Assembly: GCF_037042905.1 (NCBI RefSeq)
Contig: NC_087250.1
Span: forward strand, 24,492,001 to 24,556,000
DNA: 64,000 nucleotides
From: Lytechinus pictus
Lineage: Eukaryota
Reading direction: 5' to 3'
Part shown: one piece after another, positions 1 to 64,000 of the stretch
Layout: the number at the start of each line of letters is the position of its first letter
Position numbering within the stretch: the stretch's first letter is position 1
Made by a program: the position numbers and the translations under genes
Notes under the pieces: generated by a model
What the model was told of the DNA's origin: nothing
What the model saw: the letters and a program-made list of their open reading frames with translations, nothing else
The model's database searches: none

Positions 1-3000
1 GTAATTTCCCCGAAAGAAAATACCCGCTAAATAGTAGGTACTTGGCGAAATTACGAGAACTTTCGCTGGGATTTTTCCAAGGTCGCAGGTATTTTGGCAA
101 TGTGAAAGCAATTTACGGGAACTTTTATCCCAGCGTGTCGTTGGGCGCGGGCGCCGTGGGTGGCTGCTGGGCTAGTGGTTTTGAATCTCGCGCCTTGCCT
201 GCTTATTAGACCATACTGCGCATGCTCCTAACTTCAGGAATTTATCTCGAAGGGTATGTTTCGGGGCGGTGTGAATGCAGGAATAATTAATGGGTATTTT
301 TCAGCCTAAAAATGTTCTCGTAATTTAACGGGGATTCTTGTGATCGAGGCGGTTTGAAACCACCTATAGACATGTTTTCATCTTACCCTTCTGAAGTCCT
401 TGTAAATGCGATAACTTTATCTATGTTCATATAATTTGGTGTGTATGGTACTAGCATAGATCCTAGCAGTTCTATTGATTTTGAGGTCAGAAGGTTGAAG
501 GTGAAGTCGCCACCTTCCACTTTTCTTGCTTGACCAATAACTCCATTTTCCATGTTACAGGCGGGCGTATTTTAAGCTCGCTTTAGCGACACTCTTGTTG
601 AGTGTACGAAAGCATTGATTTCACCACTGCAGCATTCATACTATTTTTATTCCTTGTATGAATTAATATTTCTCTTTTATTCCATCTTTTACAGAGCAAA
701 CTTTCTAATGGATCATGGTGAATGGAGCAATAGTGTGATGCTACTGGCCAGATACTCGTTTGTGGAGTTTGGTTGTAAGTCTTATGTTGCATTCCTGTTT
801 AATGGGTGGATATTTCTCTATTCAAGCTGTCATGCTTTTATTTGCAGCAAACTTGAAAATGGGTTCGGTCACTGTGAAACCCGGTATGGTGGCTGGCTGT
901 TTGATGAGCAAATAGTAAGAATTCATCTCATCATAATTTTGATTGCAGGAACTATCTTTGCTAGTCCTGGAGTTGAAACACTAACCTACATATAATTATA
1001 TGTGACATGTTTGTATGATAAGACATGGTGCATACAATCTGTTGTGGTCTAGCATGAATAAAGCCAAATCTGCTGTACGCTGGTTTCTAAACCTTGTTAA
1101 ATATCTTTAACACCCATGTTGAAACACCTTTCAGCCTCTGCATGCTTTTTTTTATTATGCCCATAGATTTGTGAAGAGAAGGTAGTAATGTCCCTGTTTT
1201 TCATCTTGTTGTAATCCTTTGTCCCTGTATGAGTGGTTTAATGTTGATGAGGTTTGGGGCCTGGTTATTTGGTGTGTCTGGTGTACCTGCACCTTGAACA
1301 CCATGACAGGAAACCATTAGGGAGCTCACTGGCCATGGTGTTAAAACAGTTCATACCCTAGTTATACCTGTATAACACCAAAGGGACCACTGTGAAAGCG
1401 TGTATAATACAACTCCCAAGAATATTCTGTAATCTGATTGGTCCACATCGGATCACATGATATTCAGCAACTTGCACTATTGCATCCAATATGCACTATC
1501 CTGCACTCTGACGTCAGAGTGCAGGATAGTGCGAGGTCTAGAATTATCTAGAATTTAGATCAAATATAACATTCGGGGCAACTCAGTAACACGGGGAGGA
1601 GGGGGGTTGTATAAAACAAACGCTGCACACATTCTTGTGCATAAAGGACCTAAATAATGGACTCTGTGCTTGACTCGCCAAATGGATGTACCGCGGACCT
1701 CGGTGTGGTATATCCATTGGTGCTTCTCACACATTGTTCATTATTTGGCCCTGCATGCACATGCTTATGTGCATTATTTGTATAATAGTCGAGGAGAGAT
1801 GTAGCATGAACCCAAAATAGTGTGATTTGATTTGAAATATTTTTTTTAAAGACAACACGAATACAGCATGCTTCATAGACATTTATTAGTCCAAATTGTA
1901 AAGAAGGTGAGAGAATTTTACTGTTGACACTTTTCTTGATGTTACATTATTATACATTGTTTAGCATTCAAATGATAATACATTTCTTCATGTGAGTACA
2001 TAGCAGAAGTGTTTAAAGACATAAGCTTCTAATATGTGATTTACCTATAAACAAAACACAATGTACATCTTTCTTAGGAATAAGAGTTGGTTTACAGGCA
2101 CAAACCTTTCAACATCTTACACTAGTTATTTGTAAAGACACTCAAGATATATTATCTATTAAAAAAGTTCTCACATGTTTGCTGATCAATGGAGTCAATC
2201 ATACAATGTATGCACATTCTCCAGATAAATGTACAGTATAATCAATGCATATATCAAGAAACCCATTTGTATTTTAAATTTAGGGCAATATTACCCCTAG
2301 AAATAAGTATATGCAACCCATAAATTACATATATATTTCGAAGGCTTTGTCACATGGAAAGTGACTTTTTTTAAATTATTTACTTACTGCTGCTTGACAC
2401 CAAATAAAGAATACGTAGAACTGATGAATACAGTTATTAAAAAGATTTGATCATATCTCTTCAATCTTTTTGATGTTCTCTTTTGATGGTTTTACAATAA
2501 TTTGTACATGAAAATATACACAGATATAACAAAATACAACTTAACTTAACGGTAATCGTTGACTCTAGCCCCCATCATCTCATCTGGCCTGACATGCCCC
2601 ACTCGGCCCTGGTGGTCGGTCCAGTTCCTGGCCTCCGCAGCTAGCGATGTCTCTTCCACTCGGCCTCCGCAGACTGTGTTGCCCCTCGATGAGTAGCCCT
2701 CAGATCAAAGATGTGGCTTCAACGAATTAGTGGACGAGATCGAGCCCCCAATGATGACATGAATTGTGTCGAATCATGTCGGTGGAGAACCGGTGTCAGC
2801 TGGGGTCGTTATCTCGTCACCGACGTAGTCCCTCAATTTTAACTTAGACTGCCTATACGAACATCTGTAGTCTATTCTAGCTTAGGTGGTTCTCCCCGAA
2901 TTACTGAAACTAACCTCCTAATATACCTTACCGTTACTAGGAATAACTGTAAAATTTCTATAACGTAATTCAAAGAATTTCAATAGCAGATGAGAGCATA

Positions 3001-3386
3001 AAGCAACACATTCTTAATAACAAAAGGCTTCCTGTGCATCTGTACATTTACATTCTTCAATGCTATTAAAAGCACAGTATTAACTATTTATGACACCTGT
3101 ATGAAGATGCTTAGCTAGTACGAAATATTTCTAACACTTGAACAAAAATGGCATCCACCTGATCTTGTACTCTAGGGGGGGGGGGGGGGTATCAAACGTT
3201 TCCAACGCTTGCTTTTGAAACATTCAAAACATATGTACATATACAATTGTCTATAGGCCTACCATAAGCTGGACCAAGTAAATATTTTAAACACATGTCT
3301 AAACTTAACTGAAATACTAAATTTCTTTCCTGACAGGCTTACAGTTCACAGATTATTTTGAAAGGAAAAACATTTTTTTATCCCAC

Positions 3387-3930
3387 TTAAAGGGCAAGTC
3401 CACCCAACAAAAAGTTGATTTGAATCAAAAGAGAAAAATCCAAAGAGCATAACACTTGAAAGTTCATCAATATCGGATGTAAAATAAAAAAGTTATGACA
3501 TTTAAAGTTTCGCTTAATTTCACATGATAGCTATATGCACATCCTGGTCAGTATGCAAATGAGCAGACTGATGACGTCATCCACTCACTATTTATTTTGT
3601 ATTTTATTATGTGAAATATTCTCATTTTCTCATTGTCAGGTGAAACAATTAATTCCTCTCTGAACATGTGAAATTAGTATTGTGTATTTATGATTCAGTC
3701 AAGTTGGTCCTCATTGTCAAATCTGTAAAAGTGAGGGACATCATTGACTGTCTCATTTGCATGGCACTTAGTTGTGCATATCACTGTTTTGTGAAAAATA
3801 AGCAAAACTTCAAAATGTCATAACTTTCTTATTTTACATCCAATTTTGATAAAATTTTCAGCATTATGCTAGTTTGATTTTTCTTTATTCATTAAAATCA
3901 ACATTTTTCTGGGGTGGACTTGACCTTTCA
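3387..3930. mobile_element. TTAA-type (Kolobok/T2-like) palindromic MITE, family A
   Basis: TTAAAGGGCAAGTCCACCC...GGGGTGGACTTGACCTTT. Homologous to 5063-5660, 5973-6115 and 15825-17032. Confidence 0.8.
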
Positions 3931-5062
3931 GTATGCTTCTTTAATTCATCACATGCATTTTTAAAGGTGCAATACCAATAAGTGTACTAATCATTTGCTA
4001 ATAAATGATTACAAGACTCTGACAAAAATTAGAAATATAAAATGGTGGAAACAAATATGCTGCGTCAAATAAAATGGATTTATTTAACAATCCCATATAT
4101 TGCATATTTTTTTACTTATTGTTCTCAGCTTTCTTTTAGAGGTAAAATCAGTAAGCATCAACACATTTTTATTATGACCAATAAATCTATCAGAATTATT
4201 GGAGTTCGCAGTCGTACAGAAATCTGAATTGTGAGGTGATCTCCCCATTTTTTCTCGCCTGCATAGCAGAGCGAGACTATAGGCGCCGCTTTTCCGACGA
4301 TGGTGGCGTCGTCGTCAACATTGAAATCTTAACCAAGGTTAAGTTTTTGAAATGTCATCATAACTTAGAAAATGAACCTGGTTCATGAAACTTGGACATA
4401 AGGGTAATCAAGTAATACTGAACATCCTGCCTGAGTTTCAGGTCACATGACCAAGGTCAAAGGTCACTGTGATTGGATATTCTGAAGCTCATTACTGGTC
4501 ATTTTAGGACCTAAAACATGATTTAAATCATTCTTATTTTCAGCTTGTCAGCCAGATTATTTTAAATCAATGCTGCGGTCTCCTTTATCAAGATGAAAAC
4601 AAAACAAATGAAAAATGAAATGCTTTTGGTCAAACAACATAATTTCCTTATAGCGGATTCACCTGTGTGGTGAAAATCAGTGACGAAGAGTGTCTGTTGC
4701 CCACACTCTGTACAAATTGCCACAATACACACTAAAATTGGTGGGATCCTCACTGGAGTATCAAGACCACATCTTACAAAAAGTTGTGTTCGATCCGATC
4801 AGACAACTATGGAAAGCCAGTGCTCAAGAATGCTGTGTGTTTCTGTTCAGAGTGTTAACGCATGCATCATTGGCCTGACAAATCAGAGTGCTCGTTCTTG
4901 TTTCCTTCGAGACCTCTATTCTGCACATTTCCTATGTTATGATTTGTTTACATTAATGGGTCAAATTATCACATTTATTTGTGAGAAGGGGCCGCACAAA
5001 TTCATATGTACTTGTTGTTTTGATGGAACAGCAGATCCACAAAATTTTCCACATGATCAAAA

Positions 5063-5660
5063 TTAAAGGTAAAGTTCACCCCAGAAAAATGTTGATTTGA
5101 ATAAACAGAGAAAAATCAAACTAGTAAAACGCTGAGTTTCATCAAAATTGGATGTAATATAAAAAAGTTATGACATTTTAAAAATGTTGCTTATTTTTCA
5201 CAAAACAGTGATATGCGCAACTCAAATGAGACGGTCGATGATGTCCCTCACTCACTATTTCTTTTGTTTTTTATTGCTTGAAATAAACAATATTTCATTT
5301 TTTATAGATTTGGCAATAAAGTACCTACTTGACTGAATCATAAGGTATTAAACAATGCTAATTCCACATGTTCAGGGAGGAATTAATTGTTGTTTCACTT
5401 GACATGAGGAGAAAATTAAGGATATTTCATATAATAAAATACAAAAGAAATAGTGAGTGGATGACGTCATCAGTCTCCTCATTTGCATACTGACCAGGAT
5501 GTACATATAACTGTTTTGCGAAATTAATCAAAACTTTTAAATGTCATAACTTTCTTATATTACATCCGATTTTGATGAAATTTTCAGTGTTATACTTGGA
5601 TACTGGATTTTTCTATTTTTATTTATATCAACCTTTTGTTGGGGTGGACTTGTCCTTTAA
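5063..5660. mobile_element. TTAA-type MITE, family A
   Basis: TTAAAGG...CCTTTAA with long imperfect inverted arms. Confidence 0.8.
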
Positions 5661-5972
5661 TTTTGATTGTGTGGAAAATTTTGTGGATCTGCTGTTCCAT
5701 CAAAACAACAAGTACATATGAATTTGTGTGAACTTGGTGCATGCGTAGCAAGAATGATTTCCCCAAATATGAGAAATTTGAAGCTCTCTATCATTGGACT
5801 AAATACCACCGCACACCTTATGACTGCTCTGCAATTTAATTTCGAAACAAAATATATTTTTCTTATTTTCTTGTAATATGAATGAATTTAAGATAATTTG
5901 AGATTCAAATTAACTGTAAGAATACTAATATATGTATATGTATATTGCAAGCATTTAGTATGGAGTAAAAGC

Positions 5973-6115
5973 TTAAAGGACAAGTCAATCCCAACAAAAA
6001 AATATTTTGAATAAAAAGAGAAAAATCCATCAAGCATAACACTGAAAATTTCATCAAAATCACAATATCTCTATTTATTCAAATCAACAATTTACTGGGG
6101 TGGATTTGACCTTCA
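5973..6115. mobile_element. TTAA-type MITE, family A, internally deleted
   Basis: Both termini are present and the middle is missing. Confidence 0.7.
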
Positions 6116-6304
6116 ATTAACTTTTATTCTAAAAAGGAGGTTGACATATTCATAGATTTTAAGAAAAAAAGTTGTATAATGATATGAAACCTTACACAGT
6201 AAGATGTTCCATGTCTTAATATTCGCATCAAATGTTGCAACATTTAATTTTGAAATTGGGTTCCAAACCTATTGTTAGGTGTGCGATGGCCTTTAGCACT
6301 ATAG

Positions 6305-6556
6305 CTACTTCTCAGCCCGGATGGTACCGGTACCGGTGCTCTTTGTATTATTATCACTAGTACTGGAGGTGAGCTCCTTCTGCATTCTCAGTTTCACCTT
6401 CCACAAGGTGATGATTCGCTTGCTGTATCCAAAAGCAAGGAGGATGAAGACACCCTGCAATGAGTTGACTGCAGTGAAGAGGTACCAGAGTTCTGGGACG
6501 TTGGCGTATTCACAGATGAAGGCCAGGATCCATGTAAAACCCATCACACCAGACAA
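6305..6556 (-). CDS. Class B GPCR, terminal coding exon: TM6-TM7 and cytoplasmic tail
   Basis: Encodes LSGVMGFTWILAF...NSLQGVFILLAF, the class B TM6/TM7 signature. Acceptor ctccatag| is phase 0 and joins YIK|LSG. Stop TAG at 6305-6307. The three exons total 2739 nt (912 aa plus stop). Confidence 0.92.
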   Translation of the reverse strand: MSGVMGFTWILAFICEYANVPELWYLFTAVNSLQGVFILLAFGYSKRIITLWKVKLRMQKELTSSTSDNNTKSTGTGTIRAEK

Positions 6557-7866
6557 CTATGGAGTGAAAATCAGAGCCCCGTCTTACAAAGAGTTGCGAT
6601 TGATCCGATCAATCGCAACTATGGAAAGCCAGCAACGTCAACATATAAAAACACATGTTTGTTCAAATATTTTTGTAAAAATGATGTGTATTCATACATT
6701 CACTGTTTTTCTGGATAATTCAATGCTTGTTTTCAAAAGACATTGAGTAAATTTTCTGAAGAAACAATTATTACATTGATGGGTTTCCATATACCTGAAA
6801 TTGATCGGGGGCCCGTTGCAGAAAGAGTTGCAATCAATCGCAACTCTAACACTCATGCGCAACTTGATTTTCAACCAATCAACAGTGCGTATTTGGGACT
6901 TGCGAATGATTTTTTGACTTGCGGTTAAACGCAACTCTTTCTGCAACGGGCCCCCATAACTCTTTGTTGACGGGGCATCAAACAGAAAGTTGTAATTTTC
7001 ATCAACTGAGATAGAACAAATTAACAGAATAATAGTGATAATGAGAATGAACTTTGGGTTTAAAAAGCGCCTTTTCTAGACGATATGATAGGCCTACAAA
7101 GTGCCGTTTGAGGCCTAAAACAATGTTTTTTAACAGGTCGAGTGAGGTGATGTTTTGTAGAGTTTGAGGGAGTTTGTTCCAAAGAAACAGGGTTGTCCAA
7201 TTACACTGCAAAACCAAACTGGTGTTAACACTTCTCTGGTTTCAACAGATGTAGATTCCAGGCTGGTGTAGTGTTGCAGTGTAGCCTCCTAAGGCTGAAT
7301 TGCATGAATTTGTACAGAGTAAAAGGTCAATCTATACAAAAACATGCAAGCAGATATGGGGAAACAGAAAGAGAAATGGTACACAAAAGAAGAAATATTG
7401 AAAAGGAGACCCTAAGTTGTAATAATTGTAAAACACAATTAGCATTATAAACAAATGAACAAATTAATTCAAATGTGGTCGCAATTGATGGATGATAGCT
7501 CGTAAGATAAAAAGCATTCAGGGGACTGTTTCATGAAATTTGTCAGCACTGACAAGTTGTCTTTCTCCGACAGTTACTATAGAAACAGTCAGAGGCAAGT
7601 GCCTCACCGCCAATTAAAACCAAGGATTTCACTGAAATAGTCAGCACTGACAGTTTAGTCAGTGGTGACAACTTTCATGAATCGCCTCAAGATATATATT
7701 TATTATTCCAAAATGTAACTATTACATACACTACGATGTTCAGAAGTTCAAAACTGAAAAATATGTACATTTCTTTTATAAGTCACGGTTCTTTGTTCTG
7801 AAGGTGCGATAAGAATGATAGAATACTAGGTTTGTCATTCCAAAGGTATGTTAATCCAACAGTGAA

Positions 7867-8444
7867 TTAAAGAGATGGTCCGAGCTGAAAATATTTATAT
7901 CTTAATACATAGAGTAGAATTCACTGAGGAAAATGCCGAAAATTTCTTCAAAATCGGATGACAAATAGTAAAGTTATTGAAGTTAAAAGTTTAGCAATAT
8001 TTTGTGAAAACAGTCGTCATGAATATCCATTAGGTTGGCTGATGATTTCACATCTCCACTTTCCGTTTTCTTATGTTATTTAAAATCATATTTTTTTCAT
8101 TATTCCATACTTGTGTGAATAATATGTCTCCCTTGAAATAAGTTGCAGCAATAAATATCTAATGCACTAAATCAGATGTCAATCCACTTTTTCTAGTTCT
8201 TGGAGGAAAAAAATGAATAAACCTATTTTCATATAATAAAAAAAAAAAAAACAAGTGGAGATGTGACATCATCAGCCCACCTAATGAATATTCATGACTG
8301 TTTTCACAAAATATTGCTAAATTTTGAAATTCAATAACTTTGTTATATCTTATCCGATTTTGATGAAATTTTCGGCATTGTGCTCAGTGAATTCTACTCT
8401 ATTTATTTAATTATAAATACTTTCAGCCCGGACCATCGATTTAA
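7867..8444. mobile_element. TTAA-type MITE, family B (in GPCR intron)
   Basis: TTAAAGAGATGGTCCGAGCTGAAA...TTTCAGCCCGGACCATCGATTTAA, with about 200-bp inverted arms. Confidence 0.8.
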
Positions 8445-8812
8445 GGTTACTCTGTTAGTTTGAAAATTAAGTATGGTTTGTTCGTCTGGAAATGAAATAG
8501 GGTTGTTAGTCTGAAAACAACTAACATTATAAAACCTCACTTCATCTTCAGACTATCGAACCTTCAGATTAACAAAGATTATTTCGTTTTCGGATGAACA
8601 AACCTTAGGAATAACAAGCCTTCATCTTAACAAACCTTTGGACTAGTACATTTTCAAAATATCAAGCATTCAGAGTATTTGAACCTTTGAATCACTACTG
8701 GTGATTGATGTCCATATCACTTTTTAATAATTGGAGATAACATCTGAGAGTGTAGGGTATATTTAAAAGTACATGCAGACATTGTAAATTGTGTACATTG
8801 TGAAATACTAAC

Positions 8813-11199
8813 CTTGATGTACAGTGATAACTCTTCTTTGGCCTTAGCAAGTGCTGGTCGCTTCTTAAGTGCTTTCTCTGAGGCCTTCTTGGTAAGTCTG
8901 ATTCCAACCACCGTGTCTATGAACAAGATCGCATTCAGGAACAGAAGTACTAACAGAGGCACACCAAAGGCATACAGATTTGCATCGCCACTGGACAACC
9001 AGCAAAGCTCATCATTGCCGTAGCTGAATCGCATATTAGTACAGCCACAAAGGTCAATGACCAGACAAGCACCTACGATCAAAGCTGGTACGCCCCAGGC
9101 ATAGAGGGAGTACCAAACGTAGAATCTCTGAGATTTACTGGCAATTCTAATCTTGACACGGGTGCCAAATGTGCGATTTAGATCTATGGCAAGGGCATTC
9201 ATCCAGAAGAAGATAGCGAGCCAGAAGAAATGGGTAATGGCTGCCACTGCTTTACAGAAGCCACCATGTTCCGTGCTCACTCCACTCACAAACACTAATA
9301 AAAATGTGAGTAAGAGGGCAACAGATAAGGTAAGGACCGATTTCCCAGCCAAGTTAAGAAGTTCAGGAAAGATGGCATAAGTTGTTATGATGATCAGTAC
9401 TGAAACAACAGACAGTGCATTTCCTATGGTGTTCATAGTGTCCAGGCCAGGAGGTAAATTACGTTCTTCATAAGCAGGAACTTTTAGGCAGTAAAGAGCT
9501 GAACCATCTTGACCTATTTGAAACTCATCATCTAACAGGACTGTATCCTTGCCGGTGAAATGGAGAAATACTTGTGACTGATTTTTCACAATCTCAAACT
9601 GACCCGCATCTAGTTTGACATATGTGTCACAAGCAAGTCTGGTGGTGTTGCCTGTGCAAACGTCACCGATGCTGGAGACACTCATGATATAAACTGCCCT
9701 TTCTCTGGTAAAGTTAATTCGGAATGGTAGCAGGGTGGGTTTGCCATAATCTGAAAATGTCCAGGAGTTGTGGGACTCACAGTCCCATCCTGCAGGAACA
9801 TCAATAAGCATTTCTATCATCGACAGGTTCCCGAATGAAGGCATATACAAAGTGGACGTTACGTTGGTTATGATACCTGCAGTACCCTGATAGAACTCCA
9901 AAGACGTTTGGGGTAGTGTAGTAAAGTTCATTTCAGTGTCAAAGCACACTTGACATATTGACTGACGAGAGTCATTTTCCGAATCACCAGTGGGGATACA
10001 GGAAATTTCAGGCACTGACACAACGGAAAGGGACGTCAGTGTGTCCAGTGGCGACTGAATGAGGACATTATTTACCGTTGCCAGAAGGTAGTCAGTGTCC
10101 AATGATGTCATATTCACTTCATCCTGGAGAGAATAGAACGTAACGCACAGCCCTCCTCTCTCATCTACCGGTAGACGTTCACACTGCTTTGTTGTCGTGT
10201 TGTATTCAAATCCTATGAAGCAAAAGAGCAATTGACATTTGCTTGACAGTGGGTCAAAGGCTTCATTTTCAGCACATGCCAATTCCTGGTTTCTGTCGAT
10301 AAAGTTAAAGAATTCTGCAAATGCAATCGCCGCACTCACTGTGTATATTAATGCGCCATCATATTTGACCGATTTGCACAATTCCCAATAGTCTGCACAT
10401 ACGTCAATGCCATTGCAATAAGCACAGTGTAGATTCTGGTAGATGGTACCATTGTGTACTATAGGTGCAAGGTATGATGGACACTTCGTAGGTTCTGAAG
10501 AACACGAAGTCACATCTACTCCAGAATAACAATGCCGAGCGTACATATCATTTGGTATATCTTCTGACGGCCTGAGTTGTTTAGAGCAGAAGTTTTCTAT
10601 CAGTTCTTTTTCTGTGTATTGGGTTTGTTTTCCATTCGAATCACTACTGCTACCAATAATACCAAGATCACAGTCCCATTTCCAACTCCAAAACTCGATA
10701 CCGGTAGAAATGTCGTGACACAATGCACAATACAAATTCCTAAAGTGACCGATGCTTTCAACAGTAACGGGTGTGTACAATTCTTCGTCGGGTTTCTGCG
10801 GGTTCTCACACTTGGTGCGGATTACGCTATGGGCAAGGACATAGGAGGGGCACTTAGAAATCATCTGGTAGTGAGAAAAGATGGTGATATTGCCTCCATA
10901 GTAGTAAGCAACACCAGAAACGGTAGCACATGAGAGATACGGGAGAAAGTCATCTTCCCAAGCCATCCTCTCAGGTATGGAGTCATAAACAGAGTCGGGG
11001 TATAAATGTCGTGTGTTCAACGTTCCAGCAGCAGACATATCTTCGGCATCTTTGCAACACTCATTATAAAGGACACATTGAGAATCGCATTTACATGGGC
11101 GCAGTATCCAGTGTCGTGAACACGAGAAAGGAGCTCTACGATGTCCACATGTTGGATCGAGCACGTTGTACTGGTGTTCTTCAGTGCACGTCAATGGTT
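8813..11199 (-). CDS. Class B (Methuselah-like/secretin-family) GPCR, coding exon 2: SMB-like domain, Cys-rich ectodomain, TM1-TM5
   Basis: Lies within the 825-aa ORF. SMB-like CKCDSQCVLYNECCKD; two NxxCAxC motifs (FRNLYCALC, YQNLHCAYC); class B TM motifs (CKAVAAITHFFWLAIFFWM, YSLYAWGVP, YGNDELCWL). Acceptor catacag| at 11200-11201 and donor AAG|gttagt at 8811-8812. Confidence 0.92.
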
Positions 11200-12471
11200 C
11201 TGTATGTTAATGAATCCAGAAGACATTCTATGAAGAATATATCTTGTTTGTTACAGGGAACTCTGTCTAAGTTGAATCTTTTGAGACCACAGAAATGAAA
11301 TCTGTTTGACGAAGGAGAACTTTGACTTGTAAGAGGGAGAAAGAGGTATATATTTAGGGGCGGGTTCAGCTTCCGCCAATAGGGGGGGGGGGATCGAATT
11401 TTGTTACCCATATATCGCGTATAAGTTGCGATCGAGCAAAAATTTCAACATTTTTATTACAAAAATCCAATTGTGATAGATTTTGACATAACATTTGGAA
11501 AATAATGTCATATTTCAACCTTGATTCCTTTTCTCTTTTCTTTTCTTGGTCGTGAAAAATTGGAGGGAGCTCGGGGAGGCAAAACGCTCATGTCCTATAA
11601 CAGTCAATTTTTAGCTTTATTCTTATAAAACAACATAAATGTGTAATAATCTCATAAGCCCTATTTAAATAGTGTGTACGCGAAGAGCGAGCTAAAAAAA
11701 ATTGGAATTTTATGTATTGTTCTGAAAATTGAACATTCTGAGTAAAGTTTGTGAACCTTAACAAGATGCGTATGTAACTAGATAATTACTGCGAACGCAA
11801 AGCGCGAGCAGACATTTTTAATATGCGTTCTGGCCTGATCGAAAAGGGACTTGTTAAGGACGTTTTGCAGTTAGTCATTAAGACGATTATATTTCAACGA
11901 TTAAATTATGCGGCGCAAAGCGCGAGCTGAAAATTTTTGACATTCCGACCTAAAAAATTGACATTCTAAGCACTTATTTGTAATTATTAACGGTATATAA
12001 AGGTATATGCAAAACATTTGGTGCAAGCGGAAAAATTAGATTTCTGACCTTAAAACGGGACACTCGTAAATCATGAAAGGCCTGGGCACTCTTCGCCGGG
12101 TCAGCCGTATCCCTTACGTTCAGCATAACGGCAAAGACAATAATTGCGGCCTCCGCCTAGATTATAGGCTAGACCAAATCGCATACATTCGTAATTCCGT
12201 AGCTTCGTTATTCCTAGTCCACGTCCTGGACGATTTTTATTGATTGGGCAAACCAAAGGGGCAAACCCTATCGGACCGTACCGATACCCCGCGCGCACAC
12301 ATAACCAACACACACACGCCCTCCACTGATTCACTTACCCCCAGTGATTCGCCTAACCCAGTGATTCACTTTCCCCGAAAAAGGGGAAGTGTGTATGCGT
12401 GTTCTGGGGATGTAGTGTATTATGTGTTTGGTAGTCGTATAGTACCAAATATAACAACAGTCCAGGAGGTG

Positions 12472-12862
12472 GACTACGTTATTCCCAAGGTTCGGATATT
12501 CCGAAGGTTCGTTATATTCCGAAGGTTCGTTAGTCCGAAAACGAAGTGAGGTTCGTAATTCCGAAGGTTCGTTAATCCGAAAAAGAAATGAGGTTCGTAA
12601 TTCCGAAGGTTCGTTAGGCCGAAAACTAAATGATTAACTAACCTTATTTCGTTTTCGGACTAACGAACCTTCGGATCAGCGAACCTTATTTCGTTTTCGG
12701 ATTAACGAATCTTTGGAACATCGAACCTTATTTCGTTTTCGGATTATCGAACCTTCGGAATAACGCCACAAATGTTCGGATTAACGAACCCTTTTACGTT
12801 TTCGGATTAACGAACATCGAGGTATAGGCAATTTACGTGTTTCGGAATTACGAAGTGTAACC
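12472..12862. repeat. Foldback-like element made of inverted arrays of TTCCGAAGGTTCGTTAATCCGAAAACGAAAT units
   Basis: The array at 12478-12630 is mirrored by 12640-12860. A degenerate relative lies at about 8440-8700. Confidence 0.75.
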
Positions 12863-13979
12863 GGACCAAATACATAGCATTTCTCGGTAATATTTTGGTA
12901 ATTTAACTTCGACCATATCATGGGAAATTGCATTAAAATATCAAATTACCACCAAATGTGGTGGTGGCGCTATCCATCGATATCCGATGATTTCCGCCAG
13001 GCTAAGCGAGAGGGATTCCACCCTCCCTCCCCTGTACAGTTCTCGTCATTCGATTTTGCTAATGTGTGTGAGATATAGATTCACCGAGGAAAGGCGTTGT
13101 GGCCGGAGTATTAAAATCTTTTGTGTATGTTGTTTAATAAAACATCGTTTGTTAGATTTAACCGTTTGTACTCGTGCTTGTGTTTTCCTTTCATGGATGT
13201 GGGTGTTAGTTAATTGGTTTTAATGTCTTTCGAAAGCATTTAAGCGCTCCTTATCTTCGGTTTCTTAAAAACCCGAGTAAAAAATATAGATTAGAAAAAA
13301 GATTGTGGGATATTGTCAGGTCGTAAAATTTAATCTTCTTTTAAAAACAGTTAGAGTCATAAAATAAATCTTTACAAACAACAGCAATGGTGGAGGAGCC
13401 GTAATGAGTACAACGTATAACACATATGAACTGCTTTCTCTTTTCCACGATACTTGACTCTCGACCCTATTTCTCTTTCCCCTCCCCTTTCCCTTCTCTC
13501 TGCTGGACACATAACTGTTTTTTGTTTTATTCCCCCCAGTTTTTAATATTCCCTTCTCCCCCCCCCCCTATTTTATGGAGTCACAGCCCCCCCCCCCCCT
13601 TTCCTTGTTATTCAAACCTATTTTGCCGTTCTTCATATATGGTCAAGATTGTCCTACTTTACTTTTAATTACATACGATTAAGATTACTACAAATTTATC
13701 TCAAGGGACTGACCATTACAAGCTTTGCTTTTTAATAAGTCCCTCCTTTTCATTTTCACATACTAACTGTAATCTATAATTTGTCTAATTATCAAAATGT
13801 GTTTGGAACAAAAAGAATTATATATACTTCGACTATTTCCTACGAATTTGTTAATTAATTATTGAAGTATTCTTATGACACTTATTCTGTTATGTACATT
13901 CATACATATGTATATATGTTTGTTATGTTTATTATCAGAAAATGGAAGTGAAATAAACTAAACTGAAACTGAAACTGAA

Positions 13980-14315
13980 TGTAGTGGTTCTGACTCTCGC
14001 CTTGTAAAAAGAGGGTCGAGTGTTCGAATCCCACCGCGGTCTGGCGTCCTTTGGCAAGGCGTTAATCACACTTTGACACTCTCGACCCAGGTGCTAAATG
14101 GGTACCCGGTAGGATGTGAAAGTCATTGTAGCTTGTCCAGTACTGTGTGCGCCTCACTGGCGACTGACTAGAATACTCCCCAGGGAGTGGAGGATGTGCA
14201 TACATTGTGTGCGGATATGACTGATTGAATCCGACGACCGGGGTAAAAATATATCTGTAAAGCGCTTAGACACGTCGTTCCACTGTATTAAGCGCTATAT
14301 AAAAGCGGATTATTA
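13980..14315 (+). mobile_element. tRNA-derived SINE
   Basis: A-box-like TAGTGG and B-box GTTCGAATCC; core CTCGACCCAGGTGCTAAATGGGTACC; LINE-like tail AGCGCTATATAAAAG...TTATTA. Confidence 0.8.
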
Positions 14316-14966
14316 ATGGTAATCATCACTATATTTATTCCCCAACAGTAAAAAACAATTAAAGATAAATATCTAACCATACTCATACAGTTGTAAACAT
14401 CGTTATTTCTCAGCTATTAAATACCTATACATAATCGATTACAAACGATTACTGAATTTCGCTATCCTACTATATACATGGATTTAAAATTATTATACGC
14501 TCTTTGCCGTTCCGAAACAATGCTGATAATTAAATAAACCTTTCAATACAATATATACATGTATATGATTCAAATAAATTCGGTAGCCCAGATTCATTTG
14601 GGCAGCCCCCACCCCCTCCCCCTCTCAAATGAATGAATGGGAAGAAATGGGTTGGGGAGTCATCATCATCATATTCAACCATATTTATCATCATCCAAAT
14701 ATTCATCACATAGAGTCATCTTGTTTGTGCTCCTAAAACTGAAGGGCTTAACTTGAACTATGAACCTATACATGTTAATACCTGTCCAGGCAGGATCCTG
14801 GTTGCTATAACGACAGTGCAAGAGACGCACACAACAGTAAAAAGGCACTCTCCTGGTATGCCTGGTTCACAGCAAATCGGTATTATATTGATTTTAGGAT
14901 AAAGACAACAGACGGGAAGTATATAGCATCAGGGGCTAAAACAATTACAAAAAAAAAAAATATATA

Positions 14967-15007
<41 letters not shown>

Positions 15008-15785
15008 AAATAGCCCAAATTTAAATGGGTAGCACCCCCTCCAAAAAGAGGGAGTAAGGGTATATAAGCTACTCAATTTTTTTGTCACGTGCGTTTCCTT
15101 TACCGCAACTGCAAACAAAAATAATGTTGATTGGCATCTTTATATAAGTAAAGTATTAAGTTTTGTCGCCGAGAAACCCATTAAAACAAAATCTAAAGAA
15201 AACCGAACACACTAATTAATTTTGCAATGTTTACGACATTCATTTTCTTGTACACATACATCCAAATATAAAGATATTTTCATCCTTTATTTTATTCCTT
15301 TAGTTTGTCATTTCTTTATGTTTTCATACCGATAATAGCCTATTGTAGCAATAATACAACGCAAGTTAATGATTCAGTGTCATTATAGCTTGTTTCTTCG
15401 TTTTGAACATCAATTTTTTATATCGAAATGATTATGGTCTGTCTTAGAATCCATTATTACATCAACATTAACATGGTCATAATCATTGCTTTAACTCATC
15501 ATCATCCAAATGGTCATCACATGCAGTCATCTAGTTTGTGCTCCTAAAAAGGAAGGGCTTAACTTGAACTATAAACCTATACACGTTAACAACTGTGGAG
15601 ACTATACGAGCAGGTTCCTGGTTGCTATAACGACAGTACAAGAGAGGAGCACTCTCCAGGTTCACAATAAATCGGTAAATAAATCGGTATTGATTTTTAG
15701 CATGAAAACAAAAGAAGGGAAATAGAGTATCGGGAAGATTCAACTCTCGCTCGACCATTCCCTAAAATCCCCGAACGGAAATGTG

Positions 15786-17175
15786 CACTCTAAAAAGCGA
15801 AGAGCTACAAAGAGCTAATAGCTCTTAAAGATCAAGTCTACCTCAGAAAAATGTTGATTTGAATCAAAGAAAATTCAGACAAACATTATGCTGAAAACTG
15901 CATCAAATATCTTGATTCGGATGTAAAATAAGAAAGTTATGACATTTTAAAGGTTCGCTTATTTTTCACACAATAGTTATATGCACAATTTAGTCACATT
16001 TAAATTAGAGAATCGATGATTTCCTTCACTCACTATTTCTTCTTTTTATTGTTTGAATTCTATTATATTTCAATTTTTACAGATTTTCATTTATTCATTT
16101 ATTTATTTCCATTAAAAATACATATAAATACAAGTAAAAATGGAAATATCAAACTGATTAAAACGATACAAATAGGAAATGTAATATACATAGCATACAA
16201 ATAATAAAGTACAAAATATAATTAAAAATAATATAAAGGGTGCATCCGTAAAAGCCAATTAAAGGCTTGATGAATTGGATGCACCAAAACGCACAACAAT
16301 CATGATTACATGTATACAGGCTTTGCAATGAACAACACCTGGACATAGTGTCTCCATCCACCCGCCGGGAGCCAATGCACATTCTAGGCAGAATACAGAT
16401 CGCACGCAAAAACAGCTACCACGTCAAGCATAAGACACCCGACGTAGCAACAGCCAAACGTGCGATTCACCTTCGCTTAGCGCCAAACAAAGGTCCGAGT
16501 ATTGAATCTACTAAAAAAAACAGTTTATAACTCTCTGCAATGTGTATAATTGATGACCGTTAAACTGAGAAAAGAAAGGGATATTATCAATTAAACGTAT
16601 TAACAATTAGGCATCATAAAAAGAGAGAAGATGTCTTTTATGGAGCCTATTACAGGCATAATAAGACGTACAGACTTTAAAGAAGAAGGTTATAGTATTC
16701 CAAATTTTGGACCAACATAACGGAGAGATTTGACAATAAGGACCAACTTGACTGAACCATGTAATGATAAACAATGTTAATTCCACATGTTCAGTGATAA
16801 TGAGGAGAGAATTCGAATATTTCATATAATGCAAAAGAAAAAGTGAGTGAGTGATGTCATCATTTCCCTCATTTGCATACCGACCATGATATGCATAATA
16901 ATAAGCGAAACTTTAAGATGTCACAACTTTCTTATTTAAATCCAATTTTGATGAAATTTTCAGTGGTATGCTCGTTGGATTTTTCTCTTTTTATTAAAAT
17001 CAACTTTTTGTTTGGGTGGACTTGTCCTTTAAAGAGCGTCTATTGTGACTGCACTTCGGAGTGCTGATTTGTCTAGTTCAAATTGAACGAGAAAAATCAG
17101 CACTCCGAAGTGCACTCACATACGCGCTCTTTTAGAGCTAAATTAGCTCTTTGTAGCTATTCGTTATTTAGAGTG
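15786..17175. mobile_element. Nested stack: CACTCTAAA MITE containing a TTAA MITE (15825-17032) containing a LINE 3' fragment (about 16085-16735, minus strand)
   Basis: Outer TIR cactctaaa...tttagagtg and inner TTAAAG...CCTTTAA. The innermost segment shows a degenerate SLRYVGPK.WN motif typical of CR1/L2 ORF2 C-termini. Confidence 0.7.
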
Positions 17176-18527
17176 TGGCAATGAGAGACAGATAAAGGAA
17201 ATCATGCAAGTATAAACCTGAAAATTTTATCAAAATCAGATATAAATAGGAAAGTAATGACATTTTGTTGTTTTGTTTTTTACAACAGTTATAATTATGC
17301 AAATCTTAGTCAGGAGCGCGTCGCCGACACAACGATATGTTTGTGTTCTAATTATGAATTATTTTAATATGGTCATAGCGATGAATTTGATTTCTATGCA
17401 TGATTTCACTGAACATTCTAACATTGAACATATACCGTATGCGGGGTGCCCCCATTCTACGAAAAAGCCTGGATCTTGCCCTTTTCTATCTCTTTTCTCC
17501 TTCACTCGTTTCCTTCTTTCACTTTACTCTTCGGCCCATTTTTTTTTTCTCTTCGCATATTGCCACCATTTCTAGAGTTTCTATACCAAAAATTAGAACA
17601 TTTGTAGCTTTATCGGCCACATGAACTCCCATAATACCCCGGCCTAGATATAGGCTTAAAACTCAATGGTTTTACTCCTTTTTTTTTTTTACAAAAAGAA
17701 CAAACTGAAGTGCGGCATTTGCAATTAAACAATCTCTGTATCTTAATGCGAACCACGAGCGGAAATTTTCGATATTCTGAGGGAGAATTTAAGCACTGTC
17801 GAACATGAAGTAAAAGTGTGGAGAGGAAATTTGGATCTCACTTTACGAGCACAAAGCGCAAGTTTAGCTTTTAATGTAGATTTAGACCTAAAATCGAGAC
17901 ATTTGAAGCGATACCGCAATGAAAAAGGGATTACTAAGCCAAATAAAAGACATTGAATATCCAATGAAACAATGCGAGCTGAATTTTTTTATATCAAGAT
18001 ATTTTTTTCAATGAAGATCAAGATAAAAGCTATGTAGGCCTATCTCAATAAACAGTTATTACGAGCGCAAAGCGCAAGCTGTTTTTTTTTTTTTTTTGGT
18101 ATAGACTTTAAAAAGGCAACACTATTTTTGCACTTCCTGTAATAATTAAAACGAAGGGTATCATGCTCAACAAATTTTGATATTCAGACTTGATAAAAAC
18201 TGGACGTTTGAAACGTTTTTTAATATGTCTAAAGAACAAACTTTTATCTCAATAGATAATGTGAGCGCATAGGGCGAGCTGATGTTCATACTGACCCTCT
18301 AGGGGACCTGTTAAGTGTCCAAGACGTAAGAATATTGTGAAGATGATATGGATCTCAATAAAATGAATGATGCGAAGTGCGAGCCGAATTTTTTTTTTGC
18401 GGTTTAGAACTACAACCGGGCCATTTTAATCACTGTCGGTAAAAGCACGCGTGACTTTTAGGCGATGTATACTATAAATTCGGGAATCTAATCACTGTCA
18501 GTAGATGAAGCCCCTGGGTGTTAACAG

Positions 18528-19058
18528 CCCGGGGGGGCACTCAGTATATAATGCATATTGGGTATGTGCCGCGGAGGGGACCCCCATTTTTACACTCAAA
18601 TTTCCGTTCCAAGGCATAGCATTTTTGTCTTATTGAGAAAAAGAACAAAGAAAGCCGCTCCAAGGCATATCATTTCCTTCTTATCGAGAAAAAAAGAATA
18701 AAGAAATCCGCTCCAAAGTTTCGCATATTTTTCGTTACGCCGTTCCGGTCGCATTGATTTTGGTGAAAAGCGGCCGTAGAGCGCTTTTCGACCATCGCCT
18801 ATAAGCGCGAGCGCACCCGGCGGAGGCCGCGCTAGCTGCGTCATGCACGATTGCCCGTTCCATAGGGATGCCTATACGCACCACAGAGATACGGAGATCC
18901 GTTCAGAGGACCCCCGTTTTCACAAACATTTGTAGTTCCGAAGCCCGTTCCGATGACCCTCCTTTTTACAATAAGCCCGCTCCAAGGCCCCCGTTTTTTG
19001 CCTCGCCCGCGGCACACCCCTACCACTTTTTTGGTCGAGTGCCCCCCCCCCCCCCGGG
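18528..19058. mobile_element. Non-autonomous DNA element with CCCGGGGGGGCACTC termini
   Basis: Inverted termini and an 8-bp TSD GTTAACAG (18520-18527, 19059-19066). Confidence 0.8.
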
Positions 19059-19958
19059 GTTAACAGCCCTGGATGAACCGACATTTACATTCTAATCACT
19101 GTCGGTACATGAGGCAGTTGGAAAATTCCAGCTTGAATCGACAGTTTATCATTTTTCGGACAGGCTTCGATCTCACTAAATGAATAATGCAAGCGCGAAA
19201 ATTTTGGGTGATTTAGACCTAATAGTAAAGTCGGGACATTCTAATCACTGTCGGTAGATGAAGCCATAAGAACAGCCCTGGGTGACCCAACATTTACGTT
19301 CTAATCACTGTCTGTACATGAGGCAGTTGGAAAATTCCAGTGTGACCCGACAGTTTATCATTTTTTCTGACGAGCACGAAGCGCGAGCTGAATTTTTTTT
19401 GGCGATCTAGACCTACAACCGGGCCATTTTAATCAATGTCGGTACCAAGTGCGTGTTCACTTTTTAGGCGATAAAGACTGAAAATCGGTAAATTTTAATC
19501 ACTGTAGGTAGATGAAGCCGCTGGAACAGCCATAGGTGATCCGACAGTGTATCATTTTCCGACAGGCGACGGTCCAACAGCCCCTGCTTTTTTCTCTCAA
19601 TCCTTCTTTCTCATTCCTTTTTTTCTTTTTTTTTCTCTCCTTTCTTTTTTTCGTTCTTTTTCCCTTCCTCCTTTTTTACCCTCTCTCCTTTCATTTTTTC
19701 CCGACGGGCGTGGAGATTTCCCGACGATATCCATAGTAGTGGGGGAGGGGGGGGGGGGTCGGGTGTGGGGGGTGCGACACCTGCTTATGTATGTATCAGT
19801 GAATTTGAAAACCACCTTGATTGTTGCATTCTTATCTTATTTTATTCTTTTACTGTTCATGCGCATGAGCTAACTGTGAACTGGTTTATTACATCTAATT
19901 ATATAATAAAAATAAAAAACCTTTCTTACATTAATATTAAAAATGTTTGAAATCTTAC

Positions 19959-20058
19959 CTAGATCATCGTGTGTATCATCATTGTCAGCATCAACTAGTT
20001 TCAGATCGATCATCAATGGTGCGACGATGAGAAACAGAAATATTACAAAGCGATGCAT
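19959..20058 (-). CDS. Class B (Methuselah-like) GPCR, coding exon 1: signal peptide
   Basis: Encodes MHRFVIFLFLIVAPLMIDLKLVDADNDDTHDDL, with a hydrophobic N-terminus. It ends G|gtaaga (phase 1), matching the phase-1 acceptor at 11199. An acceptor-like ttgtag lies just upstream (AG at 20069-20070), implying a further 5' UTR exon. Confidence 0.75.
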
Positions 20059-23000
20059 TGTGGAAAATCTACAAGGCATGAGAAAGGGGAAAATAATGGT
20101 TAAAGGAAATCTAGGTACCTGATGGTGTCAGGCTCTCACAGTGTGTGGACTTGGGGTGGTTTCCTGAATGGTCCCAGAATGCTGTTCTGGAATGGTTGGC
20201 CTATCTCACTCTTTGTCATGATTGATTCTTTAAAGGAGTCATGTAAATCAGGTTGATTCAGGACTCTAAGTGTTGAATTTGTAATTGAATTTATTATCAA
20301 ATACTCGCTGATCTTGACTTGCCTTATAGTGTAAGACCAACAGGTCTAAAAAAATAATAGTTTCATACACCTTACGACTGTTCGCGATCCGATTTTGGAA
20401 GAAATCGCATTTTGCTCATTTTCTAAAAATGTGAATGGAACATATCATTATATTTGAGGTTAAAATTAATTGAAAGAATGCTAACATAACCATTTCGAAA
20501 GATTGCAAGCATTTATTTTGGAGTAAAGGCCTAATTATTCTCAAATCGTAGCCAATCGTACGACTGCTATATGACGTCATTACGACTAGATATTAAATTT
20601 GCTTTTATTCTAAGAAGTATGATAGCATATATAGTCACATATTTGAATATAGGTATTCGTACGATGATTTTGAACATTACACGGTAAGATATTCCAAGTC
20701 TCAATACTCATGATACTAGCATCAAATTCTACTACGTTTTATTCCAAAATTGAGTCGCAGACCAATCTTAAGGTGTGCGGTCGCCTTAACTTGCAATAGC
20801 GATTTGAGAGTATATACTATTATGTAATTATTTCCAGTATGATGGCTCGGGGGTCTTGTGTAATGGATAGTGTTATATCCATTTGGCGAGTCGAGCACAG
20901 AGTTCATTATTTAGGTCCTCTATGCAAGTCAAGATCAGTGAGTATTTGATAATAATTTCAATTACAAATTCAGCACTTAGAAAAAAGTACACACGGACAC
21001 TAAAATCATGTGATCATTGTGATAATCCCATATTGCAATCTGGTTACAACAAATACTTTAATTTTATATGGCACCTAGATAGATCCTTGTGATTTGATTG
21101 GTTGTTTGATATCGTTTATTCAGCCCATTTTGCAATGACGTCATTAACCGTGCAATTTTGGATCCATACGATTTTGTTCGTTGTGAACTTCGAAGTATCC
21201 ACCAATATGGCTTGTTTGTCTTGGTCTTGATAACCAAGCAAGAAATAGGATGGGATTGGCGACTAGGGTGATGGGGGTGGGGGGGTAAACACTGCTGCAT
21301 GCTCTTCGAACCCCCAAAGTAATCAAGTAGAAATCAAAATGAATGTATCAATACAAGAAAACTAAGTCCAACAATAAGGCTGCCAAAAACACAGGGAACT
21401 CTCAGTGACACCTCAATGAGACACACACTATGCGCATATTTTTTTTTTTGGGGGGGGGGGTTGAGGCACGGTACCTGGGTAGTCGAAAAAGGAGGCAATA
21501 TATGAAAATAAAAAGGGAGAGAAAAAAACGTAGGAAGATATCGCAAAAAATGGGAAAGTATATGAGAAAAGGAAAAAAGGAAGAGGGAATAAAGGGGGTG
21601 GGGGAATAAAGGGGGAAAAAAGGGGGAGATGAAATAATAATAATAATAAAAGAGCGTGCATGGGCGCGTGCGCCCGCAATTTGACCTAATAGCGAGGAGC
21701 AGAAATGATGCTCGACCTTTGGGGTGCTAATTTGATGTTTGACCGGGAGCGCATGTGTCACATGGGGGGAGGGGGTGGGCAAATTGAACTTAAACTTAGG
21801 GGGCATGAACTTGACCCGTTATGAGGGGGCACCAAACTGACCTTAAGCTCGAGGGAGGGGGTGCTTTGGCGCGGATCCGGGGGGGGGGGCACACCGGCTC
21901 ATGCCTCCCCCCTTTTGAGAGCCACAAAAAAGTGATCGAAAGTACCGTATATGTGCAAATGCTAACCCTTTTTTTAATTTTTGCCTGTCAAATTTTTCTG
22001 GACAAAAGTGCCCCCCCTGGAAATTCCTGGATCCGCACCTGGCTGGCATTTAATAACACACATATAGGCCCTATATATTTTTTTTTATTTAGAAGTGAAT
22101 GAATGACTCAAAATTGGTCGTATAGCTTCTCATTGGCGGCGGAAGCCAACAAAATTAGGGGGGGGTCTACCTCGAATTTATGGTTGGACACAGGAAAACA
22201 ATTTGACAAGCAAAAAAAAAAAGGTGAACAAACAAAACGATTAAATTAAACAATTTTTAGGGCGGTCCACCTGAATTTAGGGGGGGACGCGGGAAACAAA
22301 ATTGACAAGCAAAAACAAAAAACTCAAATTTAGGGGGACAGGACCCTCGCCCCCCCTCCCCCTGCTTCCGTCGCCTATCATAAGCGGCCTATGTAGCTTC
22401 TTAATATCACTTTAATTGCACCAAGCTTTCGATCAAAGCTTGGCACAAGAAAGAAGCTACAAGATTTGTATTGTCATTTATATAATATGTTTACTACATT
22501 CGAACTTTCTGACGAAGACGGAACCAAACGGCGGCTCTCCTATCGTTTTGGCAAAAATTTGAACCAGTCATTTGGATCCGGGGGGCCCGATCGACTAGCC
22601 GTTTTGTACTGGCGGTATTAATCAACTAGCCGTTTTGGACCGCCGGTACCCGGGCCAAATATTCTATGACACCGGCTGCAGCTCATGCACCAGCAGCAGT
22701 GCGCATGTTGTAACGACGTAACAATCAACCGAACTCGCGCTGCATCGGAGCATGTTTTGCATCGAAATTCATATGAAAAAACAATTAGGTGTCATATAAA
22801 CCAAATAATGAATTTTCGTGCAATGGACAGAATACTTCATGAAGTGAAAGATGAAATGATCCATTCAACGAGGATGGATCATTATTGCATCTTTCACCGA
22901 ATGAATTATTTGTATATTCATCGTAATTATTATTTGTTTACTTTGTGACTTCTTATAGACAAGAGTCTCCTCCATGTTAATTCCATGAAAATTGATTTTT

Positions 23001-23312
23001 TTTAATTGAAAGTGATTTTATTCGTGTCATTATTATATGTTTGATCGACGCCTTCAAATAATCAGTAAAAACGCTGTTTAAGATTTTATACAACGTTGTT
23101 TACTATATGAACCTTACAGTATTTATTTAACCGTTTAAACAATCATGTTTAATTTATTGAAAATTAGATATTGAAAATTAAACTTTGTTGCTTAAGATTT
23201 AAACAGTTGTTTAAATGTTTAAACAATTACTGTAAGGTTCATTATTATAGTAAACAGCGTTGTATAATTTTTTTTTACTGTGAATATGTAATTCGAAAAA
23301 TATCAGTGTCTA

Positions 23313-26269
23313 TAGCAACAAAATTACTTTTTTTCTTTCCAGGGCTCTTTTTGGAGAAACTTAAAAATTTTCCAGGGCTACTTTTTCATTTTCCAGGGCT
23401 CTTTTTCCACTTTTCAGGGCTACAATTTCTGGAGCTATTTCGCGGCTTTTTTGCGTTTGTGTGTGTGTGTATGTGTGTATATATATACACGGTAGCTAGC
23501 ATATACCAGGGAAGTATAACACTTCCCTGGTTTGACCTTCGCATTGTTTCTTCGAAGTGATTGTTTATGATTTTAGTGTTGTGATGATAAATTGATTTTG
23601 ATGCTTGAACGATATCTGAGTTGATTCATGGACCTAATACAGACCTATTCAGATTAAATCATGGAGGTAGAACCTCCATGAATTAATCCAAGTTTGAATG
23701 TTTGATACTTGGTTGACGTGAGCTTTGCGTGTTTACTATTTAGTGTTATAGCCCATTTGCTAAATTAATCTAGAAAGATCTGTATTCGTGTCTAAAGACA
23801 ATGTAAAAGAAAAAGAAATTTCTGAATTTGTACAATTCTGAGGTAATTTATTTTATCATACAATATAGGTACCTGCAAATGTTATGAAGTTGAACAAATA
23901 TCCTTCGTACATATTTGACTGAAAGTTATTTAAATGACACTTTTTTAAAAAGACTTAAAATTATTCATACAAAATAATGATACAAGTCATAAAGGTCGTT
24001 GAATTGTTAAGCGTTCGTATCAGTTACACAGATTCATGACAAAAAGGCCTACCAGAACCAAAACTGGCAATTTCCATCATCCATCATGAATAGCGCGTTT
24101 TCGCCCAGCGTCGTACGACGCTATCTACGACGTAGAACGATCTCTTGGTTCGTGCGTCCGTCGCGCTCAACTCTCGCTTGTAAGCAGTTTCGCAAATCGC
24201 TGAACGCGGCCGGATCGACCGGAAGTACGTAGAACACCATCCGATGCAGTATCATGTTTATGCACAACGCAATGTTATCTTTATGTTACAGGCAATGCAT
24301 GGCTGGCATGTAATGTTGACACGCCAACATATGCATTGTATATGTTCCTACTATGTGCACACAACTGGCAGTGCCATGTGTCTTGCAGTCGCGTCGTCGA
24401 CCGAGCCATGCAACGGCTTTTCAATCATATTTCAATAATCATACTCGTTTAAACTTCTACTGTAACATTTTGAAATTATACTTAGCTTGATTTTAGTATA
24501 ATTGAAATGGTACTCACCGAAAAACTCGCATTCGAGTCCATGTTTTGAAGCTTTCAGCTATCAGTGTAGTCAGAGTAGAGTACAACATGTGCATGCACGC
24601 GATGGGCGAATGTGTTTACATCGGCTCAGCTTGCTCGCTCTACAAGCGATCTGATTGGCTGTTGACGGCTGTTGACAAATCCTACGTTCTAATGCGGACG
24701 CCCGCTAATTTGCGGAAGAACCGTCCGTGATTTGAGCTCAAGAACGCTCGGGCCTCTGTTTCCATGGAAGTTGGCGATTTTTGCACCCTTACGTTCTACG
24801 TCGTACGACGCTGGGCGAAAACGCGCTAATGCCTAGCCTTGCACGGCCTCTAATTAAAATGAACTTATCCACGTCTTTGCAAATTTTACCTGACCTAATT
24901 TCTCCACACAGTGAGAGAGGCCATGTGGCAGCCAAACCAAAACAGAATGAAAAGGGCGGCAATCTCGTACCCCCCCCCCCCCACCACAAGAATATCAGAT
25001 TTCCAAACATGTGCTTCTCAAGATTGTGCAATACATGACGGAGACAAAGAAAGTTATGTAAACAAATTGCTGAGGGTTGATGTCCCTGAATTAAGGGGCT
25101 AGTCTACGTTTTCAGTCACTTAAGAAAATGGCGAACTGGCCAAAGGTGAAATACATCATTGAAAAAAAAATGAATGTTTGGATTAAAATAACGAAGATTA
25201 AATGAAATATGACTGAAAAATATCCATAGTTGAATCTCTACTTTTATTACTGACAGAACAATAACATCATTTTTTTTATTAACTTCTTGCCAATATTCCA
25301 ATAAGGCAAGACTCCCATTTAAGACTAGCAAGCAAACGTTATCAATGGGATTTTTGAATGAAAGAAAAAAAAATCAAAGCGTGATTTTTTTTTAAGGGAT
25401 AGACGAGACTCTTGTTTTGAACAGAGATATAAAAATATTTAAAAACAAACAAGAGGTGATAAACACTTCATTAAAATTATAATGAAGTTCGTAGTGAATT
25501 ACAACTTGTAAAAGGAGAAATTAACAAGAATAATAGGGAAATAAAGTTTGGGAGAAAAGAAGGAATGAGGAGAGACAAGCTTTGGGGGGAAGGATCAAGA
25601 TGGGTGGCTGCAGCTCGACATGGGGCTAGAGAGTGTACATAAATGGGAGGGGGGGAGCAATCATCTATCAAGTCGCCCAAAATCTTACACCTTCAAACTT
25701 CTCACACAATCCACACACAAATCCCAGTTCATGATACAATCACAAGTGTCGCTCAACACATGCGCACGTGGTCTCTACTGGCATTTTACAGTCACACACA
25801 CAGAAATACACACTACACACAATGCACACGATGCATCCCCATACCACATGCAGTCACACTGAGCCTAAAGCACACAAGCAGAGAAACGTTCTGCTCGAAG
25901 TGTATGACTCCTCGGCTCCAAATTCTACATTTATCTTATCTCAGTGCTTGGAGTCGGCGCTGGGGCCGATTTTCGTCCATGAATGAGAGAGCATGGCAAA
26001 GACTCGAGTCCCTTTATCTCAGAACCGCCGCCACTTGGTAGTCGAGTCTCCAGAGATCAGGGTCGACTCCCCGACTCTGATTGAGAATCGGGTAGACTCG
26101 ATTACCCGGCGCTGGCTCCCAAGCCTAGTTGACGGGGGCGATTATGAGTTTTGCAGTCGCCCTCGTGTGAATGTTTTTAGCCCTTTTCCGGGGCTCTTTT
26201 TGGACTTTCCGGGGCGAATTCGCCCGCCGCCCCCGTGTAATTTTTTGGTTGCCGGGCGGGCGCCGCCTA
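23313..26269. mobile_element. About 2.96-kb insertion with degenerate TAG...CTA termini
   Basis: Defined by comparing the filled site with the empty paralogous site gtgtctagcctc at about 27283-27294. The left end TAGCAACAAAATTAC matches the reverse complement of the right subterminal GTAATTTTTTGGTTGC. Confidence 0.65.
24092..24827. mobile_element. MITE, PIF/Harbinger-like
   Basis: TIR AGCGCGTTTTCGCCCAGCGTCGTACGACG and its inverse, with a 3-bp AAT duplication. Confidence 0.75.
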
Positions 26270-28420
26270 TAGCCTCTTGTGTATTTGAGAGGGACCCATT
26301 TCATTACTCTATATCATGTCCATGGTGGATTCCGTCTTTTATAATAGCATATTTAACTAGTTAAAGAAAAAGTCGTTGAGAAATTAATTCCAAATCGATG
26401 ATATTGATGTAATATTTTTAATAAGATCTAAAGCTTTCATTATCTCTTCTATTACAAGCTTAATTTGTCTTTTGCTTTCAGGGTTTCTCTGGATGACTGA
26501 TATTGTGCTGTGTACATCACTATAGCGTACCTACGGGGGGGGGGGGCAGAGGGGCAGTCTGCCCCCCCCCCCTGACGAGCCACCACCCATGCATGTATCC
26601 CTGCCCCCCTGACGAGCTTGAAATACCTTTTTGCCCCCCCCCCCCCTGACGAAAATCCTGGAAAATCCTAGGTACGCCAGTGGTGTACATGTATATCCAT
26701 TACTAAAAAGGTGATTTTAACTAGGTTTGTAATTTTCGACCCATTTCTATTTCACCATCTGTAACCAAGCCTTGAAAGAATTGTCCATCAGCAGTTATTG
26801 TTATTATATTTTGCTGTCCAATAGACAAAGAGGCACAATACGGCTTTCGACCAAGCTATTCTTTTTAACGGATAACTGATTAAATGCTATAGACGAAGGC
26901 CAAAATGACAGGAACGCTTTTTATTGATCTAAGATGTGCTTTTGATACTGTTGATGCATCTATTTTATTGAACAAATTAAAGAATGTTGTGATTTGCCAT
27001 TAGCATGGTTTGATTCATATTTAAATATAAGAGAAGCTAATTTGTTGCAATATAGAAAAGTACTTGCTGGATTTACCACGCTCAGAAATACCTAACCATC
27101 ATTGATGAAGCATAAATGAAGTTAATCAAACATAAATTGAATACTGTCGTGCAATTAAGGGGGGTAAAATGTTTGTCAAACTGTTTAAACTGTTTAAACA
27201 ATTACTGTAAGGTTCATTATTATAGTAAACAGCGTTGTATAAATTTTTTTTTTACTGTGAATATGTAATTCGAAAAATATCAGTGTCTAGCCTCTTGTGT
27301 ATTTGAGAGGGACCCATTTCATTACTCTATATCATGTCCATTGTGTATTCCGTCGTTTATATTTTTAATAGCATATTAACTAGTTAAAGAAAAAGTCGTT
27401 GAGAAATTAATTCCAAATCGATGATATTGATGTAATATTTTTAATAAGATCTAAAGCTTTCATTATCTCTTCTATTACAAGCTTAATTTATTTGTCTTTT
27501 GCTTTCAGGGTTCTCCAGTTGACTGATATTGTGCTAAGTACATGTATTTCCATTACTAAAAAGGTGATTTTAACTAGGTTTGTAATTTTTGACCCATTTC
27601 TATTTCACCGTCTGTAACCAAGCCTTGAAAGAATTGTCCATCAGCAGTTATTGTTATTATTTGCTGTCCAATAGACAAAGAGGCACAATACGTCTTTCGA
27701 CCAAGCTATTTTTTTTAACGGATAACTGATTAAATGCTATATAGACGAAGGCCAAAATGACAGGAACGCTTTTTATTGATCTAAGATGTGCTTTTGATAC
27801 TGTTGATGCATCTATTTTATTGAACAAATTAAAGAATATTGTGATTTGCCATTAGCATGGTTTGATTCATATTTAAATATAAGAGAAGCTAATTTGTTGC
27901 AATATAGAAAAGTACTTGCTGGATTTACCACGCTCAGAAATACCTAACCATCATTGATGAAGCATATAAGCAATGAAGTTATAATTAAACATAAATTGAA
28001 TACTGTCGTGAAATTAAGGGGGGTAAAATGTTTGTCAAATCGAAAAGTTGACTATAAATATTGCAAAAGAGGACAGAAAGACCTATTTAAACTGTAATAT
28101 ATAAATTCTGTACAGTATATATCTTATCTATAATGAATGAAGCTCGTAAATGGTTAATGTATTAAAGAATAACCTGACTGTTTAATGTTTTTAAAGATCT
28201 TAACATAAATTCTCGAATAGTGCTCATCATAATTTTTGGGCATAAATGCCAAAACAGACTATTGTAAGTGTGCTTTATGTTATGATCATGATGGTGGTTG
28301 CCATTAAATCTCAATATTAAGAATATTGAAAACCCTAAATAATTTAAACTCTCACAGGTAAAGAGATATTGTCTCAAAATTTCTTTGGTCGATCAACTGC
28401 ATGGGACAAATACCGATTCC
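26270..28420 (+). pseudogene. Decayed CR1/L2-type reverse-transcriptase fragments within a tandem duplication
   Basis: Frameshifted motifs RPISISPSV..LERIVHQQL and FIDL.xAFDTVD.SILLNKL each occur twice (about 26735-26980 and 27590-27835). Confidence 0.65.
26518..26682. mobile_element. Short hAT-like MITE
   Basis: 8-bp TSD GTGTACAT and TIR-like ends CACTATAGCGTACCTA/TAGGTACGCCAGTG. The empty site is visible in the duplicate copy near 27535. Confidence 0.8.
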
Positions 28421-28838
28421 CCTTTCAGGACTGGTACATTAAATTACTGTCTCTACTTTTCTTTCTCTTTATATTGTTAAATCAATTTTCGATGGGTTAA
28501 TTTATGTAATGCTTTTGTTGTAATTTGATATGTATCTTAACAAAATATCTTATAACCTGATCATACTGTTGAGTGTTTATGTATTATCCTCATCCATTAC
28601 TTTCAGTTGTAGAAAGTTGTGTTGTTTGTCATCCCGAGTCTCGTGGAAGATCAGCTTTTGATGATTGAGCTTATCTAGTGAAATCATTAAGTAAAGAAAG
28701 AAATAAGCATATTTGCCTGCCTTCACTTTTGGTCTTAACGGTATCAGTCACCAGGGTGCAACCAAAATCAAAGGCAGGTTTCATTCCGAATCACGCATGG
28801 TAGAAGCTCTCTCTACCAGCCTTAAATGCCATGATATA

Positions 28839-29851
28839 CAGGGTGTATCGAAAAAAAGGAAACCCAAATTTGATCAATAATAATTTCAGAAATATAACTG
28901 TGGCAATAGTGGGGTTTATATCAACAGATAGATCAACCCATTGCCTTTCTTATGATAGCACTCTTAGCTCGTCACGCTCATGCATCACTGAACACCATTG
29001 TTCTGAAAAAGTGTTACAAAATGTAAAGTGGTTCACTCTCACGCATCTTTCATTTTCAAAATTAAACTTTTTTAGGATGAAGACAAAATGATGAAACATA
29101 TCAACAATTATTCATTTTCAAACTTTGTTTATTTTTCTTCACTTCTTGATCATTTCTTTTTTTAAATGTCTGTAACAAAAAAGAATAAGTCTCTGAACTC
29201 TTCAAGCTAATGCTGACGAAATGAGAAAGAAAAGGTGAGTGTGATGAAACAGCCTCAATGTTTTCCTCTGTCCTTGCTGACTTTCTTCTTCCTGATCTTC
29301 CTTTGTTGAGATTATGGCTCGTTCCTTCTGCTTCATACTTGCGCACATTAAGCCAAATTGTCTTCTTGGTAGGGGGGTCCCTATCCGGAAACATTAAATG
29401 AAATGATTCTTGAGTCTGGAGATAACTCCTTGTCTCATGATACCTTTTTACCAAGAAAGATCTCTGTGCAGTTGTGAGTTGCACCATGTTGGAAATCATG
29501 GAGTAGAAGCCTTGTTTAGTTAAATGAATAGACATTTCTAATTCATTCACCAAATTCATTTAATTAAAAGTCATTGGAATGCTTAACTAAAATCGTTTGA
29601 ATTGCTAATCATTTTGGGGCACATTCAAAGAAGCCACTCAATAGGCAATGAAAGTGAACCACCATGTCTTTTGTATAAATATTTCAAAAGGATGGTATTC
29701 AGTGAAGCGTGGACCCTGTAAGCTATGTTAGGTGTCATTAGAAAGGGAAAGAGTTGTAGTTTTTAGTGATATGACTATTATAATAAAAAAATCCATATTT
29801 TTCAAATTATACTCGATCAAACTTGGGTTTCCTTTTATTCGATACACCCTG
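28839..29851 (-). mobile_element. Internally deleted Tc1/mariner-superfamily transposon with transposase N-terminal HTH remnant
   Basis: TA|CAGGGTGTATCGAA...TTCGATACACCCTG|TA. From the ATG at 29487 it reads MVQLTTAQRSFLVKRY...PTKKTI...RSGRRKSARTEENIEAV (DUF4817/Tc3-like HTH). The catalytic domain is missing. Confidence 0.88.
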
Positions 29852-31571
29852 TATAGTTGTCGATTATCATCTATTACAAAAGTGAACTGTTAGCTCCTGT
29901 GGCTCTCGTTAAAATGTTTTATTTCATAATATTGATTTCAGTCGACCTATTCACTCTTATGAATCTTCAGTTCCATAGCTTTATTATATACTTATAGTTT
30001 GCAAATGGAGCACTTGGTCGCCATGCTAAGCAAAAGCTTATTAGCTTGAAAATCATTACAATCAAATATAACATCTCGAGCAATATGCTTGGTATTTAAG
30101 CAATTAGATCTACGTCATTCTGTTGCATCAAGTACATGTTTGGCCAAAGCTCTTGCTTGCGTCCATTAATACAATCAAAGTTTGCAAGCAATATGTTTGT
30201 GCATCTTCTCCAATGGGTTTTTGTATTATTATTTTAAGACTTTCTAGCTTTTATATCGTAATTGATGAAAAGAAAAATACTCTAAAAGGGTAAGAATGAA
30301 GGAAGATATAAGAAATATAAGAAATATTTTACCTGTCTATAGAATAGATAATCAGCAAAACGACGGCTAAATGGACCCGGATGTTTTACGCCCTGATAGC
30401 TGGGTGTTCTGCTTCTTGTTTGAATCTTAAACAGATGTGCATCATCAATGTTGCATCTTCATAATTCCGGAGTGCTGCAGTCCGTTGATCAAGTTCTAAT
30501 CAATCGAAATGAAATTATATCCTTTTCAAATCATTCTAACGGATGAACGGTCCTTGTATAATTTGAAGGTGTTAACACCGTTTAGCATAATCGATGATAT
30601 CTGTGGGGAATTTTTTTATGATATGGTGACAACTTCTATCATCTTCTCCTATGGAGTATGTTGATAGGTATACTGGTAATTATGATGTCAGGAGCAGGGC
30701 TCTAGTCATGTTACCGACGTGATCAGGCGATGGCAAAGTAGCGACTCGTCGAGTTGACGACAGACATATCATGTCTCTTAAATAATAATTAATTGTAATA
30801 TTTTGCAAGCTGACAGCCAATCACCGATGGGATGCTATTAAACCTCGGGGCATGCCGGTGTGTATCGCCATTGTATACATGTACATTATCTGTCATAATT
30901 ATTTTCTTGGAATATTATTTGCCTTCCGCGTTTTTGTTATTCCCTGTTGACTAAACTTATTATTCTCCTCTCTCTCCCACCCCCACCCCCACCCCTCTCT
31001 CTCTCTTCCATCATCTTCTTCTTCCTCATTCACAGTTTACAGTTCGAAGTTCATGAAGATTCAGATATATTAGGAGACGATTAATATAAAATAATTTAGA
31101 AGTATCAGTCTGAGATTCGGAGTTAAGTTAAAATTAATACTGGATGGACATCTAAGTCTTGAAGTCAGTCAGTCAGTATTAGTGTGGGTCTAGTATTCTA
31201 TAGTTGGTATTCTCTTCTATTCTCTAATGATCAAGAAGTCTTATTTATATCATTAGTTCTGGCCTTCTGGGGTGTAACAATTTAAGGTGGGAGTGATCTA
31301 AACTTGATCTGATTGGTCTACAGGTAACTGTCTCTGGTATAAGGGGTGTGGTGATGCTCTGTGCAAGTGACTGGGGCTGGGAGTGTGAGTCATACTTCTT
31401 CCATGAAGTAAGCTGACGTCACTGAGGGTTTGTCTTTTTATGGTCAAGGTTTAGGAGTTAAATGGTATGGGGGTTTTGGGATTCTTAGATGACATTAGGG
31501 GAGTTTGTTAACAAGTGAAGGTGAATGACTGAAAGGATAACAGGAAGTTAAATACATACTACATAATATTA

Positions 31572-32031
31572 AGTCAGAGCAGACTTTATTTCCACCTGGA
31601 ATATTTATCTTCTGTGGAATTACTTGCACGCCATCAATGAACTGTTTGCAGTTATTCTGACAGAGGAATTTTCAGTTTTCATCGAGATCATCTAACTGTT
31701 TAATGAACACTCTTCAACCAATGGATTGCTGAAATTGACTGTTAATCATCATCAACATCGTCTTCACGGACATTTCAACTCATTACAGTGACTCTTGTAA
31801 TTCATCGTGCTTCAACATCAGTTACATCATCGCCATCATTGTGAACTTTAATTTAGGGAATCTTCGCCAGCCAACTTGGATTTTACTTTGAATTATTAAT
31901 ACAATTTCAAGAGACGTAAGATTAATATTTATTTATGTTTTGTTTATGACTGTCATTTTTCTGTAATAAAAAAAGGAAATCAAGTTTAAATTCTAAAATT
32001 TGTCATTGTTATTGGTTGCAGTATCGTAACA
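31572..32031 (+). repeat. LTR-like dispersed repeat, copy 1
   Basis: About 460 bp highly similar to 53321-53793. It contains AATAAA and ends in GTAACA. No TSD was found. Confidence 0.55.
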
Positions 32032-32544
32032 ATATTTATGTTGATTTATAAGAATAAAGCTAAGAAGTAACCATTAGGACTACCCCTTCAGAGAAAAAAA
32101 AAATCATGTTCGAGCGGCCGATCGGGGAAAATATGGCTGAAAACAAATCCGGGCCCCCCTAGTGGCGAAGGCTGGATCCGCCCTTGATAAGGCGTACAAT
32201 ATATGAATGATAATGTAACAATTGCAATAATAACCACAATCAGTCATTCGAGATAAAAAGGAAATATAATTATTGAGGAAAAGGATATGTCTTAAGGGAA
32301 GATTTGAAGCCAAGAATACTGGTAGCATTTCTTATTGGAAGAGGGATTGCATTCCAAGTCTAGGCAGCTGCTACAGCAGAACGTTTTTCGGCAGAATTGT
32401 AGCGATGATTTAGAATCCCCTCCTGTCGACTATACTTCACACACTTTTGTTTTATTCGTCATGGATACGAGAGTCCACCAGTATAAGTCTGCATCCGATC
32501 AGTTTAGTAATGTTCAGACTTAGGGGGCGTTGGAAGAAAGTATT

Positions 32545-32930
32545 TGCGATCAATTGCCAATTTCTCTACTGCCAACTCGTCCACCCACCACATGGTCTAC
32601 TTTCATTTAGGCCAATGCCATTCCCTCCATCAACATTTCGTCTAACAACCATTTGGTCCAATCATCACTTCGTGTATGACCATTCGTCTCATAACCAGTT
32701 AGTCTAATATCCATTTCATTCTCTTTCATTCTGCAAAATTTGATGTTTAGTCCAATTAGAACAAATGGTATATGGACTAAATGGCTATTGGACCAACTTG
32801 CTATTAGACGGAATGTCATTAGACTAAATGAAAGTAGACCATGTGGTGAGTGGACGAACTGAGGGTAGACCAAATGATAGTAGTCGAGTTGGCAATTGGA
32901 CGATTTGGCATTAGACGAATTTGAATTTAG
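32545..32930. repeat. Small foldback-like repeat
   Basis: CCACATGGTCTACTTTCATTTAG (about 32588) is mirrored by CTAAATGAAAGTAGACCATGTGG (about 32824). Internal approximately 20-bp periodic units. Confidence 0.65.
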
Positions 32931-33567
32931 GGACCGAAATAGACATGCAAATGATAAAGTTTCTTGCAACGCCCCATTAGACTAGGCCAACTATTGATTT
33001 ATACTCAGAACAAATAGTTATTTTTCTGTTCATCATTTTCATTTATTGTTCAATTCACTTCAATCCAATCTTTATATCACAAATTAGATTAAAACGTACA
33101 AGGGCTGGCTGCATTAAACAAATTTATGTGTTTTGCTTTCTACCAGGTTATAAAAAAAATCCTGAATCATAACATTAATTTACTCAACTTTTTAATTAAA
33201 CTGGATTCGTGTCAGTTACACGTAATATTCATTTCAGTTTTATACGGCATTAGAGGTTCTTTGCTAAGGATATACACAATCAAGTGAACACAAATCTATA
33301 TTCTTTTGAATTAGCGCTGGAATAACATGGTAGCATGCAATATTCAATTTCAGTATTTTCATAGTACTGTATTAGAAGTTATACAAAATCAGCTGCATTA
33401 ATTGGGGTTATTTTTACCCAACTATTATAGATCTCCGAACCTACTTTCCTTTAAACTTACAAGCGGAATTAAATCCCCTATATAAAAAAAAGGAATAGGC
33501 ATATGACATATACAAACTTTCATTGTTTTCTACAGCATTGTGATTAACACATACCTACCTCCAATAA

Positions 33568-33812
33568 AGTTCCGAAGCAATGACGTCAGTTGCCATTGTG
33601 TCATGGCGGTCTTGTTATAAACAAATGAACCGGACGAATGAAAGCGTGTGCTTCTTATATTAGAAAATGGTTGCTAAGGAAATTTGATCGCTTGCAACCT
33701 ATTCTTCAGACGAGCCAAAGTCATACAAAATGTACAGACAATCGTCAGCTGCGACTCTGTTTATAACCAGCACGACATTACGCCATGGCAACTGACGTCA
33801 CACTTCGGAACT
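33568..33812. mobile_element. Small MITE
   Basis: AGTTCCGAAG...TGACGTCAGTTGCCAT is mirrored by ATGGCAACTGACGTCA...CTTCGGAACT. Confidence 0.65.
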
Positions 33813-35640
33813 CTATAAACCAACTGGTTTTCAAGTTTCGGTTCAAAATAAAAAGTTACTTTCTTTACTTTTGTCACCGTGGCAGATTTTGTTCAAAATA
33901 TAGTGGAAACAACAAAAGTCTAGTACGCAAAGAAGAATTCACACATTGGTCATGACTATTATCATAATAAATCCTGTAATTCATAATGATATCACAGAAA
34001 ACCAATACGATTTGACTATTAAGTCAATAATACAATACAACTTAAGTGAAATAATGTATATCAACATCAAACCTTGAAGAAATTCTCTTGACAGATAACG
34101 CACAAAGCTCTTCCAATACATTGCATTTTACTCCCCAAAAACCTACATGGAATAAGCTACTTAATGTGTAAAATATCGCTTATAATTTCAAAATGTTAAA
34201 TCAATGCGCTACATCAATGTAGCTTTTATTTCACTTGTATTATTTCTCACAAGCCCCCCCCTCCCCCCCCCCCAAAAAAAAAAAAAAAAAAAAAATGTTA
34301 ACAATCATCAAATACATGGTCAGACTGCTAAAACGCTATGTAGGCCCACTGTTATTTTTTTTTTTTGGGGGGGGGGTGGGGGTACACATTTCCACGAGAT
34401 GAACATTTTTTTTACTGAAGTTTTAGTTTATAGCCTAATAGTAATAACAATCTGACAATGAAGTTAATGCAACATTTTAAATGCATGGAAGTGTGAGAAA
34501 AAAAAATACGTTTTGTCAAAACGTTAAACACTTTGTACAATAAAAAAAAATATATAAATGATGACATTCGGAACGGTTTTACTCAAGCAGCATCACGTCT
34601 TCAGGCCTTGTCAAATAGTTTGGTAGCATACAATTATATTTCAGGAATAGCATAAAACACATAACAAATGTACATATATATTACAGCACATGTATTCATA
34701 AGGTGAAATATTTAGGCCAATGTAATAATATGATACAAAAAAAGTACTGTGGGCCTATACTCATTAAATATTTACATTTTTACACATTAATAATGAACAC
34801 GCATTTTTAGGCATAACAGCTTCATCACTTTCAACATTGATATTTTGTTGTAAGTGTTGCATATGACTTTTTCAAAATGTTTAAATTTTGCGAATATTGA
34901 CAGACTTTGAGTGTAAAACATGCAGAGTATAGTCTTTATGAATGCATGTTATGACTATTGATTCACGTATGGCTGTTTTACTCAAGGGCCATCCGAATTC
35001 ATCCAGCTACTACAAAAATATGTTCAAAGAAAAAAAACAAATTATAATCTGAATTTCGATGAATATCATAACTGCTATACATTTATACTTATGATCTTAT
35101 GAGCACAAAAGAAAAGGCGTAAAACGCCAAAAAGCGGGAAAAACTCTTTATACAATATTCTTTTGCATACCGTGCAACTGTCATGACTGAATTTGTTATG
35201 ATAAGCCACAACTGCATAGGGCAATAGGCCTCGCTCCATATAAGCAGTTAATCCATAATGAAAATGATACTTTGCGAAATATGGAAGAAAATACATGTTT
35301 ATTTCAATTGAATTGAAATAAACCTACTTTTTATTTCGATCTCCGTTTAAAATTTTCAAGTGCGTAATATGTCTTTGAATTATAATAGCCAGACATTCCG
35401 TTATAGACAAACATGTCATTACAATGAATACAATGGTTGTTGAAACGTCTTAAAAACTAATCATGTCTCGCTTTCAGTATCATTCTTATTTATATTACAA
35501 ACCTTTTTTTAAATACAAGTGTTTCTAAAATGTATACTTGTACAAAATATTCATCTGTTACTGAAATACATCCATACATCATAGGATACAAGAATACTTA
35601 CTATACAAAATATACAGAGAAAGTATTACTAGTAATATGA

Positions 35641-36232
35641 TTAAAGGAGAATGAAACTCTTGGAGCAAGTTAGCTTTTGTGAAAGCAGAAAAATCAAAGA
35701 ATAAGATCAACAAAACTTTGAGTAAAATAGGACTAGCAATAGAAGAGTTATGAGCATTTGAATGTCGAGATCACTAATGCTATGGAGATCCTCCCATTGG
35801 CAATGCGACCAAGATCTGTGATGTCACACACGTACAACTCTCCCATTCGGACACTGAAAATATACCCCAAAACATCTCTTTTTGCTCATTCTAATCATAT
35901 GACAAACGATTCATCAATAATATAATGTTGTGAAACCTCTGTACTTGTCATCTCATAAAGAAAACACCTAACCTTGTGATAGACTCTATAAAAAATGAGA
36001 ATATAAGTGAAATAAGTACTAAAGTAATGAGGGAGTTGTACGTGTGTGATATCACAGATCTTGGTCGCATTGTCGATGGGAGGATCTACATGGCACTAGT
36101 GATCTCAATATTCAAATGCTCATAACTTTCTTATTATTCATTCAATCTTCCTCAAACTTTCAACAATATGTTTCTTTGATTTTTCTCTTTGATATGGATT
36201 CAGCTAGTTTCAAGGGTTTCATTCTCCTTTAA
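35641..36232. mobile_element. TTAA-type MITE, family C
   Basis: TTAAAGGAGAATGAAAC...GTTTCATTCTCCTTTAA; near-identical to 57041-57560. Confidence 0.85.
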
Positions 36233-37522
36233 ATTCGTTTTGTTTGCTAAGATAAGGCTCAAATTAAGAATTTGAAATATAGTACTTTCTAGCATCGAAG
36301 TATACTGCACATATCTCATTCATGTTAAAAGGACCATACTGAAAGAAAAATCAGTTAATCTGAATACGTTTTCCTGTGTGAATATATTCCTAATAAAGTA
36401 ATGATGTTGCATCACGTATATATTTCAAAGTAGGCCTACTGTACACAAATCGCAGCTCTTTGTTCATATGGATTTAATCACAGCATGATAACGCAAGTGT
36501 AGCCTTTATGCAAATGTTTTTATTCAAACGTTTTTTTTTTGCTCTACATAAAAAGTTAAAGCTAAGAAATATATATAAGCATGTAGATGACTATCCTATC
36601 ATGTATTCGCATCGAAGCAAATTAGAGTAAATATACACTTTGTGTAAAATATCTTTTTACATAATAGGAATATCGTACATGAGATATATACAGATATATG
36701 TGCATGCAATGCATTGAAGGTTATACCTGTAAATTTATACAAACCAGTAATGAAATTTAATCTATAGTAGAGGAGCCTATACAAAATTCATTCATTAGTA
36801 ACAAGGAGGAAAATTCAATTTAATATATAGGGCCTATGGGGGTGAGGGGTCACCATTTTCAACACAGCTCTTTGTCAGCCCTACTCGAATAACTCAGTGT
36901 AAATAATAGGGGTAGGCAAATGACAATTTTTTTTTACGGGTGGATTCTATGGCGATTTTAGCTCCTGAGCACAAATCCGACAACCATTTTGACCTAGGAT
37001 GTAGTTTTATATTGGTTCCAAGCGATTTTTCAAAATTGCCGCCTAATTTGCTCCAAATCAGTGTTTTAACAGGTAAATCCTTAAACATCTATACAAATAG
37101 GGCTTGCAATGTATCCAACTACATGTTTTCATGGTCACTGAGCAAAAAGAATGCATGAATTAGATAAGTTGAGCCATTTAAAATGATGATTTTTAGTGAA
37201 AAACAGCGTTTTGGGATCATTTTTAGCAAAAATTGCTCCCAAATGACCTTTTTTTTTGTATATAGAACCTTGATTATCTGCTCATCTGTAGTTTTTTTAT
37301 ATGTCTAAATACATGTGTTCATGGCCACTGTGTCCAACAAGAGATGAAATATACATGTTTTTGTCTTTTGTACTGTCATTTTCAGTAAAGAAAATAAATC
37401 AAATTTTCTGTATTTTGGGGTATTATAGTGGATTTTTGTCAAATATTACCCACCCCCCCCCCCCTCCAAAAAAATAAAATAAATAGTTTCAATGCAGGAT
37501 TTCAGAAGCATACAAGTCATGC

Positions 37523-40500
37523 GGTTCTAGGACAACTACCCCCTGGACAATCACCCCCCGGACAACTACCCCCCGGACAATTACCCCCCGAGGACAATTA
37601 CCCCCGGACAATTACCCCCCGGACAATTACCCCCCGAGGACAACTACCCCCCGAGGACAATTACCCCCCGGACAATTACCCCCCGGACAATTACCCCCGG
37701 ACAACTACCCCCCGGACAACTACCCCCGGACAACTACCCCCCGGATAACTACCCCCCCGGACAATTACCCCCGGACAATTACCCCCCGAGGACAACTACC
37801 CCCGGACAATTACCCCCCAGACAATTACCCCCGGACAATTACCCCCCAGACAATTACCTTCAGAAAATCCCCCCTTCTCTCCAGGTTTCCGAAATATTTT
37901 CTTCTTTATCTTACGTTAATAACTTTTTATTTCTCTTTTATATTGCTCTTTCTCCTGTTCTCTTACTTTCTTCTTTTTTCCTTTTTTGTTTTTGTTTAGC
38001 GGCGCCTTCTGCATCATGAAAAATGGGGGGGGGGGGCTTGCACCCGAAACCTCCCGTTTGGCTATGCATATATACATCAGAAAATTTGTAAACCTGCCCT
38101 CATTCTAAGTTTTCATAGAACAATTGAACACGATTAGTCATAATAATCACAAATGCTGAATATCTCTGATTCCAACTGATCTGATTTTTTTCAATATTTA
38201 TTTTGGGTTTAATTTCAGGTAAGAAATCAGGCAAATAGATAAAACGTAAAAAAGACACCTTTATAGGTAGAAATATTGAAAGTCGATAACGCAACAATCA
38301 ACACTAACACTGTCAATTAGACCTATAAATCTGTTATTTTAAAACAGTTCAACTAACAAGAAGCTAAGAATTATGAAACAATTGGTGCACATTCCAGATT
38401 AAGATGTGGCTTTATAACTTAATACAGTAAGCTAAAAAACTTTATGCAAAGATAATACACACAAGAACACCTTGTAAATTACAAGGTGTTTTTGTGTGTA
38501 TTATTCTTGGGTGAAAGTAATTAAACATTAAAGTAGGTAATTAAGTACCAAATTTACTAAATAGTAAACAATATGACATAATCAAAAACAGTGTTTGTTT
38601 CTATACAAATTGGCAATCATGATAGTATACAATTCGTTTAAGGTGCATTTTAAGGACGGTTTGTAAGAATTTATAAAGAAGTAGGCCTATGCAAATCAAA
38701 TAAAGCGACCGAGCACCTTGAGCTGGAAATATTAATATTTAGACCATAAAACGGACATTTTACAAAGCACTTGAAAAATCAATTTGTAAATTTAAAAATA
38801 ATGAAAGCTCGATATCCGAGATGAAATATGTTTTGTATATTGACTTCGAAACTTGATATTTAAGCTCCATATCAGCCTATATTGAGCAAGATATTAATCT
38901 AATTGAAAAAGCAATGCGGGCGCGAAGCGCGAGCGGAAAATACTTGATATTCCGGTATGAAAATGGTGAATTTGAGCACTATCTAAAGCATTGTGTATGG
39001 TAATTGTGAAGTGGATTTGGAAAGCACTTAATAAATGATGCAGGTGTGAAGCGCGAGCTGATATCTTCATTATTATTTTGACCTAGGACCTGGACATTCT
39101 AGGTCTAATATAAGGACATTTTGTCATCATATGAAAATGATGACAACTTTCTTATTCCTCTTCCTGAGCGCGATATGAAACATATGAAACTGCGATATTG
39201 TCGATATTCTTTTCTGAAAAGGGACAATTTAGTCATTAAGAATTCATGAAAATTTTATTATCATATTTATTAATGTAAAAAGCCTAAATGAGTGAGTAAA
39301 ATGTGTTGACACTGAGGCCTGAAAACTGGATATTTAATCACTTTTGTAATCATGAATAGGATTTGTGAGTTGATATATTTTTAACAAAAATGCGAGCGCA
39401 AACCGTGAGACGAAATTTTTAGTAAACTGTCATAAAAGGGGGGTTTTAAGTAGTTTGTTATATAATTTGGCAAATCAAATAATGCGAGCGCATAGCGCAA
39501 GCTGCAAGTTATATTCACACCATAAAACAGACATTAAACAGATCACTTAAAAATCAGTTTGTAAATCAAACAAAATTATGAATAATGTCCGAGCTGAAAT
39601 ATGCTTTGTAATATCGACTTCAAAACTTGACATTTTAAGCTACATATCAGCCTATTTAGCAAGATGTGTATCTCATCGAACAGGCTATGCGAGCGCGAAG
39701 CGCGAGCGAAAAAAATAATATAGTGACATGAAATATATTTTAAATCATTTTCCAAGTCATCCCCTGACCTTTTTTTGCACTCGTCTCCCTCCTCTTATTT
39801 TTTCTTTTTTTCTTTCTTTCCCCCTTTTTTTCTTCATTTTTTTGCTCTGCCGATAGGGGGGGGGGGGGGGCCGGGCCCCTCGGCCCCCCTGGATCCGCCT
39901 ATGGATGGAGCTCAATTTTACAGCTTTCTTACGGCGTACGTTTGATTCCAAGATACTCGAGAATGCCTTGAGTACTTCTTACGTCAAACGTACGGCCGAC
40001 GTATGACTCTGTGCACCCCTTTGTCTAGGGGGTAATTGTCCGGGGGGGGTAGTTGTCCGGGGGGGTTATTGTCCGGGGGTAATTGTCCGGGGGGTAATTG
40101 TCCGGGGGTAGTTGTCTGGGGGGTAGTTGTCCGGGGGGTAATTGTCCAGGGGGTAGTTGTCCGGGGGATAGTTGTCCGGGGGGTAATTGTCCGGGGGGTA
40201 GTTGTCCGGGGGGTAGTTGTCCGGGGGTTAATTGTCCGGGGGGTAGTTGTCCGGGGGGTAATTGTCCGGGGGGTAGTTGTCCGGGGGGTAGTTGTCCGGG
40301 GGGTAGTTGTCCGGGGGGTAGTTGTCCGGGGGGTAGTTGTCCGGGGGTTAATTGTCCGGGGGGTAGTTGTCCGGGGGGTTATTGTCCAGGGGGTAGTTGT
40401 CCGGGGGGTAATTGTCCGGGGGGGTAATTGTCCGGGGGGTAATTGTCCGGGGGGTAATTGTCCTCGGGGGGTAGTTGTCCTCAGGGGGTAATTGTCCGGG

Positions 40501-40596
40501 GGGTTATTGTCCGGGGGGTAATTGTCCTCGGGGGGTAATTGTCCGGGAGGTAGTTGTCCGGGGGGTGATTGTCCAGGGGGTAGTTGTCCTGATACC
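37523..40596. mobile_element. Mutator/foldback-like (TU-element-like) non-autonomous transposon whose TIRs are 15-bp tandem repeats
   Basis: Termini GGTTCTAGGAC...GTCCTGATACC, with a 9-bp TSD AAGTCATGC (37514-37522 and 40597-40605). (GGACAAYTACCCCCC)n at 37529-37860 and the inverse array at 40025-40590. Confidence 0.85.
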
Positions 40597-40873
40597 AAGT
40601 CATGCAGCTATTGCTGTGTGTGCATGTACATGTATACATTTATATAAAGGGGCAATTCCGTAAAATATGTACGTCCAACATGTCCAACCCCTATATGTGG
40701 ACCTTCATGATTTTTTTGGTTTGTATCTGATTGTTTGTTCTTTTTACAGTCTGTAATGTTCTCAAATGACCATGATTTGGTCAGTTTATGAATTGGAGTA
40801 AGAATTGAGAAAAATGGGGGTCAGACGTACAAAAAGGTTGATCATTTTATGGAATAAATAGATGTATGTATAA

Positions 40874-40904
<31 letters not shown>

Positions 40905-42250
40905 GATATTTTCCGTTTTTCTGAGAATATCTCCACATTATTTATAACAAAATGGAAAAAAATGATATCAAATACCAGATTTATGTACATTGTTTATGTT
41001 GTCAAACATAAGGGAAAACAATTTAGATTTTCATAAACATTGTCAAATTGCTTTAGAAATGAGGGTTTTTATTAAAAAAAATCTGTTTTGCCATGCAATC
41101 TACAGCTTACTCATAATTTAATGTGCATTATTTACTCTACATTTGGTAGCAGAGTGCTGATGTCTTCAGCGATACTATCTTTTGATATGTACATGTTGGT
41201 GTGTTTTTGGTGAGGCGTTCAGGTTCTTCACATATTTCTTCAACTGTAAACAAAACTTCATCTGCTGCTTTCACAATCCCTATCTGTAGAATAACTGGAG
41301 CTATTATGGACCAAAGATTAACAAGTTCATCCAGAGCAAACGCCCATATGACCATTATAAACCTTTGAAACTGTATTGTAACTTTGCAAGGAGATCAAAA
41401 CAAGATTTTAATATCCTTGTCCAGTATCCATGGGCTGTTTTATCACTGAAATTCTTAAAATAGATATATGAACAGTTAATTCATGTTTAAGTAAAATGTT
41501 TTACTCAAATTACCACAGTTTATGCTTTGATTATGTCTGAGGTATTGGACCAGATTTTCTAAACGTCCATTAGAAATGTAAGACCATTATCAACCTTTGA
41601 AAAAGCATAAAAACTATTTTAAATTTGCAAGGAGATTATAAATGTATATACGGACATGCCAATCGATACAGGAATATATAACAACACTATCAAAACAAGA
41701 TTTGTATATCATTGTCCAGTACTGGGCTGTTTTTATCACTGAAATTCTTTACATAAATATGTGTACAGTTAATGTATGTTTAAGGAAAATATATTACGAA
41801 AAAATATGACTTTAAATATTTGAAAGTACAGATAAAGTAAATGGATACGTCATTGTTTTTATATATAACACCCTGAGAGAATTAAAAAAAGATTTATTCA
41901 AAACTAATTGTAAATCTTAACAATATAGCACAGCCATGCTAAATAGCTTGAATATTTTCTTTTTTGGAATTTAATAACCATATTTTGATTGGACAAAATA
42001 ACATGAATAAAGAAATAAACAGTGTAGTAGTTTTCACGGTACACCATGTATCTTTCTTGGGCAAGCGTACGTTGGTCCTGAAAAGGACCACCCAAACTTT
42101 ACGTTTCACAAGAAACATATACTTTGACAGTCAAATTTGACTTGACACGATAAATTATGTGTCACTGCAAATGTTTTGTTTTCCTCATATAAAGGCCTAT
42201 ATACGTATAAGCAAAGAGTCTATATTAATAGTGCGAATAAGGTGCCACAG

Positions 42251-43843
42251 CAGTGGCGTAACAGGCGGGGGGGGGGGGGCAGGGGGACAAGCTGCCCCCC
42301 CTGGCGGAGCTCACCGGGAAAATGATTTAAAAAAACGGGAAAAATAAAAAAAAAAGGGGAGAAAGAAAGGGAAAGGGAAAGGAAAGAAAATTAAAAAGGG
42401 GAAAGGGAAATGAAAAGGGAAAAGAAAACTAAGAAAAAACATAAAAAAGGGAAAACGGAAAGATAACGGGAAAAGGAAGAAAAAAAGAACAAGTGAAAAA
42501 GGACAATTCGCCCCGATTTAATACATTAGCATGATTAACAAGACAGGGAAATAAATTAAAGATGACAAAAGGGCAAACAAAAGCGGGAAATAAAGGCAGA
42601 ATGGAATTAGCCAAAATCTAAATTGGAAAATAAAGAATAGGGACAAGAAAACGTACACTACCGGGCTGCCGAGGATTGAGATAACGAGCGGGAGGAAAAA
42701 TGGATGGTATATAGCATAATGTCGTATGAAAGTCTATCATAAACTTGCTAAATCTCGAAAGGCTCTGTCCAAGAGTCAAGACCCTGTGCAGTGGGGGCTC
42801 TTCATCTGTAACCTTGAATGGGTTCTATAACGGGCCCCTATATGGACCCTTCCTGCATTAAGCTTTACGTTGAAGCACTGGCGTACCGGGGGGTGGTTTC
42901 ACAGCAAAGGGGGAATAAAAGAAAATAAAGGAGGCAGCGAAATGAGATGAATGAAAAAAAATATAAGACATGATATTTGCTATAATGATGTAAAAATCTA
43001 TCACATAATTAGAATTTCATTTTAACAGGCCATTTTTTTTCTGGCTCGCTTCGCTCGCTGGCGACTTTTTACAAATTTTCCCACATTTGCTATGGTGTGC
43101 CCCTCACAATATTTGGATGATTACGATACACAACTGCATTGAATGTATGTGTTGTGTTAAAGCTTTATAAATATACACGCAATTTGATTAAAATAGGTGG
43201 CCATCTGTAAGGTTTAAAATGGCTTTTATATCAAGAGGTTCCGGGGCTCTGCCCTGGACCCCACCCATAAAGCACTTTTATATGGATGAGTTGGACCATG
43301 GCCCCCCAAAGTTCTACAACCAAACAAAAAAAATGAGGAAAGAAAGGAAAGTGTATTATATTTTTTCTGAATATCACGTTAAAATCTATCTTCATGTTAG
43401 ATTCTCATGAAAATGTGATTTTTTTTATCTCGCTCGCTTCGCTCGCTCGGGACCTATATTAAGCTACTTCTTGCCAGAAGCACCATACTTGGCCCCCTCG
43501 AGCATATAGAGCTTCGCCCTGATGCTCACAATCATAACAAAAATCCTGTTCACCGCGGCGTACAAAAAAAGATAGAAAAAAGGAAAGAGAGGAAGGTGAA
43601 ATATGATATCATCTTTTTAACATTATGTCAAAATCTATCACAAAATTTGATTTTTGCAATAAAAATGTCAAAAAAAATTGCTCGCTCGCTCGCTTATATA
43701 TATATATTTGCCCGATACGCCATATCGCCCCCTCATAATATTTGCCTTATGACGCCATTGCCTGTTCCATGATAAGACCGGGAAAATTTTGGTTCTTGCC
43801 ACCCCCCCCCCCCCCCTGGCCACCGACCCCTGTTACACCGCTG
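42251..43843. mobile_element. hAT-like non-autonomous element
   Basis: Termini CAGTGGCGTAACAGG...CCTGTTACACCGCTG with an 8-bp TSD TGCCACAG on both sides. Confidence 0.8.
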
Positions 43844-43978
43844 TGCCACAGTGCTAGTACACTCTTATTGACATAACCTCTTCAAGAGAAAATATGATTT
43901 GATCGTGAAGATTTAATTTGGAGGACAAGATGTCAGATATAGACCGAGAGACTAATTTTTGTCAAATATAATTTCAGT

Positions 43979-44249
43979 TTAATGTGTTAACCCAACGGCT
44001 TTTAAAGCAAGTCCAAGTTCCTCAACCTGTTTACTAGGTCGGACGCGCTTTCTCCAGTCTTGAAGCATCTCTTTAAGACCTGAATTCGATACACTACTAG
44101 CTGATGAATCTGCTCTGACAAGGTATTTCTCCACCTGTGAGTGGGAGAAACCGAGGTTGTAGCCAAGCTCACGAGCATCCTTTATTCCACAGATTAAACC
44201 AGACAACACCTGTATCATGTCGTTCGAAACGAACCTCATTCCACCTCTT
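43979..44249 (-). CDS. ZU5/UPA-DD gene terminal exon: death domain 5
   Basis: tattcag|, phase 2. Encodes VSNDMIQVLSGLI...ARELGYNLGFSHSQVE...EMLQDWRKR...LGLALKAVGLTH followed by a stop. Confidence 0.85.
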
Positions 44250-44731
44250 CTGAATAAAGGAGTAACGAATGGGGATTAAAGAAATTAAGTAGAAATAAAT
44301 AATACAGTCTGAGTTGAGCCAAGCTGAAGTAGACGCATCAAAACAGTGATTTCATTTTGAAAATCCTTTACATTCAAGGTCAATTTTCATCATTATCATC
44401 TAAAATCCTGATATAATACGTTTACTTAAACATTTTTTAATACGTAAATATCATAAAATCCAAAGCAAAAAGCGAGCAAAATTACAATCGACGATTACAT
44501 GGAATATGTTCGTACTCCTTTTAAGCAACTACGCATTCTTGAACCAAAACTATTTTGCGTATGTTGCAGCTATTAAGAAAAAAATGGATGATAATTCTTT
44601 AGTCATCAAAGTTATACATGGGTGTTTAGATAATCTTATTTCTTGTTTAAATGGTTGAATTTTTAACTATTTACTTAATAACATGGTTAAGTTCTAACCT
44701 CATTTGTGTTAAAAGATTTTTATTCTCTTAC

Positions 44732-44759
44732 CTTTGAACTTTTTCATAGTCAGGTTCCA
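44732..44759 (-). CDS. ZU5/UPA-DD gene 28-nt linker exon
   Basis: ttaaacag|TGGAACCTGACTATGAAAAAGTTCAAAG|gtaaga, phase 1-2, which bridges the neighbouring exons. Confidence 0.7.
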
Positions 44760-45074
44760 CTGTTTAAAAGAACAACAACGAAAGAGGAAAGGAAAGATAT
44801 TCTGTAATTTGCACATTCGGTAGCTTTCAATGCACAACGAAATATTTTATCTTTGATAAAAAAATATATTCCAAAGATGATTTCGTATTTATTTTCATCG
44901 AGTCAAATACATGATGTCTGATACATTATTAGCATTCTTCTTTAGAACTGTAGAATGGAAATCAAATATGAATCTTTGGGTAATCGTATATTTATCTTGT
45001 GTAAAGGCTGTATTCGATGGTCTTTTTATTTTCAAAATCTTCATTAACATATGATCGTTCCCTTTTTCACATAC

Positions 45075-45219
45075 CTTCTTTGGAGATATTAATTTCTTGT
45101 TCTGCGAGAATGGATGAGCCCTGCTCAATGCAAACACGAACACGCTTATCATCGGTTGAGGGCGGCAGACTGATGTCTATAGTATGACATCCTCCAGATA
45201 GTAGGGAATAGATGTGAAT
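45075..45219 (-). CDS. ZU5/UPA-DD gene exon (second UPA-like module, end)
   Basis: Encodes IHIYSLLSGGCHTIDISLPPSTDDKRVRVCIEQG. Donor G|gtatgt, 145 nt, phase 0-1. Confidence 0.72.
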
Positions 45220-45516
45220 CTTCATGAAGAAATGGGAGATTGAAAATGGAATCTGAGCAATTTTCATGAACTGCTTTCGATATCAGTAACATCCGTCATC
45301 TTCGACGAAATTTTTTTGGTGCGTGGTGATTTTTTTTTTCAACATTCTGAATAGATATTAAAACAAGCGATTCTGAGCTTATGGTAAAGGCATTTTATTA
45401 TCTACTGAAAATGTATTTGGTAAATTTGGTTGACAATTATTTTTAGTAAAGTATAGATATGCGACATGACATCAAAGAGGGGTGACATTTAAAAAAATCT
45501 TCAGAATGATGCTTAC

Positions 45517-45651
45517 AGTTTCTTGAGTCTTCTCCGAGCCAGTGAGACACGAAAGCTTGATGTTATCTTTAGCAAATTCAAGACTAAATGTGATTACAGT
45601 CGTGACTTCGTAGAATGGTTCCGATAAGCTGTAATTCTGTCCTTTCACACC
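45517..45651 (-). CDS. ZU5/UPA-DD gene exon (second UPA-like module)
   Basis: tttccag| and ACT|gtaagc, 135 nt, phase 0-0. Open reading GVKGQNYSLSEPFYEVTTVITFSLEFAKDNIKLSC. Confidence 0.75.
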
Positions 45652-45795
45652 CTGGAAAGAAACGTTGGTAAATATCTAGATGTCATGTGAATCACTATTT
45701 GGATAGAATGTCTGCATTTTCTTTTTAAAGTAAGACGCATTTATTGCATGAATCAATATATAAACACACGCACAAACACACCTTTGTACACCCAC

Positions 45796-45847
<52 letters not shown>

Positions 45848-45897
45848 CGTAAATAAATCAAGCATTAACGCTAGACGTAGCTTCCAAGTATCTCTTT

Positions 45898-45934
45898 TAT
45901 TACGAGCTTTCGGCCAGTGGGGCCTTCATCAGGC
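45898..45934 (-). ncRNA. Hammerhead-ribozyme-like motif, separated from its 5' flank by a foldback insertion
   Basis: CUGAUGA-AGGCC-ccacu-GGCC-GAAA-GCUCGUAAUAAA. The original 5' flank continues at 48148-48160. Confidence 0.6.
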
Positions 45935-48139
45935 AGTTTATAATCACTCGCGTCGCGTGCGGGTTCGTAATCACTCGCGTTTTGAATTTTTGGCGATTTT
46001 TTTTTTATTTCGGTGCGGTTTTTTTTAAACGGTGTCTTCAATGGGACAGACATGCAGGGAAATAAAATGAAATTCGAGTTTCGTTTTAAGCCGGCAAGTG
46101 CCTGAAATAAGATGTAGGCCTACTCGACTACTGTTTTAACATAACAAACAAGCAAATCAGCCATGTGGCTCAACTAACTTAGAATAGATCCGGACTTCTA
46201 CTGTGTCTTATAGAGGACTCCGAGTCGGAACTTGCCATATCTGTCACATCGATATTACATCGTATCATTGCCATATGCGGACATGCCTGCATGCAATGGC
46301 CCCAAGGCGGCCGGACCCGACCGCGTACGGACACGACGTGCATCGGTAGCATGGAGCAAGCTAGTTGAGTCGAGCTGAGTTAGATCTCACGTTACATATG
46401 AGGCGCCGATTGTACCAATATTATATAAAACAATTATTTGTTATATAATCATAATTTATTATATAATAACTATTATTTATATATAATTTACATTTTATTT
46501 GAAAATAATTACTATTATATAAAATAACATTTCTAATTATTTATAGGAGCGCCTTGAGCACCTAACAAGGTGGATATGTGCGCAATATAAATACCCTATA
46601 TTATTATTATATATAATTCCAAGTAATACTTCATTATTTGTAAATAATGATTATTTGTTGTCATTATTTATAAATAATGATTATTTGTTTTTCATTATTT
46701 ATAAATAATGATTAATTGTTTTTCACTATTTATAAATAATGATTATTTGTTTTTCATTATTTATAAATACTGATTGTTTGTTTTTCATTATTTATAAATA
46801 ATGATGATTTGTTTTTCATTATTTGTAAATAATGATTTTTTTTTTCATTATTTTTAAATAATGATTATTTGTTTTTCATTATTTATAAATAAGTTTTTCG
46901 AGTTTTCTATTATTTGTAAATAATAATTATTTATTAACAATGCCAGTGCACATTTCTTTATTTATAAATAATTTGTTGAGTTTCCCATTATTTATAAATA
47001 ATGATTATTTGTTAAATAATGAAGACGTCTACTTCATTATTTATAAATATTTTTTTCGAGTGCGCCATTATTCTCATTATTTATAAATAATCATTATTTA
47101 ATGTTCGAGTTTTCCATTATTTATAAATAACGATTATTTGTTAAATAATGAAATATCTACCTCACTATTTATAAATAATGAAAATTCATCGTGTTTCATT
47201 ATTTATTAATAACAATTTTGTTTCAATATCCCATTATTTATAAATAATCATTATTTATAAAAGATTTTTACAGTTTGCCATTATATACAAATAATCGTTA
47301 TTTATATACAAATAACCATTATTTATAAATAATGAAAAACAAATAATCATTATTTATAAATAATGAAAAACAAATAATCATTATTTATAAATAATGAAAA
47401 ACAAACAATCATTATTTATAAATAATGAAAAACAAATAATCATTATTTGTAAATAATGGAATGTCGAACTATTATTATTTACAAATAATGAAGTATTACT
47501 TGGAATTATATATAATTAGAAATGTTATTTTATATAATAGTAATTATTTTCAAACAAAATGTAAATTATATGTAAATAATAGTTATTATTCAATAAATAA
47601 TGATTATATAACAAATAATTGTTCTATATAATATTGGTACAATCGGCGCCTCATATGTAACGTGGGATCTAACTCAGCTCGACTCACGTTAGCTTGCTCC
47701 ATGCTACCGATGCACGTCGTGTGCGACCGCGGCCGGGTCCGGCCGCCTTGGGGCCATTGCATGCAGGCATGTCCGCATATGGGAATGATACGATGTAATA
47801 TCGATGTGGCAGATATGGCAAGTTCCGACTCGGAGTCCTCGTATAAGACACAGTAGAAGTCCGGATCTATTCTAAGTTAGTTGAGCCACATGGCTGATTT
47901 GCTTGTTTGTTATGTTAAAACAGTAGTCGAGTAGGCCTACATCTTATTTAAGGCACTTGCCGGTTTAAAACGAAACTCGAATTTCAATTTCATTTTATTT
48001 TTCCAGTACGTTTGTCCCATTGAAGACACCGTTAGAAAATAAATCGCACCGAAATAAACAAAAATCGCCAAAAATAAAAAACGCGTGTGATTACCAACGC
48101 GACGCGAGTGATTACGAACGCGAGTGAATATAATAAGCC
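45932..48139. mobile_element. Foldback-type non-autonomous transposon (2.2 kb, almost entirely inverted repeat)
   Basis: About 600-bp outer arms (45932-46540 vs 47510-48139) enclose inverted arrays of AT-rich units (TCATTATTTATAAATAATGA). Flanked by a duplicated (C)CTTCATCA at 45924-45931 and 48140-48147. Confidence 0.85.
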
Positions 48140-48442
48140 CTTCATCAGGCCAGCATTGAAATTAACTTTGGTTTATGTTCATCTGGAGGAGTAGTAGTCT
48201 TGTGTAGGTAATACTATAGTTCCAGTGTCATGGAGAGTGTGTCGACTAGGTGTGCAGGAATGAGGTAAAGTGAGGTTTACCTCATTCCTCACTTTACCTC
48301 ATTCCTCACTTTTACCTTTTCTCACTCACTTTTCCTCATTCCTGCACACCTAGTCGACACACTCTCCATAACACTGGAACTATAGTATTACCTACACAAG
48401 ACTACTACTCCTCCAGATGAACAGAAACCAAAGTTAATTTCA

Positions 48443-48484
48443 ATGCTGGCCTGATGAAGGCCCCACTGGCCAAAAGCTCGCAAT
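48443..48484 (+). ncRNA. Hammerhead-ribozyme-like motif, core mutated (GAAA to AAAA)
   Basis: UGCUGGC-CUGAUGA-AGGCC-ccacu-GGCC-AAAA-GCUCGCA, followed by AAUAAA. Confidence 0.55.
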
Positions 48485-48589
48485 AAAAGAGATACTTGGA
48501 AGCTACGTCTAGCGTTAATGCTTGATTTATTTACGCCCATACGTAGAACATGACGCGCTGCAATACACGTTGTGCAAAGGGCCCTCTTC

Positions 48590-48623
<34 letters not shown>

Positions 48624-48672
48624 TTGTAAATAATTCAGCATCAACGCAAGACGTAGCTTCCATGTATCTCTT

Positions 48673-48717
48673 TATTACAAGCTTTCGGCCAATGGGGCCT
48701 TCATCAGGCCTATAATG
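48673..48717 (-). ncRNA. Minimal hammerhead-ribozyme-like motif (Penelope-type), intact core
   Basis: AUUAUAGGC-CUGAUGA-AGGCC-ccauu-GGCC-GAAA-GCUUGUAAU, overlapping an AAUAAA. Both conserved core boxes and a stem II are present, and the flanks are complementary. Confidence 0.7.
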
Positions 48718-49619
48718 CATTGAAACAAACAGAACAAACCATACAAATAAGGTCGAAATAACAAAGTGAATGTGTAACAAAGGGTACAGAACAGAAGGGT
48801 TACACTAAGATAACAAAAATAACAGAAATTAACAACAGAGGGGGTTGAGTACAGAACAGAAGGATTATAGTAAGATAACAAAAAATAACAACAGAGGGGG
48901 TGATGACTTGAACGAGATGGTGGAATACAATAGAAACGATTGGGAAACTTAAGTGTGTGAAAGGACAAGGTATTTACCGGCATTGAAATTAACTTGGGAT
49001 TCTGTTCATCAGGAGGAGTAGTGAGTCTTGTGCAGGTAATACTGTGAAAAAATGAGGATAATGTTTCAAGTAAAATGATAACTCGTTTCAATATTGTATC
49101 TTGTATTTGGGTACATAACTATATTGATCCGTTTACATAGTATTCAAGTAACTGGTGATACAAGTTGTAGTTTGAGACATAAAAGGGTACATTGTCATGC
49201 GCGGGGAAATATATACGTGTAATTTATATTGATGTTTGAGCGGTAAGCAACATAATAAACAAAATAACAGATTAAACATACAGCCATCAGGAGCAAAATA
49301 AACATACAGCCATGAGGAGCAAAGAAATTGTAATAATCAATCAAATAATCAGATATAATCAAGTGATCAAGATACTAAAAGCATACCAAACTGTATAGGG
49401 GTAAAGAGATGTGGCTATTAAACTATATGAAGTGGCCTGTTGGGGCGGGTGAGACTGTAAATTAAACAATGAAATAGGTCGAAAAGGTATGTAACGGGTT
49501 TAATAATTACCAAACATTATTATGCATATATATGAATATGTATATATTCATATGAATATGTATATGTATATGAACATGACGCGCTGTAATACACGTTATG
49601 CAAAGGGCCCTCTTCTTTT

Positions 49620-49622
<3 letters not shown>

Positions 49623-49686
<64 letters not shown>
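49623..49686. repeat. (TA)n microsatellite (others at about 14960-15004, 45798-45845, 48593-48622)
   Basis: Directly visible. Confidence 0.95.
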
Positions 49687-49690
<4 letters not shown>

Positions 49691-49841
49691 CTGCTGAGTA
49701 GTCAAATTTTGCGGTACTTGAGAGCGTCTTTGAGAAGTTTTCCTTCTTAAATATTATCACAAAATCAGATTTTCTTATAATTTAACCCTTGCTCATGCAT
49801 GGAATGCGATTCTTGAAAATCAACATAGGGCTCAAACATAC

Positions 49842-50059
49842 TGCATAGTCTTTGCAGTAAGGATGTGCAATATAGATTCGTAGAGTGGGCTGTGGGGGGT
49901 TGGTCATGAACAGAGGCTGCGATACTTCACAGATGAACTGAACTCCATGAATGTCGCTTGAAGACAAAGCAAAGTATTGAAGATGACGCGTTGAGAAGGT
50001 AACCCTGCCTTCGGAGGTTTCGACAGATTTAGGAAGCAATGTCCTATACCCGAATTCTC
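49842..50059 (-). CDS. ZU5/UPA-DD gene exon: ZU5 end and UPA start
   Basis: ttctag| and GCA|gtatgt, 218 nt, phase 1-0. Encodes RVTFSTRHLQYFALS...TLRIYI. Confidence 0.8.
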
Positions 50060-50238
50060 CTAGAATATGCAAAAGACGAGAAAAATATTTAGTGTTAAAA
50101 ATAAATTATCGTGTTGAGTCCAAATGTGACTGGATATCAATTTGAATAGTTTCATATTAACACCCCAAAGCCGACAAAAAAATCAAACAAGAGAATTAAT
50201 TCTTATTAGAAACGTATACTAACTAAATTTGGTATTAC

Positions 50239-50584
50239 CTGGACCTATTTTGCTGTAAAGCTTTACACTCAAGTCTTGCTTCTTTTGCTTGTCTTGGTCT
50301 GGTTTGATGCAATGAGGAAGCACTGTAGTTGCCGATTTGAGAAGGTCATGGTTGAAGGAACATTGGATGATCGGTGTTATGAGAACTTCACCAGCATCCA
50401 GGGGTAACTTGGATGAACTTCCTTTTAGGACAGTGAGAGTAACAAGTGATCTCATTCCTTTTGGGCATCGATCCTGAAGGAATAGATACTCTGATGCCAA
50501 TGTCATCTAGCTTCAGCTCTCCACCATCATGATCAATGATGCCATGTGTAAACGGAATAAAGAAACCCGGGTGATGTTTCATTG
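50239..50584 (-). CDS. ZU5/UPA-DD gene exon: ZU5 domain (frameshifted at 50459-50462)
   Basis: GIIDHDGGELKLDDIGIRVSIPSGSMPK in one frame continues as GMRSLVTLTV...EVLITPIIQC...VLPHC in the +1 frame. These are typical ZU5 motifs. The exon is 346 nt where 345 is expected. Confidence 0.85.
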
Positions 50585-50896
50585 CTAGGGAAATAATAAC
50601 CTTCGCGTCAATAAATATATATTGTGGCCTTTGGCGTGGCTAAGATAAGACAAAATATTGATCGATATACCATCTCCTCTATTGAAGAATTACCTCTGGT
50701 ATAATCCCTAACTTTGAAACGTACATCTTGAATTTGCTTCCAAATTATATTGATTGCACAATGGTACGCTGATCAACGAAGCAATACAGAATCAACATTG
50801 ATAGGATTGTGCAACAAGGGCCAGCAAATAACTACATGTATTTTGAGGGTTTTTAAGAGATGATCTGTCAGTGAAAAAAACTAGATATGGTATGAC

Positions 50897-51030
50897 TAAT
50901 AATAATAATAATATGCAACATTTATATAGCGCTTAATATAATTTTTTCTAAGCGCTGCATACTATTACCCCGGCTTTAGCACGGCTACCCTGATCGGGCG
51001 CATCGAGCATTTAAGGAATTCCTTCCTACC
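50897..51030 (-). mobile_element. SINE 3' fragment
   Basis: On the minus strand, CCGGGGTAA...AGCGCTTAG...AAGCGCTATATAAAT followed by (TAT)n, matching the tail at 14238-14315. Confidence 0.6.
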
Positions 51031-51300
51031 TATTTTATGAATAAAATAACATAAAACTTTAATCAAATATGTTGTCTCTTTCAAAGAAATACAATAGTTA
51101 CAGATTATCTATGGCAAATTCCCTAAACTTGAGTCATACAGTCAAGAAATATCAGAAACTTCGTTTAAGTAGCTGCACAAGGATGAATAATTAATAGACG
51201 AGAAACATACGCAAACTTGGCTAAAAGAGGCATTTATAGATGATTCTTTTTAATACACCTTTAACTTTAAAATTTTCGTCACATGGCTGCTATTGCCTAC

Positions 51301-51549
51301 CTGTAGCTATACGCTTTGCAGCATCAGTGAAATTAAAAGCTTGAGCAATTTCAAGCAACCTCAGCCTTGTTCCTTCTTGTTTGACCCATCTCTGAAGCAT
51401 TTGTAGAATCATCCGACGTATCATGGCAGGTTCAAAGGTCAAATAAGATGACATCACCTGAAGAATTTCATTAGATGATAGATCCAGTCGTTGGGTGAGT
51501 TCGATGAGGTCTGGAGTTGTACGAATCTTCGCTGAAATTCCATCAATAC
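51301..51549 (-). CDS. ZU5/UPA-DD gene exon: death-like domain 4
   Basis: Encodes DLIELTQRLDLSSNEI...MILQMLQRWVKQEGTRLRLLEIAQAFNFTDAAKRI. 249 nt, phase 1-1, donor G|gtaggc. This frame is not shown in the ORF track. Confidence 0.8.
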
Positions 51550-51727
51550 CTTTTTCATGGGGGAAAAATTACATAATAATTTCACTATGAATGAAGATTC
51601 ATGTTCAACCTCTGTCTCCCAAAATATAACGATCTTGCCCATTTTCCTTTCCAACCAAATTTCTCTAAAACGTGTTAAAAAATAATACCAGTCAGTAAAG
51701 GCTAGTATAATAAAATACATATCATAC

Positions 51728-52012
51728 CTATTTGAGTGTCCTCAATGTTGTATCTTTGAAGAAGCGTAGACACCTTCTCTTCCTTCTCATGTCTTCCTAG
51801 ACGTCTACACCAGTGATGAAGGATTTGCCAAGCTAGTCTCTCCATTAAGGCAGGGTCGCGAGGAGTAATGGCAGTTGCGATGTCAATAACCAAACGAAGA
51901 GCTTTAGTCACTTCTAAGGCCAAATTCACATTCGCCAATGGACGAACGACTGTACACAGTTCTGAATTACTAGGTGAACCTCCACACTCGTCGAAGTCTC
52001 CAATAATGCCAT
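51728..52012 (-). CDS. ZU5/UPA-DD gene exon: divergent death-like domain 3
   Basis: Encodes PSNSELCTVVRPL...ERLAWQILHHWCRR...KVSTLLQRYNI. Donor G|gtatga, phase 1-1. An alternative in-frame acceptor at 52018 is possible. Confidence 0.75.
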
Positions 52013-52304
52013 CTTTGTCTTCGATTTAATAATATAAAGTTGGTTGAATGTTAATCGAAATTTGAATAAAGATTAACCCAATAAAAGGATCGTCAGTACT
52101 CTATTGATAAAACGCGATCTGTCATTTGTTTTTAGCATTAGCATTACCAATCTCTTGGTTTTGGTTCTATCGAAAGCATATTTTTTGTCACTACAGCTTC
52201 TTTCATATTTTGCCATTAGCCCCCCCCCCCCCTCTCTCTCTCTCTCTCCCTCTCTCCCTGTCCATCCACGCCCTCGCTTACTGTATTTTTTTATTCATTC
52301 CTAC

Positions 52305-52445
52305 CTGACTCTGAGTAATTTATAATCTTCCAATCTTCATTCTCATGACCTTCATCCTGTTCTGATTCTTGTTGAGATGATCGGTCAGAATTCACTTCCG
52401 GGTCAAGAGGAGTCTCACTATCATCGACATCTCTATTCTCATCAT
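52305..52445 (-). CDS. ZU5/UPA-DD gene exon: acidic linker
   Basis: cacgcag| and G|gtagga, 141 nt, phase 1-1. Encodes DDENRDVDDSETPLDPEVNSDRSSQQESEQDEGHENED. Confidence 0.75.
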
Positions 52446-53320
52446 CTGCGTGATATAATTTATAGCCAGAGGGTTTATTGCATTTTAAATCTTCCTTTGA
52501 AAACTGACCGTCTTGCGCCGTTAAAAGAAATGTACATGCGGCCTCTCCCCTAAAAAAAATGCCGACCGCGTTTTGAAGTTAATTTCCCTAATTTGACGAG
52601 GCAAGAGCTGACCAGTTCTATTTCTATGGTCTAAACTTTCTGTCGCCGAAAAATATTTTATTGATAACTATAGTGAAGCTAAATCTACCCGTCATAAATG
52701 CTCACTCGCGATTGCTGTTTCAATTGTAATTTGCACGTTATTTTATATTTGAAGGAGTAAACAACGTTTAAAGGAAAAGATGAATATATGATTTGTGTCA
52801 TTATGCTGTAAAATAAAGAGGACCGTAACGGGTTACAATAAGCCTTTGGTAACTTTGTTATATATAAGAAGAATTGTAAGAGAAATTACATTCATTCATT
52901 CAGTTATTTTCTCTTTAAGGATGTTCATAGCATAGAATGATTAAGGATATTCCAGAATCAGTAAGGCTCTATGGTAAGGCTTTGTCATGCATGTCTATTT
53001 AATAGGCTGAATAATCTATGTTATTTGTGGATTGTAGACAATAGACTGTAACACAAAGAGATTCGTAGTGGTAGTGCAAATGAACAGTAGGATTAGCTAT
53101 TTTGTTTACAATTGTTAATTTCACTGAGGTTATTCAAGAGTCTTCTAGAATTTGATTGCTCCTGAAAGAAGGGGAATGTTCTTTTTAAAGACAATACCAG
53201 AAGCTTCCAGAATAGTGAATACTAGAAACTTCCAGAATAGTTGAAATTTGTATATATCAGCTGGCAGTTTCAGATCACATCATATCAGATCAGAACTCAG
53301 AGTTTCACGCACTACTTTAT

Positions 53321-53793
53321 GTCAGAGCAGACTATATTTCCATCTGGGATATTCATCTTCTGTGGAACTATTTGCCCGCCATCAATGAACTGTTTGCAGT
53401 TATTTTGAGAGAGGAATTCTCAGTTCTCATCGAGATCATCGACCTGTTCAATGAACGCTTTTCAACCCACAGTTTACTGAAATTGACTGTTAATCATCAT
53501 CAACATCATCTTCACGGACATTTCAACTCGTCACAGTGACTAATTTATTCATCGTGCTTCAACATCAGTTTCATCATCGCCATCATTGTGAACTTTAATT
53601 TACGGAACCTTCGCCAACCAACTTGGATTAAATACTGGACTATCATAACCTTGGGATTATAATCAACACTTCAAGATATGTAAGACCGTTATCATGTATT
53701 TATATTTGTTAATGTGTAATCAATTTCCTGTAATAAAAGAAAAGGAAATCAAATTCAAAACTAAATATTGTTATTTGTTGCAGTGTCGTAACA
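53321..53793 (+). repeat. LTR-like dispersed repeat, copy 2 (intronic)
   Basis: Direct repeat of 31572-32031; ends in GTAACA. Confidence 0.55.
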
Positions 53794-53906
53794 ACTTAAA
53801 CAAAAGTACTGAAGTCGAGCCGAGCACTTTGCTACTCAAACAACTTGTCTCCACGTTTTTCATTAAGTTCGCATTTTATTTAAATTCATAAACTGATTTT
53901 GAATAC

Positions 53907-54166
53907 CGTTCATGACAGTAACTTTCGACGCCTCATTCAAAGATTCCCAGACCATCTTCAATTTCTCATCCGGTTTATCCGATGATATTTGAGATGCTTT
54001 CCACATCGAGAGCATATGGATGTTAGCATCCTTCCTATTGTACAGGGATCGATGCTCGATGTGACGTAATTCCATATCGTCAAATCCCAGTTGCTTGCCA
54101 ATCTCATAGAATTTCTCTTTGTTAATGTGACGGGAAAATTGTAACAGTGTGCTGTCAGGAATCTCT
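53907..54166 (-). CDS. ZU5/UPA-DD gene exon: death domain 2
   Basis: Encodes EIPDSTLLQFSRHINKEKFYEIGKQLGFDDMELRHIE...IHMLSMWKASQ. atacag| and G|gtattc, 260 nt, phase 2-1. Confidence 0.85.
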
Positions 54167-54416
54167 CTGTATTATTGGTTGAAATTATGAATTCACTATT
54201 AGTAATTGAAGCCATCATAAGATACATTAATTTAAAAATAATACAATTGGCATTTATGCTCCATTACTGTAATTTAGAAGACATCTTAAATATTTAACTG
54301 ATTTACTACGAATTTCAGTGTTTTGAATAAAGTCGAAAAGCTCTTTCCATATCCATTTATTGCTGTCGTTTTTTTTTTCATTTGTATATGGTAAAACTTA
54401 AACTAAAGAAACTTAC

Positions 54417-54432
54417 TTAGTCGGGTCCATGT
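54417..54432 (-). CDS. ZU5/UPA-DD gene 16-nt micro-exon
   Basis: tcaag|ACATGGACCCGACTAA|gtaagt with a consensus donor. It converts phase 1 to phase 2, as needed to join the flanking death-domain exons. Confidence 0.6.
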
Positions 54433-54807
54433 CTTGATGAGCGTACACGGTTAAGAGAAGGTGATGACCAAGTAAATTTGCAGAAGAGAGAGAGAAAAAA
54501 AAAATCAGTGAATAAACTTAATCATTGCACGCTTGCTATTCACAAGCATGTATGTTGTTCCTCCTACAAACCTAAATGATCTTAAAAGTACAGATGAGAA
54601 AGTAAAGAATTACGCTGGTCAATTTAAGGAACTTTTTAGTTAAAAAATTGTCAGATATCCGAACTGTCTATTTTTTAACAATATTTGTGGACTTTAGAAA
54701 CGAAGGTGCAATTACAACATGAATCTGGAAGTATTTATTCTGAAACTAGTGAAAGAATATTACTTATCATTCTGAAACCAGTAAAATCCAAAAGCATTAA
54801 CTCAGAC

Positions 54808-55091
54808 CTGGGAGGGTTGTAGTATTTGATAAGCTGAATGATTCCATGAGTGTGATGAGAGCATTCTTTGCTGCTTGGGTAGATGTTTGTCTCCTTCTCC
54901 ATACCACCAGAATGTCATAGACTGCCTGTTCTCTGTCTTTGAATCTCATGTAGTCTACCCTATCCAACTCAGCTATGGTGAAACCAAGAGCTATGCCCAA
55001 ATCATAGAACTGATTTACGTCCATTGTCTGGGCTATTTTTAAGACGTCTATGTCAGATTGTAGGTCACTGTTCTTTACTTCTTCTTTTGTC
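54808..55091 (-). CDS. ZU5/UPA-DD gene exon: death domain 1
   Basis: Encodes DVLKIAQTMDVNQFYDLGIALGFTIAELDRVD...AVYDILVVWRRRQ, a death-fold pattern (LGxxLG, MLxxW). ttcag| and G|gtctga, 284 nt, phase 2-1. Confidence 0.85.
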
Positions 55092-55406
55092 CTGAAAGAT
55101 AGATTGAAATAATGCCTAGTTAAGATATCAAAGAATTGTTGCTCAATTATAATTGAATGCAAATTACATACTACTTTTAATGTGTTGCAATGCACTATTA
55201 TATGCATGACGTGACAACATAATTTTCAAAGCCTTCGCTGAAAAGTGGTCGTTTTGAGAACGTGACAGAAAGTATACGATGAAAATGATTTCGTAACACT
55301 TCCAACCGATTAACTGATATAAAATAAATAGTTTTTTCCCCAAGAAATACTTTTAGCCTACTTGAATAAAATAAAAATCTAACCATTTTAACCGATGGAG
55401 ACATGC

Positions 55407-55452
55407 CTAATGAAGTTTGTCTGTTCAGAGGGAGTTTGGCACTCCGGTCCAT
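55407..55452 (-). CDS. ZU5/UPA-DD gene linker exon with probable GC donor
   Basis: Strong acceptor ttttttag|. Encodes DGPECQTPSEQTNFI. AG|gcatgt gives the phase 2 that the next exon needs. Confidence 0.6.
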
Positions 55453-56323
55453 CTAAAAAAAGAGAGAACATGAAGAGAGGATTAGATATAGAACGAACAT
55501 TTCCTGTGTTTTCTGTTTACAATGAGAAAGCTCTTCTTGTTTTATAATGTGAAAATTACCTTCGGCATTAACATATCATGAATTATGCTTGATGTCCGCT
55601 ATAATGATATATATTTTTGAATACCGTTCATTTACTTAATGAAAATGGTCTCGAAGTAAAACATTGATTGTGTAACGAACTCAGTCATTTTTATGTGAAC
55701 GTGCGTGCACGTGGAGAGAGACGGGTGCAGCGCGCGGCACTTATGTCTGTCGGCCCATTGTTAATGGGGGCAGTTGCAGTTTGTGAGGCCTGGGGAGTGT
55801 TTCATCAACATTTTCATCCGACAAGTTGTCAGATCTGACATCTTTCTCTGATTTTGATTGGCTGAGAGGTACTGTTAATATGGTAACTGTCGGATAAAAT
55901 GAGACTTGTCGGATAAAACGTCCGACAAGTCCTTTCATGAAACGCTCCCCAGGTGTGGGGACATATGTGCCGTGCGCTCCCGAAGATTTTCAGGTGCCCG
56001 TTCTTGTGACAAAGTGTTTTGCATTATTTTAGGAGGGTAAGTTACCCAGCATTAAAGTGTTGTAACCTAAATATTAGCGTGCAGTGTAATCTATACTAGT
56101 TGTGCATATATTCTGTGTTTAATAGCAGAATGACCACGTGAGCACAGTGAGTGAATGACACAACTGATCTAAGTCCTGTCAAAAGTGAGTGGATCGAGAG
56201 AGAAAGGAGAGAGCGAACCCATCACAATATTTATTGAATCCACAAGCAATACTTTTAGTGACTGAAATAAGTTATATAGTTATATGAAATAAAAATTATG
56301 AACTATAAAACATGAAAATATAC

Positions 56324-56486
56324 CTGCATATCTAATAACAAAGGCAATAGATCGTGATGTATCATGCTTTCCAGGCTGTGTAATCGTTAAAGTAATCACT
56401 GCCAAGTTTAAATCGTCTTCACTGGGTGGTACGTATAGCGATATACAATGGCTCATCTTTGCTTGAAGGTCCCCAAGAGAAACGAC
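56324..56486 (-). CDS. ZU5/UPA-DD gene exon (first UPA-like module, end)
   Basis: aaacag|...G|gtatat, 163 nt, phase 0-1. Encodes VVSLGDLQAKMSHCISLYVPPSEDD..., similar to exon 45075-45219 (HTIDISLPPSTDD). Confidence 0.75.
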
Positions 56487-56668
56487 CTGTTTGGAAGAAG
56501 AAGGACAGCAACAGAATAGTGGAATGTATAGATCGCCTAGATTTTGCCAAATCCCCATAAAAAGTATTGTTTAACTTGCTTCGGGATTACTATGCTTACT
56601 AACTAAATGAATTGCAAAGAGCACCTTATTCATTTACGATTATCAAAGAATTTATGACGTTTGATTAC

Positions 56669-56797
56669 CTGGCTTTCAAGATCTACTCCCTCACGATGGC
56701 ATGTAATTGTGACGTCACCAGACTTTGTTTCAAAGCTGAATGGAACCGAGCGATGACATCTATGGTACGACTGTAGCCTCGATTCCTCTTGTATAAC
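56669..56797 (-). CDS. ZU5/UPA-DD gene exon (first UPA-like module, part)
   Basis: gtgtag|...CAG|gtaatc, 129 nt, phase 0-0. Encodes VIQEESRLQSYHRCHRSVPFSFETKSGDVTITCHREGVDLESQ; positional paralog of exon 45517-45651. Confidence 0.7.
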
Positions 56798-57040
56798 CTA
56801 CACGGATTGACATATTCTATTTTTATTTACATTATTTTGTTCGCAAATATGTGGGTACAGATCTGAAAAGTCATTATTTCATACAAACTTTTTCAAAAGA
56901 CAATCCTAAATATAAGTATTTCAACAATCAATTGAAGTCTAAGAAATGCCATTCTCCCTGCAAATATTCATCTCATGCGGGTGGAGATTGACAAATTTAA
57001 ATAATGCCATGTCAAATGTGACATTTAACCACAGATTCGT

Positions 57041-57560
57041 TTAAAGGAGAATGAAACTCTTGGAGCAAGTTAGCTTTTGTGAAAGCAGAAAAATCAAAGA
57101 ATAAGATCAACAAAAGTTTGAGTAAAATAGGACTAGCAATAGAAGAGTTATGAGCATTTGAATGTCGAGATCACTAATGCTATGGAGATCCTCCCATTGG
57201 CAATGCGACCAAGATCTATGATGTCACAGATGAACAACTCTCCCCTTTTGGACACTGAAAATATACCCCAAAACATCTCTTTTTGCTCATTCTAATCATA
57301 TGACAAAAGATTCATCAATGATATAATGTTGTGAAACCTCTGTACTTGTCCTCTCGTAAAGAGAACACCTCACCTTGTGATAGACTATAAAAGTGAGAAT
57401 ATAAGTTAAATAAGTACTTAAGTAATGAAGGAGTTGTACGTGTGTGACATCACAGATCCTGGTCACATTGCCAATGGGAGGATCTACATTGCATCAAAAT
57501 TTCTTTGATTTTTCTCTTTGATATGGATTCAGCTGGTTTCAAGGGTTTCATTTTCCTTTC
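57041..57560. mobile_element. TTAA-type MITE, family C
   Basis: Same sequence as 35641-36232, with a deletion in the right arm. Confidence 0.85.
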
Positions 57561-57644
57561 AGAATCATAACGTTTTCAAAGCAGTTGTGAAATAGTAAAT
57601 GACCGAGAAGTATTCTGGAGCGATGTTGCTTACACGGGGACATC

Positions 57645-57768
57645 CCGATAGACCGCGGGTCCGATAGACCGCGGGTCCGTTAGACCGCGGGTACGATAGA
57701 CCGCGGGTCCGATAGACCGCGGGTCCGATAGTCCGCGGGTCCGATAGACCACGGGTCCGATAGTCCGC
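57645..57768 (+). repeat. 16-bp minisatellite (CCGATAGACCGCGGGT), about 7.5 copies
   Basis: Directly visible tandem array. Confidence 0.9.
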
Positions 57769-57914
57769 AGTGTGTGTAAAATTATGATCAGATATATCAA
57801 ATGTCATCGAGAGGTCCAAAGGTCAAATGATACGAGGCCATGGGGTTCTATCAGGTGCGGATCCATGGAGGGCCTAGGGGGAACTGCCTCACCCCCTCCC
57901 CCCACCCCCAGCTC

Positions 57915-58620
57915 AAAAAAAAGAGGGGGGAAGAGGGGAAAAGGGAGAGAATAAAAAAAGAAAGAGGAAGATGGGAAAAGAAGAGAATAGAAAAGAGAGT
58001 AAGAAGGAGAAAGGAAGAGAAGAAAAAGGGGAAAGGAAAGACAAAGAAAAAAGGAGAAGAAAAGGGGAAAGAAGAGGGGAAAAAGAGGAGGGAAAAGGAA
58101 GAGAAGAAAAGAAAGGAGAAAGAAAAAGGAGGAAAAAGAAGAGGAAAGAAGAGAAGAATATTTAAATAGAGAGGAAGATGGGAAGAAATATAAGAAAAAA
58201 GAGAGAAAGAGGAAGAGGGGAAGAAGAGAAGAAAGAGAGAGAGGGAGGAAGGGGAGAGAGAGAAGAAAAAAATATTAAAAGAGAAAAAAGGGAGAAGGAA
58301 AGAAAAAGAAAAAGGGAGAAGTAAAGGGGAAAAGAAAAAAAAGTGGAAGAGGGAAAAGAAAAGAACGGAGTAAGGAAAAGGGGGAAAAGAAGAAGAAAAA
58401 AGAGCGAGAGTAAGTGGGAAGAGAGGAAAAACGAGAAAAGAGGGAAAGAAAAGACAGCAAAAAGAGAAGAAAAGGGGGAAAGAAAAGATGGGGGAAAGAG
58501 AAGAAAGGGGGAAAAGAAGAGGGGGAAAGAAAGAGAGAAAGAAAGAGAAAGGAAGGAAGGGGAATGAGGATAAAAGAAAGAAAAAAGAAAGAAAAGGAGA
58601 TGGGAAACGGAAGAGGGAGA
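57915..58620 (+). repeat. About 700-bp polypurine (A/G) low-complexity tract
   Basis: Almost no pyrimidines on the + strand. Confidence 0.9.
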
Positions 58621-59069
58621 TGTTGACCTGGACGTCGATTTGATGGCGCCAAAATGACGTTCGAACTATGGGGCGCCGAATTGATGTTCGATCTAGCGGG
58701 GCACCAAATTGATGTTCGAACTAGGGGAGCGCTAATTTGAATTTTGACCATAATGCGACAAATACATGTTTCAGAGAGGGGAGGGAGGGCAAAGTTATAT
58801 TTCACATGATGGGGGCGCCAAGTTTATGTTCAACCGAGGGCGCCAAATTGACCTTGAACTTAGAGGGCTTCATGCAAATTCATTTTCGACCGGGGACGCA
58901 ACATTGCCTGTTTATAGTAAAAATATATGTCCTGCCAAAAAACTTCAATTAATGCGGCTGAATTAAAATATCCCGTTTTTACGATAACAGAAAAAAAAAT
59001 GTTTTCGAGTTTTAAGTCTGTTTAGCGAGATAGATACCCTGTTCAGGGTCACAAAAAAGGGTTATTGTC

Positions 59070-61210
59070 AAATTCAGCTCGCGCTACGCGCTCGCAATAT
59101 TTGATTAATGAGGTATGCATCCTCTGCTTCAATCCCACATGTAAGTGTTAGTGTTTTTCAAGTCAACATACCTAGGTCGATCCAGGGGGCAAAGATTTTG
59201 CCCCCCCCCCCCATGGTGGCGCAAAAAGGGGTAAGAAACAGAAAAATGGAAGAGAAAAGGACAAGCAATTAGAATAGGAATTATACCTTAGTCCTTCTTA
59301 AGTCAGTATATAAATACAGCTCAATAGGCTGATATGTAGTTTAAAATATCAAGTTTTGATATCAATATACAAAACATAATTCAGCTCGGACATCGATCTT
59401 TCATTATTTTGTTTTATTTACCAATTTATGTTTTAAGTGCTCTGGAAAATGTCCGTTTTATGGTTTGAATCAACATTTGCAACATTTTGTGCGCTCGCAC
59501 TATATGCCAAGTAGGCCTATGTATTGTCTTTTTATATTTCATATAAGATTCTCTAAATATACCTTTTCAGGTGTCTCGATTATAAAAAAAAAAAAAAGGC
59601 CTATGAGCTAGCGCTGTGCGCTCGCGTTTTGATTGGTGAGTTATGTATACCTATATATTAATTTTATAACAAACTACTTAAATCCCCCCATTAAAAGAAA
59701 AATCCGGATCGCGATTTGCGCTCGCATTATTTGCTAAAAATATATCAACCAATGAATCCTATTCATGATTATAAAAATACTTAAAATATCCAGTTTTCAG
59801 GCCTCATGCACTGTCAACAAATTTCACACACTCATTAGGCTTAACAGATTAATTAATATGAAATAAAATTTGTATAAATTCATTATAACTAAATTGTCCC
59901 TTTTTCAGAAATAAATTTTTAGGAAAACAAAGAGAAGATAGTCATCATTCTTATCTGATGACAAAATGTCCTTAGGCCTAAAATGTCTCGATCCTAGGTC
60001 AAATAAATAATAAAATATCAGCTCGCGCTTCGCGCTCGCATTATTTATATAGTGCTATCAAATTTCCCTATATACACAGTGCTGTAAACAGTGCTTAAAT
60101 TGACCCTTTTCATATCGGAATTTCAAATATTATTTTCAGCTCGGGCTCTGCGCTCGCATTATTGATTTCTATGATGAAAAATGAAATGTATTCAGATTGC
60201 CAGGATTCTGTCTAACTCTAAAACACGCGCACGCATGTTTTTAGGATACAAAGCTTGATCTTATTCAAAACGTGCTAAAATTATCCAGTTTCGAATCAGA
60301 ATATCAAAAAAAAAATGCTCGCGCTTTGCGCTCGCATTATTATTGTAGGAAGATACCAAAAATTACCCATCCTTTTTCATGATTGACAAACATGAATCGA
60401 ATGTCCCATTGGGGGATTTGAAATCTCATCTTTTTAGGTTGGAATATCAAAAATGTTCAGCTCGCACTTCGCGCTCGCATTATTTAATCGTTGAAATATG
60501 TATCGTCTTAATGGCTAACTGCAAAACATCCTTAACATGTCCCTTTTCGACCAGGCCAGAACGAATATTTAACATTTCTGCTCGGCTTCGCGCTCGTGGT
60601 AATTATCTAGTTATATACGCTGTTCAGGTTCACAAACATTGCCCAAAATGTTCAATTTTCAGGACAAAATACATGAAATTTCATTTTTAGATTACATAGG
60701 GCTTAAGAGATTATTACACATTTATGTTGCTTATAAAGTAAAGCTAGGAAATGACTGTTAGGACATGGGTGTTTTGCCCCCCCCCCCAAAAAAAAAAAAA
60801 AAAAAAAAAAGAAGAGAGAATCAAAAAATAGAGAGAAAAGGAAAGGGATAAGGATGAAATATAATATTATTTTCCAAATATTATGTCAAAATCTATCACA
60901 ACCTTGTATTTTTGTAATAAAAATGTCAGCATATTTGCTTGCTCGCTTCGCTCACTGGCAACTTCTTATTAATTTTATGCGATACACCATATCGAGCCCC
61001 CTCGAAATTGTTGGCTCATTACGGCACTGGGACAACCCCTTCAAAGAAACAAAAAAAAAATCAACTTTGAGCGGCCGATCGGGGAAAATATGGGTGAAAA
61101 AATAGCCCCTCCCCCTAATGGCGGAAGCTGGGTCCGCCCCTGACTTAGGCTTTCAGGATATAATACATGAGAAATCTATAAAAAAAAAAATCAGATCGCG
61201 CTTCGCGTTC
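59070..61210 (-). repeat. Dispersed repeat family with periodic TGCGAGCGCGAAGCGCGAGCTGAA motifs
   Basis: The motif recurs about every 60-150 bp. 59340-60180 is an inverted homolog of about 38680-39720. The same family occurs at 11430-12070 and 17740-19500. Confidence 0.75.
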
Positions 61211-62224
61211 TCATTATTTATTTAGGCCTTGTGAGAATTTAAGAATTTAAGAATGAAATATCATATTTTCTTTGACGTCTACCCCCTCCCATTTCATTTA
61301 TTTTTTTTAACTTGGTGCCCTCGCCACCCATCCCCCCCCCCCGTGCACCCATGCTGAATAAATACGCCAGCAGCATAGAATATACCCTACTGAAGGTGTT
61401 AATTACTTCTTCCGGTAAACAATAGGGAAGCGGAAATTGGTTAATTAGTGTGACTTCCGGTGACAATAAGGAAGCGGATCTTCGTTAATAAGACATCATT
61501 CCGATGACATCCTGTAAACAATAGGAATGTGGATATTCGTTAATGATGCATCCTCCCAGTGTCTTCCTTTATCCGGAAGCACATTCTTTTGTTCTAAAAT
61601 CATTCATGGAGCAAGGGGGGGGGTCACTGAGCCATATACCTGGGGATCTGGGGATTAGCCACTTGGTTTCCTTGAGCAGGATAATCAGACATGTATTTGT
61701 CTGTGAAGGTCTGAGTATATACAATATGATCAATGAATTACATTCTGATATTTCTTTGGACACACCCACCTTATTAGATAGAACCTGATTGGTCATTTGG
61801 TTTGACGATTTTAGAGTGGAATATATGTCAGTGATAAAGGGCATGATGCGCATGCATTCCTTTTCACTTTTAGACCAGTTTTTTTCCCTGTTTTTCATTT
61901 TTATTCTTGTTCTATATTAGTGATTCAATTCAATTGCTGGTATATTATTCTTGATTTTATTCGATAAAATAATCTACATATTGTTTCATACTTCAGATTT
62001 GAATTTAGTTTGTTTGGTTCATTATTATAAAGTAGACGCCCTCTCCCCCCCCCCCCCCCGCTGTTTTGTCATTACCACTTGGTAGTTGCGTTATGTGCTA
62101 TCTACAAACCATTCCTATTTATTGGGGAGGGTGTGGTAGATGGGGTAGGGTGGAACTGGTGGGTCTATTTAAAGATTGATAGCTGAGATGTTGATGTATT
62201 TCAGATTTTGTATAATAACATAAT

Positions 62225-62490
62225 TCAATAATGATAACAATAATAGTTACATTTATGTAGCGCTTCATACGTTGGTTTCTAAGCATTTTACATATGTCAT
62301 TATTATCACCCTGGTCATAGGATCCACCACTGTTCCACACACAAAGTGCACCATCTCCACTCTCTGTGAGCATCCTGGCCAGGCAACCATTTATCGGTTC
62401 ACACATGCCAAGCTAATCGCATTGACGTTCACATCCTATCGCGTACCCATTTAACACCTGGGTCGAGAATTGCAAAGTGTGGATTGTATG
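62225..62490 (-). mobile_element. SINE, 5'-truncated, same core family
   Basis: GTACCCATTTAACACCTGGGTCGAG is the inverse of the core at about 14080. The AGCGCTACATAAAT plus (TTA)-like tail is present. Confidence 0.7.
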
Positions 62491-62702
62491 TAGCTAGATA
62501 GTTCTACTTGTGAAAATTTGAAGTTTCCACCCTTGGTAGACGTAGGTACTGCAATATCAAACAAATGTACAACATAATTAAAGTGAACAGTATTTTTTTT
62601 TTCAATGCACATAAACATACAGACATTACAATCATCATTACTGTCAGTATTTTCTTTCACAGAGTTCGTTTATGATCAATCTGAATCTTATGCATCGTTG
62701 CC

Positions 62703-63389
62703 TCACTTGCCACCATCTTCGGTATCATCTGTTTCTCCTTCACTGCTGTCTTCATCCTGGTATTGGAATAATCCCTCAAATTTTGTCTTATGTCTGGCTA
62801 CTACACGGCGAATGGCTTTCCACTTCTTCATGCCATTTTCTACTTTCTTCATGATGTCAGAAAGGATTTCGTAATTGGTGTCATCATCTTCAAGGTACAA
62901 GCTCTGTCGCAAGAAGTTAGAGTAGTGGTCAAAGAAGATTCGTTTAACAGCCCATAGAACTTTCACATGGGCTTTTTCTTTAGCATCATTATCACTCATA
63001 CCATTGGAGATATACTTTTTGTATTTTTCATTCCTCGACTCCTCAGTTGCTATCATGGCCATTTCTAACCATTCATGGTAAGCCTGGTTATCTTCAAGTT
63101 CTCCTGTCTCGTCCATCTCTGAATTCATTGATTCTTCCTCTCCTCCACTTTCCGAGTCCTCGGATGGTGCATTGCCGTCATGGATAGCCTCCGCAACTCG
63201 GTGCTTTTTAGATGGAGGTTCATACTGAGAATCATCTTCGCTATCCTCTTTTTCGTATTCAGTGTCTTCGTGGTCTTCCATTTTGGGGTGTACAATCTGT
63301 TCGTGCCTCTTGAGATCAAATTTTCGACCATATGATTTATTACACAGTGAACAACTGTAGCGCTTGGACATGAAACTATTCATGTTCAT
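62703..63389 (-). CDS. Intronless C2H2 zinc-finger, acidic, helical C-terminal protein (228 aa); possibly Maverick/Polinton- or virus-associated
   Basis: YSCSLCNKSYGRKFDLKRHEQIVH is a C2H2 finger, followed by an acidic tract with an NLS-like PPSKKHR and a charged helical C-terminus. The start was moved from the GTG at 63446 to the first ATG. The mobile-element association is from recollection only. Confidence 0.75.
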   Translation of the reverse strand: MNMNSFMSKRYSCSLCNKSYGRKFDLKRHEQIVHPKMEDHEDTEYEKEDSEDDSQYEPPSKKHRVAEAIHDGNAPSEDSESGGEEESMNSEMDETGELEDNQAYHEWLEMAMIATEESRNEKYKKYISNGMSDNDAKEKAHVKVLWAVKRIFFDHYSNFLRQSLYLEDDDTNYEILSDIMKKVENGMKKWKAIRRVVARHKTKFEGLFQYQDEDSSEGETDDTEDGGK

Positions 63390-63443
63390 TCGTTGAAGTT
63401 CCGTTTGCAAATGACACAGAGCAACTGAATCTTCATACTTGTA

Positions 63444-63675
63444 CACTCTAAATTACAGGGATTTAAAACAAGTCCACATGGACTGTAGTTAGGGACCAAT
63501 CGAATTCCGGATTTAGTTTGAATCCTTAAGATTCATTTTTAAATCTCGAAAGATTTAAATTTAAATCATTTGAGATATAAATTTAAGTCGTTAGGATTAA
63601 AACTAAATTCAGAAATCGATTGGTCCCTAGCTACAGTCCATCTGGACTTATTTTAAATCCCTGTAATTTAGAGTG
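63444..63675. mobile_element. Palindromic MITE with CACTCTAAA termini and TA duplication (CACTA/EnSpm-like)
   Basis: ta|cactctaaattacaggg...ccctgtaatttagagtg|ta. It is absent from the opposite palindrome arm (empty site ctgTAcaag at 63901-63909). Confidence 0.8.
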
Positions 63676-63957
63676 TACAGATCGCATTGCCGCAAATAAA
63701 CATGGCGTTTACGCCGTAACGCCGTTGACGGCGCTCGGGATGCATTGATACGGCGTAAACGCCGTTTTTATTTGCGGCAATGCGATCTGTACGAGTCTGA
63801 AGATTCAGTTGCTCTTTGACGCCGTAGCAATGCATCCCGAGCGCCGTCAACGGCGTTACGGCGTAAACGCCGCTTTTATTTTTATTTGCGGCAATGCGAT
63901 CTGTACAAGTATGAAGATTCAGTTGCTCTGTGTCATTTGCAAACGGAACTTCAACGA

Positions 63958-64000
63958 ATGAACATGAATAGTTTCATGTCCAAGCGCTACAGTTGTTCAC
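63958..64000 (+). CDS. Start of an inverted second copy of the zinc-finger ORF (runs off the window)
   Basis: 63902-64000 is the reverse complement of about 63347-63445 and reads MNMNSFMSKRYSCS. Confidence 0.7.
   Translation, partial: MNMNSFMSKRYSCS

Follow-up and report, generated by a model that had tools for sequence, protein, structure and literature searches.

A probable disabled copy of an echinoid ankyrin-repeat, multi-death-domain gene family in Lytechinus pictus

We analysed a window of 64,000 nucleotides from the sea urchin Lytechinus pictus, the minus strand of which carries much of a gene encoding several death domains (DD). All 15 exons of the original prediction were present (15/15), with AG acceptors where it had placed them, and exon ends together with domain support confirmed both the exons and the domain order UPA-DD-DD-acidic-DD-DD-ZU5-UPA-DD. 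The proposed correspondence of exon phases was likewise borne out, as the exons starting at 56797, 56486, 55452 and 55091 (0-0, 0-1, 1-2 and 2-1) mirror those starting at 45651, 45219, 44759 and 44249. Extension of the map beyond position 64000 placed the N-terminus approximately 15 kb further on and revealed an ankyrin (ANK) array and a first ZU5 domain, both previously overlooked. The intact design at this locus amounts to about 2,100 residues (Table 1).

Table 1. Features of the gene in and beyond the window (positions without a contig name are those of the window).
Feature	Position	Strand	Evidence or remark
Giant ANK exon	contig C6, about 24568820-24571349	-	ATG start followed by TAA as codon 8
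Two further ANK exons	contig C6, beyond window	-	
ZU5-1 exon	contig C6, about 24564210-24564551	-	
ZU5-tail/UPA exon, split by transposon	contig C6; TIR element 24559774-24560857	-	element of 1,084 bp
Intron; gene extends past window end	56798..64000	-	homology traced on contig C6
UPA-1 exon a, phase 0-0	56669..56797	-	beta domain 227-355 in P0010 model; no Pfam match
UPA-1 exon b, phase 0-1	56324..56486	-	
Linker exon, phase 1-2	55407..55452	-	defective GC donor; GT in paralogs
DD1 exon, phase 2-1	54808..55091	-	Pfam Death at equivalent position in relatives; BLAST to DD2 E 6e-10; hhalign profile match to DD2 99%
16-nt linker exon, phase 1-2	54417..54432	-	equal residues between DD1 and DD2 in relatives
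DD2 exon, phase 2-1	53907..54166	-	Pfam Death E 9.6e-5
Acidic linker exon, phase 1-1	52305..52445	-	predicted disordered; pLDDT <50 at 550-603 in P0010
Probable death-like domain 3 (DD3) exon, phase 1-1	51728..52018	-	P0010 model; hhalign
DD4 exon, phase 1-1	51301..51549	-	Pfam Death E 5.8e-4, under cut-off; hhalign to DD5 93%
ZU5-2 exon, frameshifted	50239..50584	-	346 nt; Pfam ZU5 in both halves
Last ZU5-2 strands and start of UPA-2, phase 1-0	49842..50059	-	HLQ at HFS self-cleavage position
UPA-2 exon a, phase 0-0	45517..45651	-	homology and structure match
UPA-2 exon b, phase 0-1	45075..45219	-	homology and structure match
28-nt linker exon, phase 1-2	44732..44759	-	
DD5 exon	43952..44249	-	premature TAA 43981-43979; next stop 43954-43952

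A Pfam scan of the 15 exon pieces in the window supported part of the proposed domain content: DD2 scored above the cut-off and ZU5 was recognised in both halves of its exon, whereas DD4 and DD5 fell under the cut-off (E about 5e-4) and neither DD1 nor DD3 nor any of the five UPA-region exons returned a match. UPA was also absent from the Pfam results for the family proteins. Profile comparison clearly identified DD1 and DD2 as a tandem pair. The AlphaFold2 model of a relative, P0010 (pLDDT 71.8), contained five helical bundles but did not fix the packing of the domains (pTM 0.47). Using this model, Foldseek ranked UNC5b first (E 3e-13), followed by ankyrin-B/G structures at ranks 2-7. The second ZU5-UPA unit matched UNC5b (PDB 3g5b) with Z 20.3 and rmsd 3.5 over 268 residues, an alignment that spans ZU5-UPA only (787-1061) and not DD5, and the closed ZU5-DD state was not seen at this pTM. 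Further matches linked DD5 to the PIDD death domain (Z 11.2) and UPA-2 to the UPA of NLRP1 (Z 10.4). Pfam, Foldseek and structure alignment together assign ZU5, UPA and DD folds, in that order, to module 2; in module 1, ZU5 was recognised by Pfam in relatives and resembled that of ZO-1 (Z 9.6), and the UPA is putatively identified from a modelled beta-sandwich and homology.

DD3 is the least certain of the death domains. It forms six confident helices in the P0010 model and had a profile match (hhalign) of 69% to DD5 and a low one of 14% to DD4; a profile search against PDB sequences yielded nothing under E 0.09, and folding the window exon alone gave a low-confidence model (pLDDT 60) in which the best match scored Z 6.2 and no listed match was a death fold. 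Compared with 11 relatives, this exon also lacks one codon. Collectively, Pfam, relatives and structure agree with the domain content originally claimed, with DD3 weak; a role in death-fold signalling is plausible. Pfam detected no NACHT/NB-ARC NTPase in P0161, P0010 or P0018, and neither P0161 nor P0010 showed an Ig-Ig-TSP-TSP ectodomain or transmembrane domains; ANK repeats stand at the start of the gene.

The reading frame of the locus is interrupted by five separate defects of four kinds, contrary to the expectation of an intact protein. In the giant ANK exon codon 8 is a stop, in contrast to Leu in the tandem paralog. A coding exon is interrupted by a TIR transposon with a 4-bp target duplication, of which we found 39 other full-length copies in the genome with 97-98% identity (40 candidates scored). 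The donor after 55407 is GC (GCATGT), compared with GTAAGT in both paralog stretches matching the exon (two of three compared). The exons are not phase-compatible throughout, as previously assumed: the ZU5-2 exon runs from phase 1 to 2 because its A run 50462-50459 is one base longer than at any of the six paralog loci compared, and because of this +1 frameshift the spliced frame stops at 50390-50388 after 591 residues. Finally, 43979, taken earlier as the gene end, belongs to a premature TAA that removes the last 9 residues of DD5; the neighbouring paralog has GAA and continues for 9 codons more.

We have high confidence, on account of these defects, that the locus represents the 3′ half of a gene copy that belongs to an echinoid multigene family and has been disabled, either as a pseudogene or as a null allele of this haplotype; a full protein is probably not made from it. 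The frameshift sits in a homopolymer, where an assembly error is possible. Small shares of four of seven sequencing runs gave, over 49780-56900, short and uninformative pieces, mostly repeats or paralog-like, with no splice joint or frameshift indel listed. A working gene at this locus in the species, with defects that are assembly errors or mark one haplotype of a polymorphic gene, is improbable. The single-base change in an A run, the youth of the transposon family, which means that the insertion may be polymorphic, and the open and conserved state of the remaining exons (DD2 and its nearest paralog, for example, share 93% identity) are all compatible with such a gene; five defects of four kinds argue against it, a sequencing error cannot yield a 1-kb transposon with a target duplication, and the obvious cryptic splice sites in the transposon, at junctions inspected by eye, would leave an in-frame stop.

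The locus carries the ordered exon and domain set of its paralogs. All six markers occurred in order, corresponding to ANK(n)-ZU5-UPA-DD-DD-DD-DD-ZU5-UPA-DD, at 25 of the 29 multi-marker loci in the genome, which puts the family at about 25 copies. Family copies lie in tandem, some of them broken; a genome search for further copies of the gene's start region recovered the tandem paralog only. The full architecture was predicted in P0010 (L. variegatus LOC121405948), P0018 (L. pictus LOC135155399) and P0161, a longer member of the cluster of P0016 (S. purpuratus LOC105445056, also predicted). Stand-alone halves were predicted in Diadema (P0040, XP_071479624) and S. purpuratus (P0168 and P0050; XP_011684014 and LOC105447531). 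The RefSeq relatives in Lytechinus and Strongylocentrotus are uncharacterised predictions, automatically labelled 'uncharacterized', 'ankyrin-3-like' or 'Netrin receptor UNC5'. In our literature search, no title or abstract opening dealt with the family and none of the predicted echinoid relatives was found characterised, while tables or supplements on gene families might still mention such genes. The earlier view that no characterised protein shows this architecture was upheld. A division of the locus into two separate genes is disfavoured, since the phases flanking the acidic exon are compatible on both sides and three species have single predicted proteins that cover both halves.

The two modules are only 18% identical. 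Module 1 grouped with ANK-ZU5-UPA-DD-DD proteins of Diadema (100/99), module 2 with an ANK-DD-DD-ZU5-UPA-DD protein of S. purpuratus (100/100), and the two halves are collinear with two different stand-alone proteins. Because the two ZU5-UPA modules fall with different stand-alone urchin genes, the sequences point to fusion as the most likely origin: an ANK-ZU5-UPA-DD-DD gene would have joined a DD-DD-ZU5-UPA-DD unit at a phase-1 intron, with the acidic linker exon as the probable fusion point. The exon phases common to both modules are the ancestral layout of the module type. The AU test rejected an exclusive clade of modules 1 and 2 (p 5e-45); a single clade of both modules with the stand-alone relatives was only weakly rejected (p 0.029). 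The stand-alone proteins of Diadema and S. purpuratus are gene predictions and might be split models. A stand-alone partner of module 2 was not found in the genome, where the best matches, with 81 of the 238 candidates scored, were members of the family. Duplication of the ZU5-UPA-DD module within the gene, as originally proposed together with five death folds acting as a pre-assembled signalosome seed, is a very improbable reading, largely refuted as the origin of the second module by the low identity, the AU result and the collinearity of the halves, while the poorly defined inter-domain packing of the model weighs against a seed, even though the matching phases, the DD1-DD2 pair and the five modelled bundles fit it.

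Self-cleavage in PIDD1 and FIIND proteins occurs at HFS or SFS, according to PMC3210808 and PMC9162469. As judged from sequence, both HFS sites of the family are lost: a nucleophilic Ser, Thr or Cys was present in none of 23 close ZU5-1 matches (HCA-type) and none of 20 close ZU5-2 matches (HLQ-type), with the Cys of site 1 lying one place before the scored nucleophile position. HFS was retained in 28 of 39 distant ZU5-1 matches and has been lost twice independently, once per module. The ankyrin array is variable, spanning approximately 12-71 repeats at 10 other ANK loci. In paralog L020 (24 repeats), between-repeat dN/dS was 2.52 at six surface positions versus 0.56 in the framework (5 of 20,000 random column sets were as high), and in the present copy (17 repeats) the surface value was only 1.15 (subsample range 0.84-1.67), all these figures coming from non-independent repeat pairs in two genes. 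PMC4986451 reports the same regime for the ANK repeats of fungal NLRs, with an excess of change on the face that binds.

On balance, we lean towards the explanation that the locus is a disabled copy of a fused family whose intact members are non-cleaving, NTPase-free cytosolic sensors or adaptors; that they act as both sensors of non-self and adaptors has about an even chance. The variable ankyrin array may bind ligand, and the ZU5-UPA units, by analogy with UNC5b, could keep the death domains masked at rest. With neither HFS site retained and no NTPase detected, activation would proceed through conformation or clustering rather than PIDD1/NLRP1-type self-cleavage or NLR-type ATP switching. 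Once exposed, the covalently tethered death domains might recruit death-domain adaptors, kinases or caspases with high avidity. On this view the family would consist of intracellular immune sensors. A bolder proposal, which we regard as doubtful, is that camarodont urchins possess a so far undescribed class of approximately 25 cytosolic pattern-recognition receptors with natural DARPin-like ANK arrays, which selection and the gain and loss of repeats would have diversified, and five tethered death folds that directly nucleate death-domain assembly without an NTPase or self-cleavage; ZU5-UPA-DD tails would be shuffled among the genes of this class, NLRs and other sensors, and the present locus would be a casualty of birth-and-death turnover.

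Intact members could instead be decoys or brakes that soak up death-domain adaptors and damp NLRs, TLR/MyD88 or HFS-bearing relatives. The independent loss of HFS in each module would suit this role, as would the related ZU5-UPA-DD tails that keep HFS or a variant on the NLR P0171 and other proteins; we consider it unlikely, since a pure brake needs neither a diversifying ankyrin surface nor some 25 copies of differing array length. Somewhat less likely still are structural, ankyrin-like adaptors that connect membrane proteins to the cytoskeleton and have no immune role. The order of ANK, ZU5, UPA and DD and the Foldseek ranks of ankyrin-B/G agree with them, and true ankyrins are likewise not known to cleave themselves. 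Canonical ankyrins, as defined in PMC5135030, combine 24 ANK repeats with a ZU5-ZU5-UPA-DD cassette and occur as single copies in echinoderms, a definition that excludes the family, in which each module has one ZU5, repeat number ranges about six-fold and copies occur in tandem, some broken.

Sea urchins have expanded TLR and NLR sets and are a main model for how animals lacking antibodies broaden their recognition of pathogens. If the proposed sensor role is true, a multicopy family with variable ankyrin arrays and death domains would bring a further, novel kind of receptor to these sets, and it would allow a test of whether ZU5-UPA-DD signalling can dispense with the self-cleavage on which PIDD1 and NLRP1 depend. 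The present copy is chiefly evidence of rapid gene turnover.

Among known systems, UNC5b is the best structural match, with one ZU5 followed by UPA and DD; the family differs in having no ectodomain or membrane anchor in the traced exons, two modules, three extra death-type domains, an N-terminal ANK array and no closed ZU5-DD state in the model. PIDD1 (LRR-ZU5-ZU5-UPA-DD) and the FIIND proteins NLRP1 and CARD8 likewise combine a repeat sensor with ZU5-UPA and a death fold, whereas the family has ANK in place of LRR, single rather than tandem ZU5s, no HFS/SFS motif at either site and no NACHT. Canonical ankyrins share the ANK array ahead of ZU5, UPA and DD, but here the repeats are variable and lie in one giant exon, and there are five death domains and about 25 copies. 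NACHT/NB-ARC, the hallmark by which NLRs differ from the family predictions, is present in the distant relative P0171. The fungal NLRs of PMC4986451 resemble the family in internally similar repeats, varying repeat number and change at the binding face; the family has no NOD/NTPase, an N-terminal ANK array and a death-domain output, and the likeness is one of analogy, not homology. The predicted echinoid relatives have the same or half architectures, and it is within this family that the present, broken copy belongs.

Exon structure and splice signals upheld part of the original prediction: all 15 exons were present in the window on the minus strand, with AG acceptors throughout and GT donors at all but one. 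Extension past position 64000, examined over 80 kb, recovered the N-terminal part of the gene, an 863-residue ankyrin ORF ~15 kb upstream followed by two small ankyrin (ANK) exons and a ZU5 exon; a small exon that the phases place ahead of ZU5-1, after the last of the ANK exons, was not located in the upstream DNA. From exon lengths, we estimate the intact design, ANK(n)-ZU5-UPA-DD-DD-acidic-DD-DD-ZU5-UPA-DD (DD, death domain), at roughly 2,100 residues. The domain order was recovered by Pfam in part: among 15 pieces from window exons, Death matched DD2 above the cut-off and DD4 and DD5 below it, and ZU5 matched both halves of the 50584 exon, whereas DD1, DD3 and the UPA exons returned no match. 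An AlphaFold2 model of a relative, Lytechinus variegatus LOC121405948 (P0010; 37 sequences, pLDDT 71.8, pTM 0.47), contained four beta domains (76-220, 227-355, 789-927, 933-1060) and five helical bundles (~388-457, 475-549, 603-685, 695-782, 1083-1169). The top Foldseek match was the cytoplasmic domain of UNC5b (E 3e-13), with ZU5-UPA structures from ankyrins ranked behind it; VIA likewise matched UNC5b (Z 20.3, rmsd 3.5, 268 aligned, P0010 787-1061), CARD8 (Z 14.7) and, for DD5, the PIDD DD (Z 11.2), with UPA-1 matching generic beta-sandwiches only (Z up to 8). DD3 is the weak point of this assignment: it has six confident helices in P0010, and its profile matches DD5 at 69% but DD4 at only 14%. 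Folded by itself, the window's DD3 exon gave a low-confidence model (pLDDT 60), with a best Z of 6.2 and no death fold among the matches listed.

This copy is a broken member of its family, with five defects, three of them within the window. The exons had been described as phase-compatible, a claim contradicted by one extra A in the ZU5-2 exon (50584) relative to all paralog loci with DNA covering it (6/6, a seventh whose DNA did not span the exon being left out); the spliced frame stops at 50390 after 591 residues and is open for 567 and 339 residues on the two sides of the frameshift point. The donor after 55407 reads GCATGT vs GTAAGT in both paralog stretches, of three, that contain that exon, and the TAA that closes the open frame at 43981-43979 is GAA in the neighbouring paralog, the next stop lying 9 codons further. 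Furthermore, a 1,084-bp element that bears terminal inverted repeats (TIR) and a 4-bp target duplication interrupts the exon after ZU5-1, and, read from the likely ATG start, codon 8 is a stop; in the tandem paralog this codon encodes Leu. We consider this copy very probably inactive. Its Met-Gly-Asn start (at about 5349 of L012) recurs in the tandem paralog (L022), in these two genes only, and resembles an N-myristoylation signal; other family members begin differently.

The paralog count called for by the prediction was obtained through single-exon searches of the 812-Mb genome, with matches then ordered along contigs. Weaker rows were left out, retaining 38/44 for the last ANK exon, 26/85 for ZU5-1, 27/27 for DD3, 28/32 for ZU5-2, 29/35 for DD5 and all 45 from the DD2 search (28 as DD2, 17 as cross-hits to DD1), with the window's own DD1 added. 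All six markers (ANK, ZU5-1, DD2, DD3, ZU5-2, DD5) occurred in order at 25 of 29 multi-marker loci, the window's own included (12 on C6, the contig on which the window occupies 24492001-24556000, 3 on C8, 5 on C9 and 5 on C21). Because ZU5-2 was split across two frames at 2/28 loci (the window's and C6:26.58 Mb) and an internal stop was found in 1/29 DD5 exons, most paralogs are open in the exons tested. A separate large cluster with more distant ZU5 exons (~30 matches) lies at C8 ~39.9-42.3 Mb and on C37. Lytechinus pictus and L. variegatus supply the nearest named proteins, most top matches showing 84-93% identity. Source species were traced for 20 representatives of the 150 matches listed, and all were echinoid save a hemichordate, an amphioxus and one unnamed distant match. 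Predicted proteins spanning both modules are P0010, L. pictus LOC135155399 (P0018) and a longer member (P0161) of the S. purpuratus LOC105445056 cluster, the last with 29 Ank matches and lacking DD2 and DD5 in its predicted form. The family stands in RefSeq as uncharacterised predictions, and no published description was found in the literature searched, including passages of PMC8195603, PMC5135030 and PMC10855541.

The ankyrin array spans ~12-71 repeats at 10 other loci, one of them outside the 25; resting on 150 of 261 listed ANK matches, each span is a minimum. Between-repeat dN/dS in a paralog array (L020; 24 repeats, 74% mean identity) was 2.52 (subsample range 1.69-5.37) at six surface positions, which we take from DARPin design, vs 0.56 elsewhere, and in this copy (17 repeats, 53%) 1.15 vs 0.44, all from non-independent repeat pairs. 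The same pattern is described for fungal NLR ankyrin repeats (PMC4986451). PIDD1 undergoes self-cleavage at an HF/S site that follows each ZU5 and requires Ser, Thr or Cys as nucleophile (PMC3210808, PMC9162469). In the family, the first site reads HCA or similar and the second HLQ or similar, with a nucleophile in 0/23 and 0/20 close matches, respectively, and HFS was read in 28/39 distant ZU5-1 matches, counts in which some genes recur under several annotations.

The internal module duplication originally proposed was not supported: identity between the two ZU5-UPA modules in P0010 is 18%, and a clade uniting module 1 and module 2 was rejected (p 5e-45). P0010 2-554 is collinear with a Diadema ANK-ZU5-UPA-DD-DD protein (P0040, XP_071479624; 32%, E 9e-70) and 598-1167 with an S. 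purpuratus ANK-DD-DD-ZU5-UPA-DD protein (P0168, XP_011684014; 29%, E 2e-56), and each DD profile matches the same-position DD in one or the other. Diadema was the sister of module 1 in a 33-row tree (100/99), and module 2 grouped with P0168 (100/100) in a 26-row tree from which two long branches and, in the outgroup, five near-duplicate rows had been dropped; there, a single clade of all four groups was weakly rejected (p 0.029). These comparisons suggest fusion rather than internal duplication, and the HFS retained by P0168 would fit a donor-like state; counting against fusion, the stand-alone P0040 and P0168 are gene predictions, and a P0168 counterpart was searched for in this genome and not found among the 81 of 238 candidates scored. 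S. purpuratus P0008 combines a family-type DD1-DD2 with another kind of ZU5-UPA-DD tail, one that bears HFS and clusters with that of an S. purpuratus NLR, P0171 (95/95 and 96/96 in the 33- and 26-row trees), a sign of repeated tail swapping. A Ptychodera flava protein (P0153, XP_070578737) is a predicted Rel-homology (NF-kB-type) and ZU5-UPA-DD fusion with HFT at the cleavage position.

The TIR element is young: 40 of 1,980 candidates were scored, and 39 of them are further full-length copies, 97-98% identical. The palindromic element belongs to a dispersed mobile family and is not an assembly artefact; each arm carries a C2H2 zinc-finger ORF of ~220-250 aa, and related ORFs occur at no fewer than 150 places. 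Most of these form pairs on opposite strands, separated by 1-2 kb, and C17 holds a tandem array at about 8.14-8.18 Mb. The inverted arms in the UPA-2 intron are probably a foldback-type element. The neighbouring 829-aa ORF and exon resemble a GPCR of the adhesion or secretin class, cysteine-rich and of somatomedin-B type.

Neighbouring gene and repeat elements in and beside the window
Feature	Position	Strand	Detail
829-aa ORF and downstream exon	window 8717-11206 and 6305-6556	minus	
Short GC-rich tandem repeat	window 37400-38020 and 39984-40607		two arrays in opposite orientation
Long inverted arms, UPA-2 intron	window 45930-46560 and 47560-48150		flank AT-rich tandem repeat
Palindromic element, intronic	window 61369-64000, on to C6:24557979		2,078-bp arms 99.9% identical, hairpins at centre
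TIR element	L011:3774-4857 (C6:24559774-24560857)		

Architecture, copy number, variable array and cleavage loss characterise the family. The ankyrin array would bind non-self or altered-self ligands, and ZU5 would mask the death domains, as in UNC5b (PMC9162469, PMC8358048), a state absent from the P0010 model; opening or clustering might then expose the tethered death domains to adaptors. We give such a sensor/adaptor role roughly even chances, the main rivals being that the family acts as a decoy or serves a structural role. No NTPase was found in three long family proteins. The family falls outside PIDD1, the ankyrins, the UNC5 receptors and the NLRs, and would work in the manner of ZU5-UPA-DD proteins of the UNC5/PIDD type, with repeats as the sensor.

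Follow-up and report, generated by a model that had tools for sequence, protein, structure and literature searches.

Hammerhead motifs in an intron of Lytechinus pictus are probably the pseudo-LTR ends of a young Penelope-like element

Introduction

Minimal hammerhead ribozymes (min-HHRs) have been described in the pseudo-LTRs of metazoan Penelope-like elements (PLEs) by Cervera and De la Pena (2014), in the accessible portion of PMC4209133. The keeping of introns through an RNA stage by these elements is an open question. According to the available part of PMC3846280, an antisense template has been proposed for intron retention, the possibility of an unspliced sense RNA being left open. In an Anolis element, according to the available sections of PMC11167929, the reverse transcriptase (RT) begins at either of two internal sites, which set the tail; it works mainly on uncut RNA, and hammerhead cleavage, which occurs only with the protein, is dispensable.

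Three hammerhead-like motifs lie within a 64,000-nucleotide stretch of the Lytechinus pictus genome, hereafter the window. They are most probably the pseudo-LTR ends of a young PLE that twice entered one and the same TA tract within a host intron, and an effect on the host RNA is unlikely. Such hammerheads are already known; the useful part of the present analysis is the set of intron-less stubs belonging to the same family.

The insertion cluster and its host intron

An earlier note on this DNA, made from the letters only, had placed three motifs on both strands of a host intron. All three are present, with cores starting at 45932 (minus strand, copy 1), 48451 (plus strand, copy 2) and 48707 (minus strand, copy 3) and predicted cut sites (H17) at 45904, 48479 and 48679, respectively. 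The intron is likewise confirmed by homology: it runs from 49841 to 45652 on the minus strand with GT..AG borders in phase 0, and a paralog protein has the two flanking host exons joined. These exons match Pfam ZU5 and Death. Among named proteins, the nearest come from Lytechinus sea urchins. The host gene is frameshifted in its ZU5 exon as compared to its paralogs, and RNA on the host exons at 49695-52190 reaches trace depth in one run only. The features of the region are as follows.

45516..45651, minus strand: host exon that follows the intron
45799..45846: left-hand (TA)n target of the clustered insertions (from the sequence; (TA)n flanks recur at copies genome-wide)
45847..45932, minus strand: hammerhead copy 1 and 58 nt past its cut, forming the 3' portion of the left arm in a spliced insertion of subfamily B
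45932..48139: 2.2-kb foldback DNA transposon inside the hammerhead, with an 8-bp target duplication (45924-45931 / 48140-48147)
48140..48276, minus strand: remainder of the left arm with both introns missing (exon 1 48276-48214, exon 2 48213-48151, start of exon 3)
48325..48592, plus strand: intron-less right arm (exon 1 48325-48385, exon 2 48386-48448, exon 3, tail of ~55 nt)
48451-48479, plus strand: core of hammerhead copy 2 in right-arm exon 3, G12 changed to A
48593..48622: (TA)n tract common to both insertions (from the sequence)
48623..49548, minus strand: subfamily-A copy, unspliced and 5'-truncated within intron 1 (98-100% identical to copies elsewhere)
49041-48978, 48977-48710 and from 48709, minus strand: exon 2, intron 2 and exon 3 of the subfamily-A copy (from splice sites)
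48707-48679, minus strand: core of hammerhead copy 3 in subfamily-A exon 3
49565..49622, plus strand: inverted second arm of the subfamily-A insertion, consisting of the tail only, with (TA)n next at 49623-49688
49842..50059, minus strand: host exon that precedes the intron (ZU5/death-domain gene)

Copies 1 and 2 are the two arms of one intron-less subfamily-B insertion (45847-48592), the left arm of which was later split by a foldback transposon that landed in its hammerhead. C3 of copy 1 (45932) and the 5' strand of its helix I now derive from the foldback terminus, which happens to restore C3 and a 3-bp helix I. The foldback transposon itself is represented by 952 candidates; its terminus is identical in 14 of 16 loci, and the 8-bp duplication is also found in the sole locus with both ends (1 of 1). 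On the basis of its long inverted arms, inner tandem repeats and 8-bp target duplication, we take it to resemble the TU-type transposons of sea urchins; it is a passenger only, and the breaker of copy 1. As a whole, the motif cluster is an ordinary pile-up of mobile elements. Two other features of the region were discarded: microRNA matches at 48231-48368 reflect the inverted arms only, and a 147-codon frame at 48675-49118 consists of element intron and exon sequence and is without support.

The element and its coding capacity

A search of the same genome with an 81-nt query returned 206 candidates, with 43 matches at 99-100% among 40 scored. The 30 loci examined are 5'-truncated and set in (TA)n, often with an inverted second arm and with the tail on one arm. 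Longer copies run into RT and GIY-YIG coding sequence. In one of them (L079), a single frame of 976 amino acids, located upstream of the same pseudo-LTR, matches RVT_1 (E 2.5e-08) and carries a C-terminal GIY-YIG domain (E 7e-04, below the Pfam cut-off). In L079 and in a second locus (L100), the pseudo-LTR tail runs on into the 5' ORF leader, the first ATG of the long frame being ~236 nt past the cut site. No copy was found in which a complete upstream promoter is joined to the ORF; in the single long-ORF copy, the upstream repeat is truncated and the leader contains a transposon. The link of the motifs to an RT and GIY-YIG element elsewhere in the genome, the lack of which the earlier note had listed among the results that would count against it, is shown by these copies.

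The L079 protein exhibits the motifs GLKF, DKG and YIDD, a Cx4CxxH linker, and a CCHH motif with the first His replaced; relatives at ~50% identity have full CX2-5CxxC linker and CCHH motifs. The DKG and GLKF motifs do not match the Hydra clade (DKT with RWK), and the C-terminal position of the endonuclease does not match the Naiad clade, in which it is N-terminal. The element would be Neptune-like by these protein motifs. Judged from sequence, it is a young endonuclease-bearing Penelope-like retrotransposon, and the three motifs are its pseudo-LTR ends.

The hammerhead fold

The motif copies are 88-98% alike across ~90 nt. The CUGANGA and GAAA boxes and U16.1-H17 are intact in copies 1 and 3; copy 2 has lost G12, which is A at 48472, turning GAAA into AAAA as reported before. 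G12 is the general base of the hammerhead. AAUAAA follows 3 nt beyond the predicted cut in each of the three motifs. The bare core pattern occurs twice in the 64-kb window against 1.55 occurrences expected, which is not above chance, and the Rfam hammerhead covariance models, proposed earlier as a check, gave zero matches at E<=10 in either 14 kb or 121 nt. The case for a hammerhead therefore rests on the repeat family and not on the motif by itself.

Ten motif families were collected beside RT relatives in 20 loci, with helix I absent from the search pattern. Two AT-rich pattern matches (L080 -1442, L096 +126) were left out as they are not at element ends, and four full-length loci of another family have no motif with the pattern used. 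In the canonical fold, with helix I placed directly after H17, 93.3% of 90 cells are paired across the ten families and 8 of 9 pairs have changed on both sides, as compared to 18-45% for slid controls. Summed over seven independent families, helix I comes to 19 bp against 8.9 +- 2.5 in 5040 permutations (p 0.0008). It is 2-4 bp long in nine of the ten families, the 2 bp found here being the shortest of the set; in family G, it does not form in the canonical register. All ten families have helix II with G10.1-C11.1, preceded by one extra base (97.5% of cells paired); an A-NN-U palindrome (15.1-16.1, for the dimer), AGCU or AAUU, is present in nine. H17 is U, C or A, never G. The fold thus covaries across families, and the earlier note was right in pointing to minimal type I hammerheads of a PLE with a palindromic, dimer-type stem III. 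As to the palindrome itself, AGCU is common to all copies, and the longer AAGCUU reported for them is true of copy 3 only.

The flank pairing that the earlier note regarded as kept despite sequence change, between the 5' flank and the bases right after GAAA, is rejected by the same cross-family counts. A 9-bp helix forms only in unspliced subfamily A; it falls to 3 bp in subfamilies B and C and to 0-1 bp in seven other families. Across the ten families, 52.5% of its cells are paired, versus 86.7% for canonical helix I. Copy 2 has a differing 5' flank because splicing joined exon 2 to the motif there; no compensatory change is involved.

Intron-less copies and their template

From the 5' end, the pseudo-LTR comprises exon 1, intron 1 (546-552 nt), exon 2 (63-64 nt), intron 2 (268-269 nt), exon 3 and the tail. 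In the copy at locus L031, GT..AG introns of 552 and 269 nt surround a 64-nt exon. The acceptor of intron 2 is located 2 nt before the hammerhead core. Both arms of the subfamily-B insertion (copies 1 and 2) lack both introns exactly, while copy 3 keeps them. Genome-wide, exact patterns identify 13 spliced versus 113 unspliced hammerhead ends (13 of 126 spliced; controls 0), as well as 10 exact exon 1-exon 2 junctions. With inverted pairs merged, and three copies of one segmental duplication (C11) merged as well, about 10 independent intron-less insertions remain, in subfamilies A, B and C. A second family, searched with its own pattern, provides one locus with both arms spliced at its own intron. 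Both arms are spliced in all four informative inverted pairs.

The ends of these copies are informative. Of 11 distinct contexts of spliced copies, 10 have their 5' end 51-67 nt above donor 1 and one is not measurable; all 8 contexts of unspliced copies that reach exon 1 go further, extending from 114 to at least 400 nt. The intron-less insertions all run 56-119 nt past the cut site. Two classes of 3' ends, counted as contexts and not as independent events, are observed: 50-64 nt past the cut (7 spliced and 29 unspliced) and 109-119 nt past it (5 spliced and 30 unspliced), leaving out 23 contexts of other families or with unclassified flanks.

RNA was assessed on L031:7170-8810, where three rRNA-depleted runs, with ~6% of each run scanned, gave 57 reads. 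Intron 1 is spanned by 19 reads, all in the direction expected of sense RNA in a usual stranded library. The depth of sense RNA starts in the bin 7720-7774, the same bin as the 5' ends of the spliced copies. From the end of exon 2, 21 reads depart for other sequence. No exon 2-exon 3 joint at >=3 reads and no pile-up of read starts or ends are listed among the 57 reads, which is weak evidence as the RNA depth is very low.

The intron-less stubs appear to be copies of spliced sense RNA, at least in some events. Because they stop at the RNA start and run past the cut site, a spliced, uncut sense RNA is the likely template. Transcription would start at an internal promoter ~57-65 nt above donor 1; a downstream promoter element was not placeable by eye at the expected spacing. 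The RT would then begin at an internal position of the RNA, either ~57 or ~112 nt past an uncut hammerhead, and copy backwards from there into a nicked TA tract. The two 3' end classes fit the internal RT starts described in the available sections of PMC11167929. In the simplest reading, the RT would prime in whichever repeat it binds: use of the downstream, unspliced pseudo-LTR would yield ordinary intron-keeping copies, and use of the spliced 5' leader would yield only an intron-less dead stub of ~240 nt ending at the RNA start. Both arms of an inverted pair would derive from the same kind of RNA. The ribozyme, with its 2-bp helix I and a 4-bp AGCU stem III that forms only in a dimer, is predicted to be weak and would cut late or with protein help, if at all.

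About one in ten ends is thus an exact copy of spliced sense RNA, from the RNA start through the uncut hammerhead. Such ends fit internal priming on sense RNA, intron retention being set by the repeat that the RT uses, and the stubs give defined substrates for an in vitro test.

Competing explanations and joining to host exons

The position of the acceptor invites a different reading, in which splicing acts as a switch: joining to exon 3 would free the core, the RNA would be cut and lost, and RNAs that skip exon 3 into host exons would survive. In six families, the acceptor does sit at the 5' edge of helix I, with its AG 2-6 nt ahead of the core. The end of the intron in unspliced subfamily A is predicted to cover the cut site by base pairing, in a helix that shrinks from 9 to 3 bp upon splicing, and the departure of 21 reads from exon 2, with the exon 2-exon 3 joint below the listing threshold, points in the same direction. 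However, the masking helix is absent in subfamilies B and C and in all other families, helix I still has 2 bp after splicing, and the spliced genomic copies pass through an uncut site. Library size selection would also remove short leader RNAs. Such a switch is thus unlikely, although it fares better than the explanations below.

A circular template, as proposed in the available part of PMC4209133, would be produced by hammerheads cutting a tandem RNA and by ligation of the monomer; an RT crossing the junction would then give copies that extend past the cut. This is compatible with the unspliced copies. In a circle, the ORF would lie ahead of exon 1, but all 10 measurable spliced contexts stop within 67 nt, and the available sections of PMC11167929 identify uncut RNA as the main substrate. 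We consider this route improbable for the copies at hand.

The earlier note went on to suggest that the two intact cores could cleave or terminate the pre-mRNA of the host gene. Copies 1 and 3 are indeed intact and sense to that gene, the foldback terminus gives copy 1 a 3-bp helix I again, and copy 3 offers two acceptors, a donor and AAUAAA, all in the sense direction. Brought near each other by the foldback hairpin, the two copies might pair via AGCU and cut the host RNA, or AAUAAA might end it early. Against this, the antisense of copy 2 follows copy 3 within ~90 nt in the host pre-mRNA, and the two are predicted to form a hairpin (-173 kcal/mol, z -18.9) in which each core base of copy 3 is paired (probability ~1.0) and which hides the core, the acceptor region and most of AAUAAA, in a calculation that sets aside co-transcriptional order and proteins. 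With copy 3 locked in this predicted way, copy 1 is without a dimer partner. According to the available text of PMC4209133, minimal hammerheads cleave poorly even as dimers. The helix I of the family described here has only 2 bp. The AAUAAA is missing in related families (C, at L091, and D), three reads continue past it into TA, and its place is ~50 nt ahead of the first 3' end and before the ORF of the element itself. As noted above, the host gene is frameshifted in its ZU5 exon and has almost no reads. Cleavage within an intron need not block splicing. The suggestion is thus unsupported: cleavage of the host RNA is unlikely on these predictions, and the full scheme, with AGCU pairing or early termination, is very unlikely. 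A regulatory role in the host is possible and has no support.

Joining to other host genes is seen in the reads leaving exon 2, which splices into host exons: three continuations map directly after host AG acceptors, two more loose-end consensus sequences being mixtures that were left unmapped. For one of the three mapped acceptors, a promoter-bearing copy is located upstream on the same strand; no element copy was found in this assembly upstream of the other two, within 110 kb (C2:45160804) and 80 kb (C8:37553103). These two acceptors would suggest that joining occurs partly in trans, the two leader exons being a mobile spliced leader that is attached to many host mRNAs and skips the hammerhead exon, which would destroy the element's own spliced product. 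The lack of nearby copies is explained more simply by RNA from other animals with private insertions than by trans-splicing, and a mobile leader is accordingly a very remote prospect. What the family does donate to host genes is a promoter and two exons, a route of gene regulation that we did not find described in the literature searched. That literature consisted mostly of papers outside subscription; judged by title or abstract start, none of those listed describes PLE-host chimeric transcripts or spliced or intron-less genomic PLE copies.

That the short copies are DNA deletion derivatives is hardly credible: the exon 2 donor does share a preceding short repeat with the intron 2 acceptor, but two separate segments were lost exactly at GT..AG in three subfamilies and in a second family, and 19 RNA reads cross the first junction, which contradicts this reading.

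Comparison with known systems

The hammerheads resemble the min-HHRs presented in the available part of PMC4209133 in their core boxes, the extra base between 9 and 10.1, G10.1-C11.1 and the palindromic 15.2-16.2, as well as in the lack of a real helix III and the occurrence of opposite-strand copies a few hundred bases apart. The same portion of that paper gives the D. virilis Penelope motif the same 2-bp helix I with an intron end at its 5' side. Unlike these, the element described here has two introns, a 4-bp helix II and a spliced form present as genomic copies; its ribozyme is a predicted one.

The overall layout is that given for PLEs in the accessible text of PMC8557442 (Craig et al. 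2021). The Neptune clade of PLEs with a C-terminal endonuclease, as characterized there, shares the order RT then GIY-YIG, the GxKF and DKG motifs and a Cys-rich linker, together with (TA)n targets, inverted truncated arms and a tail on one arm. It differs from the element described here, as far as that text goes, by its CX2-5CxxC linker in place of Cx4CxxH; here the first His of CCHH is also replaced and the tail is ~55 nt long.

Poseidon of Anolis (Frangieh et al. 2024), in the available sections of PMC11167929, is the closest match for the 3' ends: two such ends past an uncut hammerhead define its tail, and its targets are AT-rich. Its ORF starts within the hammerhead, whereas here the ATG is ~236 nt past the cut and the leader is spliced twice. 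For the 5' end, the counterpart is D. virilis Penelope (Schostak et al. 2008), which, in the available part of PMC2377424, starts internally, some dozens of bases upstream of an intron in the leader, and has both spliced and unspliced RNA; it has one 75-bp intron, and that part of the text does not describe intron-less genomic copies. Set beside these systems, the spliced stubs and the donated leader exons of the L. pictus element are a modest but testable addition.

Chimeric transcripts of the element

Exon 2 of the element is joined, in a contig of RNA run X1, to a host acceptor on contig C6 (L116/L117), and a promoter-bearing copy of the element (L128:26-1313) lies on the same strand, 8-27 kb upstream of that acceptor. 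The C6 case is a chimeric transcript formed in cis, which skips the hammerhead exon. Reads of run X8 join exon 2 to two further host acceptors, L102 and L115, upstream of which no copy of the element was found in this assembly (110 kb and 80 kb examined, respectively).

Host acceptors joined to exon 2 of the element
G000:C6:16878000-16906100, copy and acceptor on one strand: L128 with L116/L117 (X1 contig)
C2:45160804: acceptor L102 (X8 reads)
C8:37553103: acceptor L115 (X8 reads)

The host gene and its surroundings

The host ZU5/death-domain gene may be a pseudogene, or its frameshift an assembly error, since a ZU5 exon carries a one-base frameshift relative to the paralogs (window 50460-50465, minus strand), the final frame ends about nine codons early in the last exon (window 44275-43982), and the gene attracts almost no RNA reads. 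A short abundant repeat inside a host intron (window 50897-51030) collects ~750 reads per run that originate elsewhere in the genome. Elsewhere in the window, a frame of 829 codons (8717-11206, minus strand) looks, by eye, like an adhesion-type seven-transmembrane receptor.

Related copies and families

The leader of L079, the long-ORF copy, is broken by a second foldback element (L079:5890-7720) flanked by a TA duplication; in L100, the same junction is intact and lacks this insert. At L033:3491-7075, a partly inverted tandem array of a 405-nt unit adjoins a truncated copy of the element.

Among other Penelope-like families, the abundant one of L083-L086, with frames of ~909 amino acids, gave no hammerhead match to our motif pattern at the four loci. 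At L087 (6361 and 2792, minus strand), a further family is represented by a complete element in tandem arrangement; its hammerhead combines the U3-A8 core variant with an AAUU palindrome.

What the first reader, a model, noticed from the sequence alone, without database searches (positions are those of the whole stretch)
63347..64000. Head-to-head duplicated zinc-finger ORF around a branched palindromic centre
Seen: 63902-64000 mirrors 63347-63445, 63678-63756 mirrors about 63819-63905, and the centre (about 63751-63815) is a third, partial direct copy of 63860-63928. The GC-rich core has small internal hairpins (ACGCCGTTGACGGCG, GGCGTAAACGCC). A MITE sits in the left arm only, which argues for a real and not brand-new palindrome rather than a read artefact. 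Inference: a fold-back or template-switch junction, such as a hairpin end or head-to-head concatemer junction of an integrated DNA virus or Maverick-like element, possibly acting as a bidirectional promoter (TCAGTT about 40 bp before each ATG).
Basis: partly seen in the sequence, partly recalled or inferred. Interest (0 to 1): 0.72.

Follow-up and report, generated by a model that had tools for sequence, protein, structure and literature searches.

The report
Palindromic Polinton-derived element carrying zinc-finger gene
Two mirror-image copies of a gene related to those of virus-like Polinton transposons face away from a DNA hairpin, most likely the centre of a small palindromic parasite of Polintons, a form that seems to recur in distant relatives.

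Summary
The mirror structure is real. The gene (62703-63389, minus; P0001, 228 aa: C2H2 finger, acidic linker, helical domain) belongs to a family whose distant members are fused to, or follow, Polinton/Maverick packaging ATPases; P0001 sits in a stand-alone clade. The 'third copy' is not a one-off scar: its junction with the right arm occurs in three independent runs, and the gene arm is multi-copy. A 42%-identical relative (L001) also has a CpG-rich palindrome directly upstream that runs off its contig, and near-identical gene pairs share contig lengths in other subfamilies. A truncated SINE lies inside the left arm, which probably starts near 61369, predicting a ~4.6-kb palindromic element ending near position 65978. 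Best reading (0.55): the centre of a non-autonomous, palindromic Polinton derivative moved by helper enzymes. Not shown: the right end, target duplication, a read across the left hairpin, expression, or protein function. No Rep gene or flip/flop pair supports a parvovirus-type end. This scan already noted palindromic Polinton satellites on other DNA, including this genome (unchecked notes); ten paper searches found no description.

The parts
61369..62210 (+). Candidate outer part of the left arm. Begins AGCAGC right after what looks like the end of a host GC-box repeat; has subterminal 44-bp repeats at 61409-61571. Left end inferred, not shown.
   Evidence: AGCAGC occurs 4 times on the + strand of the window and is not one of the three published vertebrate Maverick end motifs. 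No other copy in the window.
62211..62486 (-). 5'-truncated SINE, lacking its tRNA-like head, inserted into the arm; TTGTAT on both sides suggests a short target duplication.
   Evidence: Second copy at 14067-14303 continues past this point; other copies continue ACGCCTTGCC behind 62485/62486 (table 7). Contigs of X6, X10 and X12 carry the SINE-to-arm junction (table 8).
62703..63389 (-). Intact ORF P0001, 228 aa: C2H2 finger (11-34), acidic linker with a basic NLS-like patch, six-helix domain (about 96-212), acidic tail.
   Evidence: zf-C2H2 E 2.4e-4, below Pfam cut-off; pLDDT 96.5; relatives.
63390..63443 (-). 5' leader of the left gene with Inr-like GTCATTT and TCAGTT; identical to the right arm.
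63444..63675 (.). 232-bp high-copy MITE, ends CACTCT...AGAGTG, TA on both sides; left arm only.
   Evidence: summed contig depth 29,000-179,000 in X3 and X6, loose ends behind 63677/63678.
63675..63792 (.). Left hairpin: 44-bp stem, 30-nt top with one firm side arm. A further 31 bp (63415-63445 with 63788-63818) pair in register on the far side of the MITE.
   Evidence: I5, I7; -56.5 kcal/mol, z -13.9.
63749..63818 (+). Extra direct copy of the promoter-proximal unit; right stem of the left hairpin.
   Evidence: Its junction with the right arm is crossed by contigs in X10 (from 63812), X12 (from 63788) and X6 (from 63764) (table 8).
63819..63957 (+). Right arm upstream unit: hairpin top, GGCGTAAACGCC, leader. 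CpG observed/expected 2.04 over 63680-63900 against 0.81 for the window.
63958..64000 (+). First 14 codons of the mirror gene copy; runs off the window.
   Evidence: 14/14 identical.

Best explanation
This is the centre of a palindromic, non-autonomous element descended from Polinton/Maverick virus-like transposons. Each arm runs from the central CpG-rich hairpin repeats through one outward-facing zinc-finger gene to a Polinton-type end; the whole is predicted at about 4.6 kb (61369 to about 65978). Shown: the mirror, the gene's Polinton kinship, a multi-copy arm, and the same upstream palindrome in a distant relative. Inferred: it arose when a protein-primed polymerase turned back at the hairpin (snap-back), giving two like ends that a helper Polinton's polymerase and integrase can copy and insert; the centre serves as turn-around point and as promoter for both genes. 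Speculative: the protein, a free-standing form of the module that follows the packaging ATPase, acts on the helper's packaging or transcription in the element's favour.
For: Kinship: the P0001 helical domain finds P0081 (E 1.9e-9), P0131 and P0133 (E 3-5e-4) among 117 hits; P0133 carries Pox_A32 above cut-off; gene model P0141 (Mya arenaria, named YMD3-like) joins finger, A32-like ATPase, this domain and a chromodomain. A profile from 13 stand-alone sequences scores these 52-83 bits. Tree of 60 domains: a 45-row branch (90/91, not starred) holds P0001, L001 and none of the 4 ATPase-fused rows. Architecture: L001 has a 324-bp palindrome ending 75 nt before its ATG, with a 94-nt perfect arm that starts at the contig's first base, extra direct repeats on the gene side and CpG o/e 1.96. 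P0016/P0014 have consecutive accessions, 94% identical. Family: one 874-nt X6 contig at depth 606 spans gene and SINE junction, against 47-68 for apparently single-locus contigs. The 3 listed indels inside the ORF are multiples of three; 6 of the 7 listed ones between 62512 and 63935 outside it are not (table 4; 9 rows not shown).
Against: The right end and target duplication are outside the window. The left end is a guess: AGCAGC is not a published end motif and may be the worn end of the neighbouring host repeat (TACGCCAGTG at 26673). No listed contig bridges the left hairpin in any of 4 runs, and X6 record 31 has 592 unrelated letters upstream of 63764, so at least one copy lacks the inverted arm. 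The pairs are inferred from equal contig lengths; orientation and spacing are unknown and 22-45 kb contigs would also hold a full Polinton with the gene in both terminal repeats. Of 2 loci with DNA, only L001 has a palindrome; L002 has direct 30-bp repeats and a broken gene. Shared words between the two centres are not above chance (p 0.2-0.4). Synonymous excess is weak: 5 of 12 listed changes, p 0.049, 55 rows unseen.
Confidence: 0.55

Rival explanations
1. The gene and its hairpin normally lie inside long (about 2 kb) terminal inverted repeats of a full-size Polinton; this locus is a one-off internal deletion that brought the two repeats together.
For: Butterfly polintons have ~2-kb TIRs that contain genes, two copies per insertion (10.1101/2025.02.07.637071, section 12). 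Gene pairs sit on 22-45 kb contigs. X6 record 31 has 592 other letters upstream of 63764, as an interior would.
Against: L001 shows a palindrome running off its contig at the same place at 42% protein identity. Record 31 has depth 46.7, far below the arm's 606.
Confidence: 0.2
2. One reading: head-to-head junction of a hairpin-ended linear replicon (parvovirus-like rolling hairpin), one end whole and one truncated.
For: 44-bp stem with a branched top, extended 31 bp beyond the MITE, stopping abruptly at 63818; L001's palindrome lies at a contig end; an unchecked note describes a T-hairpin at a contig start before a finger-ATPase gene (e1-7369388).
Against: Both hairpin tops have the same orientation relative to their genes; the supposed junction is shared by three runs of two organism labels; no Rep-like match in the frames scanned.
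Confidence: 0.12
3. A local chromosomal inverted duplication (template switch at a short inverted repeat) of one copy of a dispersed Polinton-derived gene; the palindrome is not a mobile unit.
For: The arms are 99/99 identical while copies in X3 and X6 differ there (63355, 63935, 63950), so the arms were copied or converted locally. Short inverted repeats at the centre suit such models (PMC4689423, search listing only).
Against: The same layout in L001 and paired genes in other subfamilies would need repeated accidents.
Confidence: 0.09
4. Mis-assembly or fold-back read artefact.
For: No listed contig bridges 63719-63790 and no long reads were available.
Against: The arms differ by a MITE, a 6-nt insertion and point changes, which a read folding back would copy; the 63812-63830 junction is in independent runs.
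Confidence: 0.04

Closest known systems
Polinton/Maverick elements (polintoviruses, adintoviruses); PMC8097293, PMC6431247, 10.1101/2023.08.22.554363, PMC8502044
   Same: The one gene is homologous to a module fused to or following the A32-like packaging ATPase; candidate end begins AG with a repeated triplet.
   Different: No pPolB, integrase, protease or capsid gene seen; predicted 4.6 kb against 13-25 kb; the two arms meet at a hairpin centre; AGCAGC is not among the published end motifs.
Butterfly polintons with ~2-kb gene-containing TIRs (10.1101/2025.02.07.637071)
   Same: Arms of about 2 kb, each with a gene copy.
   Different: Those are full-length, with core genes (hexon, adenain) in the repeats and a large interior; here the interior is about 60 nt and the gene is an accessory one.
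AAV snap-back subgenomes (10.1101/2020.10.20.346957, abstract and section list only); palindromic defective genomes of adenovirus, phi29 and yeast killer plasmids (recalled, no call)
   Same: Self-complementary defective genome with two like ends; could raise the dose of one viral gene.
   Different: Those arise anew in each infection; this one is integrated, multi-copy, and its gene forms a separate, diverged clade.
Palindromic Polinton satellites in earlier notes of this scan (e1-7787364, e1-7276049, e1-7803919, e1-7857165; unchecked)
   Same: Wholly palindromic elements of 4-17 kb with Polinton-type ends, one in this genome at 4.26 kb.
   Different: Described as gene-less or gene-poor; look-ups with P0001, the arm and the region found no look-alike window, so this is probably another family.

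Membership tests
Polinton/Maverick (autonomous) | Protein-primed DNA polymerase and retroviral-like integrase | tested here: not met
   Within the window only: no such Pfam match in 4 ATG ORFs or 30 of 105 stop-to-stop frames of 80 aa or more; tblastn with session proteins, ATPase fusions included, hit nothing outside the gene. DNA past 64000 unseen.
Polinton/Maverick (autonomous) | Gene content homologous to Polinton genes | tested here: met
   Domain shared with ATPase-fused P0081, P0131, P0133 and gene model P0141. That these come from Polintons is inferred from the A32 ATPase plus chromodomain order; their DNA was not seen.
Polinton/Maverick (autonomous) | Terminal inverted repeats with (AGT)2, (AG)3 or (AC)3A end motif | tested here: inconclusive
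   Candidate AGCAGC at 61369 is similar but not identical; right end outside the window.
Polinton/Maverick (autonomous) | 6-bp (5-8 bp) target site duplication | not testable with these tools
   Left flank TACGCC; right flank not held.
Non-autonomous palindromic Polinton derivative | Whole element is one inverted repeat | tested here: inconclusive
   Mirror shown for 63347-64000 only; L001 fits; one X6 copy does not.
Non-autonomous palindromic Polinton derivative | Multiple related copies | tested here: met
   Depth 606 on an 874-nt arm contig, about 4% diverged from the window, plus variant contigs. Depth is not a true copy number.
Parvovirus-type hairpin end (rolling hairpin) | T- or Y-shaped terminal hairpin | tested here: inconclusive
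   44-bp stem, one firm and one weak side arm; not shown to be an end.
Parvovirus-type hairpin end (rolling hairpin) | Flip and flop forms of the hairpin | tested here: inconclusive
   The two tops here share one orientation; other copies not resolved.
Parvovirus-type hairpin end (rolling hairpin) | HUH Rep/NS1 gene | tested here: not met
   None in the frames scanned; window only.
MITE (63444-63675) | Short, long TIRs, target duplication, high copy number, no ORF | tested here: met
   232 bp, 120-nt arms 87% complementary, TA on both sides, very high depth. Superfamily not assigned.

The most novel reading that the evidence does not exclude
An old, widespread lineage of self-complementary satellites of polintoviruses: each is a small palindrome that keeps Polinton ends and carries two copies of one dedicated zinc-finger gene, a freed and diverged form of the packaging-ATPase-linked module, which redirects the helper's packaging or gene control to the satellite. 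It would be an animal counterpart of phage satellites (PICIs) with a family marker gene.
Probability: 0.3. Interest if true: 0.85.

Novelty: new variant of a known kind. Interest (0 to 1): 0.62.

Why it matters
Free Polinton particles and replication in animals are still inferred from sequence. A palindromic parasite with an intact, conserved gene would be a fossil of strand-displacement replication and snap-back, and would imply that Polintons have satellites as phages and giant viruses do. The P0001 clade (at least 60 clusters at E 1e-15) gives a marker to find such elements across invertebrate genomes and ask whether satellite and helper co-evolve.

Tried and rejected
No whole genome is held, so copies and the right arm could not be read. 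Viral contigs: nothing for P0001, A1, P0133 or the centre motif; genome contigs nothing for A1; broader alignments gave no search pattern. ESM Atlas: no usable hit. Fold searches of the helical domain: no BFVD match at E 0.001, best Z 7.1 over 62 residues in the PDB set, a common helix arrangement; this does not show a new fold. PHROGs: nothing for P0001. Complex prediction of P0141's ATPase with its finger-helical part: no answer, score 0.00, alignments not used; no evidence either way. Rfam: 8 matches, all long-hairpin miRNA models below gathering score, read as chance on hairpins. Expression: no RNA holder listed on record; X10 is only guessed to be RNA, so its contig counts as DNA-level evidence. 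Short contig lengths of most relatives (49 of 60 at or under 2.5 kb) were not used, since metagenome contigs are short anyway. P0204/P0207 (one contig length, no overlap) were dropped from the pair count as possibly one broken gene. The tree left out 17 of 77 domain rows (near-duplicates or partial). My first idea that the element had inserted into the SINE was rejected: the SINE is truncated and flanked by a short duplication. The shared CAATGCG word between centres was rejected as within chance. Not in print, as far as searched: (0 papers), judged from listings; subscription papers, Repbase and bioRxiv supplements were not seen and may describe non-autonomous Polintons of this form.

Full report
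Observation. The mirror is as described. Read on the plus strand: left gene and leader (inverted), MITE, inverted promoter unit, 30-nt hairpin top, a direct copy of the promoter unit (63749-63818), then hairpin top, promoter unit, leader and the first 14 codons of the right gene. The outer arms are 99/99 identical; the inner parts differ by the MITE, a 6-nt insertion and point changes. The unaltered stretch 63675-63792 folds into a 44-bp stem with one firm side arm. The centre is CpG-rich (o/e 2.04 against 0.81). Earlier notes on this genome call it a sea urchin (unchecked); an adhesion GPCR, Death domains and host repeats fill the rest of the window.

The gene. P0001 is an intact 228-aa ORF with one C2H2 finger and a confidently modelled six-helix domain. 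It has 12 relatives at 51-71% in the word search, 117 representatives in the full scan and 60 clusters at E 1e-15 with a profile; almost none is named. Distant members are informative: P0081, P0131 and P0133 carry the domain after ATPase sequence, P0133 with Pox_A32 above cut-off, and gene model P0141 strings finger, ATPase, this domain and a chromodomain, and is named YMD3-like by its source. That this order is a Polinton block is my inference from the ATPase and integrase-type content of Polintons (PMC6431247, PMC8502044, passages). In a tree of 60 domains, 45 rows including P0001 and L001 form one branch (90/91, below the tool's star) with none of the 4 ATPase-fused rows.

The family in this species group. 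Four runs were laid as contigs. One X6 contig of 874 nt, depth 606, covers 62458-63324 with about 4% difference, including the junction to the SINE; X10 has a 1080-nt MITE-free contig from 63812 through the gene to 62457; X12, labelled another organism, has 63788-63938 joined to the gene. So the arm is multi-copy, the SINE is shared, and the junction between third copy and right arm is standard. Against my reading, no listed piece bridges the left hairpin, and X6 record 31 has 592 unrelated letters upstream of 63764. Indels inside the ORF are in frame (3 of 3 listed); the synonymous excess is weak (5 of 12, p 0.049).

Extent. The SINE at 62211-62486 lacks its head and has TTGTAT on both sides, so it was inserted into the arm. 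Left of it lie 840 nt not repeated in the window, with subterminal 44-bp repeats, starting AGCAGC at 61369 directly after an apparent host repeat end. Vertebrate Mavericks end in (AGT)2, (AG)3 or (AC)3A with 6-bp duplications (PMC8097293, section 7 and passages). AGCAGC is only similar, and may be the worn host repeat end. I looked for this end after reading note e1-7787364. By symmetry the right end would be near 65978.

Relatives. L001 (42% identity) has a 324-bp palindrome just upstream of the gene; a 94-nt perfect arm starts at the contig's first base and extra direct repeats lie on the gene side, the same asymmetry as here. L002 has direct repeats only. GTCATTT precedes the start in all three. 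In two other subfamilies, 3 pairs of overlapping near-identical proteins share a contig length, and P0016/P0014 have consecutive accessions. These show pairing at most; orientation and distance are unknown.

Mechanism. Most likely (0.55) a palindromic non-autonomous Polinton derivative. A protein-primed polymerase turning back at the hairpin would give two like ends, which helper enzymes could copy and integrate; this is inferred by analogy with AAV snap-back genomes (10.1101/2020.10.20.346957, abstract and section list) and with adenovirus, phi29 and killer-plasmid palindromes (recalled). Identity of the arms despite divergence from other copies fits copying through a fold-back or local conversion. 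The protein's role is speculative: as a freed form of the ATPase-linked module it may bias packaging or transcription toward the element. The main rival (0.2) is a one-off collapse of a full Polinton with gene-bearing 2-kb terminal repeats, a layout reported in butterflies (10.1101/2025.02.07.637071, section 12 and passages). Typical Polinton size and TIR range are from 10.1101/2023.08.22.554363 (passages).

Novelty. It is not an autonomous Polinton by the features testable in the window, but it is built from Polinton parts. Ten searches listed no paper on palindromic Polinton satellites; Repbase and subscription papers were not seen. This scan has unchecked notes on four palindromic elements with Polinton-type ends, one in this genome, and on a hairpin before a finger-ATPase gene. 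What this locus adds is an intact marker gene with its own clade and a matching layout at 42% identity. Verdict: new variant of a known kind, interest 0.62; the old-satellite-lineage reading has probability 0.3 and would deserve 0.85.

Noticed in passing
window 8717-11038 (-): 773-aa ORF with a 7tm_2 domain (E 5.7e-22) and a long cysteine-rich N-terminus in one exon: adhesion-type GPCR.
   Followed up: no
window 53866-54171 (-) and 54797-55207 (-): Death-domain frame (E 7.8e-5) and a neighbouring similar-looking ORF without a Pfam match; probably exons of a host immune-type gene.
   Followed up: no
window 29101-29559 (-): DUF4817 helix-turn-helix (E 7.4e-8), likely a transposase remnant.
   Followed up: no
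window 57177-57494 and 57629-57800: 64-nt inverted repeat 190 nt apart, followed by eight 16-bp GC-rich tandem units and a 700-nt purine tract.
   Followed up: no
window 61409-61571: Subterminal repeats rich in TTCCG/CGGAA (3 and 2 in 252 nt; 0.17 and 0.11 expected); they resemble ETS-type sites (recalled).
   Followed up: partly
P0108: N-terminal half of a P0001-like protein joined to ubiquitin-like domains; capture or gene-model fusion unknown.
   Followed up: no
L002 736-1024: 30-bp TGCAC-rich tandem array between two 48-nt direct repeats just upstream of a broken family member.
   Followed up: partly
window 63073 (run X12): A contig leaves the gene here into other sequence: a copy interrupted inside the ORF.
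   Followed up: no
window 63940-63948 and P0004, P0009: The leader reads HLQ in frame, as do the N-terminal extensions of P0004 and P0009, so the TCATTTGCAA stretch is probably conserved as DNA.
   Followed up: partly
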